64,000 bases of DNA from NCBI GenBank assembly GCA_963734295.1, contig CAVTGS010000012.1, forward strand, positions 586,429 through 650,428. Direction: 5' to 3'. The notes below the pieces were generated by a model. That model was not told the DNA's origin and did no database searches. It saw only the letters and a program-made list of their open reading frames with translations. Source of the stretch: an uncultured beta proteobacterium (GTDB lineage: Bacteria; Pseudomonadota; Gammaproteobacteria; Burkholderiales; JAEUMW01). A program made the translations under genes and the position numbers. Positions 1 through 64,000 of this stretch are shown piece by piece (positions within the stretch are counted from its first letter, which is position 1; every line of letters starts with the position of its first letter).

Positions 1-47
1 TGGTGGCCGAGGCCGAGCTCATGTGCACCGTGCGCTCGCTGAAATGA
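1..47 (+). CDS. fabZ: 3-hydroxyacyl-ACP dehydratase FabZ, 3' end (partial, runs off window start)
   Basis: Reading from nt 3 gives ...[14 protein letters not shown]. The TGA at 45-47 overlaps the lpxA ATG (ATGA). Position upstream of lpxA-lpxB matches the canonical lipid A cluster. Confidence 0.5.
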
Positions 48-814
48 TTCATCCGACCGCGATCGTCCACCCCGGCGCCCGCCTGGCGTCCGACGTGGTG
101 GTCGGGCCGTATACGATCATCGGCGACGAAGTCGAGATCGACGCCGGCAGCTCGATCGGCGCGCACGCCGTCATCCAGGGTCCGACCCGCATCGGTCGCG
201 ATAACCGCATCTTCCACTTCGTCTCCCTGGGCGAGATACCTCAGGACAAGAAGTACCGCGGCGAGCACACGGCGCTCGAAATCGGCGACGGCAACACCAT
301 CCGCGAATTCTGCACCTTCAATCGCGGCACGCTGCAGGACGCCGGCGTCACCCGCGTCGGCAACGACAACTGGATCATGGCGTACGTGCATCTCGCGCAC
401 GACTGCCAGGTCGGCAGCCACACCGTCTTCGCCAACAACGCGCAGCTTGCGGGGCACGTGCAGGTGGGCGACCACGCCATCCTCGGCGGTTTCACGGTCG
501 TACATCAGTACGTCCACATCGGCACGCACGCCATCACGGCGATGGGCACGATCGTGCTGCAGGACATCCCGCCCTTCGTGACCGCCGCCGGGAATACCGC
601 AAAGCCGCACGGAATCAATTCGGAGGGGCTGAAGCGGCGCGGCTTCAGCGCCGGGACCATCACCCAGATCAAGCGCGCGTACAAGAGCCTCTACCGCTCG
701 GGGCTCTCCCTCGAAGATGCGCGCCGCGACATCGCTACGCAGCTCATCGAGTGCGCTGCGCTCAAGCCGCTGGTCGATTTTCTCGATCAGTCGAGCCGCG
801 CCATCATCCGCTAA
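44..814 (+). CDS. lpxA: UDP-N-acetylglucosamine O-acyltransferase LpxA
   Basis: ORF track 23..814; ATG at 44 ([14 protein letters not shown]...) is the preferred start. Hexapeptide-repeat left-handed beta-helix pattern throughout. Followed by lpxB. Confidence 0.9.
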
Positions 815-819
815 GGCCC

Positions 820-2022
820 ATGAGCGCCGCCAGAACACTGCGCATCGGCATCGTGGCCGGGGAAGCCTCCGGCGACCAGCTCGGCAGCCACCTCATGCAG
901 GCGACGCAACAGGCTTTTCCCGGTGCCGCGTTCTTCGGCATCGGCGGCCCGAAGATGCAGGCCCGCGGCATGGATGTCTGGTTCCCCATGGAGAAGCTCG
1001 CGGTGCGCGGCTTCGTCGAGGTGCTGAAGCACTACCGCGAAATCGTCGGCATCCGGCGCAAGCTGCGGGCGCGGCTGCTCGCCGCCAATCCTGACCTCTT
1101 CATCGGCATCGATGCGCCGGCGTTCAACATGGACCTCGAGACCGATCTGAAACGCGCGGGCATTCCCACCATCCACTACGTCTGCCCGCAGTTCTGGGCG
1201 TGGGATCGAGGCCGCCTGCCCGCCATTCAACGCGCGGTGTCGCGAATCCTGGCGCTCTTCCCGTTCGAGGTGCCGATGCTGGAGGAGGCGGGAATCCCTG
1301 CCACCTTCGTCGGGCACCCCTTGGCCGACCTCCTGCCGGAGCGGCCGGACCGCGAGGCCATGCGCGAGCAGATGCGGCTGCCGAAGGAGGGGCTGATCAT
1401 CGCCATGCTTCCCGGCAGTCGCCAGGTCGAGGTGAAGGCTATGGGCAGCCTCTTCGTCCAGGCGGCCCGTACGATCCTCGCGCAGAAGCCCGATGCGCAC
1501 TTCCTGGTGCCGCTGGTGAGCCGCGAGACCCGCGTCCTGTTCGAGACCGCGCTGTACCAGGACGCGGCCGACGGTCTGCCGCTCACGATGCTCTATGGCC
1601 ACGCTCACGACGCCATGATCGCAGCGGATGCGGTGCTCGTCGCCTCGGGCACGGCCACGCTCGAGGCCGCGCTCCTCAAGCGGCCGATGGTGATCACCTA
1701 CAAGCTGCCGAGCCTCACCTACTGGATCGCCAAGCGCCGCATTTATCTGCCCTATGTCGGACTCCCCAACGTGCTGGCTGGCGAGTTCATCGTGCCAGAG
1801 CTCATTCAGGACGACGCCACGCCGGAAAGCCTCGCGGATGCCATGGTACGCATCCTGGACGACGCCGAGGGACGCAAGTCACTCGACGCTCGCTTCGTCG
1901 AGATGCACGATAGCCTGGGGCAGGATACGGCTCAACGCGTCGTCGAGGCGATCGCGCTCGTGCTCGGGGAGCGCATCCCGCCGGCGCGGACCGCGCGACG
2001 TCTCGCGCCGGAGGAAACTTGA
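820..2022 (+). CDS. lpxB: lipid-A-disaccharide synthase LpxB
   Basis: ORF 751..2022; internal ATG at 820 gives [22 protein letters not shown]..., the typical LpxB N-terminus. About 400 aa. Confidence 0.9.
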
Positions 2023-2609
2023 GCGATGCGCTGCTCGTCGTGTGCGGCATCGACGAGGCCGGCCGCGGGCCGCTCGCGGGGCCGGTCGTGGCGGCGGCGG
2101 TGATCCTCGACCCGCGGCGACCGATCGCCGGTCTGGCGGATTCCAAGCTGCTCTCGCCCAAGCGCCGCACGGTGCTCGCCGGACAGATCCGCGAACGAGC
2201 GCTTGCCTGGGCCCTGGGACGGGCGGAAGTCGACGAGATCGATTGCCTCAACATTCTGCACGCGACACTGCTCGCGATGCAGCGCGCCGCGGTGGCGCTC
2301 GGCGTCGCACCGGCGACGGTGCTGGTCGACGGCAACCGCTGCCCCGATCTGCCCTTCCCGGCGCGGGCGGTGGTGCGGGGAGATGCAGCGGTCCCGTGCA
2401 TCTCGGCCGCATCCATTCTGGCGAAGACCGCACGCGACGCGGAAATGCAGGCATTGCACGCGCGCTTCCCCGATTACGGTTTCGACGTCCACAAAGGCTA
2501 TCCGACCGCTGCGCACGTCGCCGCGCTGCGCCGGCACGGGGCATCGCCCGTACATCGCAAGTCGTTCCACCCGATCTGTGATCTCCTGCGCCAGAGTGCG
2601 CTGCTGTGA
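2019..2609 (+). CDS. rnhB: ribonuclease HII
   Basis: 196 aa with the [19 protein letters not shown] motif. Start overlaps the lpxB stop. lpxB-rnhB order is conserved. Confidence 0.9.
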
Positions 2610-3061
2610 AGATCGCCGTCTTCTTTCACGTGCTCGGGGTAGTGGTCTGGGTCGGCGGCATGTTCTTCGCCTACATGGCGCTGCGCCCTGCCGCGGCGCA
2701 GCTGCTCGAACCGCCGCAGCGACTTGCCCTCTGGCAGGAAACGCTACGGCGATTCTTCAACTGGGTGTGGCTCGCCGTGGCGCTCGTGCTCGCGAGCGGG
2801 CTCTGGATGCTGTTGCGCATGGGCGGCTTCGCGGGAGCGCCCGCCTATGTTTACATCATGCTGCTGCTCGGTCTCGTGATGATCGTGATTTTCGCGCACG
2901 TTTTCTTCGCGCCCTTCAAGCGTCTTACCGCGAACGTCGCAGCCAAAGACTGGAAAGCTGCGGGCGCGGCGCTGAACGAGATCCGTAAGCGGGTCGCGCT
3001 CAACCTCGCCCTCGGCCTTCTCACCATTACCGTCGCGACGGCGGGGGCGGCCCTCCTCTGA
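2606..3061 (+). CDS. small integral membrane protein (4 predicted hydrophobic segments, CopD-like/unknown function)
   Basis: 151-aa ORF with four hydrophobic stretches ([73 protein letters not shown]). Start overlaps the rnhB stop. Confidence 0.55.
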
Positions 3062-3093
3062 CGGCTGCGCGGACGGCGGCCGCGTTCTCCAAC

Positions 3094-3876
3094 GTGAAGC
3101 ACATCGCGTCCTCTGCCAATCCGCTCTACCGCACGCTCTACAAGCTCGCGCGTTCGAGCCGGGAGCGCCGCAAACAGGCGCTCACCCTGATCGACGGCGT
3201 CCACCTGCTCGACGCGTATCTGCGCCAACGCGGCACGCCGCAACAGGTTCTCGTGGCGCAGACCGGGTCGAGCAGTGAGATCACGGCAGTGATCGAGCGG
3301 CTGCCGGCGCCACCGGTCGTCCTGGCCGACGCGCTCTTCGAATCGTTGACCGAGCTCAGGAGCCCGTCCGGCATCCTCGCGGTGATCCGGATTCCCAGCC
3401 CGCAGGCGCCTGCGCCGCCAGGCTGCTGGCTGCTCCTCGAAGACATCCAGGACCCCGGCAATCTCGGCTCCATTCTGCGGTCGGCAGCGGCCGCCGGCGC
3501 AAGCGATGCGTGGCTGTCGCAGGGATGCGCGGACGTCTGGTCGCCGAAGGTGTTGCGGGCAGGAATGGGCGCGCATTTCTCGTTGCGTCTTCACGACCGC
3601 GCCGATCTCGCCAACGCCGCGCTGCGCTGCACCGGGCGCGTCGTGGCTCTGACGGCGGATGGCGCCCGATCGATCTTCGAGCTCGATCTGACCGGGCCCA
3701 CGGCCTTTGCCCTGGGCAACGAGGGGGCAGGGCTCTCGGGGCCGCTGTGCGAGGCGGCGACCGAGCGCGCCGCCATACCGATGGCGGGGCACACGGAGTC
3801 GCTGAACGTCGCCGCGGCAGCGGCGATCTGCCTCTTCGAGCGGGTGCGGCAGATCGCCTCTGCCTGCGCTCGGTAG
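3094..3876 (+). CDS. TrmH/SpoU-family RNA 2'-O-methyltransferase
   Basis: 260 aa with SpoU motifs LLEDIQDPGNLGSILRSAAAAG, ALGNEGAGLS and IPMAGHTESLNVAAAAAICLFE. Confidence 0.85.
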   Translation: MKHIASSANPLYRTLYKLARSSRERRKQALTLIDGVHLLDAYLRQRGTPQQVLVAQTGSSSEITAVIERLPAPPVVLADALFESLTELRSPSGILAVIRIPSPQAPAPPGCWLLLEDIQDPGNLGSILRSAAAAGASDAWLSQGCADVWSPKVLRAGMGAHFSLRLHDRADLANAALRCTGRVVALTADGARSIFELDLTGPTAFALGNEGAGLSGPLCEAATERAAIPMAGHTESLNVAAAAAICLFERVRQIASACAR

Positions 3877-3884
3877 GGCCCGGG

Positions 3885-4085
3885 TCAGGCCTTCGACGTC
3901 GAGCAGGTCTTGATGCCGAGCAGCGTGTAAGCCGGACACCAGCGCATGAGCGCCGTGAAGAGCGGCACCGCGCCGATGAGCCCCCACCACTTCGCATCGC
4001 CCTGGACGAAAACGAGCATGCTGAGGAGCCCGAGACCGACGATGATTCGCAGTGCGCGATCGATGCCACCTACGTTCGTTTGCAT
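3885..4085 (-). CDS. DUF2892 (YgaP-like) small membrane protein
   Basis: 66 aa MQTNVGGIDRALRIIVGLGLL...LMRWCPAYTLLGIKTC, the characteristic DUF2892 pattern. Confidence 0.7.
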   Translation of the reverse strand: MQTNVGGIDRALRIIVGLGLLSMLVFVQGDAKWWGLIGAVPLFTALMRWCPAYTLLGIKTCSTSKA

Positions 4086-4150
4086 GATTTCCTCCCGCAG
4101 TAAGAGTGATAAACACCGGGTCCAGCCTAGTCCCGACGCTCGAACTCGTC

Positions 4151-4166
4151 TGTAACCCAGGTCACA
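4151..4166. promoter_or_regulatory. CRP-type palindrome TGTAA-N6-TCACA upstream of the DUF2892 gene
   Basis: tgtaacccaggtcaca differs at one position from TGTGA-N6-TCACA. Centred about 73 bp upstream of the DUF2892 start (4085) and 11 bp downstream of the stop of the adjacent Crp/Fnr-family gene. Confidence 0.4.
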
Positions 4167-4176
4167 CGCACCCCCC

Positions 4177-4899
4177 TCAACCGTGCTCCTCGGCGAAGCG
4201 CCGCAAGCGCTCCACGTCCTTCACCTCGACCCGCTCCCGCCCGAGGCCGACAAACCCCTGCTCCTCGAAGCTCTTCAGAAGGCGGCTAACGATTTCGCGC
4301 ACGCTGCCGAGCTCGTCCGCCAGGTCCTGATGCGTGGCCCGGACCTCCGGCGCACGGGCGACCAGCAGAGACGCCAGGCGGCGGTCGAGTCGCTGGAACG
4401 CAACTTCATCCACACGCCGCATGAGGTCGACGACGCGCTCGGAAAAGGTCGAGAACACGAGCGTCCGAAACGGCCCGCAGTGCGCGAGCAGATTGTTGAA
4501 GAGAGGTGCACCGAGCGCGAGGAGCTCGGTCTCGCCCTCGGTGGCCCCGCTGGCGGCGTAGGAGGCTTCACCGAGGAGGCAGCTCGTGGTGAGCACGCAG
4601 AGCTCACCGGGCAGCACCCGGTACAGCACGAGCTGCCGACCGGACGGCGAGTGCTTGAAGACCTTGATGGCACCAGTCAGAACGAGAGGAAACGACCCGC
4701 ACGGGCCGTGCTCGTCGAACACCCGGACGCCTGCGGGCAGGACGAGGTGTTTTCCCGCGCGTACCATTTCCGCGAGCGCCGCCGGCGAAAGCTGCGCCAG
4801 GCGCGGGAAACGCGCGCAGAGGGTTGCGGCGAGCGCGCTTGCTCGAGCATCCGTAGCGTTCACCCCCGATGTGTCTGGCACGTCGTCGGGACTCATCAT
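4177..4899 (-). CDS. Crp/Fnr-family transcriptional regulator
   Basis: 240 aa with a cNMP-binding-like beta-barrel region and a C-terminal HTH ...THQDLADELGSVREIVSRLLKSFEEQGFV. The recognition helix carries a CRP-like R-E-x-x-S-R pattern. Confidence 0.85.
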   Translation of the reverse strand: MMSPDDVPDTSGVNATDARASALAATLCARFPRLAQLSPAALAEMVRAGKHLVLPAGVRVFDEHGPCGSFPLVLTGAIKVFKHSPSGRQLVLYRVLPGELCVLTTSCLLGEASYAASGATEGETELLALGAPLFNNLLAHCGPFRTLVFSTFSERVVDLMRRVDEVAFQRLDRRLASLLVARAPEVRATHQDLADELGSVREIVSRLLKSFEEQGFVGLGRERVEVKDVERLRRFAEEHG

Positions 4900-4955
4900 C
4901 GTGCGTCAAATTGAGGGGGCATCACGATTGAGCTATGATACCGAAGCGCAGGTGA

Positions 4956-6644
<1,689 letters not shown>

Positions 6645-6651
6645 GGCGGCC

Positions 6652-8831
<2,180 letters not shown>

Positions 8832-9116
8832 ATGCGTCACTTGAGCGTCCTGCTGCTCGTGGTTATCGCCGGATTGCAGTTCTCGCTCTGGTTCGGAAAG
8901 GGCGGCTGGATGAGGGTCTGGGACGTCGATCGGCAGCTCCAGGCACAGCGCGAAGCGAATCACGGGCTCAAGCTGCGCAACGCAGCCCTGGAGGCGGAGG
9001 TGCGGGATCTCAAGCAGGGCCTGCACGCGGTCGAAGAGCGGGCACGGAACGACCTCGGACTCACGCGGCACGACGAGATCTTCGTGCAGATCCTGGAGGA
9101 TCGGCTTTCGCGCTAG
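8832..9116 (+). CDS. ftsB: cell division protein FtsB
   Basis: 94 aa with an N-terminal TM segment and a coiled coil (...[11 protein letters not shown]...[14 protein letters not shown]...[10 protein letters not shown]). Immediately follows eno. Confidence 0.85.
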
Positions 9117-9157
9117 CCCGCGGGTTCTTCGTTCGAACGTAATAGAGCCGCGCGCCG

Positions 9158-12100
9158 TCACGCGGCGGCAGCGGATCCGGCAAGCACGCCCACGTGCCCG
9201 AGGAGCTCGCACTCTTCGTACGGTTTCCCCAGATAGATGTCCACGCCCAGCTGGCGGGCGTATTCCCGATGCTTTGGGGCGAGCCTCGACGTGATCATGA
9301 TGATCGGCAGACTCGACGTGCGCTGGCTCGACTTGAGGTTCCTGGTAAGCTCGAACCCGTCCATGCGTGGCATCTCGATATCCACGAGCAGGACGTCGGG
9401 CCTCGTTTCCTGAATCTGCTGTAGTGCGTCGAGGCCGTCGCGCGCCGTGGTGACGCGGTAGCCATGCCGGACGAGCAGGCGGCTCGTGACGTTCCGGACG
9501 GTGAGAGAGTCGTCGACCACCATGACCAGCGGGGTTACCGGCACCTGTTCAGTGCTCGTGTCGAGCGGGCGCGCCTGGCTGATCCGGCCCCGTTCCACGA
9601 GCGATGCAGGGTTCAGGACCAGCACGATCTCCCCGTTTGGCAGGACACTTGCGCCGTTGACGCCGGGCAGTCCGGCGAGTTGCGGTCCGATCTTCTTCAG
9701 GACGATGTCCTGGTTGACCACGAGCTGATCGACTAGCACCGCGAGCCGACGCTGCCCGCTGTGTATCAGCAATGCGAACCTCGAGCGGTCCTCCGCAGGC
9801 GCCATGACTTCCCCGAGCAGTTGCGGCAGGTAGAACACAGGATAGCGGTTACCCATCCACTCGAGCTCTTTGTCTGCACCGCGCTCAGAGAGTCTGCTCG
9901 TCGGAACTTCTTGTACCTGCTCGACGAGGTTCGACAGGATCGCCCAGCGACGGCCTCCCGAAGAAACGAGGAGTGCCTTCGCGACTGCAAGCGTAAGGGG
10001 CACGCGGATGGTGAACGTGGTCCCACGTCCTCTTTCCGTCGCAATGTCCAGACTCCCGCCAAGGCCGCGGACCTCGTTCGCTACCACGTCCATGCCCACG
10101 CCCCGACCCGCCAGCTCGCTCACTTTGGCTGCAGTCGAGAAACCCGGCCGCAAGAGCATCTGTTCGAGCTCGGAAGGGGAGGGCTCAGCGTCAGCCGCCA
10201 ACCAACCTAGCTCGATGGCCTTCCCGCGAACGCGATCGTGGTCGATACCGCGTCCGTCGTCGGCCACGGAAACCAGCAGATCGTTGGTCTCCTGGCGGAG
10301 CATGAGGCGAATCGTCCCCGCCTCGGGCTTACCTGCGCAGAGACGCTGGTCGATGTCTTCGATACCGTGAGTGACCGCATTTCGCACCAGGTGCTCGAGC
10401 GGAGCGGCAATGCGCTCCAGCACGCCGCGGTCGACTTCCGTTTGTCCCCCCGCAACTTCGAGTGCGGCCTTCTTCCCGGTCTCGCGAGCCGCTTGCCGTG
10501 CCACACGGTAGAGGCGTTCGACAACGTTCTCGAACGTCACGGTGCGCAGGCGCATGAGGTCGTCCTGCAGACTGCGGATCAGGCGGGACTCGGAGCTCAT
10601 CGCTGCCTGCATTTCACCCAGGCCGTCGACCAGATGCTGCTGCACCGTGGTCACGTCGTGAAGGCTTTCGGCCATGAGCCGGGTAAGTTCCTGAAACCTC
10701 GTGAAGCGGTCGAACTCCAGCGGATCGAACACGGCATCGTGCTCTGCCGCCTGATTCTGCGTCGCCTGCAAGCGGCTTTCCGCCTGGATCTCGATCTCTT
10801 TCAACTGGCCTCGAAGCCTGACGACGCTGTCGGTAAGCTCGATAAGAAACTGCTTGAAGGTCTGCGCTTCCACCTCGATGCGGGCGCGCGAGATGCTGAT
10901 CTCACCGGCCTGATTGAGCAGGCGATCCAGGGTATCCGCAGCCACGCGAATGTGCGCGGACAACGAGGGTGCCGCTTCGGCACCGGTGCGCTCTTGCGGC
11001 GTCCCGGCGGCCTGGGTCGCACTATCCGGGCTCGCCGCTGCCCTCGACGGGAGATCCTGTTCCGGTTCGCCGTGCTCCAGCGTGTCGAAGCCGCTCGTCA
11101 AGCGATCGAATTCTCCTTCCAGCAGGTCGAGGATCTCGGGGCTTAACGCGCCTCGATCGAACGCACCTTCCAGGCGCCCTTCCATGACGTGGACCAGTTC
11201 GCCGAGACGTATTGCCCCGACCATCCTCGCACCGCCCTTGATAGTGTGGAGTAGCCGCCGGAGCGAATCGAAAGCAGCCACGTCGTTCGGTTCGTTCCGC
11301 AGGTGTCGAAGATCCTCACCGATCAAAGGCCCGAGGTCGTGAATCTCATCCAGAAAGATCGGGAGCAGCTGCGCGTCGATGTCGTCCTTGAGCACCCGCC
11401 GCTCGGAAGCGCCCCTGGTTGTGCTGCCCGGCGGGGGCATATCGCCTGCGGGTTCGCCCGACGTCGCGGCGCTGCTGCTCGCGCCTTCGACCGAGGAACC
11501 TGCAGACCTCTCCGAATCGAGAGTGGTCGCCTGACGATCTCGCGCAGGCCATGGCGGCGGGGCGCCCGGAGAAGCAACGCCAAGCTCCCTGAACGCAGTC
11601 GCCTGCGCGATGAGATCTGCCCGTCGATCGTCTGTGAGCTCCGGTGTGTTTCCGGCCGCCACCGTGTCGACCAATTCTTCCAGGGTCACGACCGCCGACT
11701 GCAATGCCTCGAGTGTTCTTGTGCAATTGCCGCTACCGAGCGGCGCGTTCTCGATAACGCTGGTGACCACCGTGATGTCGGGGAAGCCCGCGGTGCGCGC
11801 GATGCCGCCCAGGGTGTGAGCGGCACGCGTCAGCGCCTCCCACGCTTGCGCGTCTGCCGTGGGACCAAGGGCTGCGAGCCCGACCCGCAGGACCGTGACA
11901 TTCTGGCGTGCTTCTTCGACGAAGATTCGGAAGAGCGGAGCAGGAAGCGTCGAGACCCCGAACATGACCGCGTCGGGCAGGGACTCGGCGGTGGGCACCG
12001 CAATTGTCATGTCCAGGGAAGCCATGGGAACGGTACCCACACCATCCAAGTCCGCAGTTTGCGCGGTATCATCGACTGGCCCTGCCAGCTCTTGGGCAAC

Positions 12101-14518
12101 CCGATCTGCCTCTGCTGAGAGATGTGCGGTTCGCACCACCGTGCGACCGCGCTGCGCCACATCGGCGATCCATCCTGAAAACAGGTCGCGACTCAACGCC
12201 GCCAGCCTGATCAAGTCCTCCGAAGCAGGCCGTTCGGCATCAAGCCACTGGTTCAGCAGCGACTCGATTGTCCAGGCCGCGTCGCCGATCGCGTGCAGAC
12301 CGGCCATTCTCCCGCTGCCCTTGAGGGTGTGATAGCTTCGCCGCAGAGTCGTGAGATTGGCCCAGTCAGTGGGTTGCGCGCGCGCGCGCGCGAGGAGCTC
12401 GCCCATGGCATCGAGAAGCTCGTGCGCTTCCTCGATGAAGATGGACACGATTTCTGGATCAACGCCTTCGGCCGTCGCGTCCACCTCGATACCATCGGAA
12501 TCGGTGTCGCCCGCCAGCATCGAAGCACCGCAGTGCAAAGTGTCGAGCGGCTCCGTCAGACCGACCAGAACGTCCGCATTCGAATGGGGCGCGATCGCTG
12601 CCTCAGGCTCGTCCTGAAGCGCGCTCAGATCGAAGTGATCGAGGATCTCAGCCAGCTCTGCTTTGGTGACTTCTTCCCCGTAACGGAACGCCTCGGACAC
12701 GGCTCCTTCACTGCAGGTCATTGCAGCCTGCAGATCGAAGTCGAGCTCGCCGGGTTGCGTGGTTTGGAGCTCTTCGGTACAAGTCTGGAAATCGGGGACG
12801 CAGGATGAGGCGAGGAGAGCTTCCCGGGCGTCGAAGCGAGCGAGGATTGTTTCCACAGCCCGCAGCTCGTCCTCGTTTCCAAGGTTGAGCCCCTGCACGA
12901 AAAGCATCACGCTGCTCAGTCCTTCGGCCAGCAGCACGGTTTCCTCTTCGGAAATGCCGCGGGCGGGATCTTCCAGCACCGCAACTATCGAACTGCAACG
13001 ATCCATGAGCTGTGCAGCGGATTCCACGCCAAGGACGCTGAGCGCCCCGGTAACGCTTTGCAGCAGCCCCCGAAGTTCCGCGAGGGGAGGTATCGGAAGC
13101 TGATCACGGAAGAACGCATCGAGGCTCCGTTCTACCTGCTGCAGCGTGGCCGATATCTCACTGGCGACAACTCTGAGCAGCTCCCGATCCTGCTGCCGCG
13201 GGAGCAATGGCGCGCAGGTCATGCCGCCGTCTTCGGTTGCGTCTGCCCGCATAGGCGAGACGCATGCGAGCAACCGCTCGCGAATGGCTTGGAGCTCCGC
13301 GGCGGCCTCGTGTGTTGCAAAGTCGTGGCTTAGCCGAGTTCTCTCGACGATCATCATCGCCTCGGTCATCTCGAGGATGACGGCGGCCCTCTGCTCGGGG
13401 CTCAAGACGACGAGCTCTGCCGCGACCGACTGCATTGCTTCCAACAGCATGCTGAGGGGTAGGCTTCCAAGCCCGGCGGCAAGCTCAGCCAGTCTTGCCA
13501 AGCATGCTTGAAGCTCTCCAGCCTCTACTGGTGAGCAGTCCGGTCCGGTCCAGGCATGTCTGGCGAGAGTGAGAAGATCCTGGGCCTCACGGAGAACCGG
13601 CTCGAGCTTCGTGGCATCGATCTCGACGACGTTGGCCGTTCCTGAGGGTGCAAAGTAGCGATCGAGTTCATAAAGCGACTTCACGTCCCGAACGAGCTGG
13701 GTCACCGGTTGGCAATGCGCCAGGTGGAATAGCAGCTCGCGCATCAAATCGTCGCTCGCCCCCATTCCTGCGGCAAACGCCGCCAGATAACGGTCGATCT
13801 TACCTGCCGCGCGCTTGGTTTCGGCCGCGCTCGGTAATCCCCCATGCAATAGTCCTTCGACGAACGCGGAGGCCACCCACCAAGGGGCCCGAATGTCCGG
13901 CGCCGGCTGGGCGCGCTCGATCTCCTGGAGCGCATCCCGCATCCGCGCGAGACCGTTCTCCGACTGACGCAGCCAGCTCAGCATCCCACGTTGGAAGTGG
14001 CTGCGCTGGATCTTCACCAGGTCATGGAGCGCGTCGCCCTCCAGCAACATACCGGAGGCGAGCAGAGGAGGGAAGACGTTCAGGTCCGGATGAACCAGGG
14101 ATCGGTCGTCCGCCGATTCGCCACCCCGCGCACGCACCAACTCGTTCATGAGCGGGAGCAGGCACATTGCGTTCTCGGGCGCGCCAGCCATCAGCTCGCA
14201 CAGGTACTGCTCTAGCCGCGCGCTGGCTCGATCGACGAGATCCTTTACTTCCGGGGTCGGTGTCACTTCCTCCTTCGCCAGTGCTTCAAGGACCGTGTCC
14301 ATCTCCTTCGAAAACCTTCCAACCGCCTCCATGCCGATGATCTGGAGGGCACCCGTAACCTCTCGCACCGACGCCAGCGCTGCCGACAGGGCATCTGCGT
14401 TTCGGAGCGGCTCTGCAAAGTAGGTCGCCACAGAGGAGCGGACCCGCCCGAGCGCGAAATCGATCTCGGGCTTGACCCACGTGAGGGGCCCGGGCTGGGT
14501 CGCGAGACTGGCAGTCAT
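9158..14518 (-). CDS. chpA: hybrid CheA-type histidine kinase of the Pil-Chp system (multi-Hpt, HATPase, CheW-like, C-terminal receiver)
   Basis: Track ORF 9158..14587; preferred ATG at 14518 (MTASLATQPG...). Three canonical Hpt motifs (SYHTLKGSGRMAGL, AAHTLGGIARTAGF, LLHTIKGGARMVGA) plus degenerate Hpt-like repeats upstream. HATPase G-boxes (DDGRGID, GRGVGMDVV), a CheW-like domain and a receiver (VMVVDDSLTVR...DVLLVDIEMPRMDG...K). Lies downstream of pilJ. Confidence 0.85.
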   Translation of the reverse strand: MTASLATQPGPLTWVKPEIDFALGRVRSSVATYFAEPLRNADALSAALASVREVTGALQIIGMEAVGRFSKEMDTVLEALAKEEVTPTPEVKDLVDRASARLEQYLCELMAGAPENAMCLLPLMNELVRARGGESADDRSLVHPDLNVFPPLLASGMLLEGDALHDLVKIQRSHFQRGMLSWLRQSENGLARMRDALQEIERAQPAPDIRAPWWVASAFVEGLLHGGLPSAAETKRAAGKIDRYLAAFAAGMGASDDLMRELLFHLAHCQPVTQLVRDVKSLYELDRYFAPSGTANVVEIDATKLEPVLREAQDLLTLARHAWTGPDCSPVEAGELQACLARLAELAAGLGSLPLSMLLEAMQSVAAELVVLSPEQRAAVILEMTEAMMIVERTRLSHDFATHEAAAELQAIRERLLACVSPMRADATEDGGMTCAPLLPRQQDRELLRVVASEISATLQQVERSLDAFFRDQLPIPPLAELRGLLQSVTGALSVLGVESAAQLMDRCSSIVAVLEDPARGISEEETVLLAEGLSSVMLFVQGLNLGNEDELRAVETILARFDAREALLASSCVPDFQTCTEELQTTQPGELDFDLQAAMTCSEGAVSEAFRYGEEVTKAELAEILDHFDLSALQDEPEAAIAPHSNADVLVGLTEPLDTLHCGASMLAGDTDSDGIEVDATAEGVDPEIVSIFIEEAHELLDAMGELLARARAQPTDWANLTTLRRSYHTLKGSGRMAGLHAIGDAAWTIESLLNQWLDAERPASEDLIRLAALSRDLFSGWIADVAQRGRTVVRTAHLSAEADRVAQELAGPVDDTAQTADLDGVGTVPMASLDMTIAVPTAESLPDAVMFGVSTLPAPLFRIFVEEARQNVTVLRVGLAALGPTADAQAWEALTRAAHTLGGIARTAGFPDITVVTSVIENAPLGSGNCTRTLEALQSAVVTLEELVDTVAAGNTPELTDDRRADLIAQATAFRELGVASPGAPPPWPARDRQATTLDSERSAGSSVEGASSSAATSGEPAGDMPPPGSTTRGASERRVLKDDIDAQLLPIFLDEIHDLGPLIGEDLRHLRNEPNDVAAFDSLRRLLHTIKGGARMVGAIRLGELVHVMEGRLEGAFDRGALSPEILDLLEGEFDRLTSGFDTLEHGEPEQDLPSRAAASPDSATQAAGTPQERTGAEAAPSLSAHIRVAADTLDRLLNQAGEISISRARIEVEAQTFKQFLIELTDSVVRLRGQLKEIEIQAESRLQATQNQAAEHDAVFDPLEFDRFTRFQELTRLMAESLHDVTTVQQHLVDGLGEMQAAMSSESRLIRSLQDDLMRLRTVTFENVVERLYRVARQAARETGKKAALEVAGGQTEVDRGVLERIAAPLEHLVRNAVTHGIEDIDQRLCAGKPEAGTIRLMLRQETNDLLVSVADDGRGIDHDRVRGKAIELGWLAADAEPSPSELEQMLLRPGFSTAAKVSELAGRGVGMDVVANEVRGLGGSLDIATERGRGTTFTIRVPLTLAVAKALLVSSGGRRWAILSNLVEQVQEVPTSRLSERGADKELEWMGNRYPVFYLPQLLGEVMAPAEDRSRFALLIHSGQRRLAVLVDQLVVNQDIVLKKIGPQLAGLPGVNGASVLPNGEIVLVLNPASLVERGRISQARPLDTSTEQVPVTPLVMVVDDSLTVRNVTSRLLVRHGYRVTTARDGLDALQQIQETRPDVLLVDIEMPRMDGFELTRNLKSSQRTSSLPIIMITSRLAPKHREYARQLGVDIYLGKPYEECELLGHVGVLAGSAAAA

Positions 14519-14534
14519 AGGGTCTTTGCGGCCG

Positions 14535-16757
14535 TCACACCTTGAAGCCTGCGACCGACACCTTGAGTTTGTTGGCGAGATCCGCAATCTGGGCCATCGA
14601 ATCTGCAGTCCACTTTGTTCCCTTGGTGCTTTGTGTCGTGACGTTCAGCAGATCTTGCATACGCTGCGCCAATTGCTTGGCGACTTGCTGCTGACCTAGC
14701 GTGGACGAGGAAATGGATGCGATCAGTTCCGCCAGCCGGTGTGAGACGTCCCGAATCTCCTTCAAAGCCCGGCCAGCCGAATCCGCGAGCTGGGCGCCGC
14801 GCACGACGCCGTTCGTGCTCTGCTCCATGGCTGCCACGGCGTCCTGGGTATCGTGCTGAATCGCCATCACGATTGCGGCGATCTGCTTGGTCGCCTCGCC
14901 CGAGCGTTCCGCGAGTCTTTGTACCTCCTCCGCGACAACCGTGAAGCCCCGTCCGGCCTCGCCCGCGGCAGCGGCCTGAATGGCCGCGTTCAAGGCGAGA
15001 ACGTTGGTCTGCTCGGTGATCGCGGCAATGAGCTGAACGATCTCGCCGATCTCTTGCGAGCTCTCACCGAGGCGCTTGATTCGTTTTGACGTCTCCTGAA
15101 TCTGCTCGCGCAGGTCGTTCATGCTCGAGATCGAATCCTCCACCGCGGTAGCACCCTTGCCCGACGCAGCAAGCGATTGTTCAGCCACCTCGGCGCACTT
15201 CGAAGCGTCGTCCGAGACGGCGTCCATCGTGGACGTCATCTGCAACACCGACGTCGTAGCCTCCTCGATCTGATGGGACTGCTTTTCGGCAACCTGCAGG
15301 AGATGGACCGATACGGCTTTGCCTTGGGTGGACGAGTTTGTTAGCTGGCTCGCAGCCGAATTGATCTGCGCCACGAGGGAACGCAACTCGTCGATGGCGT
15401 AGTTCACCGAGTCCGCGATCGCGCCGGTCATGTCTTCCGTAACCTGCGCGTGCTTCGTGAGATTGCCTTCCGCGAGGTCCGACATGTCGTCCAGCAAACG
15501 GAGAATCGCCTGTTCGTTGCGGCGGTTTTCGATTTCGTTCTTGAGCGCGCGCGCCCGAACATCATCGAGCAGCACTTTCGCGATTAGCGCCAACCCGATC
15601 AGAGTCATCATCGTAAACAGCACGCCGCTCGCAATCCCGCCCCAACCGCCCCCGGCATCCCGGTAGTTGCTGGTCAGCATATCGATCCTGCCGAGCATCT
15701 CCTGAGTGCCCTTCGAGACATTGCGTGCCGCTTGCTTCGCCTGCGCAAGACCCTCCATGTTCTTGACGATACTGTCGATGCTCACCTTGAGCCCGGTCAT
15801 GGTCTTCAGGAGCTCACTGGCCGTGTCGCGGTTGACGGGGTGCAGAAGGGCGCTGATTCCCGCCTCGGGATTGCCGTCCAAAAGCCCCTTGAGCGTCCCG
15901 ATGAAGCTGCCGACGTTTTTCGCGAGCTGAAGTGCCACCTGGGGAGTCGGTTGATCGGTGGAGACGAGAGACTTGGCGTCGAGAAGATCAAAGTTGAGCA
16001 CGTCAGCGTAGAGCTGGCGCGTCCAGGCAACGGCCCGATAGTCCTCCCCTCGGTCGATCGCGCCCTGCAGGAGCGCTTGACTCAGACTCAATACCTTGGT
16101 CCCGCTGGTTTCGATCATCTCCTCCTGTTTTCGCAGTTGCACGAGGTTCGGCTGTTGGCTGTGGATCCTGGTGACTTGATCGTTGATCGGCTGCCAGCTC
16201 TCCGCGATCTTGACCAGAATCGGCTTCTCCGTTTCCGAGGCGGCGGGAAGATCGACGCCTTTTCGCGTACCGCCCTGCGTCAACAACGTCAGGTCATCGA
16301 CGAGACGGTCGCGGTTTTCCTGTAGCAGCTTGAAAGCACCGGCATCACCGGATACTGCCTGTTGGGCGAGGTTCGCCAAGCGCTGCGCGAGGAGCTGAAT
16401 GTCGTTAGCAACGATAGCCTGCTCCCGCTTGAGGCGAGCATCCCACACCGACACACCAAAGGCAGCCAGCGTAAGCAGTAGCAGAAGTGCGATCACGATC
16501 GAGAGCACCTCGATCTGCCGCGAGAACGGCAGCCTGCCGATCAGAGGGATCTGCCAACTGGGCGTACTCTCGCTCTTGCGGGAGAATCGGTTGACAAGAC
16601 TGCGCAGCGTAAACGGATCGTCAACTTCGCTTTGGGGCGAGACCTCTGCATTCTCGGCGCTCGCTCCCGACATAATGGGTGGGTCATTCTGTGCATTCGG
16701 CGTCCTCTTCCCGAACGCGAGGGAAGGCAGTTTCAGGGCGGACACGATCGACGCCAT
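14535..16757 (-). CDS. pilJ: methyl-accepting chemotaxis protein PilJ
   Basis: 740 aa with an N-terminal TM, a large periplasmic region, a second TM and the conserved MCP signalling hairpin ...[38 protein letters not shown].... Confidence 0.85.
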
Positions 16758-16808
16758 CTTGCTTTTCTCCTGTGATGAGTTGCCCGCGTCTTGCGGACCC
16801 CCGAAAGA

Positions 16809-17342
16809 CTAGACCCCTTGCAGAGCAACCTGGAGAAAGCGCGGATCCCGGGTCAGCTCTTGTACGCTCAGCTCCTGCCAGATTCGTCCGTCCGCGTCGG
16901 AGTGGGGCGCACTCTGCCAAGAGGATGCGGCTGAATAGCCACGAGGAGCGCTCGTGAACTGTCTCAAGCCAAGACTCCGACCAATAAGCAGGCCGGCATG
17001 CACGCGATACTTTGCGTGCAGCAAGACCAGACGGCTTTCAGACGTGATCGGCGTAGGAACCCCGTTCGCGAATCGGGCAAAGTCGGTAATTGCAAACAAG
17101 CCCCCGCGAATGTTCGCGACGCCGACAAACCAGTCCTGCGTCAGAGGTGCAGACACTAGAGCGGGCACCGGAATGACCTCGATCACGTCCATGAGCCGGA
17201 CCACCCACGTCTGCCCGCCGGCTTCGAACCCCAAGTGGGAGGACGCCACGTCCGAGCCTGCCGACGCGCGAATGCGATCGAAAAGGTGCTGCTGGTACTC
17301 GCGAAGTCTGACGTTGACGGAGTGCATGATCGGGCCTCTCAC
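16809..17342 (-). CDS. pilI: CheW-like coupling protein PilI
   Basis: 177-aa single CheW-like domain protein located between pilH and pilJ. The start may be the internal MHSVNV. Confidence 0.75.
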   Translation of the reverse strand: MRGPIMHSVNVRLREYQQHLFDRIRASAGSDVASSHLGFEAGGQTWVVRLMDVIEVIPVPALVSAPLTQDWFVGVANIRGGLFAITDFARFANGVPTPITSESRLVLLHAKYRVHAGLLIGRSLGLRQFTSAPRGYSAASSWQSAPHSDADGRIWQELSVQELTRDPRFLQVALQGV

Positions 17343-17704
17343 ACGACGGCAGCGATCTTCTGCAGAAGATCGGACTCAATCACCGGCTTTACGAGGTACT
17401 CTCGCGCTCCCTGGCGCAGGCCCCATATCTTGTCGGTTTCCTGCCCCTTGGAGCTGCAGATGATGATCGGAATGTGCTTGGTGCCCTCGTTCCTGGAAAT
17501 CGAGCGGGTTGCCTGAAAGCCGCTGGCGCCAGGCATGACCACATCCATCAAAATGACGTCGGGCTGAATCTCGTCCGCCTTGCTCAAGGCCTCTGTGCCG
17601 TTCTCCGCTGTGAACACGAGGTAGCCGTTTTTCTGCAACATCTCTGACAGCACGTAGCGCTCTGTTTTGGAGTCGTCGACGATCAGCACTTTCTTGGTCG
17701 GCAT
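17339..17704 (-). CDS. pilH: CheY-like response regulator PilH
   Basis: ATG at 17704 (MPTKKVLIVDDSKTERY...DVILMDVVMPG...K). Single receiver domain, second of a tandem receiver pair. Confidence 0.8.
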   Translation of the reverse strand: MPTKKVLIVDDSKTERYVLSEMLQKNGYLVFTAENGTEALSKADEIQPDVILMDVVMPGASGFQATRSISRNEGTKHIPIIICSSKGQETDKIWGLRQGAREYLVKPVIESDLLQKIAAVV

Positions 17705-17721
17705 ACTTGCTCTCTCCCCGA

Positions 17722-18171
17722 CTATGCCCATTGCATACTAAGGGTATGTTGGCGTACGGCACGGACGAGGTCATCCTTCGTGAAGGGCTTGGTGAGATAT
17801 TCATCCGAGCCGACCAAGCGGCCTCGAGCGCGGTCGAAAACGCCGTCCTTGCTGGACAGCATAATTACGGGCGTGCGGCGAAATCTCGCATTCCGCTTGA
17901 TCAACGCGCACGCCTGATATCCATCGAGACGCGGCATCATGACGTCAACGAATATAACGTCAGGGTGATGTTCCGTGATTTTCGTCAGTGCCGAAAAGCC
18001 GTCCTCCGCGAGAATCACGTTGTAGCCTGCCTGGGTAAGAAAGAGTTCGGCGCTTCGCCGAATGGTGTTGCTGTCGTCGATCACGAGGACTTTGACGCCC
18101 GAATGCTTCGAATCGACCGATGATTCGTCTCCCGGCGCCGGGGAAGTCGGATCGCGCATCTCAGAACTCAC
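17722..18171 (-). CDS. pilG: CheY-like response regulator PilG
   Basis: 149 aa receiver (VKVLVIDDSNTIRRS...DVIFVDVMMPRLDG...K) with an N-terminal extension typical of PilG. First gene of the cluster. Start codon uncertain (GTG 18171 or ATG 18159). Confidence 0.8.
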   Translation of the reverse strand: MSSEMRDPTSPAPGDESSVDSKHSGVKVLVIDDSNTIRRSAELFLTQAGYNVILAEDGFSALTKITEHHPDVIFVDVMMPRLDGYQACALIKRNARFRRTPVIMLSSKDGVFDRARGRLVGSDEYLTKPFTKDDLVRAVRQHTLSMQWA

Positions 18172-18652
18172 TCAGAGGAGGTTGTCTTGGCAGTGCCAAC
18201 GGATCTTGGCATTACCGTTGATTCTCTCTAATGGGAAAAAGAGAAACATTGCGGTTTCCGGCGCACTGGAATGCCATCGATTCAGCAAGAGGTATGCCAC
18301 TGATAATTCGGAAGGTAAGAAGTGGTCTCACGAATTTGAACAGCGCTATAAGTGAAAAACTCCGGGTATAAGGAGCCGGACCGAGAGCGGTCTCACAAGA
18401 AGGAGTTTCTGATGGTGAAGAAAGAAAACATCGAGGTGCATCCGAACCAGATCACGATTGGCGACGGCCTGCGCGAATCCAGGGAATGCTGCGGTGGACC
18501 ACGGCGCGCTGGGGTTCTGGGCCGCGCTCGCCTAAGTGCCGATTAACATGCTTCGTTGCGCATAATATGTATTATGTCCACTTAAGAACGTCGCATTCTG
18601 CAAGTCATTGCCGCCTGTTGCTACTTGCGTCTTACGTCGGGGGAAATCGAAT

Positions 18653-19444
18653 TCAATGATTGGGCGAGAGACCTACTCCGAACAAGGTCGCGAAGTTTCG
18701 GGTTGTCTCAGCGGCGACACGCTCCAGCGAAGTTTCCCGCAGGCGCGCGATCTCCTCGGCCACATGTTTTACGAACCCCGGCTCATTGGTCTTGCCGCGA
18801 TGAGGCACTGGTGCCAGATAGGGTGCATCGGTCTCGATGAGCAGCCGATCCAGTGGCACCCGACGAGCGACGTCCTTCAGGGCGACTGCGTTCTTGAAGG
18901 TGACGATGCCGGAAAAGGAGATATGGAATCCCATCTCCAACGCGGCCGCAGCGACTTCCCACGTCTCGGTGAAACAGTGCATGACTCCGCCGACATCGCA
19001 AGCACGCTCCTCGCGCATCAACCGCAGCGTGTCCTCGGCCGCCGAGCGCGTATGGACGATCAACGGCTTGCCCGCCTCGCGTGCGGCCCGGATGTGGCAG
19101 CGAAAGCGCTTGCGCTGCCATTCGAGGTCTCCCTGCAGCCGGTAGTAGTCGAGCCCGGTCTCGCCGATCGCAAGGATCTTCGGATGTTGCGACAAGGCGA
19201 CGAGCTTTCCGGCCGTGGGTTCTTCCCCGCCTTCGTGGTCCGGATGTACCCCGACAGACGCGAAGACTTTCGGAAAGCGTTCCGCGATTTCCAGCACAGA
19301 GGGCAGCTCTTCCAAGCTCACGGCCACGCAGAGTGCAGCCCGCACCCCGTTTGCCGCCATCCTGCGCAGTACGCCATCGATGTCGCCGGACAACTCGGGA
19401 AAGTTGATGTGGCAATGGGAATCGACCAACACGAGAGACATCAC
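18653..19444 (-). CDS. TatD-family metal-dependent hydrolase (YcfH-like)
   Basis: 263 aa starting MSLVLVDSHCHINFPE... with ...ETDAPYLAPVPHRGK.... Follows holB as in E. coli. Confidence 0.85.
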   Translation of the reverse strand: MMSLVLVDSHCHINFPELSGDIDGVLRRMAANGVRAALCVAVSLEELPSVLEIAERFPKVFASVGVHPDHEGGEEPTAGKLVALSQHPKILAIGETGLDYYRLQGDLEWQRKRFRCHIRAAREAGKPLIVHTRSAAEDTLRLMREERACDVGGVMHCFTETWEVAAAALEMGFHISFSGIVTFKNAVALKDVARRVPLDRLLIETDAPYLAPVPHRGKTNEPGFVKHVAEEIARLRETSLERVAAETTRNFATLFGVGLSPNH

Positions 19445-20469
19445 TTTGGAAGCTCAGTACAAGTGAGGTACGCGAGGAACAGATGCTCGAATACCAGCTT
19501 GGGATTGAGCGGGTGACCCAGGTACGACTGGTATCTCGCGAGCGTGCGGAAGAGTCTGCCGAGTTGCGCTACGTCGGCGCGCTCCGCTATCCGACGAAGG
19601 GGAACGGCGAAATCGAGGTTATAGCGCGTGCGTCCCGTCAGACGATTCGCGACCAGATCGTACGTCCACTTGTGGAGCCATCCGAGCACGTCCGGGAGAG
19701 CATCGGGGTCGAGGGTTGCCGCGACATCCAGGGGGCTCAGCGTGTCGTCCGCCAGCAACCGCAGAAACTGCTTGCGTCGCTCGACGTGGTTTGCGTCGGC
19801 GTTCCCGAGCGCTCGAAACGGGGCGAAGCCCGCCTCTGACAGCACAGACGAGGGATCCTCCACCCCCTGCTCCGCCAGCCATGCCATTCCCTCTGCAGGA
19901 GGCGGAACGCGCATGGGCAGAATTCGACAGCGGCTCCGGACCGTGGCCAGTACCCCATGCGGCCGATGGCTCGTCAGAAGAAAAAATGTCCCCGGCGGCG
20001 GCTCTTCGAGGGTCTTGAGGAGAGCATTGGCGGCGCTCGCATTGAGATCCTCGGCCGGGTGCAGCAGGACGACCTTCCTGCCTCGACGGTGAGCGCTGAG
20101 GCCCACGAAATCCGCAAGATCGCGGATCTGCGAGACCGAGATCCGCTTGCCGCCCCGCTTCTCCTTCCCGCGCTCGCGGTCTTCACTGCCCTCCCCGATC
20201 GCTTCTTCCCTCGACAGTGATTCCGGCTGGATCAGCCTCAAGTCGGGGTGCGCCTCCTGGTCGAACCAGCGGCAGGACGCGCACGCGCTGCACGGGGTGA
20301 ACTGTGCACCGGGCTGCTCGCAGAGCAGTGCTTTGGCTGCCAACCGGACGAAGTGCAGCTTACCGATGCCCCTTGCACCGCACACCAAGAGTGCATGCGG
20401 AAAAGCCGCTGGCGCCGAAAAAAGCTGCTGCCATGCGGAAACTTGCCATGAAAGTATTCTATCTAACAT
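19441..20469 (-). CDS. holB: DNA polymerase III subunit delta'
   Basis: 342 aa with ...HALLVCGARGIGK...C..C.SC... (zinc module) and ...TLEEPP..T.FLL...VRSRC. Confidence 0.8.
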   Translation of the reverse strand: MLDRILSWQVSAWQQLFSAPAAFPHALLVCGARGIGKLHFVRLAAKALLCEQPGAQFTPCSACASCRWFDQEAHPDLRLIQPESLSREEAIGEGSEDRERGKEKRGGKRISVSQIRDLADFVGLSAHRRGRKVVLLHPAEDLNASAANALLKTLEEPPPGTFFLLTSHRPHGVLATVRSRCRILPMRVPPPAEGMAWLAEQGVEDPSSVLSEAGFAPFRALGNADANHVERRKQFLRLLADDTLSPLDVAATLDPDALPDVLGWLHKWTYDLVANRLTGRTRYNLDFAVPLRRIAERADVAQLGRLFRTLARYQSYLGHPLNPKLVFEHLFLAYLTCTELPK

Positions 20470-21074
20470 ATAGATAAAAGTATTTCTTCAAGTGACGCTC
20501 GAATCTTATCGATTGGCTCGTCGGCCCTCACGAGGCGCATGCGACCAGGAAACGCTTCGACCTGCTGCCGGTAAATCGCACGTGCGCGTTCAAAAAAATC
20601 CGCCTGCTCCTGCTCGAAACGGTCGGAGGCATCCCCGCGACGCAGCCGCTCCAGCGCCGTGGCCACCGGGACATCGAAAAAGAGCGTGAGGTCCGGCTGC
20701 AGGTTCCCCTGGACCCACCGTTCCAGGATGCCGAGTCGCTCCAGTGGAATCCGGCGCCCGCCCCCCTGGTAGGCCATCGTGGCATCGGTGAAACGGTCGC
20801 ATACGACCCATTCTCCCGCGTCCAACGCAGGAAGAATGACGGTACCAAGATGCTCCTGTCGCCCGGCAAACATCAGGAGGGCTTCCGTGTCCGCCTGCAT
20901 CGGCTCATGCAGCAGGAGATCCCTGAGCCTTTCACCGAGGGGGGTCCCACCCGGTTCGCGGGTCACCCGCACCGTCTTGCCACGCAGGCGGAGCCGTTCG
21001 GCTAGCCAGCCGATATGGGTGGTCTTCCCGGCTCCATCGAGCCCCTCCAGGGTGATGAATCTGCCTCGTTCCAT
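20463..21074 (-). CDS. tmk: thymidylate kinase
   Basis: 203 aa starting MERGRFITLEGLDGAGKTT... with ...TREPGGTPLGE.... Confidence 0.9.
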   Translation of the reverse strand: MERGRFITLEGLDGAGKTTHIGWLAERLRLRGKTVRVTREPGGTPLGERLRDLLLHEPMQADTEALLMFAGRQEHLGTVILPALDAGEWVVCDRFTDATMAYQGGGRRIPLERLGILERWVQGNLQPDLTLFFDVPVATALERLRRGDASDRFEQEQADFFERARAIYRQQVEAFPGRMRLVRADEPIDKIRASLEEILLSIC

Positions 21075-21101
21075 GCCCCGCGCTCTATCCGGCCGGCCGT
21101 C

Positions 21102-22118
21102 TCATCGTCGCGCCCTTTGATAGCGATTCACCGCGCGATTATGCTCTTCCAGCGTGGCCGAAAAGTGGCTCGTGCCATCGCCGCGTGCGACGAAGTAGAG
21201 CGCGTCGCTTGGCGGCGGGTTGAGGGTGGCCGAAAGCGATGCGAGTCCGGGCATGGCGATGGGAGTCGGCGGCAGACCCTCGCGCGTATAGGTGTTGTAG
21301 GGCGTGTCGCGGAGTAGATCGGTCTTTTTCAGATTACCGTCGAAGGTCATGCCCATGCCGTAGATCACGGTCGGATCGGTCTGCAGCTTCATGCCGCGCC
21401 GCAGTCGATTCACGAACACCGCCGCGACCATCGGCCGATCCGCCTGAAGGCCGGTTTCCTTTTCCACGATCGAAGCGAGAATGAGCGCCTCGTACGGAGA
21501 CTGGAAGGGGAGGTCCGGGGCGCGGGCGTTCCAGAGCGTGTCGACCTGCCTTTGCATCGTTTCGCGGGCCTGACGCAACACGTCGAGGTCACTCGCACCG
21601 CGGTTGAAGCGGTAGGTATCGGGAAAAAAGAGACCCTCTGCACTTTCGTGGCCGGTCGCACCGACCCGCTCGATCAGTTCCATATCCGAGAGGGTCGCGC
21701 TGTCGTGACGGAGGTTCGGATGTTCGGCAAGCGCCTCGCGCCACTGTCGGAAGGTCCAACCCTCCACGAAGGTGACCTGTTCCTGCACGACATCGCCGCG
21801 GATGAGCTTGTCGAGAAGATCGAGGGGCGTGATCGGCGCCGCGATCTCGTAGCTGCCGGCCTTGATGTTGGCGCCGTCGCCTCGGGTCCGGGCGATCACC
21901 TCGAAGCGCCACGGCTCCGGGAGAATCTCCGCGGCGACGAGTTGCCGGGCAATGCTTCTGAGGCTGCTCCCCGCCTTGAGCTCGAAGCCTTTGGCGGGGG
22001 GCACCGCGACCTGCAACGGCGTGTGCGCGAAGCGGTAGAGCGCCCCCGCCGCCGCGGCAACTGCGATGATGCCCGCGATCAGGAGCCACGCGATGACGCG
22101 CCTAATCGTCCGCGCCAT
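21102..22118 (-). CDS. mltG: endolytic murein transglycosylase MltG (YceG)
   Basis: 338 aa with an N-terminal TM and the YceG-like domain (...LASIVEKETG...NRL..GM.LQTDPTVIYG...YNTY...GLPPTPI..PG). Confidence 0.85.
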   Translation of the reverse strand: MARTIRRVIAWLLIAGIIAVAAAAGALYRFAHTPLQVAVPPAKGFELKAGSSLRSIARQLVAAEILPEPWRFEVIARTRGDGANIKAGSYEIAAPITPLDLLDKLIRGDVVQEQVTFVEGWTFRQWREALAEHPNLRHDSATLSDMELIERVGATGHESAEGLFFPDTYRFNRGASDLDVLRQARETMQRQVDTLWNARAPDLPFQSPYEALILASIVEKETGLQADRPMVAAVFVNRLRRGMKLQTDPTVIYGMGMTFDGNLKKTDLLRDTPYNTYTREGLPPTPIAMPGLASLSATLNPPPSDALYFVARGDGTSHFSATLEEHNRAVNRYQRARR

Positions 22119-22917
22119 CGAGCCAACCGCGCAGGCGTGAGATCCAGGTGCCCTGACGCCACCGGCGGGACTCCAGCCACCGGATCTGCCACGCCCCGAT
22201 CAGACTGTTGACGAGGATCGCCTCCTCCGCGGACATGACGTCCTGCCACGCGATCGTCGCGATGCGCACCGGCATGGCCTCGCGAACGGCGGCGTCGATG
22301 ATCCGCTCCCGCGTCACGCCGGACACTCCGCAGCGGGAGAGATCCGGTGTGTGCAGCACCCCCCCGTGCACGAGAAAGAGGTTCGTCGAGATACCCTCGA
22401 TCACATGATCCGCGGTGTCCAGCAGGAGCCCTTCTGCAATATCGGGATGCGACCACTCCATGCGCGCGAGAACGTTCTCGAGGCGGTTCAAGTGTTTGAC
22501 GCCGGCAAGCCGGGGTTGCGGGCTAAGACGGAGACGGCAACGATGGACTTTCACGCCCTCGTCACGAAAGGAAGCCGGGCAGTCCGGCAGCGGCCCCGCG
22601 GACACGATGCGGGTCGGCTCGGGAGGTGCCGGCGGTGCGTAACCGCGCGGACCGACGCCGCGCGTGACGATGATTTTGCCCGCCGCCTCGTTTAATCCGA
22701 CAGCGGCTGCGGCGAGTTCGCGCGCCAAGGTTGCGGCAGGCGGACACGGCAGCGCGATCGCCGCGCAATCGGCACGCAGCTTTCTGTAGTGGCGCTGCCA
22801 GCAGACCGGTGCTCCATGCCGGATTACGAGGGTGCGAAACACACCATCGCCGTAGGCCACGCCGCGATCGGTGGGGTCGAGGCTACCGCCCGATTCACCG
22901 TTGACCAGGAGACCCAC
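22102..22917 (-). CDS. pabC: aminodeoxychorismate lyase (class IV aminotransferase fold)
   Basis: 271 aa with ...DRGVAYGDGVFRTL...GVKHLNRLENVLA.... Lies between fabF and mltG as in E. coli. Confidence 0.75.
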   Translation of the reverse strand: MGLLVNGESGGSLDPTDRGVAYGDGVFRTLVIRHGAPVCWQRHYRKLRADCAAIALPCPPAATLARELAAAAVGLNEAAGKIIVTRGVGPRGYAPPAPPEPTRIVSAGPLPDCPASFRDEGVKVHRCRLRLSPQPRLAGVKHLNRLENVLARMEWSHPDIAEGLLLDTADHVIEGISTNLFLVHGGVLHTPDLSRCGVSGVTRERIIDAAVREAMPVRIATIAWQDVMSAEEAILVNSLIGAWQIRWLESRRWRQGTWISRLRGWLDGADD

Positions 22918-22983
22918 GGGTCGATCCGGATGCGGCTTTCAGCCTGGCGCTTGCTTGCCGGCGGAGACGTCCCCGCGGCCGCG

Positions 22984-24222
22984 CTAGATCCGCCGAAAGG
23001 CGAGCGTGGCGTTCGTTCCGCCGAAGCCGAAGGAGTTCGAGACGGCCACCTCGATCTTCATCTCGCGGGCCGTGTTCGGCACATAGTCGAGATCACACTC
23101 GGGATCCGGGCTCACGAGATTCACGGTCGGCGGTGCGACCTGATCGCGGATGGCGAGCACGGTGAAGACCGCTTCGACGCCTCCGGCAGCGCCCAGGAGG
23201 TGGCCGGTCATCGACTTGGTGGAGCTCATGGCGACGCGCTTGGCGCTCTCGCCCAGACACTTCTTGACGGCGATCGTCTCCGCGATGTCGCCGAGCGGCG
23301 TCGAGGTGCCGTGCGCATTCACGTAGTCCACCTCGTCGTTGTTGACGCCGGCGTTGCAAAGCGCGTTGCGCATGCAGCGCGCAGCGCCCTCCCCGTCCTC
23401 GGATGGCGCAGTGACGTGGTGCGCGTCGCTGCTCATGCCGAAGCCCGCGAGCTCTGCGTAGATTCTGGCGCCGCGCTTTTTCGCATGCTCGAGCTCCTCG
23501 AGCACCAGTATGCCTGCGCCTTCTCCCAGCACGAAACCATCGCGCCCCGCGTCCCAGGGACGGCTGGCTGCTGCCGGGTCGTCGTTGCGGTGGCTCAAGG
23601 CGCGCGCCGCACAGAAACCGCCGATCCCGAGGGGTGAGACCGTCGCCTCGGCACCGCCCGCGATCATCACGTCCGCATCACCGTACTCGATCAACCGAGC
23701 GGCGGTGCCGATGCTGTGGTTGGACGTGGCACATGCAGTCACGATGGCGAGGTTGGGGCCCTTCATGCGATACATGATGGAGAGGATCCCCGAGATCATG
23801 TTGATGATCGTTCCCGGAACGAAGAAGGGGCTGATCTTGCGCGGCCCCCCCTCGGACAGCATGCGGTGGGTATCCTCGATCATGGGCAGGCCGCCGATCC
23901 CCGAGCCGATATTGATTCCGATCCGGTCGGCGTTTTCGTCGGTGACGACCAGCCCGGCATCGGCAATGGCATCGACGGCGGCAGCGATGCCGTAGTGCAC
24001 GAAGGTGTCGTAGCGGCGCACTTCCTTCGCCGAGATGTACTTGGACGCATCGAACCCCTTCACCTCACCCGCGATCCGGGACGGGAACGCGGAGGCGTCG
24101 AAGCGGGTGATGCGATCGATGCCCGACCGGCCTGCGCGAACGCTCGCCCAGGCCGCGTCCACAGAGTTGCCGACCGGGCTCACGATGCCCAGGCCCGTCA
24201 CCGCTATTCTGCGCCTGCTCAA
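22984..24222 (-). CDS. fabF: 3-oxoacyl-ACP synthase II
   Basis: Track ORF 22984..24243. The likely start is TTG at 24222 (M)[18 protein letters not shown], preceded by GGGAGA 6 nt upstream, giving about 412 aa. Active-site region ...[10 protein letters not shown]... and C-terminus ...[14 protein letters not shown]. Confidence 0.9.
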
Positions 24223-24269
24223 GGACGCTCTCCCGCGCTGCAATCAGGCGTTCCGAGCGGAATCCCGCA

Positions 24270-24506
24270 TCAGCCCAGATGCGACTTGATGTAATCGATG
24301 GCCTGTTGAACGGTCGCGATCTTCTCGGCTTCCTCGTCGGGGATCTCGCACTCGAACTCCTCCTCGAGCGCCATTACGAGCTCGACGGTGTCGAGTGAAT
24401 CCGCACCGAGGTCGTCGACGAACGACGATTCGTTCTTGATTTCCGATTCATTGACGCCAAGCTGTTCGGCGACGATCTTCTTAACGCGTGCTTCGATGTT
24501 GTCCAT
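24270..24506 (-). CDS. acpP: acyl carrier protein
   Basis: 78 aa [18 protein letters not shown]...[19 protein letters not shown], with the phosphopantetheine-attachment DSLD motif. Confidence 0.95.
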
Positions 24507-24558
24507 GGTATCCCCTTCCCTTTGAGTAGGCGCAGCCGGTTAGCGGTGTTGAATGGAA

Positions 24559-24575
24559 CGCGGGCCAGGCCCGCG
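24559..24575 (-). terminator. GC-rich perfect palindrome in the fabG-acpP spacer (possible attenuator or processing hairpin)
   Basis: cgcgggcc-a-ggcccgcg, 8-nt arms, about 87 nt downstream of the fabG stop and about 53 nt upstream of the acpP start. No clear U-tract follows. Confidence 0.25.
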
Positions 24576-24661
24576 GGCATTGAAAAGTTGGCGAATTCTA
24601 CCAGAATGAACGGTGAGGAAGAATGCCGCGTCGGCCTTCCCCGGTGCCGGCCGCAGCACCC

Positions 24662-25402
24662 TCATTCCATATACATTCCACCGTTGACATGAAGGGTCGC
24701 CCCCGTGATGTAGCTCGCCGCGGGTGAAGCGAGAAATGCCACGGCCGCGGCGATATCCTCGGCTCGGCCCAGTCGGCCGGCCGGGATCTGCTGGACCAGG
24801 GCTTCGGTCTGGGCGTCGCCGAGCGAGCGCGTCATGTCGGTGTCGATGAACCCGGGCGCGACGCAGTTGACGGTGATGCAGCGGCTTCCGACTTCGCGGG
24901 CGAGCGCCTTGGTGAACCCCACCATGCCGGCCTTCGCCGCCGCGTAGTTGGCCTGGCCGGCGTTGCCCATCGCCCCCACGACCGAGCCGATGTTGATGAT
25001 GCGCCCGTCGCGGGCCTTCGTCATCGACCGCAGAACGAGCTTCGACATGCGATACACCGACTTGAGGTTGGTGTCGAGAATGGCGTCCCACTCCTCCTCT
25101 TTCATGCGCAGGACGAGGTTGTCCCGCGTGATCCCGGCATTGTTGACCAGGATCGAGATCGGGCCGAACCGCTCCTGCGCGCTCTCCACCACCCGCTGCG
25201 CCTGATCCTGGGCGTTGACATCGAGCGCCATCCCGGTCCCCTTGGCGCCCGCCTCGGAGAGCGCGAGGCCGATGCCCTCGGCGCCGGTCTCGGTGGTCGC
25301 TGTACCGACCACCGTGGCGCCCCGGCGAGCCAGCTCCAGCGCGATCGCGCGCCCGATTCCCCGGCTCGATCCTGTGACGAGCGCGACCTTTCCGTTCAAC
25401 AT
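24662..25402 (-). CDS. fabG: 3-oxoacyl-ACP reductase
   Basis: ATG at 25402 inside track ORF 24662..26227, 246 aa: MLNGKVALVTGSSRGIGRAIA...NNAGITRD...YAAAKAG...HVNGGMYME. Confidence 0.95.
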   Translation of the reverse strand: MLNGKVALVTGSSRGIGRAIALELARRGATVVGTATTETGAEGIGLALSEAGAKGTGMALDVNAQDQAQRVVESAQERFGPISILVNNAGITRDNLVLRMKEEEWDAILDTNLKSVYRMSKLVLRSMTKARDGRIINIGSVVGAMGNAGQANYAAAKAGMVGFTKALAREVGSRCITVNCVAPGFIDTDMTRSLGDAQTEALVQQIPAGRLGRAEDIAAAVAFLASPAASYITGATLHVNGGMYME

Positions 25403-25422
25403 GAGGAGATCCTGTGCAGCGG

Positions 25423-26352
25423 TCAGAGCAGCGCCGCGAGCGTTTCGTTCACGTGCGCCGTGTCGGCTAGCGTGTACTGCGGCAGATCGCCGGCAGTGCG
25501 CTTGGTGATCCCCGCGAGCACGCGGCCCGGCCCGCACTCCACCACGTGCGTGACACCGTGATCGAGCAGATAGCGCACCGTGTCGACCCAGCGCACGGGA
25601 CTGTAGAGCTGCCGCGCCAGGGCGTCCTTGATGGCGGCGGGCTGCGCGTGGCTCGCCACGTCCGCATTGTGGATCACCGAGACCGTCGGCGCGGCGAGCT
25701 CGATCCCGGACAGGAAAGCGGTCAGGCTCGCGGCCGCCGGGCGCATCAGGCTGCAGTGGCAGGGGACGCTCATCGGGAGCATCAGGCCGCGTTTTGCGCC
25801 TCGACCTTTCGCAAGGTCGATCCCGCGATGCAGGGCACCGTTGTGGCCGGCGATCACCACTTGGGCGGGCGCATTGAAGTTCGCGGCTTCGAGCACTTCG
25901 CCCTGCGCCGCTTCTTCGCAGATTTTCAGCACCGCCTCGTCGTGCAGCCCGAGGATCGCCGCCATGCCGCCGACGCCTTCCGGCGCGGCCGCCTGCATCG
26001 CCTCGGCACGGTGGCGCACGAGCGGCACCGCGTCCTCGAAGCGCAGTGCGCCGGATGCCACGAGCGCGGTGTACTCGCCCAGACTGTGGCCCGCGAGCAT
26101 CGCCGGCAGCGGGCCGCCCAGCGCTTCCCAGGCACGAAAGACGGCCACGCCCGCCACCAGCATGATCGGTTGCGTATTCGCGGTGAGATGAAGCTTCTCC
26201 GCCGGCCCCTCGGACACCAAAGCCCACAGGTCCGCGCCGAAAATCCCGGACGCCTCGTCGAAGGTCTCCCTCACGCGGGGCAGCCCGTCGTAGTGGTGCA
26301 TCATGCCGACCGATTGCGAAGCCTGGCCGGGGAACACGATTGCAAGTTTCAC
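25423..26352 (-). CDS. fabD: malonyl-CoA-ACP transacylase
   Basis: GTG at 26352 gives (M)KLAIVFPGQASQSVGMM...GHSLGEYTALV..., 309 aa. Track ORF 25423..26463 is N-terminally over-extended. Confidence 0.9.
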   Translation of the reverse strand: MKLAIVFPGQASQSVGMMHHYDGLPRVRETFDEASGIFGADLWALVSEGPAEKLHLTANTQPIMLVAGVAVFRAWEALGGPLPAMLAGHSLGEYTALVASGALRFEDAVPLVRHRAEAMQAAAPEGVGGMAAILGLHDEAVLKICEEAAQGEVLEAANFNAPAQVVIAGHNGALHRGIDLAKGRGAKRGLMLPMSVPCHCSLMRPAAASLTAFLSGIELAAPTVSVIHNADVASHAQPAAIKDALARQLYSPVRWVDTVRYLLDHGVTHVVECGPGRVLAGITKRTAGDLPQYTLADTAHVNETLAALL

Positions 26353-26377
26353 GAATGTTTCCTTTCGCCGTCGAAGG

Positions 26378-27337
26378 CTAATAGCGAAGCAGAACCGATC
26401 CCCAGGTGAAGCCGCCGCCGACACCTTCCAGGAGCACGTGCTGCCCGCGGCGGATACGGCCATCGCGCACGGCTTCGTCGAGCGCGAGGGGAACCGACGC
26501 CGCCGACGTGTTCGCGTGCCGCTCGACCGTGACCACGACCCGCTCCAGAGGCAGTCCGAGCTTTTTCGCGGTCGCTTCGATGATGCGGATATTCGCCTGG
26601 TGCGGGATCAGCCAGTCGATGTCCGACACCTGCAGGCGATTCGCCGCGAGCGCTTCCTGCGCGACCTCGTAGAGCACCTTCACCGCGAACTTGAAGACCG
26701 CCGTCCCGTCCATCGAAACGAATGGCCGCCCGCGCACCCCGCCGCCGGACACGTGACCCGGGACGTTCAGGATATCGTGGTACGTGCCATCGGCATGAAG
26801 ATGGGTCGACAGGATCCCCGGTTCGTCGCTGGCGCGGAGCACGACCGCGCCCGCCCCGTCGCCGAAGAGCACGCAGGTGCCGCGATCGGTCCAGTCGAGA
26901 ATGCGCGAATACACCTCTGCCCCCACCACCAGGGCCTGCCGGCACTTGCCCGCGCGCACGAAGAGATCGGCAATCGCGAGCGCATAGACGAACCCCGAAC
27001 AAACCGCTTGCACATCGAAGGCGGGACATACCCCCGCGCCGAGCTTGTTCTGCAGGATGCAGGCTGTGCTGGGGAAGACCATGTCCGGCGTCGTGGTCGC
27101 GACGATGATGAGATCGAGATCCGCCGCTCCTATCTCTGCCGCCGCGAGCGCCCGGCGGCTCGCTTGCAGCGCGAGATCGCTGGCGAGCTCGTCGTCCGCG
27201 GCCACACGGCGCTCGCGGATCCCGGTACGGCTGAAGATCCACTCGTCGCTGGTGTCGATCGACCGTTCGAGCTCCCGGTTGGTGACCGTCCTGGCGGGCA
27301 GATAGCACCCCGTGCCGACGATACGCGAGAAAGTCAC
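26378..27337 (-). CDS. fabH: 3-oxoacyl-ACP synthase III
   Basis: 319 aa starting [20 protein letters not shown]... with ...CSGFVYAL...HQAN...[13 protein letters not shown]. Confidence 0.95.
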
Positions 27338-28350
27338 GACGCGTCCTCCTGCAGGAGCGTGAGGCGTTCATCGATGCGCCGCAGGACGCCCTCGCCCACT
27401 TCTTCGTAGGCCCGCCGCAGCGCACATTCGAAGGCGTGGCTATCCGCCGCGCCATGGCTCTTCACCACGATCCCGCGCAGTCCGAGCAGGCAGGCGCCAT
27501 TGAACTGGCGGTGATCGACGCGTTTCTTGAAGGCATTGATGACCGGCAGGGCCACGAGCCCGCAGAGCCGCGTCAGAAGATTGCGCTTGAACTCCTGGCG
27601 CAGATAAGTGCCGAGCATCTGGGCGAGACCCTCGGAGGTTTTGAGCGCGACGTTGCCCACGAAGCCGTCGCAGACCACGACATCGGTGGTGCCCTTGAAA
27701 ATGTCGTCACCCTCGATATTGCCATGAAAGTTGAGCCCGCTCGCGCGGAGGAGCTCGCCCGCCTGCCGCACCACCTCGTTGCCCTTTATGTCTTCTTCAC
27801 CGATGTTGAGGAGCCCGATGCTCGGCCGCTCCTTGTGACCGAGCGCTCCCGACAGCGAGGCGCCCATCACGCCGAACTGCAGCAGGTGCAGCGGCGTACA
27901 GTCGACGTTGGCACCGAGGTCCAGCATGTAGGTACTGCCGTGCATGGTCGGAAGCACGGATGCGATCGCCGGCCGCTCGATCCCGGGCAGCATCTTGAGG
28001 ACGAAACGCGCCGTCGCCATGAGAGCGCCGGTGTTGCCCGCACTGACACACGCGTGCGCTTCGCCGGTCTTGACGAGGTTGATCGCCACGCGCATCGACG
28101 AGTCTTTCTTGCGTTTGAGCGCGGCCGCCGGCGGCTCGTCCATCGCGACCACCTGGGACGCGGGATGAAGGCGCAGCCGCGGCCCGACCTCCCCCTTGCA
28201 TGCCTTCAGCTCGGCCTCGATCGCATCGCGCAGACCGACCAGGACGATCACGGTGTCGTCCGTGTGCTGAAGGAAGCGCAGGGCGGCTGGCACCGTGACA
28301 TGGGGGCCGTGATCGCCGCCCATGCAATCCACCGCGAGGGTCACGTCCAT
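27334..28350 (-). CDS. plsX: phosphate acyltransferase PlsX
   Basis: 338 aa with ...[12 protein letters not shown]...[12 protein letters not shown].... Sits upstream of fabH. Confidence 0.9.
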
Positions 28351-28471
28351 TCAGGTCGACAAGGGCTTACGGTGAAGGGACCGATAGCGATCCGAGCGGA
28401 CTGGAGATCGAACAGGCGGACACAGCGGGAAACCCCGCGAGCGCATCGGTCTGGGCGAATCCGCCGTCAGG

Positions 28472-28651
28472 TCATTCGTCCTCGGACTTGACGACCCTCT
28501 TGCCCCGATAGTAGCCGCTCGGGCTGATGTGATGACGCAGGTGCACCTCGCCCGTGTTGGGCTCGACCGCGAGCGGCGCACGCGTGAGCGAGTCGTGGGC
28601 GCGCCGCATGTTGCGCTTGGAGGGCGATTTCTTGTTCTGCTGAACAGCCAT
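28472..28651 (-). CDS. rpmF: 50S ribosomal protein L32
   Basis: ATG at 28651, 59 aa: [22 protein letters not shown].... Confidence 0.9.
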
Positions 28652-28662
28652 GAGGGTGCTCC

Positions 28663-29175
28663 TTATCGATCCTTGGTATGGGGGGACTCGAGTCCCCCGA
28701 GTGCCGCAAAAGGGTTGACGACCGCGTTTGCCGCCGCCGGATTCACCGGCGGACGGCACCCGCCCGCCTCGTGCCGGGGCGAGATCGGGAGTCCGAGGAG
28801 GATCTCGTCCTCCACCCAGTCCAGCACATGCAGGTCGGGGGGCGTCGGCAGGCCGTCCACGTCCGGTACCTCGTCCGCCACCTCCGGCAAGAGCGATGCG
28901 TCCGGCACGAAACGAAGCTCGCGCTGCGATTCGACTGCGTGCAAAACCGAACCGAGGCAGCGTTGACAACGCAACGTCAGCCGGCCCGAAACGTCGACCC
29001 GCAACCGCGGGTTTCCGTCCCCGTCGAGACGCCCTGCGATGCCGTAGACAATACTTCCGCTGTCCTCCGCGAGGAAGTCGGAAAGGCGCGCGAACCGCGT
29101 GACCGCAACCGTTCCCGCAAGGCTCCCCCCGGACTTTGCGAACGCGCGAACGTCGATCACGGGGTCTTCGGACAT
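28663..29175 (-). CDS. yceD: YceD (DUF177) 23S rRNA accumulation protein
   Basis: 170 aa with the CxRCL...  zinc-ribbon-like motif ([10 protein letters not shown]). Immediately upstream of rpmF. Confidence 0.8.
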
Positions 29176-29225
29176 AAACGCGCTAATGTATTATTCTGTT
29201 TGCGTTTTGTCAAAGAAGATCGTGC

Positions 29226-29813
29226 GTGATCGCGATGCAGCGCCTGGTTCTGGCGTCCACTTCTCCCTACCGTCGCGAGCTCCTCGGCCGCCTCGGAATA
29301 CCGTTTGCAACCGGTGCTCCCGACGTCGACGAGACGCCGCGCGACGGTGAGGCGCCGTCTGCCACGGCACTCAGGCTCGCCCGCGAGAAGGCGGAAGCAC
29401 TCGCGCCCGACTTTCCCGACGCGTTGATCGTCGGCGGCGACCAGGTGGCCGAGCTCGACCGGCGACCCCTCGGCAAGCCTCTGACCCATGCGAACGCGGT
29501 GCGCCAGTTACGGCTCTGTTCGGGCCGTACTGTCGAATTTCATACCGGACTGTGCCTGCTCGACGCGGCGAACCGGACGGCAGAGGCCGCAGTCGCGCGA
29601 AACCGCGTGCGCTTCAGAACGCTCGACGACGACGAAATCGATCGCTACCTGCGGCGCGAGCAACCATACGACTGCGCCGGCAGCGCGAAGGCCGACGCCT
29701 TCGGCATCGTGCTCATCGAAGCGCTCGAGGGCGACGATCCGAATGCGCTGATCGGACTGCCGCTGATCCTTCTCGCCGGCATGCTGCGTCGCGCGGGCGT
29801 CAAGCTCCCGTGA
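29226..29813 (+). CDS. maf: Maf-like nucleoside triphosphate pyrophosphatase (YceF type)
   Basis: 195 aa starting MQRLVLASTSPYRRELLGRLGIPF... with ...YDCAGSAK.... Divergent from yceD as in E. coli. Confidence 0.85.
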   Translation: MIAMQRLVLASTSPYRRELLGRLGIPFATGAPDVDETPRDGEAPSATALRLAREKAEALAPDFPDALIVGGDQVAELDRRPLGKPLTHANAVRQLRLCSGRTVEFHTGLCLLDAANRTAEAAVARNRVRFRTLDDDEIDRYLRREQPYDCAGSAKADAFGIVLIEALEGDDPNALIGLPLILLAGMLRRAGVKLP

Positions 29814-30550
29814 TGTCCGAGCCGACGCTGTACCTCATCCCCTCGACGCTCGCGGCAGGTGATCCGATTCAGGTTTTGCCGGCGAGCGTCCTGGCGACCG
29901 CCACCACGCTCGACCATTTCGTGGCGGAGCGCGCCCGCAGCGCCCGCGCGTTCCTGAAGGCCATCGGTCACCCCAAGCCGCTGCAGGGGATTGCCATCGA
30001 GGAATTGCACGAGCACACGCCGACCAAACACATCCCGGCCCTGCTCGCCCCGCTCAGGGCCGGTTTCTCGTGCGGTCTCCTCGCCGAGGCAGGATGCCCC
30101 GCGGTCGCGGACCCGGGCGCGCCGCTGGTTCTGCTCGCTCATGAGGCCGGGATGAGGGTCAAGCCTCTGGTCGGTCCGTCCGCGATCATGCTCGCCCTCA
30201 TGGCCTCGGGACTGCAGGGCCAGCGCTTCGCCTTCCGCGGTTACCTGCCGGCCGCGAAGCGCGACCGCGAGCAGCAGCTCGGGATGCTCGAGGCCGAGTC
30301 GCAGCACCGGGACGAGACCCAGATCTTCATCGAAACGCCCTATCGCAACCTGCAGCTCTTCGAATCGGTGGTGGCGTGCTGCGGGGCTCACACCCTTCTT
30401 TGCGTTGCGTCCGATCTCACGGGATCCGGCGAGCAGGTGACGACACGCCCGGTGGCGCACTGGCGCCGAAGCACGCTGCCGGCGCTCGCGAAACGGCCGA
30501 CCGTGTTTCTGCTTTACGCCCCGCGCGGCTCAGCGCAGCGCCGTCGCTGA
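29813..30550 (+). CDS. SAM-dependent methyltransferase, tetrapyrrole-methylase superfamily (RsmI-like)
   Basis: ATG at 29813 overlaps the maf stop (TGATG). 245 aa starting MSEPTLYLIPSTLAAGD... with ...ETPYRN.... Track ORF 29552..30550 is over-extended upstream. Confidence 0.6.
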   Translation: MSEPTLYLIPSTLAAGDPIQVLPASVLATATTLDHFVAERARSARAFLKAIGHPKPLQGIAIEELHEHTPTKHIPALLAPLRAGFSCGLLAEAGCPAVADPGAPLVLLAHEAGMRVKPLVGPSAIMLALMASGLQGQRFAFRGYLPAAKRDREQQLGMLEAESQHRDETQIFIETPYRNLQLFESVVACCGAHTLLCVASDLTGSGEQVTTRPVAHWRRSTLPALAKRPTVFLLYAPRGSAQRRR

Positions 30551-31495
30551 AGCGCCATAGAAGCGCAGGAAAGCCTCGGAGGCGCCCGCACCCAGACGCC
30601 GCGCGAAGCGTTCCAGGAACGTCTCACGGGCGCTGAAGTCGACCACCTGGTCGGCCTTGATGATCTCGCGCGCAACGTAGTCGACGTTGCCGAGCGCGTC
30701 CGCGAGCCCGAGCTCCACGCTGCGTTGCCCGGTCCAGACCAGCCCCGTGAAGAGCTCCGGCGTGTCCTTGAGACGCTTGCCGCGGCCCTGCTTCACCACC
30801 TCGATGAACTGGCCGTGGATCTCGGAGAGCATCTTCTCCGCATAATCCTTCTGCTGCGGAAGCAGCGGCGAGAACGGGTCGAGAAAGCCTTTCTCCTGGC
30901 CCGCGGTGATGAGGCGCCGTTCGACACCGAGCTTGTCGAGTGTGCCTACGAAGCCGAATCCGTCCATGAGGACTCCGATCGAACCGACGAGGCTTGCCTT
31001 GTCGACGAAGATCTTGTCCGCGGCAACCGCCACGTAGTAGCCGCCCGAAGCACAGATGTCCTCGACCACTGCATAGAGCGGGATGGCGGGATACTTGGCG
31101 CGGAGACGGCGGATTTCGTCGTTGATGTGACCGGCCTGTACGGGGCTCCCTCCCGGGCTGTTGATGCGCAGGACGATACCCTGCGTGCGCTTGTCCTTGA
31201 ACGCCTCCTGCAGACCGGAGGTGATTTTCTCGGCGCTCGCTTCGCTGTCGGCGGCGATGACGCCGGTGAGAGCGATCAGGGCGGTATGCTTGCCGGGCAG
31301 CGCTGCCTCCTTCTTGCCCATCCAGCCGAAGCCGACAAACAGCAGAGCGAAGAGATAGATGAAGGCGAGCGACTTGAAGAAGATGCCCCAGCGGCGTGCC
31401 CGTCTCTGCTCGTCCACTGCTGCGGTCGCGAGCTTTTCCAGCACGCTCCGCTCCCAGTTATCGCCCGCGGTCTTGCCCGCAATCGGTTCGGTCAT
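30530..31495 (-). CDS. sppA: signal peptide peptidase SppA (S49, 36K type)
   Basis: 321 aa with an N-terminal TM and ...INSPGGSPVQA...ASGGYYVA...LVGSIGV.... Confidence 0.85.
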   Translation of the reverse strand: MTEPIAGKTAGDNWERSVLEKLATAAVDEQRRARRWGIFFKSLAFIYLFALLFVGFGWMGKKEAALPGKHTALIALTGVIAADSEASAEKITSGLQEAFKDKRTQGIVLRINSPGGSPVQAGHINDEIRRLRAKYPAIPLYAVVEDICASGGYYVAVAADKIFVDKASLVGSIGVLMDGFGFVGTLDKLGVERRLITAGQEKGFLDPFSPLLPQQKDYAEKMLSEIHGQFIEVVKQGRGKRLKDTPELFTGLVWTGQRSVELGLADALGNVDYVAREIIKADQVVDFSARETFLERFARRLGAGASEAFLRFYGASATALR

Positions 31496-31556
31496 GGCAG
31501 GTTCCTGTTTCCAGACAACGATTCACTTCATTCATGGCGTGGGGAGCGTACACCCA

Positions 31557-32249
31557 TCATGCGTTCGCTGCGAACCACGTCCGCAGCGCCGGCACCGTGT
31601 CCAGACACGCGAACGGCGAGCAGGCGCGTAGGCTCTCGCTGGAATGCGCGCCATAGGTGACGGCCACCGGCGCGACCCCGGCATTGCGGGCCATTTCGAG
31701 GTCATGGGTCGTATCCCCGACCATCACGGTGCGCGCAGCGGTTTGGCCCAGCTCGTCCATGATCTCGAGCAGCATTGCCGGATGGGGTTTGGAGAAGGCC
31801 TCGTCCGCGCATCGGGTGGCCTGAAAGAGCGACGTGAGCCCGGTTGCTTCGAGGGCACGATCCAGTCCGCGCCGGCTCTTGCCGGTGGCCACGGCTAGCA
31901 GGAAACCGGCTGCTGCGAGCTCGCCCACCATCTCCCGCACACCGTCGAACAAGGGAATTCCGTCGTCCCGCGCCAGGTAGTGATAACGGTAGCGATCCGC
32001 CACCTCCTCGTAAGCGGAGGGCGCGAGTGCGGGGAAGAGGTGGGAGAGCGCGTCCTCCAGCCCGAGCCCGATGACGTGGCGTGCCTTCGGCTCATCGGGA
32101 ACCGGCAATTTGAGGTCGCGGCTCGCCGCCTGGATGGCCGCGACGATGATCGCGGCCGAATCCATCAGTGTGCCGTCCCAGTCGAAGACGATGAGCTGGA
32201 ACTGGCGTCGCCGGGCGCTGCCCGGTGTGATCTCGTGCGGCTCAAGCAT
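31557..32249 (-). CDS. HAD-superfamily hydrolase (phosphoglycolate phosphatase-like)
   Basis: 230 aa with motif I LIVFDWDGTLMDS and later ...VGDTTHDLEMA.... Confidence 0.8.
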   Translation of the reverse strand: MLEPHEITPGSARRRQFQLIVFDWDGTLMDSAAIIVAAIQAASRDLKLPVPDEPKARHVIGLGLEDALSHLFPALAPSAYEEVADRYRYHYLARDDGIPLFDGVREMVGELAAAGFLLAVATGKSRRGLDRALEATGLTSLFQATRCADEAFSKPHPAMLLEIMDELGQTAARTVMVGDTTHDLEMARNAGVAPVAVTYGAHSSESLRACSPFACLDTVPALRTWFAANA

Positions 32250-33216
32250 GGGGAAGGACGTGAGGTGGGGAGGCCTCGGCTGTCGTACGCCCGTCGAGGA
32301 AGCGCTCGAGATCGCCGGGCAGCGGCGCCGTCAGATCGATCCGCGCGCCGGTGACCGGATGCTCGAACCCGAGCCGACAGGCGTGGAGAAACATCCGTTT
32401 CAGACCGATGCGCGCGAGCGAGCGATTGAATTCGAAATCGCCGTACTTGTCGTCACCGGCCACCGGATGGTCGAGATGGGCCAGCTGTACGCGGATCTGA
32501 TGAGTGCGGCCGGTTCCCAGCAACGCTTCCAGCAAACTGCAATCTCCGAGTCGCCGCAGGAGCGTGAACCAGGTGTCGGAGGCCTGGCCACCGGGTCTCA
32601 CGTTCACGCGGCGCTCTCCCGCTGCCGTAACGTATTTGTGGAGCGGCAGCGTGACGCGTCTGCGAGCGTCGCGCCAGCGCCCGCGCACGAGTACCAGGTA
32701 GCGCTTTTCCACGTTGCCCTCGCGCAGCATCTCGTGCAGGCGCGTGAGGGCGACGCGTTTCTTTGCCAGCAGCAGGATCCCCGACGTCTCCTTGTCCAGC
32801 CGGTGGACGAGTTCGAGGAAAGGCGGCGCGCTCGCTTGGCGCAGCAGCTCGACGACACCACGACTCACGCCGCTTCCGCCATGGACGGCGAGCCCAGACG
32901 GCTTGTCGATCGCGAGCAGCCAGTCGTCCTCGAAGAGCGTTCGCGGCATGAAACGGGGGATCGCGGAGACGCTCTCGACGAGTCGCGGAGCCGCAGTGCG
33001 GACCGGGGGCAGCCGCACCCGATCACCCGGTTTTAGGCGGTATGTGGGCTTCACCCGCCGGCTGTTCACCCGCACCTCGCCAGAGCGCAGGATGCAATAG
33101 ACGTGGCTCCGGGGCACGCCCTTCAGCAGCCGCACCAGAAAGTTGTCGATGCGCTGATCGGCGCTTCCTTCGTCAACCTCTTGCAAAGTTACGGAATTTT
33201 TGCGTGGCCCGACCAT
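32242..33216 (-). CDS. rluC: 23S rRNA pseudouridine synthase RluC
   Basis: 324 aa with an S4-like N-terminal domain and the RluA-family core (...HRLDKETSGILLLAK...GRTHQIR...). Divergent from rne as in E. coli. Confidence 0.85.
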   Translation of the reverse strand: MVGPRKNSVTLQEVDEGSADQRIDNFLVRLLKGVPRSHVYCILRSGEVRVNSRRVKPTYRLKPGDRVRLPPVRTAAPRLVESVSAIPRFMPRTLFEDDWLLAIDKPSGLAVHGGSGVSRGVVELLRQASAPPFLELVHRLDKETSGILLLAKKRVALTRLHEMLREGNVEKRYLVLVRGRWRDARRRVTLPLHKYVTAAGERRVNVRPGGQASDTWFTLLRRLGDCSLLEALLGTGRTHQIRVQLAHLDHPVAGDDKYGDFEFNRSLARIGLKRMFLHACRLGFEHPVTGARIDLTAPLPGDLERFLDGRTTAEASPPHVLPHA

Positions 33217-33581
33217 TCTTGCTTATACTTCGGCCCTGTTCAGGGAACTTGTGCAGCCCGCGAAAGCGTTGCGCCGCACGGGACGAGGCCACCTCCGGCC
33301 GGCATTCGAGCCCGCACCGAGAACCCTGTTCAGCAACTCAAGCATTGTCGCGTGCCAACGCGACGATAGGAAACGATACGAGCGCGCAAGCACTCTCACG
33401 GACCGGATCCAACAGCCGCCGCACGCGGCACCGAAGAAAGGCAAACCCGGGGCTTTCCTGCAATCTGAACCCCCTCTCGGAACGCACCTCGAGCCTATGA
33501 CGAGATGACGACTTGGCCGCCGGCGATGGCTTCGCCGGGGCGGGTTTGGCTTTCCCGTGAGAAGAAGCGCGGGAGACAATA
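33217..33581 (+). promoter_or_regulatory. rluC-rne divergent region containing a long rne leader (candidate autoregulatory 5' UTR)
   Basis: 365-bp non-coding gap upstream of rne with no credible ORF. E. coli rne has a 361-nt structured 5' UTR that mediates RNase E autoregulation. Structure was not modelled here. Confidence 0.4.
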
Positions 33582-36185
33582 ATGAAGCGCATGCTTTTCA
33601 ACGCGACCCAGTCCGAAGAACTCAGGGTCGCCATTGTAGACGGTCAGAAGCTCATTGACCTCGATATAGAGTCAGCGGGAAAGGAACAACGCAAAGGCAA
33701 CATATACAAGGGCATCATCACCCGGATCGAACCCAGCCTCGAGGCGGCCTTCGTCGACTACGGCGCCGATCGGCACGGATTTCTACCCTTCAAGGAAGTC
33801 AGCCGAAGCCTGTTCCAGGCCGGCGTCGAAGTCTCCCGCGCCCGCATCCAGGAAGCGCTCAAGGAGGGTCAGGAGTTCATCGTCCAGGTCGAGAAGGACG
33901 AGCGCGGCAACAAGGGAGCCGCCCTCACCACCTTCGTGAGCCTCGCCGGACGCTACCTCGTCCTGATGCCCAACAACCCCCGCGGCGGTGGCGTATCCCG
34001 TCGCGTCGAGGGTGAGGAACGCGACGAGCTGCGCGATCTCGTCGGCCAGCTCGAAGTGCCGCAGGGCATGAGCATCATCGCGCGCACCGCCGGCATCGGT
34101 CGCACCCTGGACGAGATCAACTGGGATCTGAACTATCTGCTCCAGCTCTGGCGCGCGATCGAGAACGCCTCTCGCCAGCAGGCTGGCTCGTTCCTGATCT
34201 ACCAGGAATCGAGCCTCGTGATCCGCGCCATTCGCGATTACTTCCAGCCCGAGATCGGCGAATTGCTGATCGACACCGAAGGCATCTTCGAGCAGGCCCG
34301 GCAGTTCATGGGGCACGTGATGCCGAGTAACGTCAACCGTGTGAAGCTGTACAAGGACGACGTCCCCCTCTTCTCCCGCTTCCAGATCGAGCACCAGATC
34401 GAGACCGCCTATTCGCGGCTGGTGCAGCTGCCTTCAGGCGGCGCGGTCGTGATCGACCATACCGAAGCGCTGGTCGCGATCGACGTCAACTCCGCGCGGG
34501 CCACGCGCGCGGGCGATATCGAGCAGACCGCCCTCAACACCAACCTGGAGGCTGCGGACGAGATCGGACGGCAACTGCGGCTGCGGGATCTCGGCGGCCT
34601 CATCGTCATCGACTTCATCGACATGGAGTCCTCGCGCAACCAGCGCGAGGTCGAAAACCGGCTGCGCGACGCGCTGCACTTCGACCGCGCACGGGTGCAG
34701 ATGGGGAAGATCTCCCGGTTCGGTCTGATGGAGCTCTCCCGCCAGCGCCTGCAGCCGAGCCTGGGCGAGACCAGTTACCTGCCTTGCCCGCGCTGCCAGG
34801 GCACCGGACAGATCCGCAGCATCGAATCCACCGCACTTCACATCCTGCGTATCCTGCAGGAGGAGGCGATGAAGGAGAACACCGCTGCCGTGCACGCCCA
34901 GGTCCCGGTCGACGTTTCGACCTTCCTGCTCAACGAAAAGCGCTCGGATATCCACGGCATCGAATCGCGCCTGAAAGTGGGTGTGGTGCTCATCCCGAAC
35001 GTCCATTTCGAGACGCCCCACTACACCGTCACCCGTTTGAAGCACGACGAGCTCAACCGATCGGAGCCGCTGCCGGCGAGCTACCAGATGGTCGAAACGC
35101 CCGTCGATGAAGAAAAAGCGCCGGTCGTCGCACCGGAGGCGGCGGCGCCGCGCCCGCAAGCTGCAGTGCAAGGCATCACCCCGGCGCAGCCGGCACCGCT
35201 GGAGGCGCCGCGAGTGCCACCTGTCGTTGCGCCGGCCCCGGTCTCTCTCGTCGACAAGATCTTCGGCTGGTTTCGCCGTAAACCGGAGCCGGTGGTGGCG
35301 GAGGCCCCCGCCAAGCCCGCGCTGCCCCAACGGGGGCATCGACGCGGGCGCGGGGATCGCGATCGCGGCCGTCCCGAGCGGCGCGAACGACGGGATGGCG
35401 ACCGGGAGCGCCAGGAGCTGCGTGCTCCGGGTCTTCGGCCCGCGCCGCACGCGAGCGATTCTCCCGAGCTGTCCCGACCACCGCAGCCAGAGCGCAAGGA
35501 TCGCGGGGAACGGCGGGACCGCGGCGAACGACCGGATCGAGGCGAGCGACCGCAGCGTCTGCCGGCCCAGGCAGCGCGCGAGACCGCTCCCCGTCAGCCG
35601 ATGGACGCCGCGGAGGCGCCCGCCGAGGCGGCAGCAGCGGAAGTGCAGGAAGGTCGCGGCCGCCGTCGCCGCGGTCGGCGCGAACGCCGTCCCGAGGGCG
35701 CTGTAAGCCCATCGCGCCCGAGCACGGAGGGGCTGGTGGACGTAGCGCCTAGCGCAGGCGCACTGGTCGCGACAGAAGCTGCCAATGCTTCGGACCCTCT
35801 GCCTGTGGAGATCGAATCCCCGCTCGCTGCCGAGCCGATCGAGGTGGCGGTGGCGGAGTTGGTCGTCCCGGAAGCGATGCGCGCCGAGGCGGTCACGACA
35901 TTCCCACCGGTCGAAGCGATCGAGGAAGCCGTCCCTGCGCTCGTCGCGGCGGGTCCGGTTGCGCCCGCGGCAGACGACATCCCTGCCGCTTACGTTGCTC
36001 CGGTGACGGCGACGCCGGTCGAACTGCCCACGGGGATGGTGATGGTGGAAACGAATCCCGATCGAACTCAGATCGCCCAGCTCGAGACCGACCTGGAGTC
36101 GGAGCATCGCCGCACACCGCGGTCGCGACCCGCCGCGGCGCCGCCAGGGGAAGAAACGCTGGTGCAGATAGAAACCCGCAAGTAG
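33582..36185 (+). CDS. rne: ribonuclease E
   Basis: 867 aa. N-terminal catalytic half [24 protein letters not shown]...IVIDFIDM.... C-terminal Arg/Pro/Glu-rich low-complexity scaffold region. Confidence 0.95.
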
Positions 36186-36210
36186 GAAACGGACGATCCC
36201 GGATCGACGA

Positions 36211-36244
36211 GGGGCGCTGCTGCGGCCCCCGTTCCTCTTTTCCC
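36211..36244 (+). terminator. candidate intrinsic terminator after rne
   Basis: GGGGCGC-tgct-GCGGCCCC imperfect hairpin followed by cgttcctcttttcc, located 26 nt after the rne stop in the convergent gap with uvrB. Confidence 0.45.
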
Positions 36245-36255
36245 GGCGCCGCCAG

Positions 36256-38304
36256 TCAGTGCGGATCTGTTACACCGAAGAGCTTCTCTTTTAGCGCCTT
36301 CAAGGCGTCGCGCAGTTTGGCAGCGCGCTCGAACTCAAGATTGCGCGCGCACTCGAGCATTTCCTTCTCCAGTCGCTTCACTTCCCGGGTGAGATCCCTT
36401 TCCGACAGCGGGTGCTCCGCCGTCTTCGCCTGCGCCGCCCGACTGGCCTTTTGGGTCTGCGGTGCGTAGACGCCATCGATCATGTCCTTCACCTGCTTCT
36501 CGACCCCTTTTGGCGTGATCCCGCGCGTCGCGTTATGGGCGACCTGCTTCGACCGGCGCCGCTCGGTTTCGCCGATGGCCCGCCGCATGGAGTCGGTGAC
36601 CGCGTCCGCGTACAAGATCGCCGTGCCGTTGATATGCCGCGCGGCGCGCCCGATGGTCTGTATCAGCGAGCGCTCGGAGCGAAGAAAACCCTCCTTGTCG
36701 GCATCGAGAATCGCCACCAGCGATACCTCGGGCAGGTCCAGCCCTTCGCGCAGCAGATTGATGCCGACCAGCACATCGAACTCCCCTAGCCGCAAATCGC
36801 GGATGATCTCGACCCGCTCGACGGTGTCGATGTCCGAGTGCAGATAGCGGACCTTCACGCCGTGCTCGGCGAGATAGTCGGTCAGCTCTTCGGCCATGCG
36901 TTTGGTCAGCGTCGTGACCAGCACGCGCTCGCCCAGCGCCACGCGCAGGCTGATCTCCGACAACAGGTCATCGACCTGCGTCGTCGCCGGGCGCACCTCG
37001 AGGAAAGGGTCGACGAGCCCGGTCGGCCGCACCACCTGCTCCACGACTTGGCCCTGATGAGTCCTTTCGTACTCGGCCGGAGTCGCCGAAACGAAGATCG
37101 CCTGGGATACGAGGCGCTCGAATTCCTCGAACTTCAAAGGGCGGTTATCCAGCGCGCTCGGCAGCCGGAAGCCGTAGTCCACGAGGTTCTCCTTGCGCGC
37201 GCGGTCGCCGCGATACATGCCGCCGATCTGCGGAATGGTGACGTGGCTCTCGTCGACGAAGAGGAGCGACCCGGCGGGCAGGTAATCCATGAGCGTGGGC
37301 GGCGGCTCCCCTGCACCGCGTCCGGACAGATGGCGGCTGTAGTTCTCGATGCCCTTGCAGAAGCCGAGCTCGTTCAGCATTTCCAGGTCGAATCGGGTTC
37401 GCTGCTCGATGCGCTGCGCCTCGAGCAGTTTGCCTGCCGACTGGAAAAATGCGATGCGCTCCGCGAGCTCGAGTTTGATCGCCTCCATCGCGCGGAGCGT
37501 CGTGCTCCGCGGCGTGACATAGTGGCTCGACGGATACACCGTGAACCGCGACACCCGCTGCGCGATCTGTCCCGTGAGCGGATCGAAGAGAAAAAGCGAT
37601 TCCACCTCGTCGTCGAACAGGCTCATCCGCAATGCCGTCTCGGAGTGCTCGGCCGGAAAGACGTCGATCACGTCGCCTCGGACGCGGAAGGTGCCGCGCC
37701 GGAAATCAAGCTCCGAGCGTTCGTACTGCATCTCCGTCAGGCGCTTGATGACGTCGCGCTGGCTTACCCGCTCGCGTTCGCGCAGGTGCAGGATCATGCT
37801 GTGGTAGTCGACCGGGTCGCCGATGCCGTAGATGCAGGAGACGGTCGCGACGATGACCGTGTCGGGCCGCTCCAGCAGCGCCTTGGTTGCCGAGAGACGC
37901 ATCTGCTCGATGTGCTCGTTGATGCTCGAATCCTTCTCGATGTACAGGTCGCGCGAGGGGACATAGGCCTCGGGCTGGTAGTAGTCGTAGTAGGAGACGA
38001 AATACTCGACCGCGTTTTCCGGAAAAAACTCGCGGAACTCCGCGTAGAGCTGCGCTGCCAGCGTCTTGTTCGGCGCCATGACGAGCGCCGCGCGGCCGAT
38101 GCGCGCGATGACGTTGGCCATCGTGAACGTCTTGCCCGAGCCGGTGACTCCGAGGAGCGTCTGGAAAGCGAGGCCGTCCTCGATGCCCTCGACCAGCCGA
38201 GCAATCGCCTCGGGCTGGTCTCCGGCCGGCTCGAAGGGCTGGTGCAGGCGAAACGGGCTGTCCGGAAACACCAACACCCGGCCGCTTTCCGAAAGATCGG
38301 TCAT
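36256..38304 (-). CDS. uvrB: excinuclease ABC subunit B
   Basis: 682 aa with ...[14 protein letters not shown]..., helicase motifs, and the C-terminal UVR domain ...[12 protein letters not shown].... Confidence 0.95.
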
Positions 38305-38435
38305 GCTAGAATCCTCGCGAGAACAACGCCTTCGCTCCCATCGGCGAATCGCGTCTCGAGCATAGACAGTTTATTGCGCGCCGGAGTTTGTGCAGTCATG
38401 CGCGTGCCCCGCGCTGCAGCATTTCTGGAGACAAG

Positions 38436-39659
38436 ATGAGCGTACCGATCACCTTCCCGTCACTGTTTGCCGCGGTGGAGATGGCGCCACGCGATCCGAT
38501 CCTGGGACTTACCGAGGCGTTCAACGCGGACCCGCGTCCCGCCAAGGTCAACTTGGGCGTCGGTATCTACCTGGACGAAAATGGCAAGATCCCGCTGCTC
38601 TCTGCCGTGCGCACCGCCGAGCGTGCCAGACTGGAAGCGCTGCCGCCACGCGGGTACCAGCCGATCGATGGTCCCGCCGCCTACAACCAGCTCGTGCAAC
38701 GCTTGGTCTTCGGCGACACCTCGCCGATCATCGCCGAAGGCCGGGTCGCGACCATCGCAGCGCTCGGCGGCACTGGTGCGCTCAAGGTCGGGGCCGATTT
38801 TCTGCGACGGCTTTTCCCCGGAGCGGCCGCCTACCTGAGCGATCCGAGCTGGGACAATCATCGTGCCCTGTTCGAGACCGCGGGATTCACGGTCGACACC
38901 TATCCCTACTACGATCAAGTCACGCACGGCGTCGATTTCGCCGGCATGAAGGCGCGGCTGGCGGTGCTCCAGCCGGGTTCCATCTTGGTGCTCCACGCGT
39001 GCTGTCACAACCCGACCGGGGCCGACCTCACGGCTGCGCAGTGGCACGAGGTCGTCGATCTGGTGCGGGCGCGTGGGCTCGTCGCTTTTGTCGACATGGC
39101 CTACCAGGGTTTCGCCGACGGCATCGAGCCGGACGCTGCCGTGCCCCGGCTCTTCGCGAGTGCAGGTCTATCGTTCCTGCTGGCGACATCGTTTTCCAAG
39201 TCGTTCTCGCTCTATGGCGAGCGTGTCGGGGCGCTCAGTTTCGTTACCGCGACGGAGCGCGAGGCGGCCTGCGTGCTGTCCCAGGTCAAGCGCCTCGTGC
39301 GCACGAACTACTCCAGCCCGCCGACCCACGGTGGCGCGATCGTCGCCGCGGTTCTCGCGGATCCCGAACTCCGGCGGACTTGGGAAGCGGATCTGGCGGG
39401 CATGCGCGATCGCATTCTGCGCATCCGATCGGATCTCCTGGAGAGGCTTCACGCAAAGCACCTGCGGGACGACCGCTCGTTCCTCCTCCGCCAGCGCGGG
39501 ATGTTTTCCTACACCGGCCTCACGCCCGCGCAGGTCGACCGGCTCAGGTCCGAGTACGGCATTTACGCGGTGAGCACCGGACGCATCTGCGTGGCCGCGC
39601 TCAATTCCCGCAACGTCGACTACGTCGCCGACGCGCTCGCTGCGGTCCTCGCGGGCTAG
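38436..39659 (+). CDS. class I aspartate/aromatic amino acid aminotransferase
   Basis: ATG at 38436, 407 aa with ...FAAVEMAPRDPILGL...NLGVGIY...SFSKSFSLYGERVG...YSSPP.HG.... Confidence 0.85.
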   Translation: MSVPITFPSLFAAVEMAPRDPILGLTEAFNADPRPAKVNLGVGIYLDENGKIPLLSAVRTAERARLEALPPRGYQPIDGPAAYNQLVQRLVFGDTSPIIAEGRVATIAALGGTGALKVGADFLRRLFPGAAAYLSDPSWDNHRALFETAGFTVDTYPYYDQVTHGVDFAGMKARLAVLQPGSILVLHACCHNPTGADLTAAQWHEVVDLVRARGLVAFVDMAYQGFADGIEPDAAVPRLFASAGLSFLLATSFSKSFSLYGERVGALSFVTATEREAACVLSQVKRLVRTNYSSPPTHGGAIVAAVLADPELRRTWEADLAGMRDRILRIRSDLLERLHAKHLRDDRSFLLRQRGMFSYTGLTPAQVDRLRSEYGIYAVSTGRICVAALNSRNVDYVADALAAVLAG

Positions 39660-39669
39660 CAGGAGCGCT

Positions 39670-41169
39670 TCAGCCCCCGAGCTGCAGTCTGGGTTGCTTC
39701 AGACTGCCCCCGACGGAGATCGTGTTGGCGCTCTCACCCTGTGACTTGAGGCGGACCGTGAAGTGCCCCATGAGCTGCCGCGAGGGCGTGACGTCCAGGG
39801 TTCCTTTCGCCGTGAGCAGACCGGATCCGAGCTGTATTCCACGAAACGAGAAGCTGCGCCCCGCAGTCTGCACATTGCCAGTCAACTCCTCGAACTGCGT
39901 CGTGCCGCCGCTCGCATCGCCCGCGGCAGCCGCCGTGATGTCGGCGTTGTAAAGGACGCCTCGCTTCACCCTGAAATCTGCGCTCACCGTCACGTTCTCG
40001 ATCAACCGGGCGGCGTTATCCGTCCGCGCCGCGAAACTTCCGTCGGCATCGAGTCGCCCGCCCACCGAGAAGTCGCGACTGAAGCGGCCGATCAGGCTTT
40101 GCAGCTCGATATTCATTGCGCTGAAGCGGCCTTCCGCGACCAGTCCCACGCTCCAATCGAGCGTGACATCGCCCTTCACCAGGCCGTCATGAACCAGCCC
40201 TTCCACGCGACCGAGGACGAGGCGGCTACGCTCGAGCGTGCCCGCTGCATCGAGTCGATCGAAGCTCACGGCCGGTTCGGTCGGCGTCGACCAGTTGCGC
40301 GCCGCGAGCTCGACTGCAGCACCTTCTGAAGCCGCCGACACGGTCAACTGCACTTTGCCATCGTCGAGTGTCAGGGCCGATCGCTCGAGTTGCCCGTTGC
40401 GCCCGTAGCTCAACTCCCCGGCGAGCGGTGCCAGGATGATTCCGTCGAGATCGAGGCTGCTCGCAGTGAGGGTGACCCGCTCCGCGCGGAGCGTCTGGTC
40501 GGCCAGGAACGCGCCGCCGCCCTGGAGCAACGCGAGGAGATCCGCGACGGTGAGCGTTGCCCCCCGTAGCTCGATCAGGGTGATCGGTCCCGGCCGCCCG
40601 AGCAGCGTCGACCACGCCGGTCGGGCGACGACCTCCGCCACTTTCGGTACCTGGCCGACGGCAATGTCGGTCAGCCTCAAAGCGGGCCGCGGCGTGAAGA
40701 CGAAGGAGCTGCTGCCGATCGACAGGGTTCGGACCTGCGCCGCCAGCGCGTCCTCCACCTTGACGGTAAAAAGCTCGAGAAAGTGGTGGACGACGAGCAA
40801 GCCCGCGACGACGATGGCAAACGGCAGCACGATGAGCGCCCGGCGCAACCAGCGCGCGGCCATGCCCGAAAGATCCAACCCTGCCGACGCATCGTCGTGC
40901 GCCCAAGGCGCCAAGGGTGTCTCCGTGTTACTGCTGGGCGCAGCGGGGAGCGGAACGGATGGCGAGACGGTCTCGATGTACCCCTCTCGGACCAACTGCT
41001 CCAGAGACCGAACGACCTGCGGCAGCCCGGGCTTGAGTGCGACGAGATCGGCCACGCTCGACTTGCCATCGACCATGACGAGCGCCAACCAAGGCTCATG
41101 GGGCAGCGATCGCAGCGATATTTCCCGCTCTCCTTTGGGAGTCCTCCGATAGACGAGGCTGGAATCCAT
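39670..41169 (-). CDS. membrane-anchored AsmA-like protein with a small cytoplasmic N-terminal domain (function unknown)
   Basis: 499 aa. About 70-aa N-terminal soluble domain (YRRTPKGEREISLRSLP...VMVDGKSSVADLVAL...LEQLVREGYIE), then a Pro/Ser linker and one TM (ALIVLPFAIVVAGLLVVHHFL). The following beta-rich region has an AsmA C-terminal-like end (...RGVLYNADI...TQFEELTGNVQTAGRSFSFRGIQL.SGLLTAKGTLDV...GGSLKQPRL). Confidence 0.5.
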   Translation of the reverse strand: MDSSLVYRRTPKGEREISLRSLPHEPWLALVMVDGKSSVADLVALKPGLPQVVRSLEQLVREGYIETVSPSVPLPAAPSSNTETPLAPWAHDDASAGLDLSGMAARWLRRALIVLPFAIVVAGLLVVHHFLELFTVKVEDALAAQVRTLSIGSSSFVFTPRPALRLTDIAVGQVPKVAEVVARPAWSTLLGRPGPITLIELRGATLTVADLLALLQGGGAFLADQTLRAERVTLTASSLDLDGIILAPLAGELSYGRNGQLERSALTLDDGKVQLTVSAASEGAAVELAARNWSTPTEPAVSFDRLDAAGTLERSRLVLGRVEGLVHDGLVKGDVTLDWSVGLVAEGRFSAMNIELQSLIGRFSRDFSVGGRLDADGSFAARTDNAARLIENVTVSADFRVKRGVLYNADITAAAAGDASGGTTQFEELTGNVQTAGRSFSFRGIQLGSGLLTAKGTLDVTPSRQLMGHFTVRLKSQGESANTISVGGSLKQPRLQLGG

Positions 41170-41299
41170 GAAGGTCCGTGGGAAGGCGCGCTCGATGCCA
41201 CGCGAGACCGGCGATCTCGGCGCCGCCTGCGGACCCTTATCCGACTCGTATTCGATTGACCGAGGCGAAGCGCGACCTTATTATAAGCGCCTCAAAAAT

Positions 41300-41375
41300 T
41301 CCCCGATAGCTCAGTCGGTAGAGCGACGGACTGTTAATCCGCAGGTCCCTGGTTCGAGCCCAGGTCGGGGAGCCA
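41300..41375 (+). tRNA. tRNA-Asn (anticodon GTT), CCA encoded
   Basis: tccccgatagctcagtcggtagagcgacggaCTGTTAAtccgcaggtccctggttcgagcccaggtcggggagcca. Cloverleaf checked by hand: 7-bp acceptor, GCTC/GAGC D stem, CCTGG/CCAGG T stem, TTCGAGC T loop. Close to E. coli tRNA-Asn. Confidence 0.9.
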
Positions 41376-41639
41376 GATATCAAGCACTTGGCCCCGGCCG
41401 GGCATCTCACCGCTATCAGAATTTTGGACGCTGTCGAATATTTCGGCGTCTACCCCCCTTTTCCGCCAAACAGGCGATCACCCTGGCTTCCTTTGTCGCT
41501 GCATGTGGTTCGGCGACTATCGGAGTCGCAGGGTTGACCAGGAGCGCCGATGTAGACGCCCCCCGCGCGTACTAGCGCGATGTCATAGGCATGGTATGCC
41601 CTGAGAACGTGAACCGCTGTATCTGTCCGCTGCGCCCCA

Positions 41640-41875
41640 CGACGAGGTGAGATCCTCCTTCTCGGTTGACGGCAAGCCGCAGCCAGATCCCAACCGGCTG
41701 GCTCCACACGGATCGCTCGGCATCAATTTCACGCTTCCTCCACGGCGATCTCGTCGAAGGGTTCATGCTCATCTTGACGTTGGCCAGGTCAACACCCGAT
41801 CCGTCCGCCTTGACACCTTGACGTTGTAGTCGAGGACCCGTTTGACGGGGATCAGGGAATTCCCTTTCCGGACAA
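41640..41875 (-). pseudogene. electron transfer flavoprotein beta subunit (etfB) N-terminal remnant, multiply frameshifted
   Basis: Minus-strand translation across three frames reads ...[14 protein letters not shown] / [19 protein letters not shown] / FDEIAVEEA, the highly conserved EtfB N-terminus. There is no start codon and at least two frame changes within about 130 nt. Confidence 0.6.
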
Positions 41876-41914
41876 GGCCCCTGCCGGCGAGGGATACACG
41901 GCAGGGCTAGCGGA

Positions 41915-43555
41915 TCATTCGATGGCCAGCGCCGAGTTGGCGTGCTCACGCAGGACGTATTTCTGGATCTTGCCTGTCGAGGTCTTGGGCAAGGTGCCGA
42001 ACACCACCTGCTTGGGCACCTTGAAGCGCGCGAGGTGGCCGCGGCAGTGCTCGATGATCTCGGCCTCGCTGGTGCGCGCGCCGTCCTTCAGTTCAATGAA
42101 GGCGGCCGGCACCTCGCCCCACTTCTCGTCGTGCTTGGCGACGACGGCGGCGGCGATCACCGCCGGATGGCGGTAGAGCACATCCTCGACTTCCAGCGAC
42201 GAGATGTTCTCGCCGCCGGAGATGATGATGTCCTTGGAGCGGTCCTTGATCTTGACGTAGCCGTCGCTATGCACCACGGCCAGGTCGCCGGTGTGGAACC
42301 AGCCGCCGGCGAAGGCTTCGGCGGTCGCCTTGGCGTTCTTCAGGTAACCCTTCATGACGATATTGCCGCGGAACATGATCTCGCCCATCGTCTCGCCGTC
42401 CCAGGGCACCGGCTCAAGGCTGACCGGGTCGCGCACCTCGATCGCTTCCTGCAGGTGGTAACGGACGCCCTGGCGGCCGTTGCGGGCGGCGCGCACGTCG
42501 ATCGGCAGCTTGTCCCATTCCGGGTGCTTGGCGCAGACCGAGGCCGGGCCGTAGGTTTCGGTCAGGCCGTAGACGTGAGTGATATTGAAGCCCATCTGCT
42601 CGGCACCTTCGATGATCGCGGCCGGCGGTGCGGCACCGGCGATCAGGCCGTTGACCGTGTGCTCGATGCCGGCCTTGAGCGCCGCCGGGGCGTTGATCAG
42701 CATGCCGTAGACGATCGGCGCGCCGCACAGGTGGCTGACCTGGTGCTCCTTGATCAGGCCGAAGATCAGCGCCGGATCGACCTTGCGCAGGCAAACGCTG
42801 GTCCCGGCGTTGGCCGCCAGCGTCCACGGGAAACACCAGCCGTTGCAGTGGAACATCGGCAGCGTCCACAAATACACGGCGTGCGGCGGCATGCCCCACG
42901 AGATGATATTGGAGGCCGAGTTCAGGTAGGCACCGCGATGGTGGTAGACGACGCCCTTCGGGTTGCCGGTGGTGCCCGAGGTGTAGTTGAGGGCGATGGC
43001 ATCCCACTCGTTGTCCGGCAGTTGCCAGGCGAAATCCGGATCGCCTTCGTTGAGAAAGGCTTCGTAATCCTTTTCGCCGAGCGCTTCGCCGCCGGTGAAG
43101 TCGGGGTCCAGCGCATCGATGACCAGCGGCTTGGGCCCGTCGAGCAGGGCCAGCGCCGCCTCGATGGTGGCCGAGAACTCGGGGTCGGTGATCAGCACCT
43201 TGGCTTCGCCGTGGGTCAGCATGAAGGCGATGGCTTCGGCATCGAGCCGGGTGTTCAGCGTATTGACCACGGCGCCGGTCATAGCCACGCCGAAATGACA
43301 TTCGAACATCGGCGCGCTGTTCGGCAGCATCGCGGCGACCGTGTCGCCCTTGCCGATGCCGCGGCCTTGCAGTGACGAGGCCAGCTGACGGCAACGGTCG
43401 TAGGATTCTTTCCAGGTGTATTGCCGGCTGCCCTGGATCACGGCAATGCGCTTCGGATAGACGAAGGCCGAGCGCTCGAGAAAGCTCAGCGGCGAAAGCG
43501 GGACGTAGTTGGCCGGATTCTGGTCCAGCCCGTCGGTATACGGGTTTGCTGCCAC
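41915..43555 (-). CDS. acyl-CoA synthetase (AMP-forming, ANL superfamily)
   Basis: 546 aa with ...[15 protein letters not shown]...YGLTETYG...WFHTGDLAV...[22 protein letters not shown].... Confidence 0.85.
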
Positions 43556-43756
43556 AAATGTCTCCTCACGATTCTGGCGAAGACGCTGTTCTCCTTATTG
43601 ATGCTTTTTTAGTGAGCGCGAGGATGGCAAAACACTCTTGCGCAACTACCTGCTCTAGAATCGCCGAATGCCTCACGACACCACCCACCCCCCCATCCTC
43701 CTGCGCCAGGAAATGCTGCAAGCCGGCCTGGACATGCTGGATCAGGGCGAAGGAGA

Positions 43757-43899
43757 GGAATTCCAACGGCACTTCCCGGATTGTCTCTTCGCCGTCAGCC
43801 GTGGTCAATGCGGGATTTCGTGTTGAGCGCCCCTGAGAAGTGGCAGCGAATCGCCATGCGCGCCCTGCTGGGGTCACACGATCGGCCGCAGCAGGTCGG
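43757..43899. repeat. left copy of a 143-bp imperfect inverted repeat
   Basis: The reverse complement aligns by eye with 46186..46327. The core of about 100 bp (ggaattcc...gaagagacaatcc...ccgtggtcaatgcgggatttcgtgttgagcgcccctgagaag) is about 95% identical, and the flank is about 80% identical. Confidence 0.8.
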
Positions 43900-43924
43900 C
43901 CTCAGGCACGAGCGGTCCCCGGCG

Positions 43925-44300
43925 AGCGAGAGCGGATCCTCGTCAAGCTGTCCTTGCCGCGCGATGCGCTGATCGAATTCGTAATCCGGTGCTGGCTGGG
44001 CCTGGGGGTCGAAGCCGCCCTGCCCGGCATCCGGCATCTCCCACAGCCGTGGGCCGCGAGCCGGCGCCAGGCGCGGCGGTTCGCCCAGGTGCACGGGAGG
44101 ATCTGGCGCACGGCCGGCGCTTCGGTGAAGAAGGCGATGATGCGCATCTCGTCGCCACACATCGGGTAGGAAATGGACGCGGGGATTGAGCAGGGCGCCA
44201 CAGGCCGCTGCAGCACGCCCTCTGAGGTCAGTCCGGAAGCCGCGACGAGTTGCCATTTCATCGCGCCGAGCGCGATTCGGTGGCGATGTCGAGCATCGTT
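43925..44300 (-). pseudogene. IS91-family (Y2 rolling-circle) transposase C-terminal remnant, frameshifted
   Basis: Two minus frames together read ...CGDEMRIIAFFTEAPAVRQIL / VHLGEPPRLAPARGPRLWE...PAPDYEFDQRI, which resembles the conserved C-terminus of IS91/IS801-type transposases. No N-terminal catalytic part is present. Confidence 0.45.
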
Positions 44301-44308
44301 CGACGAGC

Positions 44309-44737
44309 TCACCCCTTGGGCCACAGGATCATCTGCGTGCAGCGGAACAGCGCGATCGTCTTCGCGCTCTCCACATGCGTGACCACTGCATCCCAGACCT
44401 GCGTGGTCCGCCCCTGGTGCGCGCAGGTCGCGACCGACCGCAGCGTGCCCTCGGTGGCAGTGCCGAGAAAGTTCGACTTCAGCTCAATGGTGCTGAAGTT
44501 GGTCGCGCCGTCGGGCAGGTGTGCGATCGTCGCGTAGCCGGCGGCAGTGTCCGCCAGCGCGATCACCGAGGCGGCGTGCAGGAAACCGTTGGGCGCCAGA
44601 TACTGCGGCCGGATCCGGTATTCCATGCTCAGGCTGCCCTCGCGCACCTCGACCACTTTCATGCTGAACCAGCCGGGCAGAGTGTCGCCCGTCCGGCTGT
44701 TGAGCTTTTCAACGGTCATCTCATGGCGCAGCGCCAC
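44309..44737 (-). CDS. PaaI/hotdog-fold acyl-CoA thioesterase
   Basis: 142 aa with ...NGFLHAASVIALADTAAG...ELKSNFLG...GRTTQVWDA.... Confidence 0.75.
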   Translation of the reverse strand: MALRHEMTVEKLNSRTGDTLPGWFSMKVVEVREGSLSMEYRIRPQYLAPNGFLHAASVIALADTAAGYATIAHLPDGATNFSTIELKSNFLGTATEGTLRSVATCAHQGRTTQVWDAVVTHVESAKTIALFRCTQMILWPKG

Positions 44738-44755
44738 TTCGGCCTCCGATCCGGG

Positions 44756-45520
44756 CTAGCTCAAGCTCGAAAAGTCCGGTTTCCGGCCCTCGAAGAAGGC
44801 GGTGAAGGCCTCCTTCGCCTCGGCGCCGCGCAGCAACTTCTCGAAAGACTTCGCCTCGTCGACGATCAGCTTCTCGGTCATCGCGTGCCAACTCGCCTTC
44901 ATCAGGCGTTTGGTCTCGCGCACCGATACCGGCGGCAGCGCGTTGAATCGCTCGGCCTGGCGGATCGCGTAGTCGAGCACTTCGCCCGGCGGCAAAATGC
45001 GATTGACGATTTTCATCTCGAAGGCTTCCTCGGCGCTGATCGGTTCGGCCAGCAGCAGCTTCTCGGCCGCCTTGTGAAAGCCCGCGGCCAGCGGAATCGT
45101 CAGGCTGGACGCGAACTCGGAACACACGCCGAGCGAGACGAAGGGCATCGAGAACATCGCATTGTCGGCGCAGTAGACGAGATCGCAATGCATCAGCATG
45201 GTCGTGCCAATGCCCACGGCGGCGCCGTTGACGGCCGCGACGACGGGCTTTTCAGCGAGCCCCAGCATCTGCATGAACTGGAACACCGGCGCGTCCATCC
45301 CGGCCGGCGGGTTCTTCAGGAAATCCTCGAGATCGTTGCCGGCGGTGAAGACGTCGCGCTCGCCGTGGATCAGGATCGCGCGCACCGCGCCGTCGTCGTG
45401 CGCGGCACCGATCGCATCGGCCATCTCCTGGTACATCGCGACGGTGATCGCGTTTTTCTTTTCCGGCCGCGCGATCGCGATGCGCGCCACGCCGTTGATC
45501 GTTTGCACTGCAATGCTCAC
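44756..45520 (-). CDS. enoyl-CoA hydratase/isomerase (crotonase family)
   Basis: 254 aa with ...ARPEKKNAIT...ILIHGERDVFTAGNDL...KPVVAAVNGAAVGIGTT.... Confidence 0.85.
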   Translation of the reverse strand: MSIAVQTINGVARIAIARPEKKNAITVAMYQEMADAIGAAHDDGAVRAILIHGERDVFTAGNDLEDFLKNPPAGMDAPVFQFMQMLGLAEKPVVAAVNGAAVGIGTTMLMHCDLVYCADNAMFSMPFVSLGVCSEFASSLTIPLAAGFHKAAEKLLLAEPISAEEAFEMKIVNRILPPGEVLDYAIRQAERFNALPPVSVRETKRLMKASWHAMTEKLIVDEAKSFEKLLRGAEAKEAFTAFFEGRKPDFSSLS

Positions 45521-45533
45521 GAGATCTCCTCGT

Positions 45534-45872
45534 TCATCTGTCCTGGCTGCTCGTCAGCGCGACGAACTGCGCGAATTCCCTCAGCGACTTCGCGGCCTTG
45601 CGCTGCACCGGGTCACGCACCAGCGGCGTGGCGTCAAGCAGCCAGCCCTTCCAGCCGAGCGCCTGGCCGGACCAGCGCCAGAAGCTGAAGTCGTCGACCT
45701 GCTGCATGATCTTGCGGGCCGCGATCACCATCTCGGTATGCACCTTGTTTACCACCAGCCGCTGGGTCGGCGTGAAGGTGTAGCGCGCCGTCCAATCGAC
45801 CCGCGCGCGGTCGGCGGTGTCTTCCATGATGTCGGGGCCGATCTCGAGATCCTCAGCTTCGGTCAGCAGCAT
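45534..45872 (-). pseudogene. NTF2/SnoaL-like protein, probably 5'-truncated
   Basis: 112-aa ORF with ...VDWTARYTFTPTQRLVVNKVH...DDFSFWRWSGQALGWKGWLL.... It resembles the C-terminal two thirds of NTF2-like proteins. The ORF begins where the IS110-like remnant region abuts. Truncation is inferred, not proven. Confidence 0.4.
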
Positions 45873-45940
45873 CTATTGAGATGAACGCACCTGAAACAGC
45901 CCTACCAGGAAAGCATACGGGAGCAGCGGGCCAGTTGTAC

Positions 45941-46185
45941 ATGGCGTTCGAGCTGAGCGACACGAATGGCTACTGGTTGTGAGCGATGGTCCGCGGGGAC
46001 CGAGCCGTTATACGGTCGACGCGGGCGATACGCGGGCGATACTGGAGGCCACGCCAAGGCCAAGGCGCGCCGCGCTTTGGTGAGCGACGTCGAGGTGCGC
46101 AGTTGCTACGAGGCGGGCCGCGACGGCTTCTGGCTGCACCGCTGGCTCCTCGAGCAAGGCATCGACAACCTCGTGCCCCCTCAGC
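45941..46185 (+). pseudogene. IS110-family transposase N-terminal remnant (frameshifted, truncated)
   Basis: ATG 45941 reads MAFELSDTNGYWL*. After a frame change it reads ...GTEPLYGRRG.. / ...KAKARRALVSDVEVRSCYEAGRDGFWLHRWLLEQGIDNLV, which resembles the DEDD transposase N-terminal domain. It ends at the right inverted-repeat copy. Confidence 0.5.
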
Positions 46186-46327
46186 CCGACCTGCTCCGGC
46201 CGGTCGTGTGGCCCAACAGGGCGAGCGTAGCGATTCCCTGCGACTTCTCAGGGGCGCTCAACACGAAATCCCGCATTGACCACGGTTGACGGCGAAGAGA
46301 CAATCCCGGAAGTGCCGCTGGAATTCC
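46186..46327. repeat. right copy of the 143-bp imperfect inverted repeat
   Basis: See the left copy at 43757..43899. Both copies end at a GGAATTCC palindrome and both carry the same read-through tail ...FSGALNTKSRIDHG*. Confidence 0.8.
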
Positions 46328-46548
46328 TTATGAGGGCACTACGGAGATTTACGTCAAATGGCTGCTTGCCACGGTGCCCACGGTGGCACCGAACACTGTG
46401 AAGATGCGCGGTTGAGGACGTCAAAAACGTTTCGTAGGTAGTTGATCTATAATGCGGCAACGCGACGGTGGATAGTGTTTTCTTGGACGCTCCAGATTGC
46501 AAAAATCCGTTGGATCAGATATCGATAGTTGTTCTGACGCCGGCCGGC

Positions 46549-46599
46549 TAATCCGCAGGTCCCTGGTTCGAGCCCAGGTCGGGGAGCCAAAGCACTTGG
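46549..46599 (+). repeat. direct repeat of the 3' half of tRNA-Asn (att-like remnant)
   Basis: taatccgcaggtccctggttcgagcccaggtcggggagcca (41 nt) is identical to 41335..41375, running from the anticodon loop to CCA. Downstream aagcacttgg also matches 41382..41391 once the 6-nt gatatc present only in the left copy is skipped. Confidence 0.85.
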
Positions 46600-46721
46600 A
46601 CAGTTCCCGACCCCGAAGCTCGTCGATGCCGTCCGGGTGACCCGGCACAACCCATTCACGTTCCACTCTTAAACTCGCGTCGCCAATGAGTTTGGCTCGA
46701 TCTGGAACCTGACCAGGGCGC

Positions 46722-48461
46722 ATGACGAAGAAGGCGAAGCCGTCGCCGCTGCGGCCCGTGGAAGATTCCGACGCGCGCTTCAAGGCCCTCGTCCAGAATT
46801 CTGCTGACATCATCACCATCCACGATCCGGATGGCATCACGGTTTTCGAGTCTCCCGCGGCCTCGCGCGTGTTGGGCTACGCGCCCGGGCAGCTCATTGG
46901 CCGCAACCCGTTCGACTCCATCCATCCCCGCGATGTGAGCCGCGTGCGCGAAGTTTTCGCGCAGGTAGTAAGGGGCGAGATTCAGCCGGCTCCGGTCGAG
47001 TTCCGATTTCGGCGCGCCAACGGGTCGTGGATCCACCTGGAAGCCGTCGGCACCAACCTGCTGCAGTATCCCGGCATCGAGGGTGTGGTGCTCACGTCCC
47101 GCGACATCACGCAGCGCAAGTTGGCAGAAGAGCGAATTCAGTATCTGGCGCAGCATGACACCCTCACCGATCTTCCGAACCGGGTGCTCATGCGCGACCG
47201 CTTGCACATCTCCATGGCGCAGGCGCAGCGCTGGCGTCAGCTCATCGCGGCGCTGCTGATCGGTCTCGATCGCTTCAAGGTGCTGAACGACACCTTCGGC
47301 CCCGTCGTGGGCGACGAGATCCTGCGCGAGACGGCGCAGCGCCTGCAGCAATGCACGCGGGAAGGCGATACGGTCGCGCGACTCGGCGGCGACGAGTTCA
47401 TGATCCTCCTGCCCAATCTCGCGAGCCCACAGGTCGCAGCCGCGGTCGCGCAGAAGGTGTTGCAGTCGGTCGCACGGCCCCTCCAGATCAGGGGAGAGGA
47501 AATCTTCATGTCGGCCAGCATCGGGGTCAGCCTGTTTCCGGAAGACGCCAGGGATGCGGACGATCTGATCCGCAATGCGGACACCGCGATGTACAGCGCG
47601 AAGCGGCTGGGCCGCAACAACTATCAGTTCTACACGGACGACCTGAATCTCAAGATGCGCGAGCGGCTCGTCATCGAGCACGGCCTGAGGCTGGCCGAGC
47701 AGAGGAACGAGCTGCGCCTGCTGTATCAGCCGAAGATCGATCTCGGTCAGCGCCGTATCACGGGACTGGAGGCGCTGGTGCGCTGGCATCATCCCACGCT
47801 CGGGCTGATCCCGCCCGACCGCTTCATTCCCATCGCGGAAGAGACCGGTCTGATCGTACCCATCGGCGAGTGGGTGCTGAGAACTGCGTGCGAGCAGATC
47901 CGGGCGTGGCGTGACGAGGGACTCCACCTGCGGGTGTCGGTCAATCTGTCCGCGCGCCAATTCCGCCAGGAGAATCTGGCGCAAACCATCTACCGCATCC
48001 TGTCCGAGACGGGCGTCCCGCCGCATTATCTCGAGTTGGAGATCACGGAGAGCGACGTCATGGAAAACGCGGAAAGCGCGATCGCCACCCTCGACGAGCT
48101 AAAGGGCAAAGGGGTAAACATCTCCATCGACGACTTCGGAACCGGCTATTCGAGCTTGAGCTATCTGAAGCGGTTTCCACTCGACATCCTGAAGATCGAC
48201 CGCTCCTTCGTGCGGGACATCCCGGCCAACGAAGACGACGCCGCGATCGTCGGAGCGATCATCGCGCTGGCACGCAGCATGGAAATCAAGGTCGTCGCCG
48301 AGGGTGTAGAGACCGAGAGTCAGGCCGATTTTCTCGGCCGCTCGGGGTGCGACTTTGCACAGGGATACTTCTTTAGCCCGCCAGTGCCGCCGGAAGAAAT
48401 CAAGAAGCTCGTCGAGGAGCGGGAATTTCGCCGAGATTCGTCATCGGTCGGCCCTGTCTAG
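46722..48461 (+). CDS. PAS-GGDEF-EAL signalling protein (c-di-GMP turnover)
   Basis: 579 aa. PAS region (...[16 protein letters not shown]...), intact GGDEF ([11 protein letters not shown]) and EAL ([10 protein letters not shown]...[13 protein letters not shown]...KIDRSF) motifs. Confidence 0.9.
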
Positions 48462-50080
48462 CTGGAAAGATCAATCGGCTGCTCGCGGCGCGCGATGCCC
48501 AGGGCCGCCGCGAGCGCGCCGGCGTCGATTGCCTGCGAGGTATCGATCACGACGGCGTCCTGCGATTCCTCGGCGGTCAGGTCTGTTGCCCGGTCGAGCT
48601 GCCGCTCCAGGACCGGCAGCCCTGCCTCGGACGCGTCCTGGCCGGCCTGCTCGCGAGTCACGACGCGTTCGCGCAGGGCGTCGGGGTGTGCCCGACAGGC
48701 GAGGATGCGAAACGCGGCGCCGGTCTCACGCGCCAGCGCGCGGCACGCATCGCGCTCGCCGCGGTCGAGAAACGTCGCATCGAGGACCACCGAATAGCCG
48801 GCGGTGAGCACGGTCTCCGCCAGCACTCTCAGCCTTCCGTAACTGCGCCGCGTCGCGTCCGGCGTGTACAGTCCCGCATCGACGGCCGACCCGCTGCGCG
48901 ACTCGGCGGACAAACCGGCGAGCCGCTTGCGCTCGACGTCCGAGCGCACGCGGATGAGATCGACCACTTCCAGGAGCGCGCTCGTGGCCGTGGTCTTGCC
49001 CGCGCCGGCCACCCCGTGGGTGATGAAGAGACCGAGCGGCGCGGTCGATGTGAATCGCTCAGCGAGCTCGAGATAACCCTGGATCCGGGTCTGCGCGTCT
49101 GCCGCCGCGCCAGCCTGCGCGCCCCTGATCGTGGCGACGGTCGCACGCACCAGCGCGCGATAGACGAGGTAGTAGCGCAGCACGGCGAGGCCCGCGTAGT
49201 CGCCGGTGCGCTCGAGATAGCGGTTCAGCAGGCGCCGCGCCAGATCCGAGCGGCCGCGGTGCGTGAGGTCCATGACGACGAAGGCGATCTCGCTCGTCAC
49301 GTCGACCCAGCGCAGGCGCGGATCGAACTCGATACAGTCGAAGATGAGCACGTGCCCGGCATGCAGCGCCATGTTGCCGAGGTGCAGGTCGCCGTGGCCC
49401 TCGCGCACGAAACCTTCGGCGCATCGCGCGGCGAAGGTGGCGACGAGACGCCGATGCTCGGCTTCGCTCCAGTCGCGCAGCCACGCGAGCGACGCGCGCA
49501 TCTTGGGGTCGGCGAGCCGGCGCTGGAGCGCGGCGAGATTCTTGCGCACCGGTCCTCGCACTGCTTCCGGGGCACCGTAACCGTCTTCTCTTGTGTCACG
49601 CGCGCAGCCCGCGTGAAACGCGGCGACCGCGTCGGCGAGCTCGTCCGCGAGCGCGGGCGTGACCATTCCAGTCGCCAGCAGTCGCGAAAGCTCTGTTCCG
49701 CGTTCGAACTCGCGCATCCTGACCGCCCACTCCACCGCGCTGCCCGCTCCGGCGATCACCGGCGCTTCCACGCTGCCCGTGATCGGGACGACATCGACGT
49801 ACCAGTCCGGCGCGAGCCGGCGGTTGAGCCTCAACTCCTCCCGGCAGAAGTGCTCGCGCCGCGGCAGAGTCGTGAAATCGAGGAAACCGAGGTCGACGGC
49901 CTTCTTGATCTTGTACGCATAATCGCCCGTGAGGATCACCCACGAGATATGGGTCTCGATCACCTCGATGTGCCCGACCGGATGGGGATAACGCGCTGGG
50001 TCGCCGAGCGCCGCGACGAGCACCGCCTGCGATGCGAGGGACGTGGATGGTTCGGTCATGGACGAGAGGGACCGCAGCAC
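48458..50080 (-). CDS. bifunctional aminoglycoside-phosphotransferase-like kinase / P-loop kinase fusion protein
   Basis: 540 aa. N-terminal APH/protein-kinase-like fold with [12 protein letters not shown] (HxDxxxxN). C-terminal P-loop [12 protein letters not shown] (AAA_33-like). Confidence 0.7.
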
Positions 50081-50096
50081 CGCGGCCCGGGGCCGC

Positions 50097-53000
50097 TTAC
50101 TTCGGCGTCAGCGCGAACTTGCTCTCCACCATCTTCTTGTCGGCGGCCTCCACCTTCTCCACCGCCTCGATCGCGACCCGGTCCATCGGCAGCTTGCCCT
50201 GGGTCGAGAATTCCTCCTTGACCACATCCGCCCGGCGCTGCGCGAGAGCCTTGAGCTCCTCGTCACTCACCTGCTCGCCCACTTCCAGCCGCGCGAGCAG
50301 CGTCTCCGCGATCTGCGTCCGCATCTGCTCTTTCGCCTCCCTGGTAAGCGGCTTGCCGTCGGCGGTCTGAGCCTTTTCCGCTGCATCTCTAACCTTTGCG
50401 AGCTCGTCCTTGCCGAACCGCTCGGAGAAGAGCGTCTGGATCGCGTCCTGATTCTTCGGGTCGGTGACGTCGAGCAGACCCGGATCTTCGCCCTCCTTGA
50501 GCTTGAAACCCGCGCGCTTGGCGAGCTCGCGGCGCACCCGGAACGACCGGATCGCATCTGCGTCCTGCGCTGCATACACCGGCCGGATGCCGACCTTGAG
50601 CTGCGGCCGCTTCTCGAGCGCGGTGGCCACCTTGGCGAGCTTCGCCTTCTCCGGCGGCAGCAGCGCGTCGCTGCCGGGGTCGAAGGAGACTGCCTCGAGT
50701 TGCTCGCTGTCCCCTCCAAGCAAAGCTCCCAGTGCCCGGAACGGTGCCGTGACGATCTTCGTGAGCACATTCACGAGCACCTTCCACACGAGGCCGCCGA
50801 TACTGAACTGCGGATCGTCGAGGCTGCCGGTTACCGGCAGCCCGAGGTCGATCTTGCCGTCGGCATCCTTCAGGAGCGCGATGGCGAGCGCGAGCGGCAG
50901 CTTCACCGCGTCGGGGCTTTCCACCTGCTCGCCGAGCGTGAGCTGATCGATAATGACCTTGTTCTCGCCCTTCAACTGGCGCTGCTGGATGAAGTACTCG
51001 AGGTCCGCGTCGAGCTTGCCGGACGCGATGCGGTAGCCGGCGAACTTCGCCGAGTACGGGGTCATGCTGGTGAGCTCGACGTTGCGGAAGGTGGCGGTGA
51101 TGTTCAGATAATCCGTGGGGGCGAACGGAAAAAGATCGCCCGAGAAGCGCGCCAGTCCGTACTCGTCGACGGCCCCTTCCAGTTTCATCTGCGCCTTGCT
51201 GCCCGGGCGCGTGGAGAGGTTGTTCACCGTGCCGTCGAGGCTGTGAACCCGGGTGCCGAACTGCGGTGTCAGCGTGAGATCGGCGAAAAAGAGCTCGCCC
51301 TTGTTGACCCGGATGCGCTGAATGTTGACGGGAAAGAGCGGCGGCGCGGCCGGCGGCGCGGCGGCGGGCTTCGCGGCCGGCTTCTGCGCCGGCGCGGCGC
51401 CGAACCGGACCGAGCTGGTCGCGTCCTCCCGGCCCACCTGGCGCGAGCTGTCGCCGGCTGCCGGAGCCGCCGCCTTCGCTTTCTCGAACGCGGGCTTCGG
51501 TCGCTCGTCCGCCCCGCCCTTGCCGCCCGACGTGCGCAGGATGCGCTGGACGTTCAGGGTGCGGTCCTCGTAGATGATGAACTTGCCGCCGGGCCGGTCG
51601 AGGCGGATCTCCGCGATATCGACCCGCCCCGGCTCGAGCTTGAAGTCGATGCCGCGCACGTCCATCATGTCCCAGCCGAGAAAACGCTCCTTGGTGCCTT
51701 CCTCGACGAGATCGAGCTTCGCGACCTGGAAACCGCCGTTGAACTGCGCGGTCGGCTTGCCGTCGCGCAGGGCAAACGCATACTTGCCCGCGGCGGAAGC
51801 GCTGCCGGACTTGAGCACGAGCAGGGCGAACCGGCTTACGTATCGCTCGCCCAGCTTGAGCGGCAGCTCCTTGAGCGCCAGGGTGCCTTCGGCGGCGGGG
51901 GTGCCGGGGACGAGCGGACCCCTTCGACGCGAACTGTCCGCCGGGCTGCACACCGAGATCGAGCTCGTAGCGAACCGCCTGCTTGAGGTCGCTCGACACG
52001 CCGTCGAGCTTCACCCGGATCGGCTCGATCTTGACCGCGACCGGCGGCGCCATCGCGCGGTCGGTGAAGGTGATGCCGCCGTCCACGACCTCGATCGTCT
52101 TGAGTCCGATGCGCCATGGCTGCTCGACGCCTTTGCCGGGCTCACCCGCTGGCTCGGGCCGCTGCTGCGCTGGCGCTGCCGCCGTCGCACTCTTCGGCGC
52201 CAGACCTGCCCAGTTGAGCTTGCCGTCCGCGTCGAGCCAGGCATCGCCCCGCGGCTTCGAGATCCTGAGCGCCTCGAACTGCGCCGACTTGTCCTTGTAG
52301 TTGGCGCTGCCCGTGCCGAGCTCGACGGCTGCGAGCGTGAAGATCGGCGCCTGCTCGCGCGGCGTTACGCTGATGTCCGAGAGCCCGAGGGTGATCCCGT
52401 CGAGGGTCACCTGCGAGCCGGCCGGGGCGTAGTCGATGACCGCAGCGAAGCCCAAGGCGACGTGCTTTACGCTGGCGTCGTAAGGGGTGATCGCCGCGTC
52501 GTCCGAAAAGGCGAAGCCGAAGTCGGCGACACGCAGCTCCTTGATGGAGATTTTCCACGGCCCTTCGTCGGCGGCAGGTTTCGCACCCGCGGCGTCGGCA
52601 GCGGTCTCCCGGGCCGCCGCGGCACCCTTCAACTTGAGCAGCTCCACCCAGTTGATGAGATTGTCGGACCCCCGTTGGGCGCCGAGGCCTCCCGCCCTTG
52701 ACCAGGAACTTTTCGAGCACGAGCTTTCGCTCACCCAGATCGAATGTGCCAGGGCCGACCTCCACTTCATCGAGCCGCAGCACCCGATCTTCCTTGTTGC
52801 GGGACTTGAGCGCCCAACCCTTGAGCTCGGCCTTCATGTCGGTGAGATGGAGGCGCAGCTCGGGCTCTTTCAGGTCGATCTCGTAGGCCGTGCTGAGATT
52901 GGCGGTACCGCTCGCGATCTCGAAGTTCACGAGATCCGCGCCGTAGCGCCAGAGCTTGGGCGCCGACAACGCCCGTGAGCGCGACGATGCCGCGCGACTG

Positions 53001-53645
53001 GATGGGAGAGACGCCGAGCTCGCCCTCCCATTTCAGCTGCTCACCTTCGGGCGTGCGGGCGACGAGGATCTGCTTGCCTTCCTGGTTGGGCAGCGTGCTG
53101 AAATCGTTGAGGACGAACTGGACCGGATCGACCTGGGTCTTGAACGGCTCCGCGCGGCGCTCGTCCGTGAACTCCACGCCGGCGCGATCGACTTCCAGCT
53201 TGTCGATGATGACGCGAGGCAGCGGCTCGCCCGGCTTCGGTTCTTCCTGCGGCCGATTCTTGGTCGCGTCCTCGATCAGCCGGGCAAAGTTGAGGCTGCC
53301 CGCCTTGTCGATCACGGCGTTGGCAACCGGCCGCGCGAGCGAGATCTCGCGGAAGCCGAACGCACGCTGGGTAAGCGCCGGGAAGATCTCGTAGTCGACG
53401 AGCAGGCGCTCGAACCCCGCCAGCAGCGACCCGTCCTTGTCCTTGAGCGAAACATCCCTGATCTCGAGCTTGAGATCGAATGGGTTCAACTTGATCTCGC
53501 CGACGGTGAGCTCGCGCTGCAATTCCTCCCGCACGAACTTCTCGAGCTGGCTGCGCATGAGGGGCGGAACCGCGAGGAAGCCGACCGCAGCGAACAGCAC
53601 TACGGCCGCCACCAGCGCGACGCCGGCGATGACGAGCTTCTTCAT
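50097..53645 (-). pseudogene. DUF748/AsmA-like large envelope protein, interrupted by three frameshifts
   Basis: One continuous homologous reading needs four frames. These are 53645->~52970 (MKKLVIAGVALVAAVVLFAAVGFLAVPPLMRSQLEKFV...IQSRGIVALTGV), ~52968->~52690 (SAPKLWRYGADLVNFEI...LVLEKFLVKGG), ~52660->~51920 (DNLINWVELLKLKG...LDLGVQPGGQFASKG) and ~51920->50097 (PLVPGTPAAEGTLALKELPLK...KFALTPK*). The last junction sits in a C4/G4 run at 51919-51922. Confidence 0.65.
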
Positions 53646-53729
53646 CGGGCCGGCGGGCGCGCGCGAACTCGCACGAGACCCCTCAGGCGAGGCAATGCGG
53701 TTGCCTCCAAGGTGCTGCGCCGCAGCGTC

Positions 53730-54371
53730 TTACGACTTGACCGGGATCAGCTTGCGCTCGGCGAGCGCGTTGGCAATGAGCTTGGCGAAGCCCGGTGCCT
53801 CCTGGGTCACGCTGCCCGGCGCGAAGGTCTGCGTGGTGCCCGCCCAGACCAGCTTGTCGGTCCGCACGTCCCAGAGGTTGGTCTCCACCGTCACCACCTC
53901 GTACTGGTAGGCGACCGGCGGCGTATAGGTCACCGCCGAGCTGTAATAGCCATAGAAGTTGTTGTAGTAGCCGACCCCCGGGACCGCCGTCGGCGAGAAT
54001 CCCGGCGCGTACTGGGTTTCCTTGTCGGTCTTGACGAGCCGCGCCACCAGGAAGCCGTCTGCGCCGACGTTCTTCGCCGCCTGCTCCATCGCCTCGCGCG
54101 AGGGCTGCTGGTCGCGCGGCAGCAGCGTGTGGCCCGGCACGGCGTCTACTCCGCGCCGCGTGAGCTCGGCGGCGAAGATCTCCTCGAAGGTCTGGCTCAT
54201 GGCGCCGTCGGAGCCCAACCCGAGCACGATGATCTTCTTGAAGGGACCGCCGCTATAGGCCGGATCCTGCCAGACGTTCACGATCTTGGTGGACGTGGCG
54301 CAGGCAACGAGCAGAAGGAACGGGAAAACGGCTGTTGCGATGCGGCGGGTGATCGAAGGGGTGTGCGCCAT
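53730..54371 (-). CDS. lipoprotein (DUF4136-like)
   Basis: 213 aa with lipobox FPFLLLVAC and the C-terminal pattern ...VTVETNLWDVRTDKLVWAGTTQTF.... Confidence 0.5.
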   Translation of the reverse strand: MAHTPSITRRIATAVFPFLLLVACATSTKIVNVWQDPAYSGGPFKKIIVLGLGSDGAMSQTFEEIFAAELTRRGVDAVPGHTLLPRDQQPSREAMEQAAKNVGADGFLVARLVKTDKETQYAPGFSPTAVPGVGYYNNFYGYYSSAVTYTPPVAYQYEVVTVETNLWDVRTDKLVWAGTTQTFAPGSVTQEAPGFAKLIANALAERKLIPVKS

Positions 54372-54500
54372 GTTCTCTCCGGAGGATATTTGGATTTAAG
54401 TTCGGGGAAGCTGCCCCGCGCGCCGGCTCATGACGGCATTGTACCGCTCGCGGTGGGCGCCGCCATCGTTTCTCGGAGGGTCCCGTCGCGACCAGACGGT

Positions 54501-55142
54501 CTAGCTAGGCGCGGCAGCACGGGGAGCCGGCGGGGCGGCCCGCACCGCCTCGGCGATCTGCCCTGCCAGGACGGCGAGCGCGCGACTCATGCCGGCGGCG
54601 TAGGGGCCCGGCCCGGGCTCCGGGATCGGCTCCACGATTTCGGACTGCCGCGTGAACAGCACCTGAGCCGCATCCGGCGACAGCAGCTCCCAGCGGGCGA
54701 CGAGCACGACACCCTTCCCCGCCACGGGCTCGAACTGCAGCACCCGAACCGGGATGCGCACGGCGATCTCGCGGTGGCGCGACCAGGGCCAGACAATCAC
54801 CCGATCGCTCGCCAGCAGACGCGACAGGTTCTCGCCCAGCACGCGCTGCACCTCCTGGTCGAGCGGCGCGCCCCAGCTGTGCCGCGCATCGACACGCAGC
54901 TGGTTTGCCGCCTCGCGCGAAACCATCTCGTTGCGGTCGAGATAGGCCGGGATGGCCACGGGACCGAGGCCGACCGCAATGCCCGACGCTTCGAGCCGGG
55001 TCGGTGGGACCGTGGAATCGAGCACGTAGGTCGGCGCGGGCGGCGGCGTGCCGGGGCCGATGTTCACGCATGCGGATACGCCGATCATCAAAAGCAGCAG
55101 CGCCCAGCGCCGGACTCGACCGAGGGGCAAGTGCGCGTTCAC
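54501..55142 (-). CDS. ABC-transport auxiliary lipoprotein (PqiC/DUF330 family)
   Basis: 213 aa with lipobox LLLMIGVSAC and ...GLGPVAIPAYLDRNEMV...WGAPLDQEVQRVLGENLS...VRIPVRVLQFE.... Its start overlaps the MCE gene stop. Confidence 0.7.
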   Translation of the reverse strand: MNAHLPLGRVRRWALLLLMIGVSACVNIGPGTPPPAPTYVLDSTVPPTRLEASGIAVGLGPVAIPAYLDRNEMVSREAANQLRVDARHSWGAPLDQEVQRVLGENLSRLLASDRVIVWPWSRHREIAVRIPVRVLQFEPVAGKGVVLVARWELLSPDAAQVLFTRQSEIVEPIPEPGPGPYAAGMSRALAVLAGQIAEAVRAAPPAPRAAAPS

Positions 55143-56176
55143 GGTTTCGCCTCCTCGCCGGGCCGGCCGCGGATGAGCGCGTCGGGCCGCTTCTCCAGCT
55201 CCGTCGCCAGCAGTCGAATCGATCGCGCGGCGGCGCTCAGCTCCTTCAAGGCGGTGTTGAGCTCGTAGATCAAGGGGGAGGTCTCGCTCGTGAGGTTCTC
55301 GATGTTGCGCAGCGTCTGCTGTGCGCCGACGAGCGTGTTGTCCCCGCTCTCGGCAATGCGGTTGATGGCATCGGCGACGGTGTTCACGCGTTTCTCGGCC
55401 GCGGCAGCAGTAATGCGCACCTGCTCGAGCGTCAGCGTGCCTTCGGCCAGCGTTCGCTTCGCCGCCGCAGCGGTGCTGTCGAAGGTCGAGGTGACGCGCG
55501 GCAGGCTTTTCTCGACCTGCACCAGGGCACCAGTCGCGGCGGCGAGCATGTCGCGCACGTTGCGCCGGTCCTTTTCAGCGGGCGACCCCAGCACGTCGTT
55601 CAGGTTCTCCAGCACTACACGCAAGTCGGTCGCGATCTCCCGGATCGGGAGTCCCGTCAGAAATTCCTCCAGCTCCTGGGTCCTCGACGGCAGCGTAGGA
55701 ATCTCCCACCACCCGGGCGGTGCACCATGCCGGTCGATAGGTGTATCGGGCTCGAAGTCGAGCTGGACCCGCTGTTGCCCGGTCACGAAGCTGATCACTT
55801 CGAGACGCGCGCGCAGGCCGAATTGGTCGACGACTTCCTGTCTCATGACTTCGATCTCGGGATCGGCCGCGCCGCGCTCTTTTCTCCCCAGGATCTCGAC
55901 GCGCTCGGTGAGCCTGCCCTCCACGGGAAAGACGAAGAGCTTCGCCTTCGGATCGTAGGCCGCACGGATGTTCGTTACCTCTCCCACCTTCACCCCGCGA
56001 AAGGTGATCGGGGCACCCAGCTGCAGACCCGTGACACCCGCATCGAAATTGAAGATGACCGGCGTCGCCCTGCCTGCATGCAGGATCGGGGTCAGGAAAA
56101 TCAGGCCCAGCGCGACCAGGGCCAGCGCACCGAGAATGAAGGCGCCGATGAAGGCTGGGTTGCTCTTGGTTTTCAC
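55139..56176 (-). CDS. MCE-domain (MlaD/PqiB-like) protein
   Basis: 345 aa. N-terminal TM (AFIGAFILGALALVALGLIF), MCE domain (...LQLGAPITFRGVKVGEVTNI...), and a long helical C-terminal region. GTG start at 56176. Confidence 0.8.
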   Translation of the reverse strand: MKTKSNPAFIGAFILGALALVALGLIFLTPILHAGRATPVIFNFDAGVTGLQLGAPITFRGVKVGEVTNIRAAYDPKAKLFVFPVEGRLTERVEILGRKERGAADPEIEVMRQEVVDQFGLRARLEVISFVTGQQRVQLDFEPDTPIDRHGAPPGWWEIPTLPSRTQELEEFLTGLPIREIATDLRVVLENLNDVLGSPAEKDRRNVRDMLAAATGALVQVEKSLPRVTSTFDSTAAAAKRTLAEGTLTLEQVRITAAAAEKRVNTVADAINRIAESGDNTLVGAQQTLRNIENLTSETSPLIYELNTALKELSAAARSIRLLATELEKRPDALIRGRPGEEAKP

Positions 56177-56230
56177 GGTCGGGATTGTGCCACGGGCGAC
56201 GCGGCATGCGCAGCCTCGCTGGCGGGCTCC

Positions 56231-57004
56231 TCACCGCGGGTGAGGAAGCGGCGCACGCGTGGGTCCTCGCACTCCTCGCACCAGCACTTTGGGATCGCCG
56301 GCCGCGATCATCGTCTTCGTCTCGGCGTCGAGAAACACCGAATTGGTGCCGATCGCGAAGATGCTGGGCAGCTCGTGGGTGACCATCACTACGGTCGCGC
56401 CGAGGCTGTCACGCAGCTCGAGGATGAGATCGTCCAGCAGGCGCGAGCTGATCGGGTCGAGGCCGGCGGAGGGCTCGTCGAAGAACAGCGCTTCCGGATC
56501 GAGCGCCATTGCACGGGCGAGCCCCGCGCGCTTGCGCATGCCACCGCTGATCTCCGACGGATAGAAGTCCTCGAAACCCGCCAGCCCGACCAGCGCGAGC
56601 TTGAGGCTGACGAGCTCGCGGATCTCGGCCGCCGAGAGCTTCGTGAACTGCTCCAGCGCCAGGGCCACGTTCTCGGCGAGCGTCATCGAGCTCCACAGCG
56701 CACCGCTCTGGTAGAGGGCGCCGAAGCGGCGGATCAACTGCTGGCGGGCGTCTTCATCGAGATCCCACAGGCTCGTGCCGTCGACCATCACTTTGCCCTC
56801 CTGTGGCGGCACGAGGCCGATCAGCGAGCGCATCACCGTGCTCTTGCCGCAGCCGCTGCCGCCCATGATGATGAAGATGTCGCCGCGGCGAATGGTGAAG
56901 TCGAGATTGCGCTGGATCACCCGTTCGCCGTAGCCGACCGTGACCCCACTTACCACGATGTGGTCGCGCAGAGGGGCAGCGGCAACGGGCGTCGGCGCTG
57001 ACAT
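56231..57004 (-). CDS. MlaF-like ABC transporter ATPase (3' end apparently frameshifted)
   Basis: Walker A GGSGCGKST, signature SEISGGMRKRAGLARA, Walker B ALFFDEPSAGLD. The in-frame tail ...DPKVLVRGVRGPTRAPLPHPR* is junk-like. The +1 frame reads CEECEDPRVRRFLTRGEEP... and ends at 56174, overlapping the MCE GTG start. Confidence 0.8.
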   Translation of the reverse strand: MSAPTPVAAAPLRDHIVVSGVTVGYGERVIQRNLDFTIRRGDIFIIMGGSGCGKSTVMRSLIGLVPPQEGKVMVDGTSLWDLDEDARQQLIRRFGALYQSGALWSSMTLAENVALALEQFTKLSAAEIRELVSLKLALVGLAGFEDFYPSEISGGMRKRAGLARAMALDPEALFFDEPSAGLDPISSRLLDDLILELRDSLGATVVMVTHELPSIFAIGTNSVFLDAETKTMIAAGDPKVLVRGVRGPTRAPLPHPR

Positions 57005-58197
57005 CACCAGCCGAGCGTGTCGTAGATGACGGTGATGATCGCGTTCGCGACGACGATCAGCACCAGGCTCGTCACCACCGCGGAAGTGGTCACGATGCCC
57101 ACCGCCTCGGCGCTGCGCCCGCACTGCATCCCGCGCAGGCAGCCCGCCATCGCGACCAGCACTCCGTACACGGCGGCCTTGATGAGCCCCTTGACGAAGA
57201 AGACCAGATTGAGCGCGCCCAGGGTCTGGGCAATGTAGCCCTCCCACGAGAGGTCGAGCAGCGTAACGCCGACGAATGCTCCGCCCAGGATACCGAGGAA
57301 GCTCGCATAGAGCGCGAGCAGCGGCGTCATCACGAAGAGCGCCAGGATACGCGGCAGGACCAGGAACTCGACCGCGGCGAGGCCGGTGGTGCGCAGGGCA
57401 TCGATCTCCTCGTTCACCTGCATGGTGCCGATCTGCGCCGCGAACGAAGCGCCTGCCCGCCCCGCCATGATGATGCCGGTCATGAGCGCACCCATCTCCA
57501 GCACCATCGCGATGGCGACCAGGTTCGCGACGAAGATCTGCGCGCCGAACGCGGTGAGCTGGATCGCGCCCAAGAAGGCCAGAATCATTCCGGTGAGGAA
57601 ACTGATGAGCGAAACGATCGGCAGCGCACCGGGGCCGCAGTCGGCGAAGTTCGTGATGAAGTCGGCGCGGCGAAAGCGCGCACGTCCGGTCGCGAAGCGC
57701 ACGAGGGCGATGGCGACCTCGCCGACGAAGGTGAAGACTTCCCCCAGCGAGCTCGCGAAATCGATGGCCGCCATGCCGACGCGCCCGAGGATTCCGAGCC
57801 GGACGTCCGCCGTCCCGGCGGCCGAGCGCGCCGGGACGGCGCGGGCGAGGCGGAAGACGCGCTGCGCTCCATCCGGCAGACCCGAGGTGTCGAATGCGGC
57901 GCCGAGGCGGGCCGCCACCGCTTCCACCTGGCCGATGAAGACGACGAGGGCGCTGTCCCAGCTGGTGATGCCGCTGGTCTCGAAGGCGACGCGTTTCTTC
58001 GGCTCTGCGGTTGCGAGGCGCGCCTCGACCTCGCCCGGCGCGGGAAGCCGCTGCGCCTTGGTCCAGGGTCCGGCGAGCACCAGCACGAGCGCGTCTGCGC
58101 CCGCATCCTTGAAGCCAAGCTCGAGCGCACCCGCGGCTGCGTCCTGCCCCGCGCTTCCGGCTGCAGCAGGCGACGCGGTCACAGACGATTCGCGCAT
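57004..58197 (-). CDS. MlaE-family ABC permease with a fused N-terminal STAS/MlaB-like domain
   Basis: 397 aa. Residues of about 20-130 look STAS-like (LVLVLAGPW...RVAFETSGITSWDSALVVFIGQV...GLPDGAQRVFRLA). The C-terminal about 260 aa is an MlaE permease (...MQVNEEIDALRTTG...). The stop overlaps the ATPase ATG (ATGA). Confidence 0.75.
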   Translation of the reverse strand: MRESSVTASPAAAGSAGQDAAAGALELGFKDAGADALVLVLAGPWTKAQRLPAPGEVEARLATAEPKKRVAFETSGITSWDSALVVFIGQVEAVAARLGAAFDTSGLPDGAQRVFRLARAVPARSAAGTADVRLGILGRVGMAAIDFASSLGEVFTFVGEVAIALVRFATGRARFRRADFITNFADCGPGALPIVSLISFLTGMILAFLGAIQLTAFGAQIFVANLVAIAMVLEMGALMTGIIMAGRAGASFAAQIGTMQVNEEIDALRTTGLAAVEFLVLPRILALFVMTPLLALYASFLGILGGAFVGVTLLDLSWEGYIAQTLGALNLVFFVKGLIKAAVYGVLVAMAGCLRGMQCGRSAEAVGIVTTSAVVTSLVLIVVANAIITVIYDTLGW

Positions 58198-58233
58198 TGC
58201 TCCCAGCCGCTATTCGGGCAACACATTCAGCAC

Positions 58234-58539
58234 CTACATCAGGACCAGCACCGCGTGCGGATCGCCGAGCGGCCCGCACTTCCGGTAGATCTCGGCGATC
58301 TCGCCAGAGCGATACAGGCGCGCGAGCACGCAATTCGTCGCGAGATGAAAACCCGCGTCGCCCCGCTTCAGCATGAGGGCATAGGGCTCGTAGGAGAACT
58401 GGTCCTCCGAGAGCATCCACTCGAGCGGATCCTTCGCTTTCAGCGTCCCTTCGGCCGCTTGGGCGTGGCGGGGAGTCGACGCGACGATGGCGAACGCCAG
58501 CGTGCACGCGGCCACGGCCGCGATTAATCCGTTCTTCAA
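58234..58539 (-). pseudogene. amino-acid ABC substrate-binding protein remnant (signal peptide joined to the C-terminal lobe)
   Basis: 101 aa. Signal peptide MKNGLIAAVAACTLAFAIVAS..AQAAEGTLKA is followed directly by ...FSYEPYALMLKRGDAGF...LYRSGEIAEIYRK, which normally lies at the C-terminus of about 300-aa GltI-like binding proteins. Confidence 0.4.
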
Positions 58540-58666
58540 GCGAGGACTCCTTGCTGCGCAATGCGAAACGTCCGGCGCGAAGTCTATCAGAGGCGGATCG
58601 AGGAGGTCGGGCGACGTGCTCTTACCTTACGTCAGGTTGTGGACGGCCATCGCAGTCTCCGGGTGA

Positions 58667-59353
58667 TCACTCCGTCGTCATGTGCGCCGCAGCGGCGGCC
58701 AGCCAGCCGTCGAGCTCGAAGTCGCTGCTGACCGAGCCGTCAGGGTTCCACAGGAGCAGGTCGGTGGCGGTGGGCGTTTCGCTCACCGGGGCGCGCGGGA
58801 TCGTTCCCAGCGCGAGTCGCCCTGCCCCGCCGCCCTCGGCCAGGCGCCGCACCGATGCGACGAGCTCGTGCCCTACCAGCGGAATCTGCGTATTGAGCAC
58901 GCCGAGTCGATCGGCGGCAAGCTGCACGCGAAATGCGCTCACGGCCGTGCCGCGCCCGAACAGATTGGCCTCGTCGAACACCGCCACCGCCAGCGACGAA
59001 TCGAACGACAGCCCGCGCCGTGAGAGGTGCGTGTTGCCGACCAGCGCCCAGACATCGTCGACCACTACCACGGTGGAGGCCATGCGCACGTGCGAGAAGG
59101 GCCCGGCGCCCGGCGAGAAAATCGCGATGCGGTCGCCAGCGGCGTCGAGCAGCCGCGAGAGCGCCTGGTGCCAGCGGTCATTGCGCACCCAGGCAAGCGG
59201 CGGCGGCGTGCCGGGCAGCAACTCGGCAGCAGATCGAGGATGCTGGCACCTAAGGGCATGGACCCTCCATGCTGCCGCAGCAGTTGATCGCAGCCCGGCG
59301 CTACTGGCCGAGTCGCGGCGGCCGAAGCTACCCCTCTCGCGCAACACGGTCAA
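58667..59353 (-). CDS. hypothetical protein with one degenerate PLD/HKD-like motif (possibly a gene fragment)
   Basis: The 228-aa ORF has only a TTG start. It contains HVRMASTVVVVDDVWALVGNTHLSRRG, which resembles H-x-K...DD...G(S/T)xN...RS of PLD-superfamily domains but with K->R, N->H and an insertion. Confidence 0.35.
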   Translation of the reverse strand: MTVLRERGSFGRRDSASSAGLRSTAAAAWRVHALRCQHPRSAAELLPGTPPPLAWVRNDRWHQALSRLLDAAGDRIAIFSPGAGPFSHVRMASTVVVVDDVWALVGNTHLSRRGLSFDSSLAVAVFDEANLFGRGTAVSAFRVQLAADRLGVLNTQIPLVGHELVASVRRLAEGGGAGRLALGTIPRAPVSETPTATDLLLWNPDGSVSSDFELDGWLAAAAAHMTTE

Positions 59354-59552
59354 TCAGACTTTAGGCCGACGACATCTTGCGGTAATGCAGCATGGCGGGG
59401 GCGATCCGCAGGGGGATCGGGCAGCGGAGGCGAACACGGATCGCGCATGTTGACGCGGGCGCTGTATACGGTGCGCTTCACTGCGCACGCGCCGAGGCGC
59501 CACATTGCGCGACCCATCCCGCAAAGCCGCCGTCGCGCCCGCGTGGGAACAA

Positions 59553-62500
59553 TCAGTGGTTCCCAACGCTCCATCCGCGCAAGGCGGCGTCGATCTCCGG
59601 CAGCTTGACTGTCCACTGCCCTTCGAGCGCGGTGGCGCGCAGCGCTCGCAACTCGGCGTGGAGCGCGTCGCTGCGCTCGCCGCGACCGGCCCGGGCGAGC
59701 AGCCTGCCGCAGGCGCTCATGAACTCGGCCCAGGGGAAGGGCTCTTGGCGGGTGTAATGGATGATGGCTTCGGCGTAGCGAAGCGCCGGGTCCCACTCAC
59801 GCGCTGCGAGCGATGCCGTGATCGCGGCATCGTAGAAATAGAGATGTGCGTGGCTGACGCACCCCGCGGCGAGCAGCGCCTCGCCCTCGGCGAGTGCCCA
59901 GCGGCGGCGATCCGGGTCGTCGGTCGTCTGCGCGATGAAGCCGAGCACGGTCGGACCGATGTACTGGGGTCCCGTAACCCGCGTCAGCGCCCATGCGGCA
60001 TCGAGGAGCTCGGCCGCCTCCGCGAATTCCCCCAGGCCATGTGCGGCAAGGCCGATCTGCGCCAGAGCCTCGGCCTCGAATCGTTGCGCACCCAGGCGCC
60101 GTGCGAGCTCCAGGGAACGCTCGGCTTCGACACGAGAGAGCGCCCATGCACCGCGCATGTGCTGGAAGGCGCTCAGGATGTCGCGCGCGAGCATTTCCGC
60201 ACGCAGGTCGCCGATGCGTGCGGCGAGGTCGAGCGCGGCGTGGCAGTGCTTGGTCACCGCGTCGGGGTCGGCGAGATAGAGGTCGAGGACCGCGAGCATG
60301 GGCAGGTTGGCGAGCTCGATGCGGACGAAGCCGTGCTCGCGAGCAAGCGCGACGCAGCGCCTGAAATGCTCGTGGGCCGAGCGCATGCGCCCCTCCTGGT
60401 AGAAGGCGTCGCCCAGCCCGCCGAGCGCACGCGCCTCTGCGAGCGCCGAGCCCGCACGCCGGGCGTAGTCCAGCGCCTGCTCGTGGGCGCGTCGACACGC
60501 TTCCACGTCGCCCTGCGGAAAGTGGACGTTGCCGCGCAGGAAATGGATCTCGGCCAGCGCTTCGGCATCGTCGATCTCAACAGCCGCGGCTTCCGCCTCG
60601 GCCAACGCCGCGAGCGCCTCGCCGTAGCGATCGAGGACGCGCAGTCCAGCGGCGACACCGATGAATGCATGGCACCGCTCGCGCGCGCCGTCGGCACACT
60701 CGATCGCCTGGCGGAACGCCTCGACCGAGTCGCCCGTGCGGCCAAGCTCGCGCAGGATGTCGCCGCGCAGGCAGGCCAGGCCGTGCTGCAGCGGACGCTC
60801 ATCGGCGAGGGCGAGCCCGCGCTCCGCGAGAGCGAGCGCCCGTTCGTAACGAAACTGCCCGGCCTCTGTCTTCGCGGCGCGGACGTAGGCGGCCGCAGCG
60901 CCGGGATCGCATGCCGCGTCGAGATGCTCCGCTGCGAGCGTGGCGTCGTCCCCGGCGTACCAGGTCGCCGCCTGCCGATGAAGCGCCTGGCGCTTCGACT
61001 TCAGCACCGATGCATAGACCGCCTCGTGGATCAGGGCGTGAGCAAAAAGCCAGGCGTCGCCCTCCGGGCGTACCAGCGCCTGCTCGGTGAGCTTCGTGCA
61101 CGCATACTCGGGGTCGGCGACGAGCTCGCGCAGGGCAGCGAGCGCGAACCTCTGACCGAGCACGGCAGCCGCCTGAACCGCCTGCCGGTCGACAGGATCG
61201 AGCCGGTCGAGGCGCGCCAGCACCAGGCTCTGGATCGAACCGGGCAGCGCTCCACGCTCTTGGCCTGCGCGCAACAGCTGGTCGAGGAACAAGGGATTGC
61301 CTTCCGCCCGGGCGACGCACGCTTGCACGAAACCCTGATCGTGGGCGCCGTAGTGGCTCGCCAGCAGGGCCGCCTCAGCGTCGCTCAGGGGGCCGAGGTC
61401 GATGGTGGTGAGCGCCGTCCCCCCGGTGGCGGCGCGCCAGCCGGCGCCGATTGGATCGTTCTCCGGGCGAGTGATGAGCAGCAATATGACGGGGAACGCA
61501 CGCATGGCGGCCGCGAGGCGCGCCAGATGATCGAGCACCCCGGCGTCGGCCCAGTGGATGTCTTCGACGACGATCAACCGCGGCTGCCGTGCGCTCCGCG
61601 CACGCATGAGCGCGTCGAGCAGCGCCTGCCGGCCGCCGGTGCGGGCGGTATTGTCCATCGCCTGCAGCGCGTGCTGCGCATCCGTCGTCTGCGGCAGATC
61701 CAGGAAGTCGTTCAAAAAGACCACGAGATCCTGCCCGATCCACCCCTCGGCCAGCGCTGCCTGCGCTGCGGTGTGGCGCGCCGACATCGGTGCGTCCGGT
61801 CCGAGATCGACCAGGTCGCGTACGAGCACGTCGATCGGCCCTCCAGCACCCCCGCCGAAATCGAGCACCAGCGTCTTGTGGCAGGCGAAGCCCTGCTCGC
61901 GCGCGATCCCCGCACACGCCTCGAGCAAGCGGCTCTTGCCGATGCCCGCGTCGCCGCGCACCACCACCACATGGCCGCTGCGCCCCGCGAAGCAGTCGCG
62001 GACGATGCCCTCGAACTGGCGCAGCTCCGCTTGCCTGCCTACGAAGGGTACCGACCGGCGCTGCTCCCACGGGTCGGTCATGCGCCGAGCGCGCCACAGC
62101 TTGAGGGGTCTCGACATGGCCGGCATCGCAACTTCCGCGACCTCGTCCGCCTCGAGGCGATCGGCGAGCGCCTGCCGTACCCGGTGCGACAGCCACAGCT
62201 CGCCCGGCGCGGCTGCCTCCGCGATGCGTCCGGCAACGCTCACCGGCTCGCCGCTGACCGCCAGGCCGTCCGCGTCCTGAGTCACCACCAGCGTGCCGCT
62301 CGCGACCCCGAGGTGGACGCCGATGCCGGCCGTCCCAGACACCTCGTCGCGGATCGCGAGTGCAGCGCGCACGGCGCGCTCCGCATCGTTGCCGTGCGCC
62401 ACCGGCACACCGAAGACGGCCATGACCCGGGAGCCGACGTGGCTCAGGACGGTACCGCCGGAACGGGCCACGCAGGCCCCTACCCTGTCGCGCCAGGCGG

Positions 62501-63413
62501 AGAGCAGCGCGTGCATTTCCTCGGGGTCGGTCGTGCCCGCGCTGGCGTCGGCGAGCTCGGCGACGAGCACCGTCGCCTGACGCAGCTCCGGTCCGCCCAG
62601 CGTCGGCGTAGCTGCCTGGGAAGGCGCGGAAGCGCCGGGAACCTGCTCCGCCGCCGCGGCGAGAGAGCCAGACACGGCCAGCGGTGGTGCGCGGCGCTCG
62701 CGCAGGATGCGTCGGTACAGATCCTCCGTCGTCGCTTCGGGCGAGATGCCCAGCTCGCGCTGCAGGATCGCCCGGCACAGCCGGTATTGCTTCAGCGCCG
62801 CGGCTTGGCGGCCCTGGCGATCGTACAGCGTCATCAGCCGGCGGTGCGCGTCCTCGCGCAGCGAATCGAGCGCGAGCAACCGGGTCGTGGTCTCCGTCGC
62901 ACGCGCGAGCTGCCCGGCTCGCTCCTGGCTCTCGGCGAGCCGAGCGAGCAGCGCGAGGGCCTGTTGGCGCCAGCGCTCGCGCTCGACCGAGAGCCACTCG
63001 TCGAACGCCGGTGCGCCAGCCTGGAAGCCCTCCAGCAAGTCGCCCCGGTAGAGCGCTGCCGCCCGCTCCAGGGCAACCGTCGAACCCTCCGCGAGCGCCG
63101 CAGAGTAATCGCGCACGTCGCACGTGAAAGCAGATGGAGACAAGGCAACCGTTGCGCCGTCGACCAGCAGCAGGTCGCCGTCGAGGCACTTGCGCAGGCC
63201 GGACAACGCCTGCCGCAGGCTCGTCCTGGCTTGCTCCTCGCCGCTCTCTCCCCACAGCAGGTCGGCGAGCTTGCCCCGCGGCTGCGGCCGCGCGCCGGAC
63301 ACGGCGAGGTATGCGATGAGCGCCCGCGCCTTGCGTCCTGGCAACACGATCTCCTCCGCCGCGTCAGCGATGAGAGCAAAGCCGCCGAAGAGTTCGAGAC
63401 GCAGCCTAGCCAC
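59553..63413 (-). CDS. AfsR-like multidomain regulator: SARP wHTH + BTAD / class III cyclase-like domain / P-loop STAND ATPase / TPR array
   Basis: 1286 aa, GTG start. wHTH+BTAD covers aa 1-245 (MARLRLELFGGFAL...LLWGES..EQARTSLRQALSGLRK...ALYRGDLLEGF...DEWL..ERERW...YRLCRAILQRELGISPE..T..LY). The cyclase-like domain covers aa ~278-445 (TVLVAELADAS...VGSRVMAVFGVPVAHGNDAERAVRAALAI). Walker A GDAGIGKS is at aa 487-494 (nt 61932-61955). The C-terminal ~600 aa are TPR-like helical repeats. Confidence 0.8.
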   Translation of the reverse strand: MARLRLELFGGFALIADAAEEIVLPGRKARALIAYLAVSGARPQPRGKLADLLWGESGEEQARTSLRQALSGLRKCLDGDLLLVDGATVALSPSAFTCDVRDYSAALAEGSTVALERAAALYRGDLLEGFQAGAPAFDEWLSVERERWRQQALALLARLAESQERAGQLARATETTTRLLALDSLREDAHRRLMTLYDRQGRQAAALKQYRLCRAILQRELGISPEATTEDLYRRILRERRAPPLAVSGSLAAAAEQVPGASAPSQAATPTLGGPELRQATVLVAELADASAGTTDPEEMHALLSAWRDRVGACVARSGGTVLSHVGSRVMAVFGVPVAHGNDAERAVRAALAIRDEVSGTAGIGVHLGVASGTLVVTQDADGLAVSGEPVSVAGRIAEAAAPGELWLSHRVRQALADRLEADEVAEVAMPAMSRPLKLWRARRMTDPWEQRRSVPFVGRQAELRQFEGIVRDCFAGRSGHVVVVRGDAGIGKSRLLEACAGIAREQGFACHKTLVLDFGGGAGGPIDVLVRDLVDLGPDAPMSARHTAAQAALAEGWIGQDLVVFLNDFLDLPQTTDAQHALQAMDNTARTGGRQALLDALMRARSARQPRLIVVEDIHWADAGVLDHLARLAAAMRAFPVILLLITRPENDPIGAGWRAATGGTALTTIDLGPLSDAEAALLASHYGAHDQGFVQACVARAEGNPLFLDQLLRAGQERGALPGSIQSLVLARLDRLDPVDRQAVQAAAVLGQRFALAALRELVADPEYACTKLTEQALVRPEGDAWLFAHALIHEAVYASVLKSKRQALHRQAATWYAGDDATLAAEHLDAACDPGAAAAYVRAAKTEAGQFRYERALALAERGLALADERPLQHGLACLRGDILRELGRTGDSVEAFRQAIECADGARERCHAFIGVAAGLRVLDRYGEALAALAEAEAAAVEIDDAEALAEIHFLRGNVHFPQGDVEACRRAHEQALDYARRAGSALAEARALGGLGDAFYQEGRMRSAHEHFRRCVALAREHGFVRIELANLPMLAVLDLYLADPDAVTKHCHAALDLAARIGDLRAEMLARDILSAFQHMRGAWALSRVEAERSLELARRLGAQRFEAEALAQIGLAAHGLGEFAEAAELLDAAWALTRVTGPQYIGPTVLGFIAQTTDDPDRRRWALAEGEALLAAGCVSHAHLYFYDAAITASLAAREWDPALRYAEAIIHYTRQEPFPWAEFMSACGRLLARAGRGERSDALHAELRALRATALEGQWTVKLPEIDAALRGWSVGNH

Positions 63414-63427
63414 GGACAGTTGCCACT

Positions 63428-63482
63428 TTCACGCTTTCTTCACGCTGGTGCTCACGGCAGCTTGACGGCACCTGCCTACGAT
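63428..63482 (+). promoter_or_regulatory. four phased heptamer direct repeats plus a -10-like hexamer (candidate SARP/OmpR-type activator site and promoter)
   Basis: TTCACGC (63428-34), tttc, TTCACGC (63439-45), tggtg, CTCACGG (63451-57), cagc, TTGACGG (63462-68), then 8 nt cacctgcc, then TACGAT (63477-82). It lies between the regulator start (63413, minus) and the ATG at 63540 (plus). Confidence 0.5.
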
Positions 63483-63539
63483 GCATCCGGAAATAACAAG
63501 ACACGATCCAAATGACCCATCGAACGAGAGGACTCTGCC

Positions 63540-64000
63540 ATGACACTCACCGACTGCCGGGACAACCCCGTCTCCACCCATAATCGTACCGCCGTCGAAC
63601 GGCTCGAAGCGGCAACCGAGCTCTTGCACGGCTATTTCGGCGACCCGCTCGGCGCGATCGACCGCGCGCTCGCCGAAGATCCGGAGTTCGTGATGGGCCA
63701 CGCGTTTCGCGCGGGCCTCCTGATCACCGCTGCCGACGGCGCGGTGAAGCCCCTGCTTCGCGAAAGCGTCGAGGCGGGCGCAGCGCTGGCCCACCGCGCG
63801 AACGATCGCGAGCGCCGCCACCTCGCTGCGGCACGCGCCTGGCTCGATGGCGATTTTGCCGGTTCGATCCAGCGCTACGGCGACATCGTCGTCGCACTAT
63901 CCGCGCGACAGCTTTGCGCTGCAGGTCGCCCACATCGGCGATTTCCTGCTCGGCCATTCGACCATGCTGCGGGATCGTGTCGCCCAGGTGCTGCCCGCCT
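63540..64000 (+). CDS. TTC38-family TPR protein, 5' part (runs off window; apparent frameshift near 63893)
   Basis: ATG 63540 is preceded by gagagg. Sequence MTLTDCRDNPVSTHNRTAVERLEAATELLHGYFGDPL...DPEFVMGHAFRAGLL.... After ...YGDIVV the conserved continuation HYPRDSFALQVAHIGDFLLGHSTMLRDRVAQVLPA is in the +1 frame (from 63895). Confidence 0.6.
   Translation, partial: MTLTDCRDNPVSTHNRTAVERLEAATELLHGYFGDPLGAIDRALAEDPEFVMGHAFRAGLLITAADGAVKPLLRESVEAGAALAHRANDRERRHLAAARAWLDGDFAGSIQRYGDIVVALSARQLCAAGRPHRRFPARPFDHAAGSCRPGAAR

Follow-up and report, generated by a model that had tools for sequence, protein, structure and literature searches.

A proteobacterial SARP-type regulator with a degenerate cyclase domain and a predicted TTC38-like target gene

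AfsR of Streptomyces coelicolor (8HVR, 8K60, 8JKE) is the prototype of the large SARP regulators, in which a SARP domain is followed by a NOD and TPRs. MalT/LAL activators combine ligand-sensing helical repeats and an ATP-dependent NOD with a DNA-binding effector that acts on several phased promoter sites lacking a good -35. Catalysis by class III cyclases relies on a hexad made of two metal-binding Asp, a substrate-binding Lys and Asp/Thr, and a transition-state Asn and Arg, and the active enzymes work as obligate head-to-tail dimers. Mycobacterial Rv0386-type proteins are cyclase-ATPase-LuxR proteins that are grouped with cyclase-AAA_16-TPR relatives. At promoters activated by SARPs, the repeats lie 11 or 22 bp apart and the 3' repeat is found 8 bp before the -10 (PMC10936776). 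The SARP-LALs of Streptomyces, for instance PimR, SanG and FilR, are described without an N-terminal cyclase signature (PMC10972967).

The window analysed here, a stretch of 64,000 nucleotides from an uncultured beta proteobacterium, contains a complete gene (59553..63413) for a SARP / pseudo-cyclase / STAND NTPase / TPR regulator, as delimited by translation, Pfam and homologues. It is carried by the minus strand, which the original prediction did not state and to which the coordinates of all its domains refer. The gene is a single unbroken ORF of 1286 codons plus stop with a GTG start at 63413, its GC3 of 0.84 is usual for genes of this window, and its 1286-aa product is identical to P0001 of the public protein collection. 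The proposed domain order of SARP (wHTH and BTAD), class III cyclase, P-loop NTPase and TPR was recovered by Pfam, phmmer and AlphaFold, BTAD, AAA_16 and TPR being detected by HMM search while Trans_reg_C was weak, Guanylate_cyc slightly below cut-off and NB-ARC absent. Genes of a Mla-type transporter and of AsmA/DUF748 are found in the neighbourhood of the regulator.

Homologues number in the thousands across Alpha-, Beta- and Gammaproteobacteria, where the architecture is common, and their sole annotation is "BTAD domain-containing putative transcriptional regulator". Far from being rare, the architecture is that of a large proteobacterial family that is already in databases and is uncharacterised. 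An alignment of 118 sequences out of the best 120 matches (119 with the query) displayed 40-83% identity and 92-100% query coverage in nearly all, and BTAD was present in all 118 except P0112. Apparent indels also break other genes of the window across frames. Such errors could suggest that a mistake of assembly or annotation has fused a SARP gene with a cyclase-ATPase-TPR gene, which has next to no probability given an ORF with no stop or frame change and the same continuous architecture and length in over 100 independent homologues of full length, found in isolates as well as metagenomes. The fusion artefact is effectively refuted and the coverage of the aligned homologues indicates a single gene.

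The N-terminus consists of an OmpR-type winged-helix DNA-binding domain (aa ~1-100, 63114..63413) identified by alignments with AfsR and EmbR. While the Pfam match of Trans_reg_C was weak and below threshold (E 0.028), aa 21-239 align to the solved SARP domain of AfsR 8hvr (E 3e-13), EmbR 2fez also aligns to the SARP region (E 4.5e-9) and the regulator-family profile reached E 7e-21 against AfsR. In the homologue alignment its recognition helix, ARTSLRQAL (aa 62-70), shows a conservation of 90% or more throughout the family. Directly after the wHTH comes a BTAD (aa 109-237, 62703..63089; PF03704, E 1.4e-24) that scored 87.6 bits for a cut-off of 22.1. A linker rich in Ala, Pro and Ser, poorly conserved among homologues, was delineated in the translation between the SARP and the cyclase-homology domain (aa 245-275, 62589..62681).

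Two features of STAND proteins are found further downstream, a P-loop NTPase with Walker A and B motifs and a C-terminal repeat region. The AAA_16 core covers aa 456-642 (61488..62048; Pfam, E 9e-18). Its Walker A GDAGIGKS (aa 487-494, 61932-61955) and Walker B LIVVED (aa 613-618, 61560-61577) are invariant or nearly so in the 119 sequences: R486, G487, G490, G492 and K493 are invariant in and beside the former, and E617 and D618 are present in 118 of them. A conserved motif, WLFAHALIHEAVY (aa 788-800, 61014..61052), contains F790, H792 and L794 that are invariant in the homologue alignment; from what is known of the MalT/LAL family, we take it to be a candidate winged-helix His motif of the STAND module. 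R649 is invariant in the family as well, like this F790-x-H792-x-L794 motif. None of the solved NOD structures aligned with the regulator. The TPR-like C-terminal sensor region (aa ~840-1286, 59556..60896) was recognized through Pfam TPR matches and LGN/Pins structures: TPR_12, TPR_8, TPR_1 and TPR_MalT matches, the last one weak (E 4e-4), fall within aa 881-1070, and LGN/Pins TPR structures align to aa 931-1116.

The architecture had been equated with that of AfsR, i.e. SARP, NB-ARC and TPR, with an inserted cyclase-like module. This stands for the SARP part, which is homologous, but not for the NOD: Pfam yielded no NB-ARC match in the regulator, the full-length AfsR chains 8k60 and 8jke align to aa 22-296 only and the family profile aligns to positions 4-256 only. 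The other proposed kinship, with cyclase-ATPase-TPR proteins, was borne out. Over aa ~250-1278, the C-terminal ~1000 residues are 35-50% identical to adenylyl cyclases that have no SARP domain. Among curated models, TIGR03903 (TOMM kinase/cyclase fusion; E 2e-51, aa 247-846) comes closest, with a score of 175 bits that is far under the model cut-off of 706 bits. By sequence homology, this part of the protein is assigned to the cyclase-AAA_16-TPR lineage and not to the AfsR NB-ARC lineage.

STAND NTPases with TPRs could also evoke an antiphage sensor of the Avs-like type with the N-terminal domain as a DNA-targeting effector, and in PADLOC a generic TPR model and the Pycsar cyclase PycC were weakly matched (E 4.5e-7 to 2e-3). 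The PycC matches reflect nothing but the shared cyclase fold and none of the STAND defence models of PADLOC was matched. No defence-island or mobile genes were found near the regulator, where the Mla-type transporter and AsmA/DUF748 genes lie instead, and a stable chromosomal synteny with one housekeeping-like neighbour, together with a conserved operator, is maintained across classes. An antiphage role is thereby very improbable.

The central domain (aa 276-450, 62064..62588) is a class III cyclase-homology domain that is catalytically degenerate according to profiles, alignments and AlphaFold. Guanylate_cyc matched aa 294-432 with 20.3 bits, slightly below the Pfam cut-off of 21.9, the solved cyclase Cya2 (2w01) matched aa 273-449 in phmmer (E 1e-10), and the regulator-family profile retrieved the cyclase fold with E 1.5e-26. 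An AlphaFold (AF2) model of aa 262-455 with a pLDDT of 93.1 adopts this fold: it resembles CyaB 3r5g (TM 0.82, E 1.5e-16) and Cya2 2w01 (TM 0.84), CyaC and Rv1900c also match, and the TM range against CyaB, Cya2 and CyaC is 0.82-0.84. The hexad reads E286, S324, S328, A385, S392 and R396, so that five of the six positions are replaced and R396 alone is kept. As originally predicted, alignment to Cya2, CyaC and catalytically intact paralogues places E286 and S328 at the two metal-binding Asp, neither of which is intact; the substrate Lys has become S324, the Thr/Asp A385 and the Asn S392. Metal binding by E286 is conceivable in principle. On account of these replacements, we place the regulator among pseudo-cyclases, not cyclases, and its cyclase domain is considered catalytically dead from its sequence.

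Most SARP-less paralogues read D-K-D-T-N-R, some with Q, R or D in place of Lys. About 50 of the 60 with a complete cyclase region keep both metal Asp, Asn and Arg, and ~9 depart from the hexad. On the other side, a degenerate hexad was observed in 13 of 14 SARP-fused genome loci and in ~110 of the 118 SARP-fused database homologues taken from the best 120 matches. According to these counts, hexad loss accompanies SARP fusion. The ancestral residues that persist differ by subgroup (DNAxSR retains Asp1, RQDxxA retains Asp2), which implies repeated independent loss. A few SARP-fused relatives, P0044, P0072, P0075 and P0078, keep the whole hexad.

These relatives indicate that both functions can coexist, and the regulator could still be active as a nucleotide cyclase, or as another nucleotidyl transferase, by means of non-canonical ligands, E286 for example, with DNA binding being secondary. 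The fold is well preserved in the AlphaFold model (TM 0.82-0.84), R396 is kept and a Glu is able to coordinate metals. Nevertheless, the replacements include Asp2 to Ser and Asn to Ser, the residues conserved in the cyclase region of the family are structural core positions, and the substitutions vary from one close relative to another (ESSASR, DSATGR, SDTTGQ, RRSPHT and others), a pattern that denotes an active site under relaxed selection, not a newly formed one. Residual catalysis is improbable on these grounds. The proposal of a transcriptional output, neither enzymatic nor antiphage, is supported by the profile, structure-prediction and comparative tests.

Upstream of the regulator and divergent from it lies the 5' part of a TTC38-family gene that exits the window (63540..64000, plus strand), with an SD GAGAGGA at 63526-32. 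To our knowledge, no function is known for the TTC38 protein family, whose conservation extends from bacteria to humans. The TTC38-like gene encodes 456 aa and adjoins the regulator in most close relatives. In the window its copy is frameshifted by a 1-nt insertion near 63894, likely an assembly error since other window genes are also frame-split. It is directly divergent in the window and in L001, L002, L004, L007, L024, L056, L059, L061 and L064. In parallel, it was adjacent in none of ~65 SARP-less loci, the lone match being of 30% identity and ~3 kb off (L047).

The region between the two genes contains a predicted operator of four direct repeats on the plus strand (63428..63467), defined by gapless alignment across loci: box 1 TTCACG (63428-33), box 2 TTCACG (63439-44), box 3 CTCACG (63451-56) and box 4 TTGACG (63462-67). 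The boxes are placed at offsets 0, +11, +23 and +34, hence with a spacing of 11, 12 and 11, and box 3 is weakly conserved (nnnACG). No gap interrupts this arrangement in 12 non-redundant loci, which represent three proteobacterial classes, and it reaches 58.5 bits. A -10 hexamer, TACGAT, is predicted for the TTC38-like promoter (63477..63482, plus strand), with a conserved position of TAnnnT, at 9 nt from box 4 or 8 nt when the boxes are taken as heptamers. Upstream of this -10 no -35 element is recognisable, and no canonical sigma-70 promoter was found in the box region, which fits activator dependence. Taken with the predicted -10, the four-box geometry matches the published SARP rule. The wHTH, the BTAD and the target-promoter repeat geometry are features of the SARP family that the regulator and its predicted target promoter share. 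The regulator's own promoter is left unexplained by the box model.

A DNA-only scan of the exact 18-position box pattern over metagenome contigs gave 121 matches, with a SARP-type gene divergent just upstream in 33, a TTC38-like gene just downstream in 29 and both genes in 20. Every close SARP locus has a box match, whereas SARP-less loci contain 5 (with at most 1 mismatch) in 855 kb. In Skermanella and Azospirillum, the regulator and the TTC38 gene are linked without being divergent, and the boxes remain at the TTC38 promoter. Some box-bearing family members have other neighbours (a Rv2258c-like methyltransferase, AraC, unknown genes), so that TTC38 is not the sole target. Altogether, comparative genomics points to the TTC38-like gene as a predicted target, which is new here.

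The pairing of protein and site is predicted, and the boxes could serve another factor, or the SARP protein could mainly repress or autoregulate there instead of activating the TTC38-like gene. Box 1 is only 14 bp from the start codon of the regulator, and in L003 and L088 the boxes are upstream of the regulator while the TTC38 gene is absent nearby. Against this, the boxes accompany the genes of the SARP family in three classes while SARP-less loci rarely contain them, they go with the TTC38 gene when it is parted from the regulator, and the recognition helix is conserved together with the box sequence. Moreover, the boxes overlap the -35 position of a promoter that has a conserved -10 and lacks a -35, as in the SARP activator geometry (PMC10936776). 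Another factor or a mainly repressive role is consequently rather unlikely.

From its sequence and genomic context, the regulator is probably a SARP-type activator under STAND control that carries a pseudo-cyclase domain and acts on the TTC38-like gene. The SARP domains would bind the boxes side by side, like the AfsR dimer on the afs box, stand in for the absent -35 contact and bring RNA polymerase to the TTC38-like gene. The NTPase would behave as an ADP/ATP switch that oligomerises once the TPR region binds a ligand. The original prediction suggested sensing or dimerisation as the role of the cyclase-like domain. By analogy with the active cyclases, we infer that the dead cyclase domain would be retained as an induced-dimerisation joint, turning STAND activation into a correctly spaced SARP pair, and two dimers would fill the four boxes. 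In the divergent arrangement, box occupancy probably autoregulates the regulator too, because box 1 lies so close to its start codon.

A more tentative view is that the cyclase domain was exapted from an enzyme to a mechanical relay. In ancestral cyclase-STAND-TPR proteins, switch activation would have dimerised the cyclase domains to make cAMP. Once SARP was fused in front, this induced dimerisation would have come to place a pair of DNA-binding domains on the 11-bp phased boxes, and decay of the active site would have followed independently in many lineages. The intact-hexad members P0044, P0072, P0075 and P0078 carry the same boxes; if exaptation is true, they would be bifunctional and couple cAMP synthesis and transcription activation in one step. 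The family would also open the first way into the regulation of TTC38 proteins, whose substrate or ligand might be the inducer that the TPR domain senses.

Compared with AfsR, the regulator shares a homologous N-terminal wHTH and BTAD (E 3e-13 for the single sequence, 7e-21 for the family profile), a central P-loop NOD, C-terminal TPRs and 11-bp phased direct repeats that overlap the -35 position, the 3' one lying 8 bp before the predicted -10. It differs by a NOD of another lineage (AAA_16), with no AfsR alignment beyond residue ~296, by a cyclase-homology domain between SARP and NOD, by four boxes of another sequence (TTCACG) versus two, by its proteobacterial hosts and by a predicted TTC38-like target versus afsS or antibiotic clusters. 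SARP-LALs, as described in PMC10972967, likewise place SARP before a 'guanylate cyclase/LAL'-related ATPase without a C-terminal LuxR HTH, and Pfam gave no GerE/LuxR HTH match in the regulator; with respect to that description, the regulator differs in keeping a complete, well-folded, dead cyclase domain. Proteobacterial cyclase-AAA_16-TPR adenylyl cyclases are homologous over aa ~250-1278 in the same cyclase-NTPase-TPR order, but they mostly keep the hexad and have short N-termini, whereas the regulator has added SARP and lost the hexad. Finally, the regulator follows the same logic as MalT/LAL activators, with a weak TPR_MalT match, although its DNA-binding domain is an N-terminal OmpR/SARP instead of a C-terminal LuxR and a pseudo-enzyme is interposed.

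The regulator is encoded by one ORF at the coordinates originally given, 59553-63413, but on the minus strand. It opens with a GTG at 63413, closes with a stop at 59553-59555 and encodes 1286 residues; the plus-strand reading of the same interval yields no ORF. The gene has a GC3 of 0.84, similar to that of other genes of the window, whose G+C is 65-70%. An identical protein (P0001) is present in the public collection and the closest relative bearing a name is a partial Rubritepida sp. protein with 83% identity. The proposed domain order of SARP, cyclase-like region, P-loop NTPase and TPR was supported by Pfam, by alignments with solved structures and by a family profile. Pfam recognized BTAD at aa 109-237 (E 1.4e-24), AAA_16 at aa 456-642 (E 9e-18) and several TPR families at aa 881-1070, together with a weak Trans_reg_C at aa 27-79 (E 0.028) and a Guanylate_cyc at aa 294-432 that, with 20.3 bits, falls just under the 21.9-bit cut-off. 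These two weak calls are nevertheless firm because residues 21-239 align with the solved SARP domain of AfsR (8hvr, E 3e-13) and also with EmbR, residues 273-449 align with the solved cyclase Cya2 (2w01, E 1e-10) in a region that also aligns with CyaB and CyaC, a 119-member family profile matched cyclases at E 1.5e-26 and AfsR at 7e-21, and an AlphaFold model of aa 262-455 (pLDDT 93.1) superposes on CyaB, Cya2, CyaC and Rv1900c with TM 0.77-0.84.

The motifs TVLVAE286L, VGS328RVMAVFG and GDAGIGKS (487-494) were all found where they had been read. The Walker A (R-G-x-x-G-I-G-K-S/T) and Walker B (hhhhED) motifs are invariant or nearly so across 119 sequences. A search for a solved relative of the NTPase region (NOD, aa 456-860) gave nothing significant and the family profile likewise gave no NOD match, so that the assignment to STAND proteins is drawn from these motifs and from the Pfam AAA_16 match. 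Some STAND proteins being antiphage, such a role was considered for the regulator; it is highly improbable, as no defence STAND model matched.

The six class III cyclase catalytic positions (the hexad, D-K-D-T-N-R in its intact form) were placed by alignment to Cya2, CyaC and catalytically intact paralogues. The first metal-binding Asp position is occupied by E286, the substrate Lys position by S324, the second metal-binding Asp position by S328, the substrate Thr/Asp position by A385 and the transition-state Asn position by S392; the Arg position (R396) is the sole one kept. Replacement of both metal-binding aspartates, first suspected by eye, thus holds in this alignment. Judged from these residues, the cyclase domain is catalytically dead, the fold being present and the catalytic residues absent. 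The residues that are invariant or nearly so in the domain (R278, E298, G319, G320, F334, G335, A339, R346, G369, G373, G388 and W440) are core positions common to ordinary cyclases and define no new pocket. That the regulator is still an active cyclase is consistent with its fold and with a few intact relatives described below, but given its own catalytic positions this is very unlikely.

The architecture is common, since a homologue search with the regulator returned 4915 proteins at E <= 1e-10. The best 120 of these are nearly all full-length (1250-1350 aa) and share the domain order, except for two fragments and a zinc-ribbon variant (P0112); the probability that the ORF is a fusion artefact is vanishingly small. 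Hosts include Cupriavidus, Aromatoleum, Thauera, Paracidovorax, Skermanella, Azospirillum, Steroidobacter, Rubritepida and many metagenomes, and the proteins, where named, are usually called 'BTAD domain-containing putative transcriptional regulator'. When aa 1-450 were used in an exhaustive search, 2884 clusters (50% identity level) reached E <= 1e-30; of the best 150, about two thirds span SARP and cyclase region in one stretch.

In a survey of 80 species-representative genome loci, the relatives fall into SARP-less and SARP-fused proteins. The majority are cyclase-NTPase-TPR proteins with a short N-terminus and without SARP. Where their cyclase region is complete, both metal Asp, the Asn and the Arg are kept in about 50 of 60; the hexad is mostly D-K-D-T-N-R, with Q, R or D for Lys in some, and about nine proteins depart from it (for example three DRDDPR loci and L080). 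By contrast, the hexad is lost in 13 of 14 SARP-fused genome loci and in about 110 of 118 SARP-fused database homologues. The degenerate versions are diverse (ESSASR, DSATGR, SDTTGQ, DNAxSR, DSGFRR, RQDxxA, RRSPHT, SRDAHR and others), and catalytic activity was lost more than once because some groups keep the first Asp alone and others the second alone. A full hexad is found in the SARP-fused homologues P0044, P0072, P0075 and P0078, which sit among degenerate members in a rough distance tree (neighbour-joining of the NTPase-TPR region, without support values and hence used qualitatively).

The original prediction had also compared the regulator with AfsR and with cyclase-ATPase-TPR proteins. 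Kinship with the latter is borne out, as the C-terminal 1000 residues show 35-50% identity to the cyclase-AAA_16-TPR lineage (TIGR03903, E 2e-51). The likeness to AfsR stands for the SARP, which is homologous, but not for the NOD, which is AAA_16 and not NB-ARC; since AfsR aligns through its SARP domain only, the C-terminal 1000 residues lie outside its NB-ARC lineage. A 53%-identical SARP module was also found in P0298 on a cyclase-less AAA_16-TPR backbone, so that the SARP behaves as a mobile output module. With a NOD only 29% identical to that of the regulator, P0298 may represent a separate lineage. SARP, cyclase, AAA_16 and TPR modules occur in several combinations: P0298 and P0326 have about 1085-1100 aa, P0302 (1698 aa) combines SARP, TPR, an apparently canonical cyclase, AAA_16 and an alpha/beta hydrolase, and in P0112 (1086 aa) a zinc ribbon replaces the SARP and the rest is a 48%-identical, catalytically intact cyclase-NTPase-TPR protein.

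A TTC38-like gene lies upstream of the regulator in divergent orientation; it starts at 63540 on the plus strand and runs off the window. Over the whole 153-codon reading, its product is 83% identical to the 456-aa counterpart beside P0002, a regulator homologue with 84% identity, and 61% identical to a 457-aa protein beside the Cupriavidus regulator. A 1-nt insertion near 63894 (63890-63896, plus strand) shifts the frame after residue 118, and identity to the P0002 neighbour is 96% over the 118 residues that precede it. The site reads GTCGTCGCACTAT in the window versus GTCGTCCACTAT in the 84%-related locus L001, and the conserved HYPRDSFALQVAHIGDF sequence resumes in the next frame. The shift stems either from an error of assembly or from a recently formed pseudogene. 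Indel errors in the assembly are a likely cause and the target is not read as a pseudogene because the gene at 50100-53729 and the region downstream of the regulator are also frame-split.

The gene at 50100-53729 (minus strand) is DUF748/AsmA/YhdP-like and is split over three frames: its N-terminal 320 aa and C-terminal 637 aa share one frame (profile positions 14-226 and 524-1037) and its middle is open only in another, which suggests two more indels and hence an error-prone assembly. For 58210-59552 (minus strand), directly following the regulator, no family assignment was obtained; the two gene calls may both be wrong, or else there are indels in this stretch. The gene called there at 58667-59353 matches only the C-terminal 59 residues (81% identity) of the 313-aa protein encoded beside P0002 in L001; other similarity to that protein is scattered over three frames and the gene is not conserved in Cupriavidus, and it was therefore dropped as part of the system. 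Elsewhere in the window, an Mla-type lipid transport cluster occupies 53730-58209 (minus strand), with a STAS-MlaE permease fusion (57004-58209), an MlaD-like protein (55139-56230), a DUF4136 lipoprotein (53730-54395) and probably an ABC ATPase in the gap at 56231-57003. A PAS-GGDEF-EAL protein (46713-48461, plus strand) is convergent with a 549-aa fusion of an APH phosphotransferase and an AAA_33 kinase-like domain (48458-50107, minus strand), and a single tRNA-Asn is located at 41300-41375. Between 14000 and 20000, G+C falls to 0.59-0.61, compared with 0.64-0.71 elsewhere, and this segment could be horizontally acquired.

The TTC38-like protein is all-helical and named 'tetratricopeptide repeat protein', or 'tetratricopeptide repeat protein 38' in UniRef for some members. 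It is better conserved than the regulator, with 60-69% identity across proteobacterial classes and about 95 invariant alignment columns rich in His, Asp, Glu, Trp and Arg. In the window and in loci L001, L002, L004, L007, L024, L056, L059, L061 and L064, the gene and the regulator are direct divergent neighbours; in Skermanella rosea and Azospirillum soli the two are linked in another orientation. The TTC38-like gene is adjacent in none of about 65 SARP-less loci, where the sole match (30% identity) lies about 3 kb off in L047. Pfam and NCBIfam gave weak TPR matches and nothing further, no solved sequence relative was found, and an AF2 model (pLDDT 93) matched only generic TPR solenoids with TM below 0.5. 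No function for the TTC38 family was found in the literature. The human TTC38 homologue is known only as an off-target reported for panobinostat, a hydroxamate drug (PMC6885700), and this, with the invariant His, Asp and Glu residues, hints, speculatively, at a metal site in TTC38 proteins.

Alignment of the intergenic regions revealed a strongly conserved tandem CGTGAA-n5-CGTGAA within otherwise unalignable DNA. In the TTC38 direction the pattern is TTCACG - n5 - TTCACG - n6 - nnnACG - n5 - yTCACG - n9 - TAnnnT, gapless in 12 non-redundant loci from three proteobacterial classes (58.5 bits). The window carries, in this direction, box 1 (TTCACG, 63428-33), box 2 (TTCACG, 63439-44), box 3 (CTCACG, 63451-56) and box 4 (TTGACG, 63462-67), followed by a predicted -10 (TACGAT, 63477-82) at the TAnnnT position and by a Shine-Dalgarno sequence (GAGAGGA, 63526-32) ahead of the ATG at 63540; the exact tandem occurs once within the 64 kb, at this site. 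Neither a recognisable -35 nor a canonical sigma-70 promoter was found in the region of the boxes, and inspection of the alignment beyond them found no conserved -10 in the regulator sense. In SARP-dependent promoters the direct repeats are spaced by 11 or 22 bp and overlap the -35 position, with 8 bp between the 3' repeat and the -10 (PMC10936776), and the predicted operator has this published geometry. Conservation of the recognition helix (ARTSLRQAL, aa 62-70) reaches at least 90% across family members, which fits a conserved box sequence.

Several observations tie the predicted operator to the regulator and its TTC38 target. In Skermanella, the regulator is convergent, 2 kb past the TTC38 gene, and within 17 kb an exact tandem occurs only once, 81-97 bp ahead of the TTC38 start, with none near the regulator; box placement in Azospirillum matches this pattern. 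Box matches with at most one mismatch occur once per close SARP locus, always in the regulator/TTC38-like intergenic position, and five times in 855 kb of SARP-less loci. In parallel, a metagenome scan on DNA alone (TTTCACG-n5-TTCACG-n18-TSACG) gave at least 121 matches; among the 121 listed, a SARP-type gene lies divergent just upstream in 33, a TTC38-like gene just downstream in 29 and both in 20, and 28 of 102 downstream ORFs fall in one TTC38-like cluster. That another factor acts at the boxes, or that their role is purely repressive, is unlikely beside this linkage, even though box occupancy probably also limits the regulator's own transcription, box 1 being 14 bp from its GTG.

The same four-box promoter was observed with the intact-hexad members P0072 and P0075, pointing at an Rv2258c-like methyltransferase gene, and with P0022 and P0044, pointing at DNA without an identified gene; DNA-binding specificity is therefore family-wide and targets vary. 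P0072 and P0075 could join cAMP synthesis and transcription activation in one protein. Their boxes (L087 5814-6000 and L086 1505-1700, respectively) precede a divergent 357-aa SAM methyltransferase, with no TTC38-like gene. In Azospirillum soli (L089 10632-10845) and in metagenome loci L102 and L205, a GNAT acetyltransferase gene is divergent from the TTC38-like gene, the TTCACG tandems face both ways, and the GNAT gene may be a second regulon member. GNAT, ChrR-type cupin, LpxR, LRAT and a secreted 570-aa TPR protein recur downstream of metagenome box matches; as regulon members, they are indistinguishable from about 50 expected chance matches. At L118/L163, L119/L148/L202, L125/L147, L203/L189 and L130/L150, boxes lie upstream of genes for a ChrR-type cupin, LpxR, LRAT/NlpC-like, secreted 570-aa TPR and ~1000-aa repeat proteins, none of them next to a SARP gene, and these too could be chance matches or one organism sampled repeatedly.

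Directly supported are the domain architecture, the loss of the active-site residues, the preservation of the NTPase motifs, the linkage of the two genes and the geometry of the operator; the regulator is probably, taking the model as a whole, an activator of the TTC38-like gene. Its AAA_16 module would act as a STAND ADP/ATP switch that oligomerises once the TPR region binds a ligand. The SARP domains would bind the boxes as side-by-side dimers, two dimers filling the four boxes as two pairs 23 bp apart, and would stand in for the missing -35 contact to activate transcription. The pseudo-cyclase may serve as an induced-dimerisation joint pairing the SARP domains, its active homologues being obligate head-to-tail dimers that make up the N-terminal output of SARP-less paralogues; such a specific relay is a tentative and rather doubtful part of the model.

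A literature search found no paper on this architecture or family, although databases already list its members with a generic name; the new element here is the prediction of an operator and a target. SARPs have been described as 'exclusively' actinomycete, with proteobacterial matches mostly lacking an HTH or BTAD domain (PMC7040171), whereas this family puts complete SARP domains in Alpha-, Beta- and Gammaproteobacteria. Reviews see SARPs as regulators of antibiotic production; here the predicted textbook SARP promoter geometry is joined with a conserved non-antibiotic target. The family also offers a natural series from enzyme to pseudo-enzyme in a signalling protein, from active cyclases without SARP through active ones with SARP to many independently degenerate ones. 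The predicted operator and target make the system testable, and a promoter-reporter inducer screen is a route to the function of the TTC38 family.

In the proposed scheme the regulator works like AfsR and like MalT-type STAND activators. It is a SARP by its wHTH, its BTAD and its predicted operator, and a STAND-type AAA_16 NTPase, yet it falls outside the AfsR-type large SARPs because its NOD is not homologous. It has the fold of class III cyclases but not their catalytic residues and is no cyclase in the functional sense. Finally, the SARP-LAL regulators of Streptomyces are, by a review's definition, without a cyclase portion (PMC10972967), whereas the regulator has one.

Follow-up and report, generated by a model that had tools for sequence, protein, structure and literature searches.

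A phased array of TTCACGS heptamers beside a SARP-type regulator gene is a probable activator-dependent promoter in Proteobacteria

A segment of 55 bp (positions 63428-63482) in a 64,000-nucleotide stretch of DNA, referred to here as the window, probably comprises the operator and the core elements of a promoter that depends on an activator and serves a TTC38-like gene starting at 63540. The segment contains an array of four phased heptamers, and the SARP regulator encoded next to the array quite likely binds it, judging from genetic linkage, exchanges of the target gene, and co-variation of protein and DNA sequences. Binding by the regulator, activation rather than repression, the -10 element with its transcription start, and the switch mechanism outlined below are what we infer from these sequence comparisons.

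Arrangement of the heptamers and promoter elements

The array is located between two divergently oriented genes. Its elements and those belonging to the target gene are the following.

63428..63434, plus strand: R1, TTCACGC, read directly from the sequence; best-conserved element with 1.67 bits/position (13 non-redundant loci)
63439..63445, plus strand: R2, TTCACGC, 11 bp after R1; 1.62 bits/position (13 non-redundant loci)
63451..63457, plus strand: R3, CTCACGG, occupying the would-be -35 position; 0.75 bits/position in the family
63462..63468, plus strand: R4, TTGACGG, its end separated by 8 bp from the -10-like hexamer; 1.46 bits/position
63477..63482, plus strand: putative -10-like hexamer TACGAT, predicted from the sequence; the hexamer at +49 in the family
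63526..63531, plus strand: Shine-Dalgarno sequence GAGAGG of the target gene, kept in two metagenomic orthologues (L001 and L002) in which the remaining leader diverges
63540..64000, plus strand: 5' part of the target gene for a TTC38-like, all-helical TPR protein, running past the end of the window

The repeats are arranged head to tail with start-to-start spacings of 11, 12, and 11 bp. The regulator gene begins on the opposite strand with a GTG codon 15 bp from R1, and the ATG of the target gene is found at 63540. In the initial annotation of this DNA, the heptamers and TACGAT had been placed correctly to the base, and GAGAGG and the ATG follow downstream as described there. A layout of the SARP type, phased repeats followed at 8 bp by a -10 element, had also been recognised there. 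Taking TACGAT as the presumed -10, this layout matches the rule published for Streptomyces SARPs, according to which direct repeats are 11 or 22 bp apart and the 3' repeat is located 8 bp from the -10 (PMC10936776).

A simple scan of the region 63300-63700 revealed no sigma-70 -35/-10 pair, and a terminator scan of the same region gave no match. The absence of a -35/-10 pair would fit a promoter depending on an activator that occupies the -35 region.

Conservation of the array and its register

Repeats of this kind could have arisen by chance in an intergenic region rich in GC and have no function. Chains of at least three T[CG]ACG units with spacings of 10-12 bp were searched on both strands of the 64-kb window, and the array was unique, the motif being that of the earlier reader and picked after the fact. 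In motif-blind tests with 1061 other 126-bp segments of the window, exact 5-mer chains of at least three units were present in six, and 6-mer chains (one mismatch at most) of at least four units, the value observed for the array, in 17. About 0.6-1.6% of such segments display equally strong phasing (p about 0.006-0.016), and the phasing within the window is therefore by itself suggestive, not decisive. It is the conservation in other genomes that effectively refutes a chance origin and renders it extremely improbable. Register and heptamer are shared by 17 protein-anchored loci from three proteobacterial classes, and the pattern TSACG-N6-TSACG-N18-TSACG occurs 11 times on both strands of 751 kb (the window plus 82 protein-anchored loci), compared to about 0.04 occurrences expected by our own estimate from the unit density. 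The genomic position is always the same, since each of the 11 is found between divergent genes, upstream of one that codes for a full-length regulator homologue. TSACG pairs were also noticed in loci of Paraburkholderia and Caballeronia; they fall within conserved coding sequence of the opposite strand and were set aside.

The 17 protein-anchored arrays stem from alpha-, beta-, and gammaproteobacteria, and each is located near a homologue of the 1286-aa regulator. Counted from R1 at 0, the offsets are +11 for R2, +23 for the degenerate R3, +34 for R4, and +49 for a TAnnnT-like hexamer. While R1, R2, and R4 are kept in all 17 loci, the R1-R2 spacing is 11 bp in 16 of them and 10 bp in Steroidobacter (L006); owing to this shorter spacing, R4 is found at +33 in that locus, the R2-R4 distance in the family being 23. 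The TAnnnT-like hexamer is separated from R4 by exactly 8 bp in 16 of 16 aligned loci and likewise in Skermanella. Its first T is present in all 16 aligned sequences, the A at position 2 in 15, and the T at position 6 in 12. In the set of 13 non-redundant loci, the information content of the hexamer is 0.96 bits/position, that of the spacers 0.33-0.70, and that of the flanks about 0.4.

The family consensus of the heptamer is TTCACGS. Alignment of orthologous intergenic regions had been suggested in the initial annotation as a check of heptamer phase, and the phase is conserved in the 17 loci. The description of four heptamers stands for the window, in which R3 is a good copy, but it has to be modified for the family, in which only R1, R2, and R4 are strongly conserved. 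With 0.75 bits/position, R3 is a weak copy family-wide, and it usually keeps just a central (C/G)AC.

The same elements are recognisable over different evolutionary distances. In the two metagenomic orthologues (L001 and L002), with regulators 84% and 80% identical to that of the window, all four heptamers and TACGAT are unchanged, and substitutions within the array are confined to the spacers. Wider loci were obtained by an alignment query on species-representative genomes; a single-protein query gave no match. Divergent pairs of a regulator gene and a TTC38-like gene were detected in Cupriavidus necator, C. gilardii, another Cupriavidus, a betaproteobacterial MAG, Lysobacterales, Steroidobacter, a gammaproteobacterial MAG, and Albidovulum. 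An array is present in each of these loci in a single gapless register, the R1-R2 spacing of Steroidobacter being the only exception.

The regulator

The gene upstream of the array on the opposite strand specifies a multidomain protein, for which the following features are relevant.

59553..63413, minus strand: regulator of 1286 aa, consisting of a SARP module (OmpR-type winged helix and BTAD), a degenerate cyclase-homology domain, AAA_16, and a TPR array
63189..63233, minus strand: codons of the recognition helix, residues 61-75 (QARTSLRQALSGLRK), with the T64 codon at 63222-63224
62118..62534, minus strand: cyclase-homology domain, catalytic residues lost, reading ATVLVAELADAS, VGSRVMAVFGVP, and SGEPVSVAGR
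61488..62048, minus strand: ATPase domain of the AAA_16 type, both Walker A (GDAGIGKS) and Walker B (LIVVEDIHWAD) being intact

Searches against Pfam identified BTAD at residues 109-237 (1.4e-24), AAA_16 at residues 456-642 (9e-18), TPRs at the C-terminus, and a weak match to Guanylate_cyc below the cutoff at residues 294-432 (4.6e-4). Trans_reg_C was not reported by Pfam for the regulator of the window and is precomputed for several homologues. In a sequence search of the PDB, residues 21-247 matched AfsR (3.4e-13, chains 8hvr and 8k60) and residues 25-242 EmbR (2fez, 4.5e-9). The BTAD hit and the matches to these two structures bear out the earlier statement that the adjacent gene encodes a SARP winged helix and BTAD. 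The N-terminus, V/M-ARLRLELFGGF, agrees with the N-termini of homologues, MxxxRLxLLGGF, which supports the GTG start.

Compared with the class III cyclase motifs, the cyclase-homology domain has other residues in place of one metal-binding Asp and of the catalytic Asn. Paralogues lacking the SARP module retain such motifs, VTVLFADLCGFTAL (FADLCGFT) and IGDAVMA.FGAP. Residues of Walker A and B, G487, G490, G492, K493, E617, D618, and H620, are invariant across 26 homologues.

A classification of the protein as AfsR orthologue was ruled out, since it reached 62.9 bits with the NCBIfam AfsR model NF053617, far from the cutoff of 1430, with the match confined to the 270 residues at the N-terminus. 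This corrects the label AfsR-like in the initial annotation. In its order of SARP, cyclase-like, AAA_16, and TPR parts, the protein appears to resemble the PimR-type SARP-LAL class more than AfsR. Homologues of the same architecture are encoded in Cupriavidus, Skermanella, Azospirillum, Steroidobacter, Albidovulum, and others, and the closest named relative in the homologue search is a fragment from Rubritepida sp. with 83% identity. The family has thousands of members in the databases and is without a characterised representative.

The target gene

Orthologues of the target gene encode proteins of 456 aa. DNA alignments with both L001 and L002 revealed a 1-bp insertion at 63894/63895 in the window, which shifts the reading frame. 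When the L001 orthologue was used in tblastn, its residues 1-118 aligned with 63540-63893, and the match continued in another frame with residues 119-153 at 63895-63999. The protein has more than 7000 homologues at E <= 1e-10, and the label TTC38 comes from UniRef, where some of these relatives are named 'Tetratricopeptide repeat protein 38'. Neither Pfam nor NCBIfam contained a family model for the protein, and a relative was likewise missing from the PDB. The surroundings in the window are ordinary chromosome with genes for RNase E, UvrB, chemotaxis, and an ABC transporter, and Rfam and tRNA scans of the window detected a tRNA-Asn only.

Assignment of the array to the target promoter

Among the conserved loci, the distance from R1 to the start of the regulator gene varies from 15 to 171 nt, while the distance from the array to the -10 is constant. 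In Skermanella sp. TT6 (L212), regulator and TTC38-like gene are not divergent. An array consisting of TTCACGG, TTCACGC, ATGACGG, and GTGACAG, followed after 8 bp by TAGCGT, precedes the TTC38-like gene in this strain and is about 3 kb away from the regulator gene. The constant distance to the -10, the variable distance to the regulator gene, and the Skermanella layout indicate that the array belongs to the target promoter. Autoregulation, which the initial annotation had considered on account of the overlap with the 5' region of the regulator gene, does not agree with these distances as a conserved feature and may apply to the compact locus of the window. The array was not detected upstream of the full-length homologues in L047, L051, and L206, nor upstream of the Skermanella homologues in L208 and L212, the L212 array being the one in front of the TTC38-like gene. 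Other repeat types are found with the more distant plasmid-borne homologues in L210 and L211.

The regulator could also use the array mainly as a repressor, or as autoregulatory operator of the divergent promoter pair. R3 and R4 are predicted to be inside the core promoter (about -38 to -21), where repressors bind too, and the regulator transcript must begin within or beyond the array, because R1 is just 15 bp from the start of the regulator gene. Nevertheless, this possibility is regarded as quite improbable. The BTAD/SARP family consists of activators, the geometry fits that of AfsR in its activation complex (PMC10936776), a -35 element that a repressor could occlude is absent, and it is the target -10, not the start of the regulator gene, to which the array keeps a fixed distance.

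With regard to the binder of the array, loci with other target genes are informative. A regulator-array pair is located in front of a gene for an Rv2258c-like methyltransferase in L016 and L207, a fatty-acid hydroxylase weakly similar to OlsE in L204, and small ORFs in L203. The array stays paired with the regulator when the target gene changes.

Residue 64 of the regulator and position 3 of the heptamer

Array-linked regulators share an almost unchanged recognition helix, AR[T/S/A]SLRQAL. In an alignment with AfsR, for which T88 and R92 have been described as the residues contacting bases (PMC10936776), Q68 of the regulator is opposite T88. Residue T64 precedes Q68 by one helical turn on the same face, and residue 64 is consequently on the DNA-facing side of the helix.

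The nature of this residue coincides with the base at position 3 of the heptamer. Where T, S, A, or V is present at residue 64 (12 loci), R1 and R2 contain TTCACG, the locus of the V64 regulator included, and where H is present (five loci), R1, R2, and R4 contain TTGACG. Both loci in which TTGACG was initially seen, L004 and L016, encode H64 regulators. For H64 proteins that were then chosen by protein sequence alone, TTGACG was predicted, and it was found in three out of three loci with a divergent gene. The H64 regulators constitute a single clade, so that the co-variation may reflect one evolutionary event. On the other hand, both regulator clades include alpha- and gammaproteobacterial hosts, which means that the array type follows the regulator and not the host class. 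In the window, R4 reads TTGACGG although the regulator has T64, and position 3 is apparently not strictly read at each repeat.

Arrays in metagenomes and other candidate binders

A scan of metagenomes on the DNA level only, with the pattern TTCACG-N5-TTCACG-N18-TSACG-N9-TA, yielded at least 120 loci. Among the 120 matches listed, a homologue of the regulator is divergently adjacent in 47 and nearby in four more, and a TTC38-like gene is located downstream in about 48. In 69 of the 120 listed, no SARP gene is present on the recovered sequence, 32 of these having at least 1.5 kb of upstream flank. The genes following such orphan arrays specify LpxR, DUF2202, a fatty-acid hydroxylase, an acyltransferase, alpha/beta-hydrolases, RTX-like proteins, small secreted proteins, and a secreted protein remotely TTC38-like. 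The orphan arrays are either targeted in trans by the SARP regulator family or belong to a CreB- or ColR-like regulator that recognises a similar half-site.

This second option may be extended to all arrays, which would then be bound by a trans-encoded response regulator of the OmpR family, CreB- or ColR-type, with the linkage of SARP and TTC38-like genes having another functional reason. R1-R2 of the window read TTCACGCTTTCTTCAC and match TTCAC-N6-TTCAC, the published definition of the cre/blr tag (PMC13214185). The E. coli creD promoter contains TTCACCG, TTCACAT, and TTCAAAT in 11- and 10-bp phasing beside -10-like hexamers. More than half of the listed metagenomic arrays lack a SARP gene on the recovered sequence, many precede cell-envelope genes (LpxR, acyltransferase, fatty-acid hydroxylase), as is typical of two-component regulons, and the consensus sequences of SARP-linked and orphan arrays are nearly identical. 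However, searches with OmpR (an approximate sequence) and E. coli CreB as probes detected an OmpR-type response regulator in just one of the 120 loci listed, where some 4.5 kb separate it from the array, and the window does not encode any that has a winged helix. Ten candidate ORFs of 200-250 aa beside orphan arrays were inspected by eye, and none resembled a response regulator. Furthermore, the array remains with the SARP gene across target changes, C or G at position 3 tracks residue 64 of the regulator across host classes, and the G at position 6, invariant in the aligned arrays, is missing from the E. coli cre tag copies. A response regulator as binder of the window array is therefore considered unlikely. 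Nonetheless, it is a CreB-type protein that represents the real rival, not PhoB as proposed in the initial annotation, since R1-R2 equal the cre/blr tag and the heptamer is not the pho box CTGTCAT, for which reason the pho box reading was rejected. The assignment of regulator, operator, and target made in that annotation is, as a prediction, supported by the common register, linkage, and protein-DNA co-variation.

Proposed mechanism

In the favoured reading, each N-terminal SARP domain of the 1286-aa divergent regulator would occupy a single heptamer. The conserved R1-R2 pair could serve as a high-affinity anchor, and R4 and the weak R3 would be filled cooperatively, in the manner demonstrated for monomers of PimR (PMC5930380). 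If transcription started about 7 nt after TACGAT, the heptamers would be placed at roughly -61, -50, -38, and -27. R3 and R4 would then span about -38 to -21, matching the AfsR protomer pair on the afs box (-40 to -19), where the AfsR dimer substitutes for the -35 contact (PMC10936776). Activation may likewise be accomplished by replacing the contact of sigma region 4 with the -35. The C-terminal part with the degenerate cyclase-like domain, the P-loop ATPase, and the TPRs presumably gates the activity, possibly as an ATP- or ligand-dependent oligomerisation switch.

Implications

A broader view can be put forward tentatively. TTCACG(S) arrays might represent a widespread class of proteobacterial promoters that is read by a large family of SARP-ATPase-TPR switches. 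These would control the neighbouring gene, TTC38-like, methyltransferase, or hydroxylase, and in trans an envelope and secreted regulon (LpxR, OlsE-like hydroxylase, acyltransferase, DUF2202), and T or S versus H at residue 64 would set C versus G at position 3. The literature searched contained no account of this SARP system in Proteobacteria or of the TTCACGS heptamer, nor of TTC38-like, methyltransferase, or hydroxylase targets or a specificity link to residue 64. SARPs have been described in a review as exclusive to Actinobacteria (PMC10972967), a distribution contradicted by the proteobacterial homologues of the same architecture.

SARPs have been studied almost solely as switches of antibiotic clusters, while the same operator logic appears here in alpha-, beta-, and gammaproteobacteria. 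If the broader view is true, SARP-type activation would extend well beyond Actinobacteria and antibiotic control. The assignment itself provides an experimental system in which the probe is defined, T64H with C3G is the predicted specificity-swap pair, and hosts such as Cupriavidus necator are genetically tractable. It would also give a starting point for studying what bacterial TTC38-like proteins do, and it serves as a warning that cre-tag-like motifs obtained by pattern searches may belong to another class of regulators.

Comparison with known systems

Among winged-helix regulators, PhoB and its pho box share with the window array 7-bp direct repeats with 4-bp spacers and, in the reading proposed here, replacement of the -35 and head-to-tail binding of the winged-helix domains. 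The pho box reads CTGTCAT and is located about 10 bp from the -10, and neither feature matches the window array. EmbR of Mycobacterium tuberculosis has the SARP fold of winged helix and BTAD in common with the regulator, but it possesses an FHA domain, is controlled by a Ser/Thr kinase, and is devoid of an ATPase or TPR part.

The CreB cre/blr tag, known from E. coli, Aeromonas, Pseudomonas, and Stenotrophomonas, has the TTCAC core at an 11-bp period (PMC13214185). CreB contains an OmpR-type winged helix as well, and at least three phased copies are found near a -10-like element in the E. coli creD promoter. In contrast to the regulator described here, CreB is a phosphorylated response regulator of about 230 aa, and the arrays are not linked to a gene of this kind.

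The arrangement of the array comes close to that of AfsR and the afs box at afsS of Streptomyces coelicolor. In both systems an N-terminal SARP module is combined with a C-terminal ATPase and TPRs, the 11-bp repeats are oriented head to tail, the last of them at a distance of 8 bp from the -10, and the site covers the -35 and the spacer region (PMC10936776). Differences concern both partners. The regulator here has AAA_16 and a cyclase-like domain, compared to the NB-ARC-type described in reviews of large SARPs, and T88 and R92 of AfsR correspond to Q68 and G72. There are four sites instead of two, with the upstream pair best conserved, and the heptamer is TTCACGS. Finally, the host belongs to the Proteobacteria, and the target gene does not encode an antibiotic regulator.

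Regulators of the PimR-type SARP-LAL class (PimR, FilR, PteR, SanG, PolR) are likened to the protein by domain architecture. They also combine SARP, a guanylate-cyclase-like domain without the signature, and a P-loop ATPase, they likewise lack a C-terminal LuxR helix-turn-helix, and their sites are heptameric direct repeats with 4-bp spacers, three in the case of PimR, which binds cooperatively with at least two monomers needed (PMC5930380, PMC10972967). However, CGGCAAG is the heptamer of PimR, whose main operator is free of overlap with the -35. Members of the class act in actinobacterial biosynthetic clusters, with a PAS-LuxR regulator as target. Operator logic and regulator architecture are both already known from Streptomyces.

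Arrays without a neighbouring SARP gene

The DNA-only scan of metagenome loci for the array pattern (L083 to L202) revealed that a SARP regulator is not always located next to such an array. Of the listed matches that show the complete pattern, roughly half lack the regulator in the flanking sequence covered, for example L097, L103, L111, L115, L130, and L146. In these matches, the orphan arrays are positioned 80-150 bp upstream of their downstream genes, which specify LpxR, a fatty-acid hydroxylase, a DUF2202 protein, an acyltransferase, small secreted proteins, and a secreted TTC38-related protein. The orphan arrays may constitute a trans regulon, or they may be sites of a different regulator sharing the half-site.

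In L207, an alpha/beta-hydrolase gene (5561-6382) has the same orientation as the regulator gene and overlaps its stop codon; alpha/beta-hydrolases are also encoded downstream of the orphan arrays of L088 and L170.

Target gene and distant regulators

Compared with both close orthologues, the TTC38-like target gene contains one additional base (window 63889-63896, GTCGTCG-C-ACTAT), by which the frame is shifted past about codon 118. Either the frameshift is genuine and this strain's copy is a pseudogene, or the base is a sequencing or assembly error.

Upstream of more distant, plasmid-borne SARP-ATPase homologues (L211, ~5800-5850, and L210, ~5890-5950, minus strand), phased repeats of differing type were detected, which could define additional specificity classes:

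Paraburkholderia sp. PGU19: TTTACGG-TGTT-TTTACGC; recognition helix ARASLRQTL
Sinorhizobium terangae: TCACACG, TCACACC, TTGACGG; recognition helix ARTNLRQTL

On a plasmid of Skermanella sp. TT6 (L212, 518-5565), genes for a protein with a TIR domain and for the reverse transcriptase of a group II intron lie directly upstream of the regulator, and the ancestral divergent arrangement appears to be disrupted.

Paralogues without the SARP module are present in Paraburkholderia (L011, L013, and L030, ~2800-3300), their N-terminal segment being read as a SAM domain. Because the canonical cyclase catalytic motifs (FADLCGFT, IGDAVMA) are retained in these paralogues but lost in the SARP-fused proteins, the sequences suggest that, once fused to SARP, the cyclase domain took on a non-catalytic role as a sensor or spacer.

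Chemotaxis genes in the window

9158-16757, minus strand: 1809-aa CheA-like hybrid kinase and 740-aa methyl-accepting chemotaxis protein

Three Hpt matches as well as HATPase_c, CheW, and a receiver domain are found in the kinase, which is adjoined by the chemotaxis protein. The kinase recalls ChpA.
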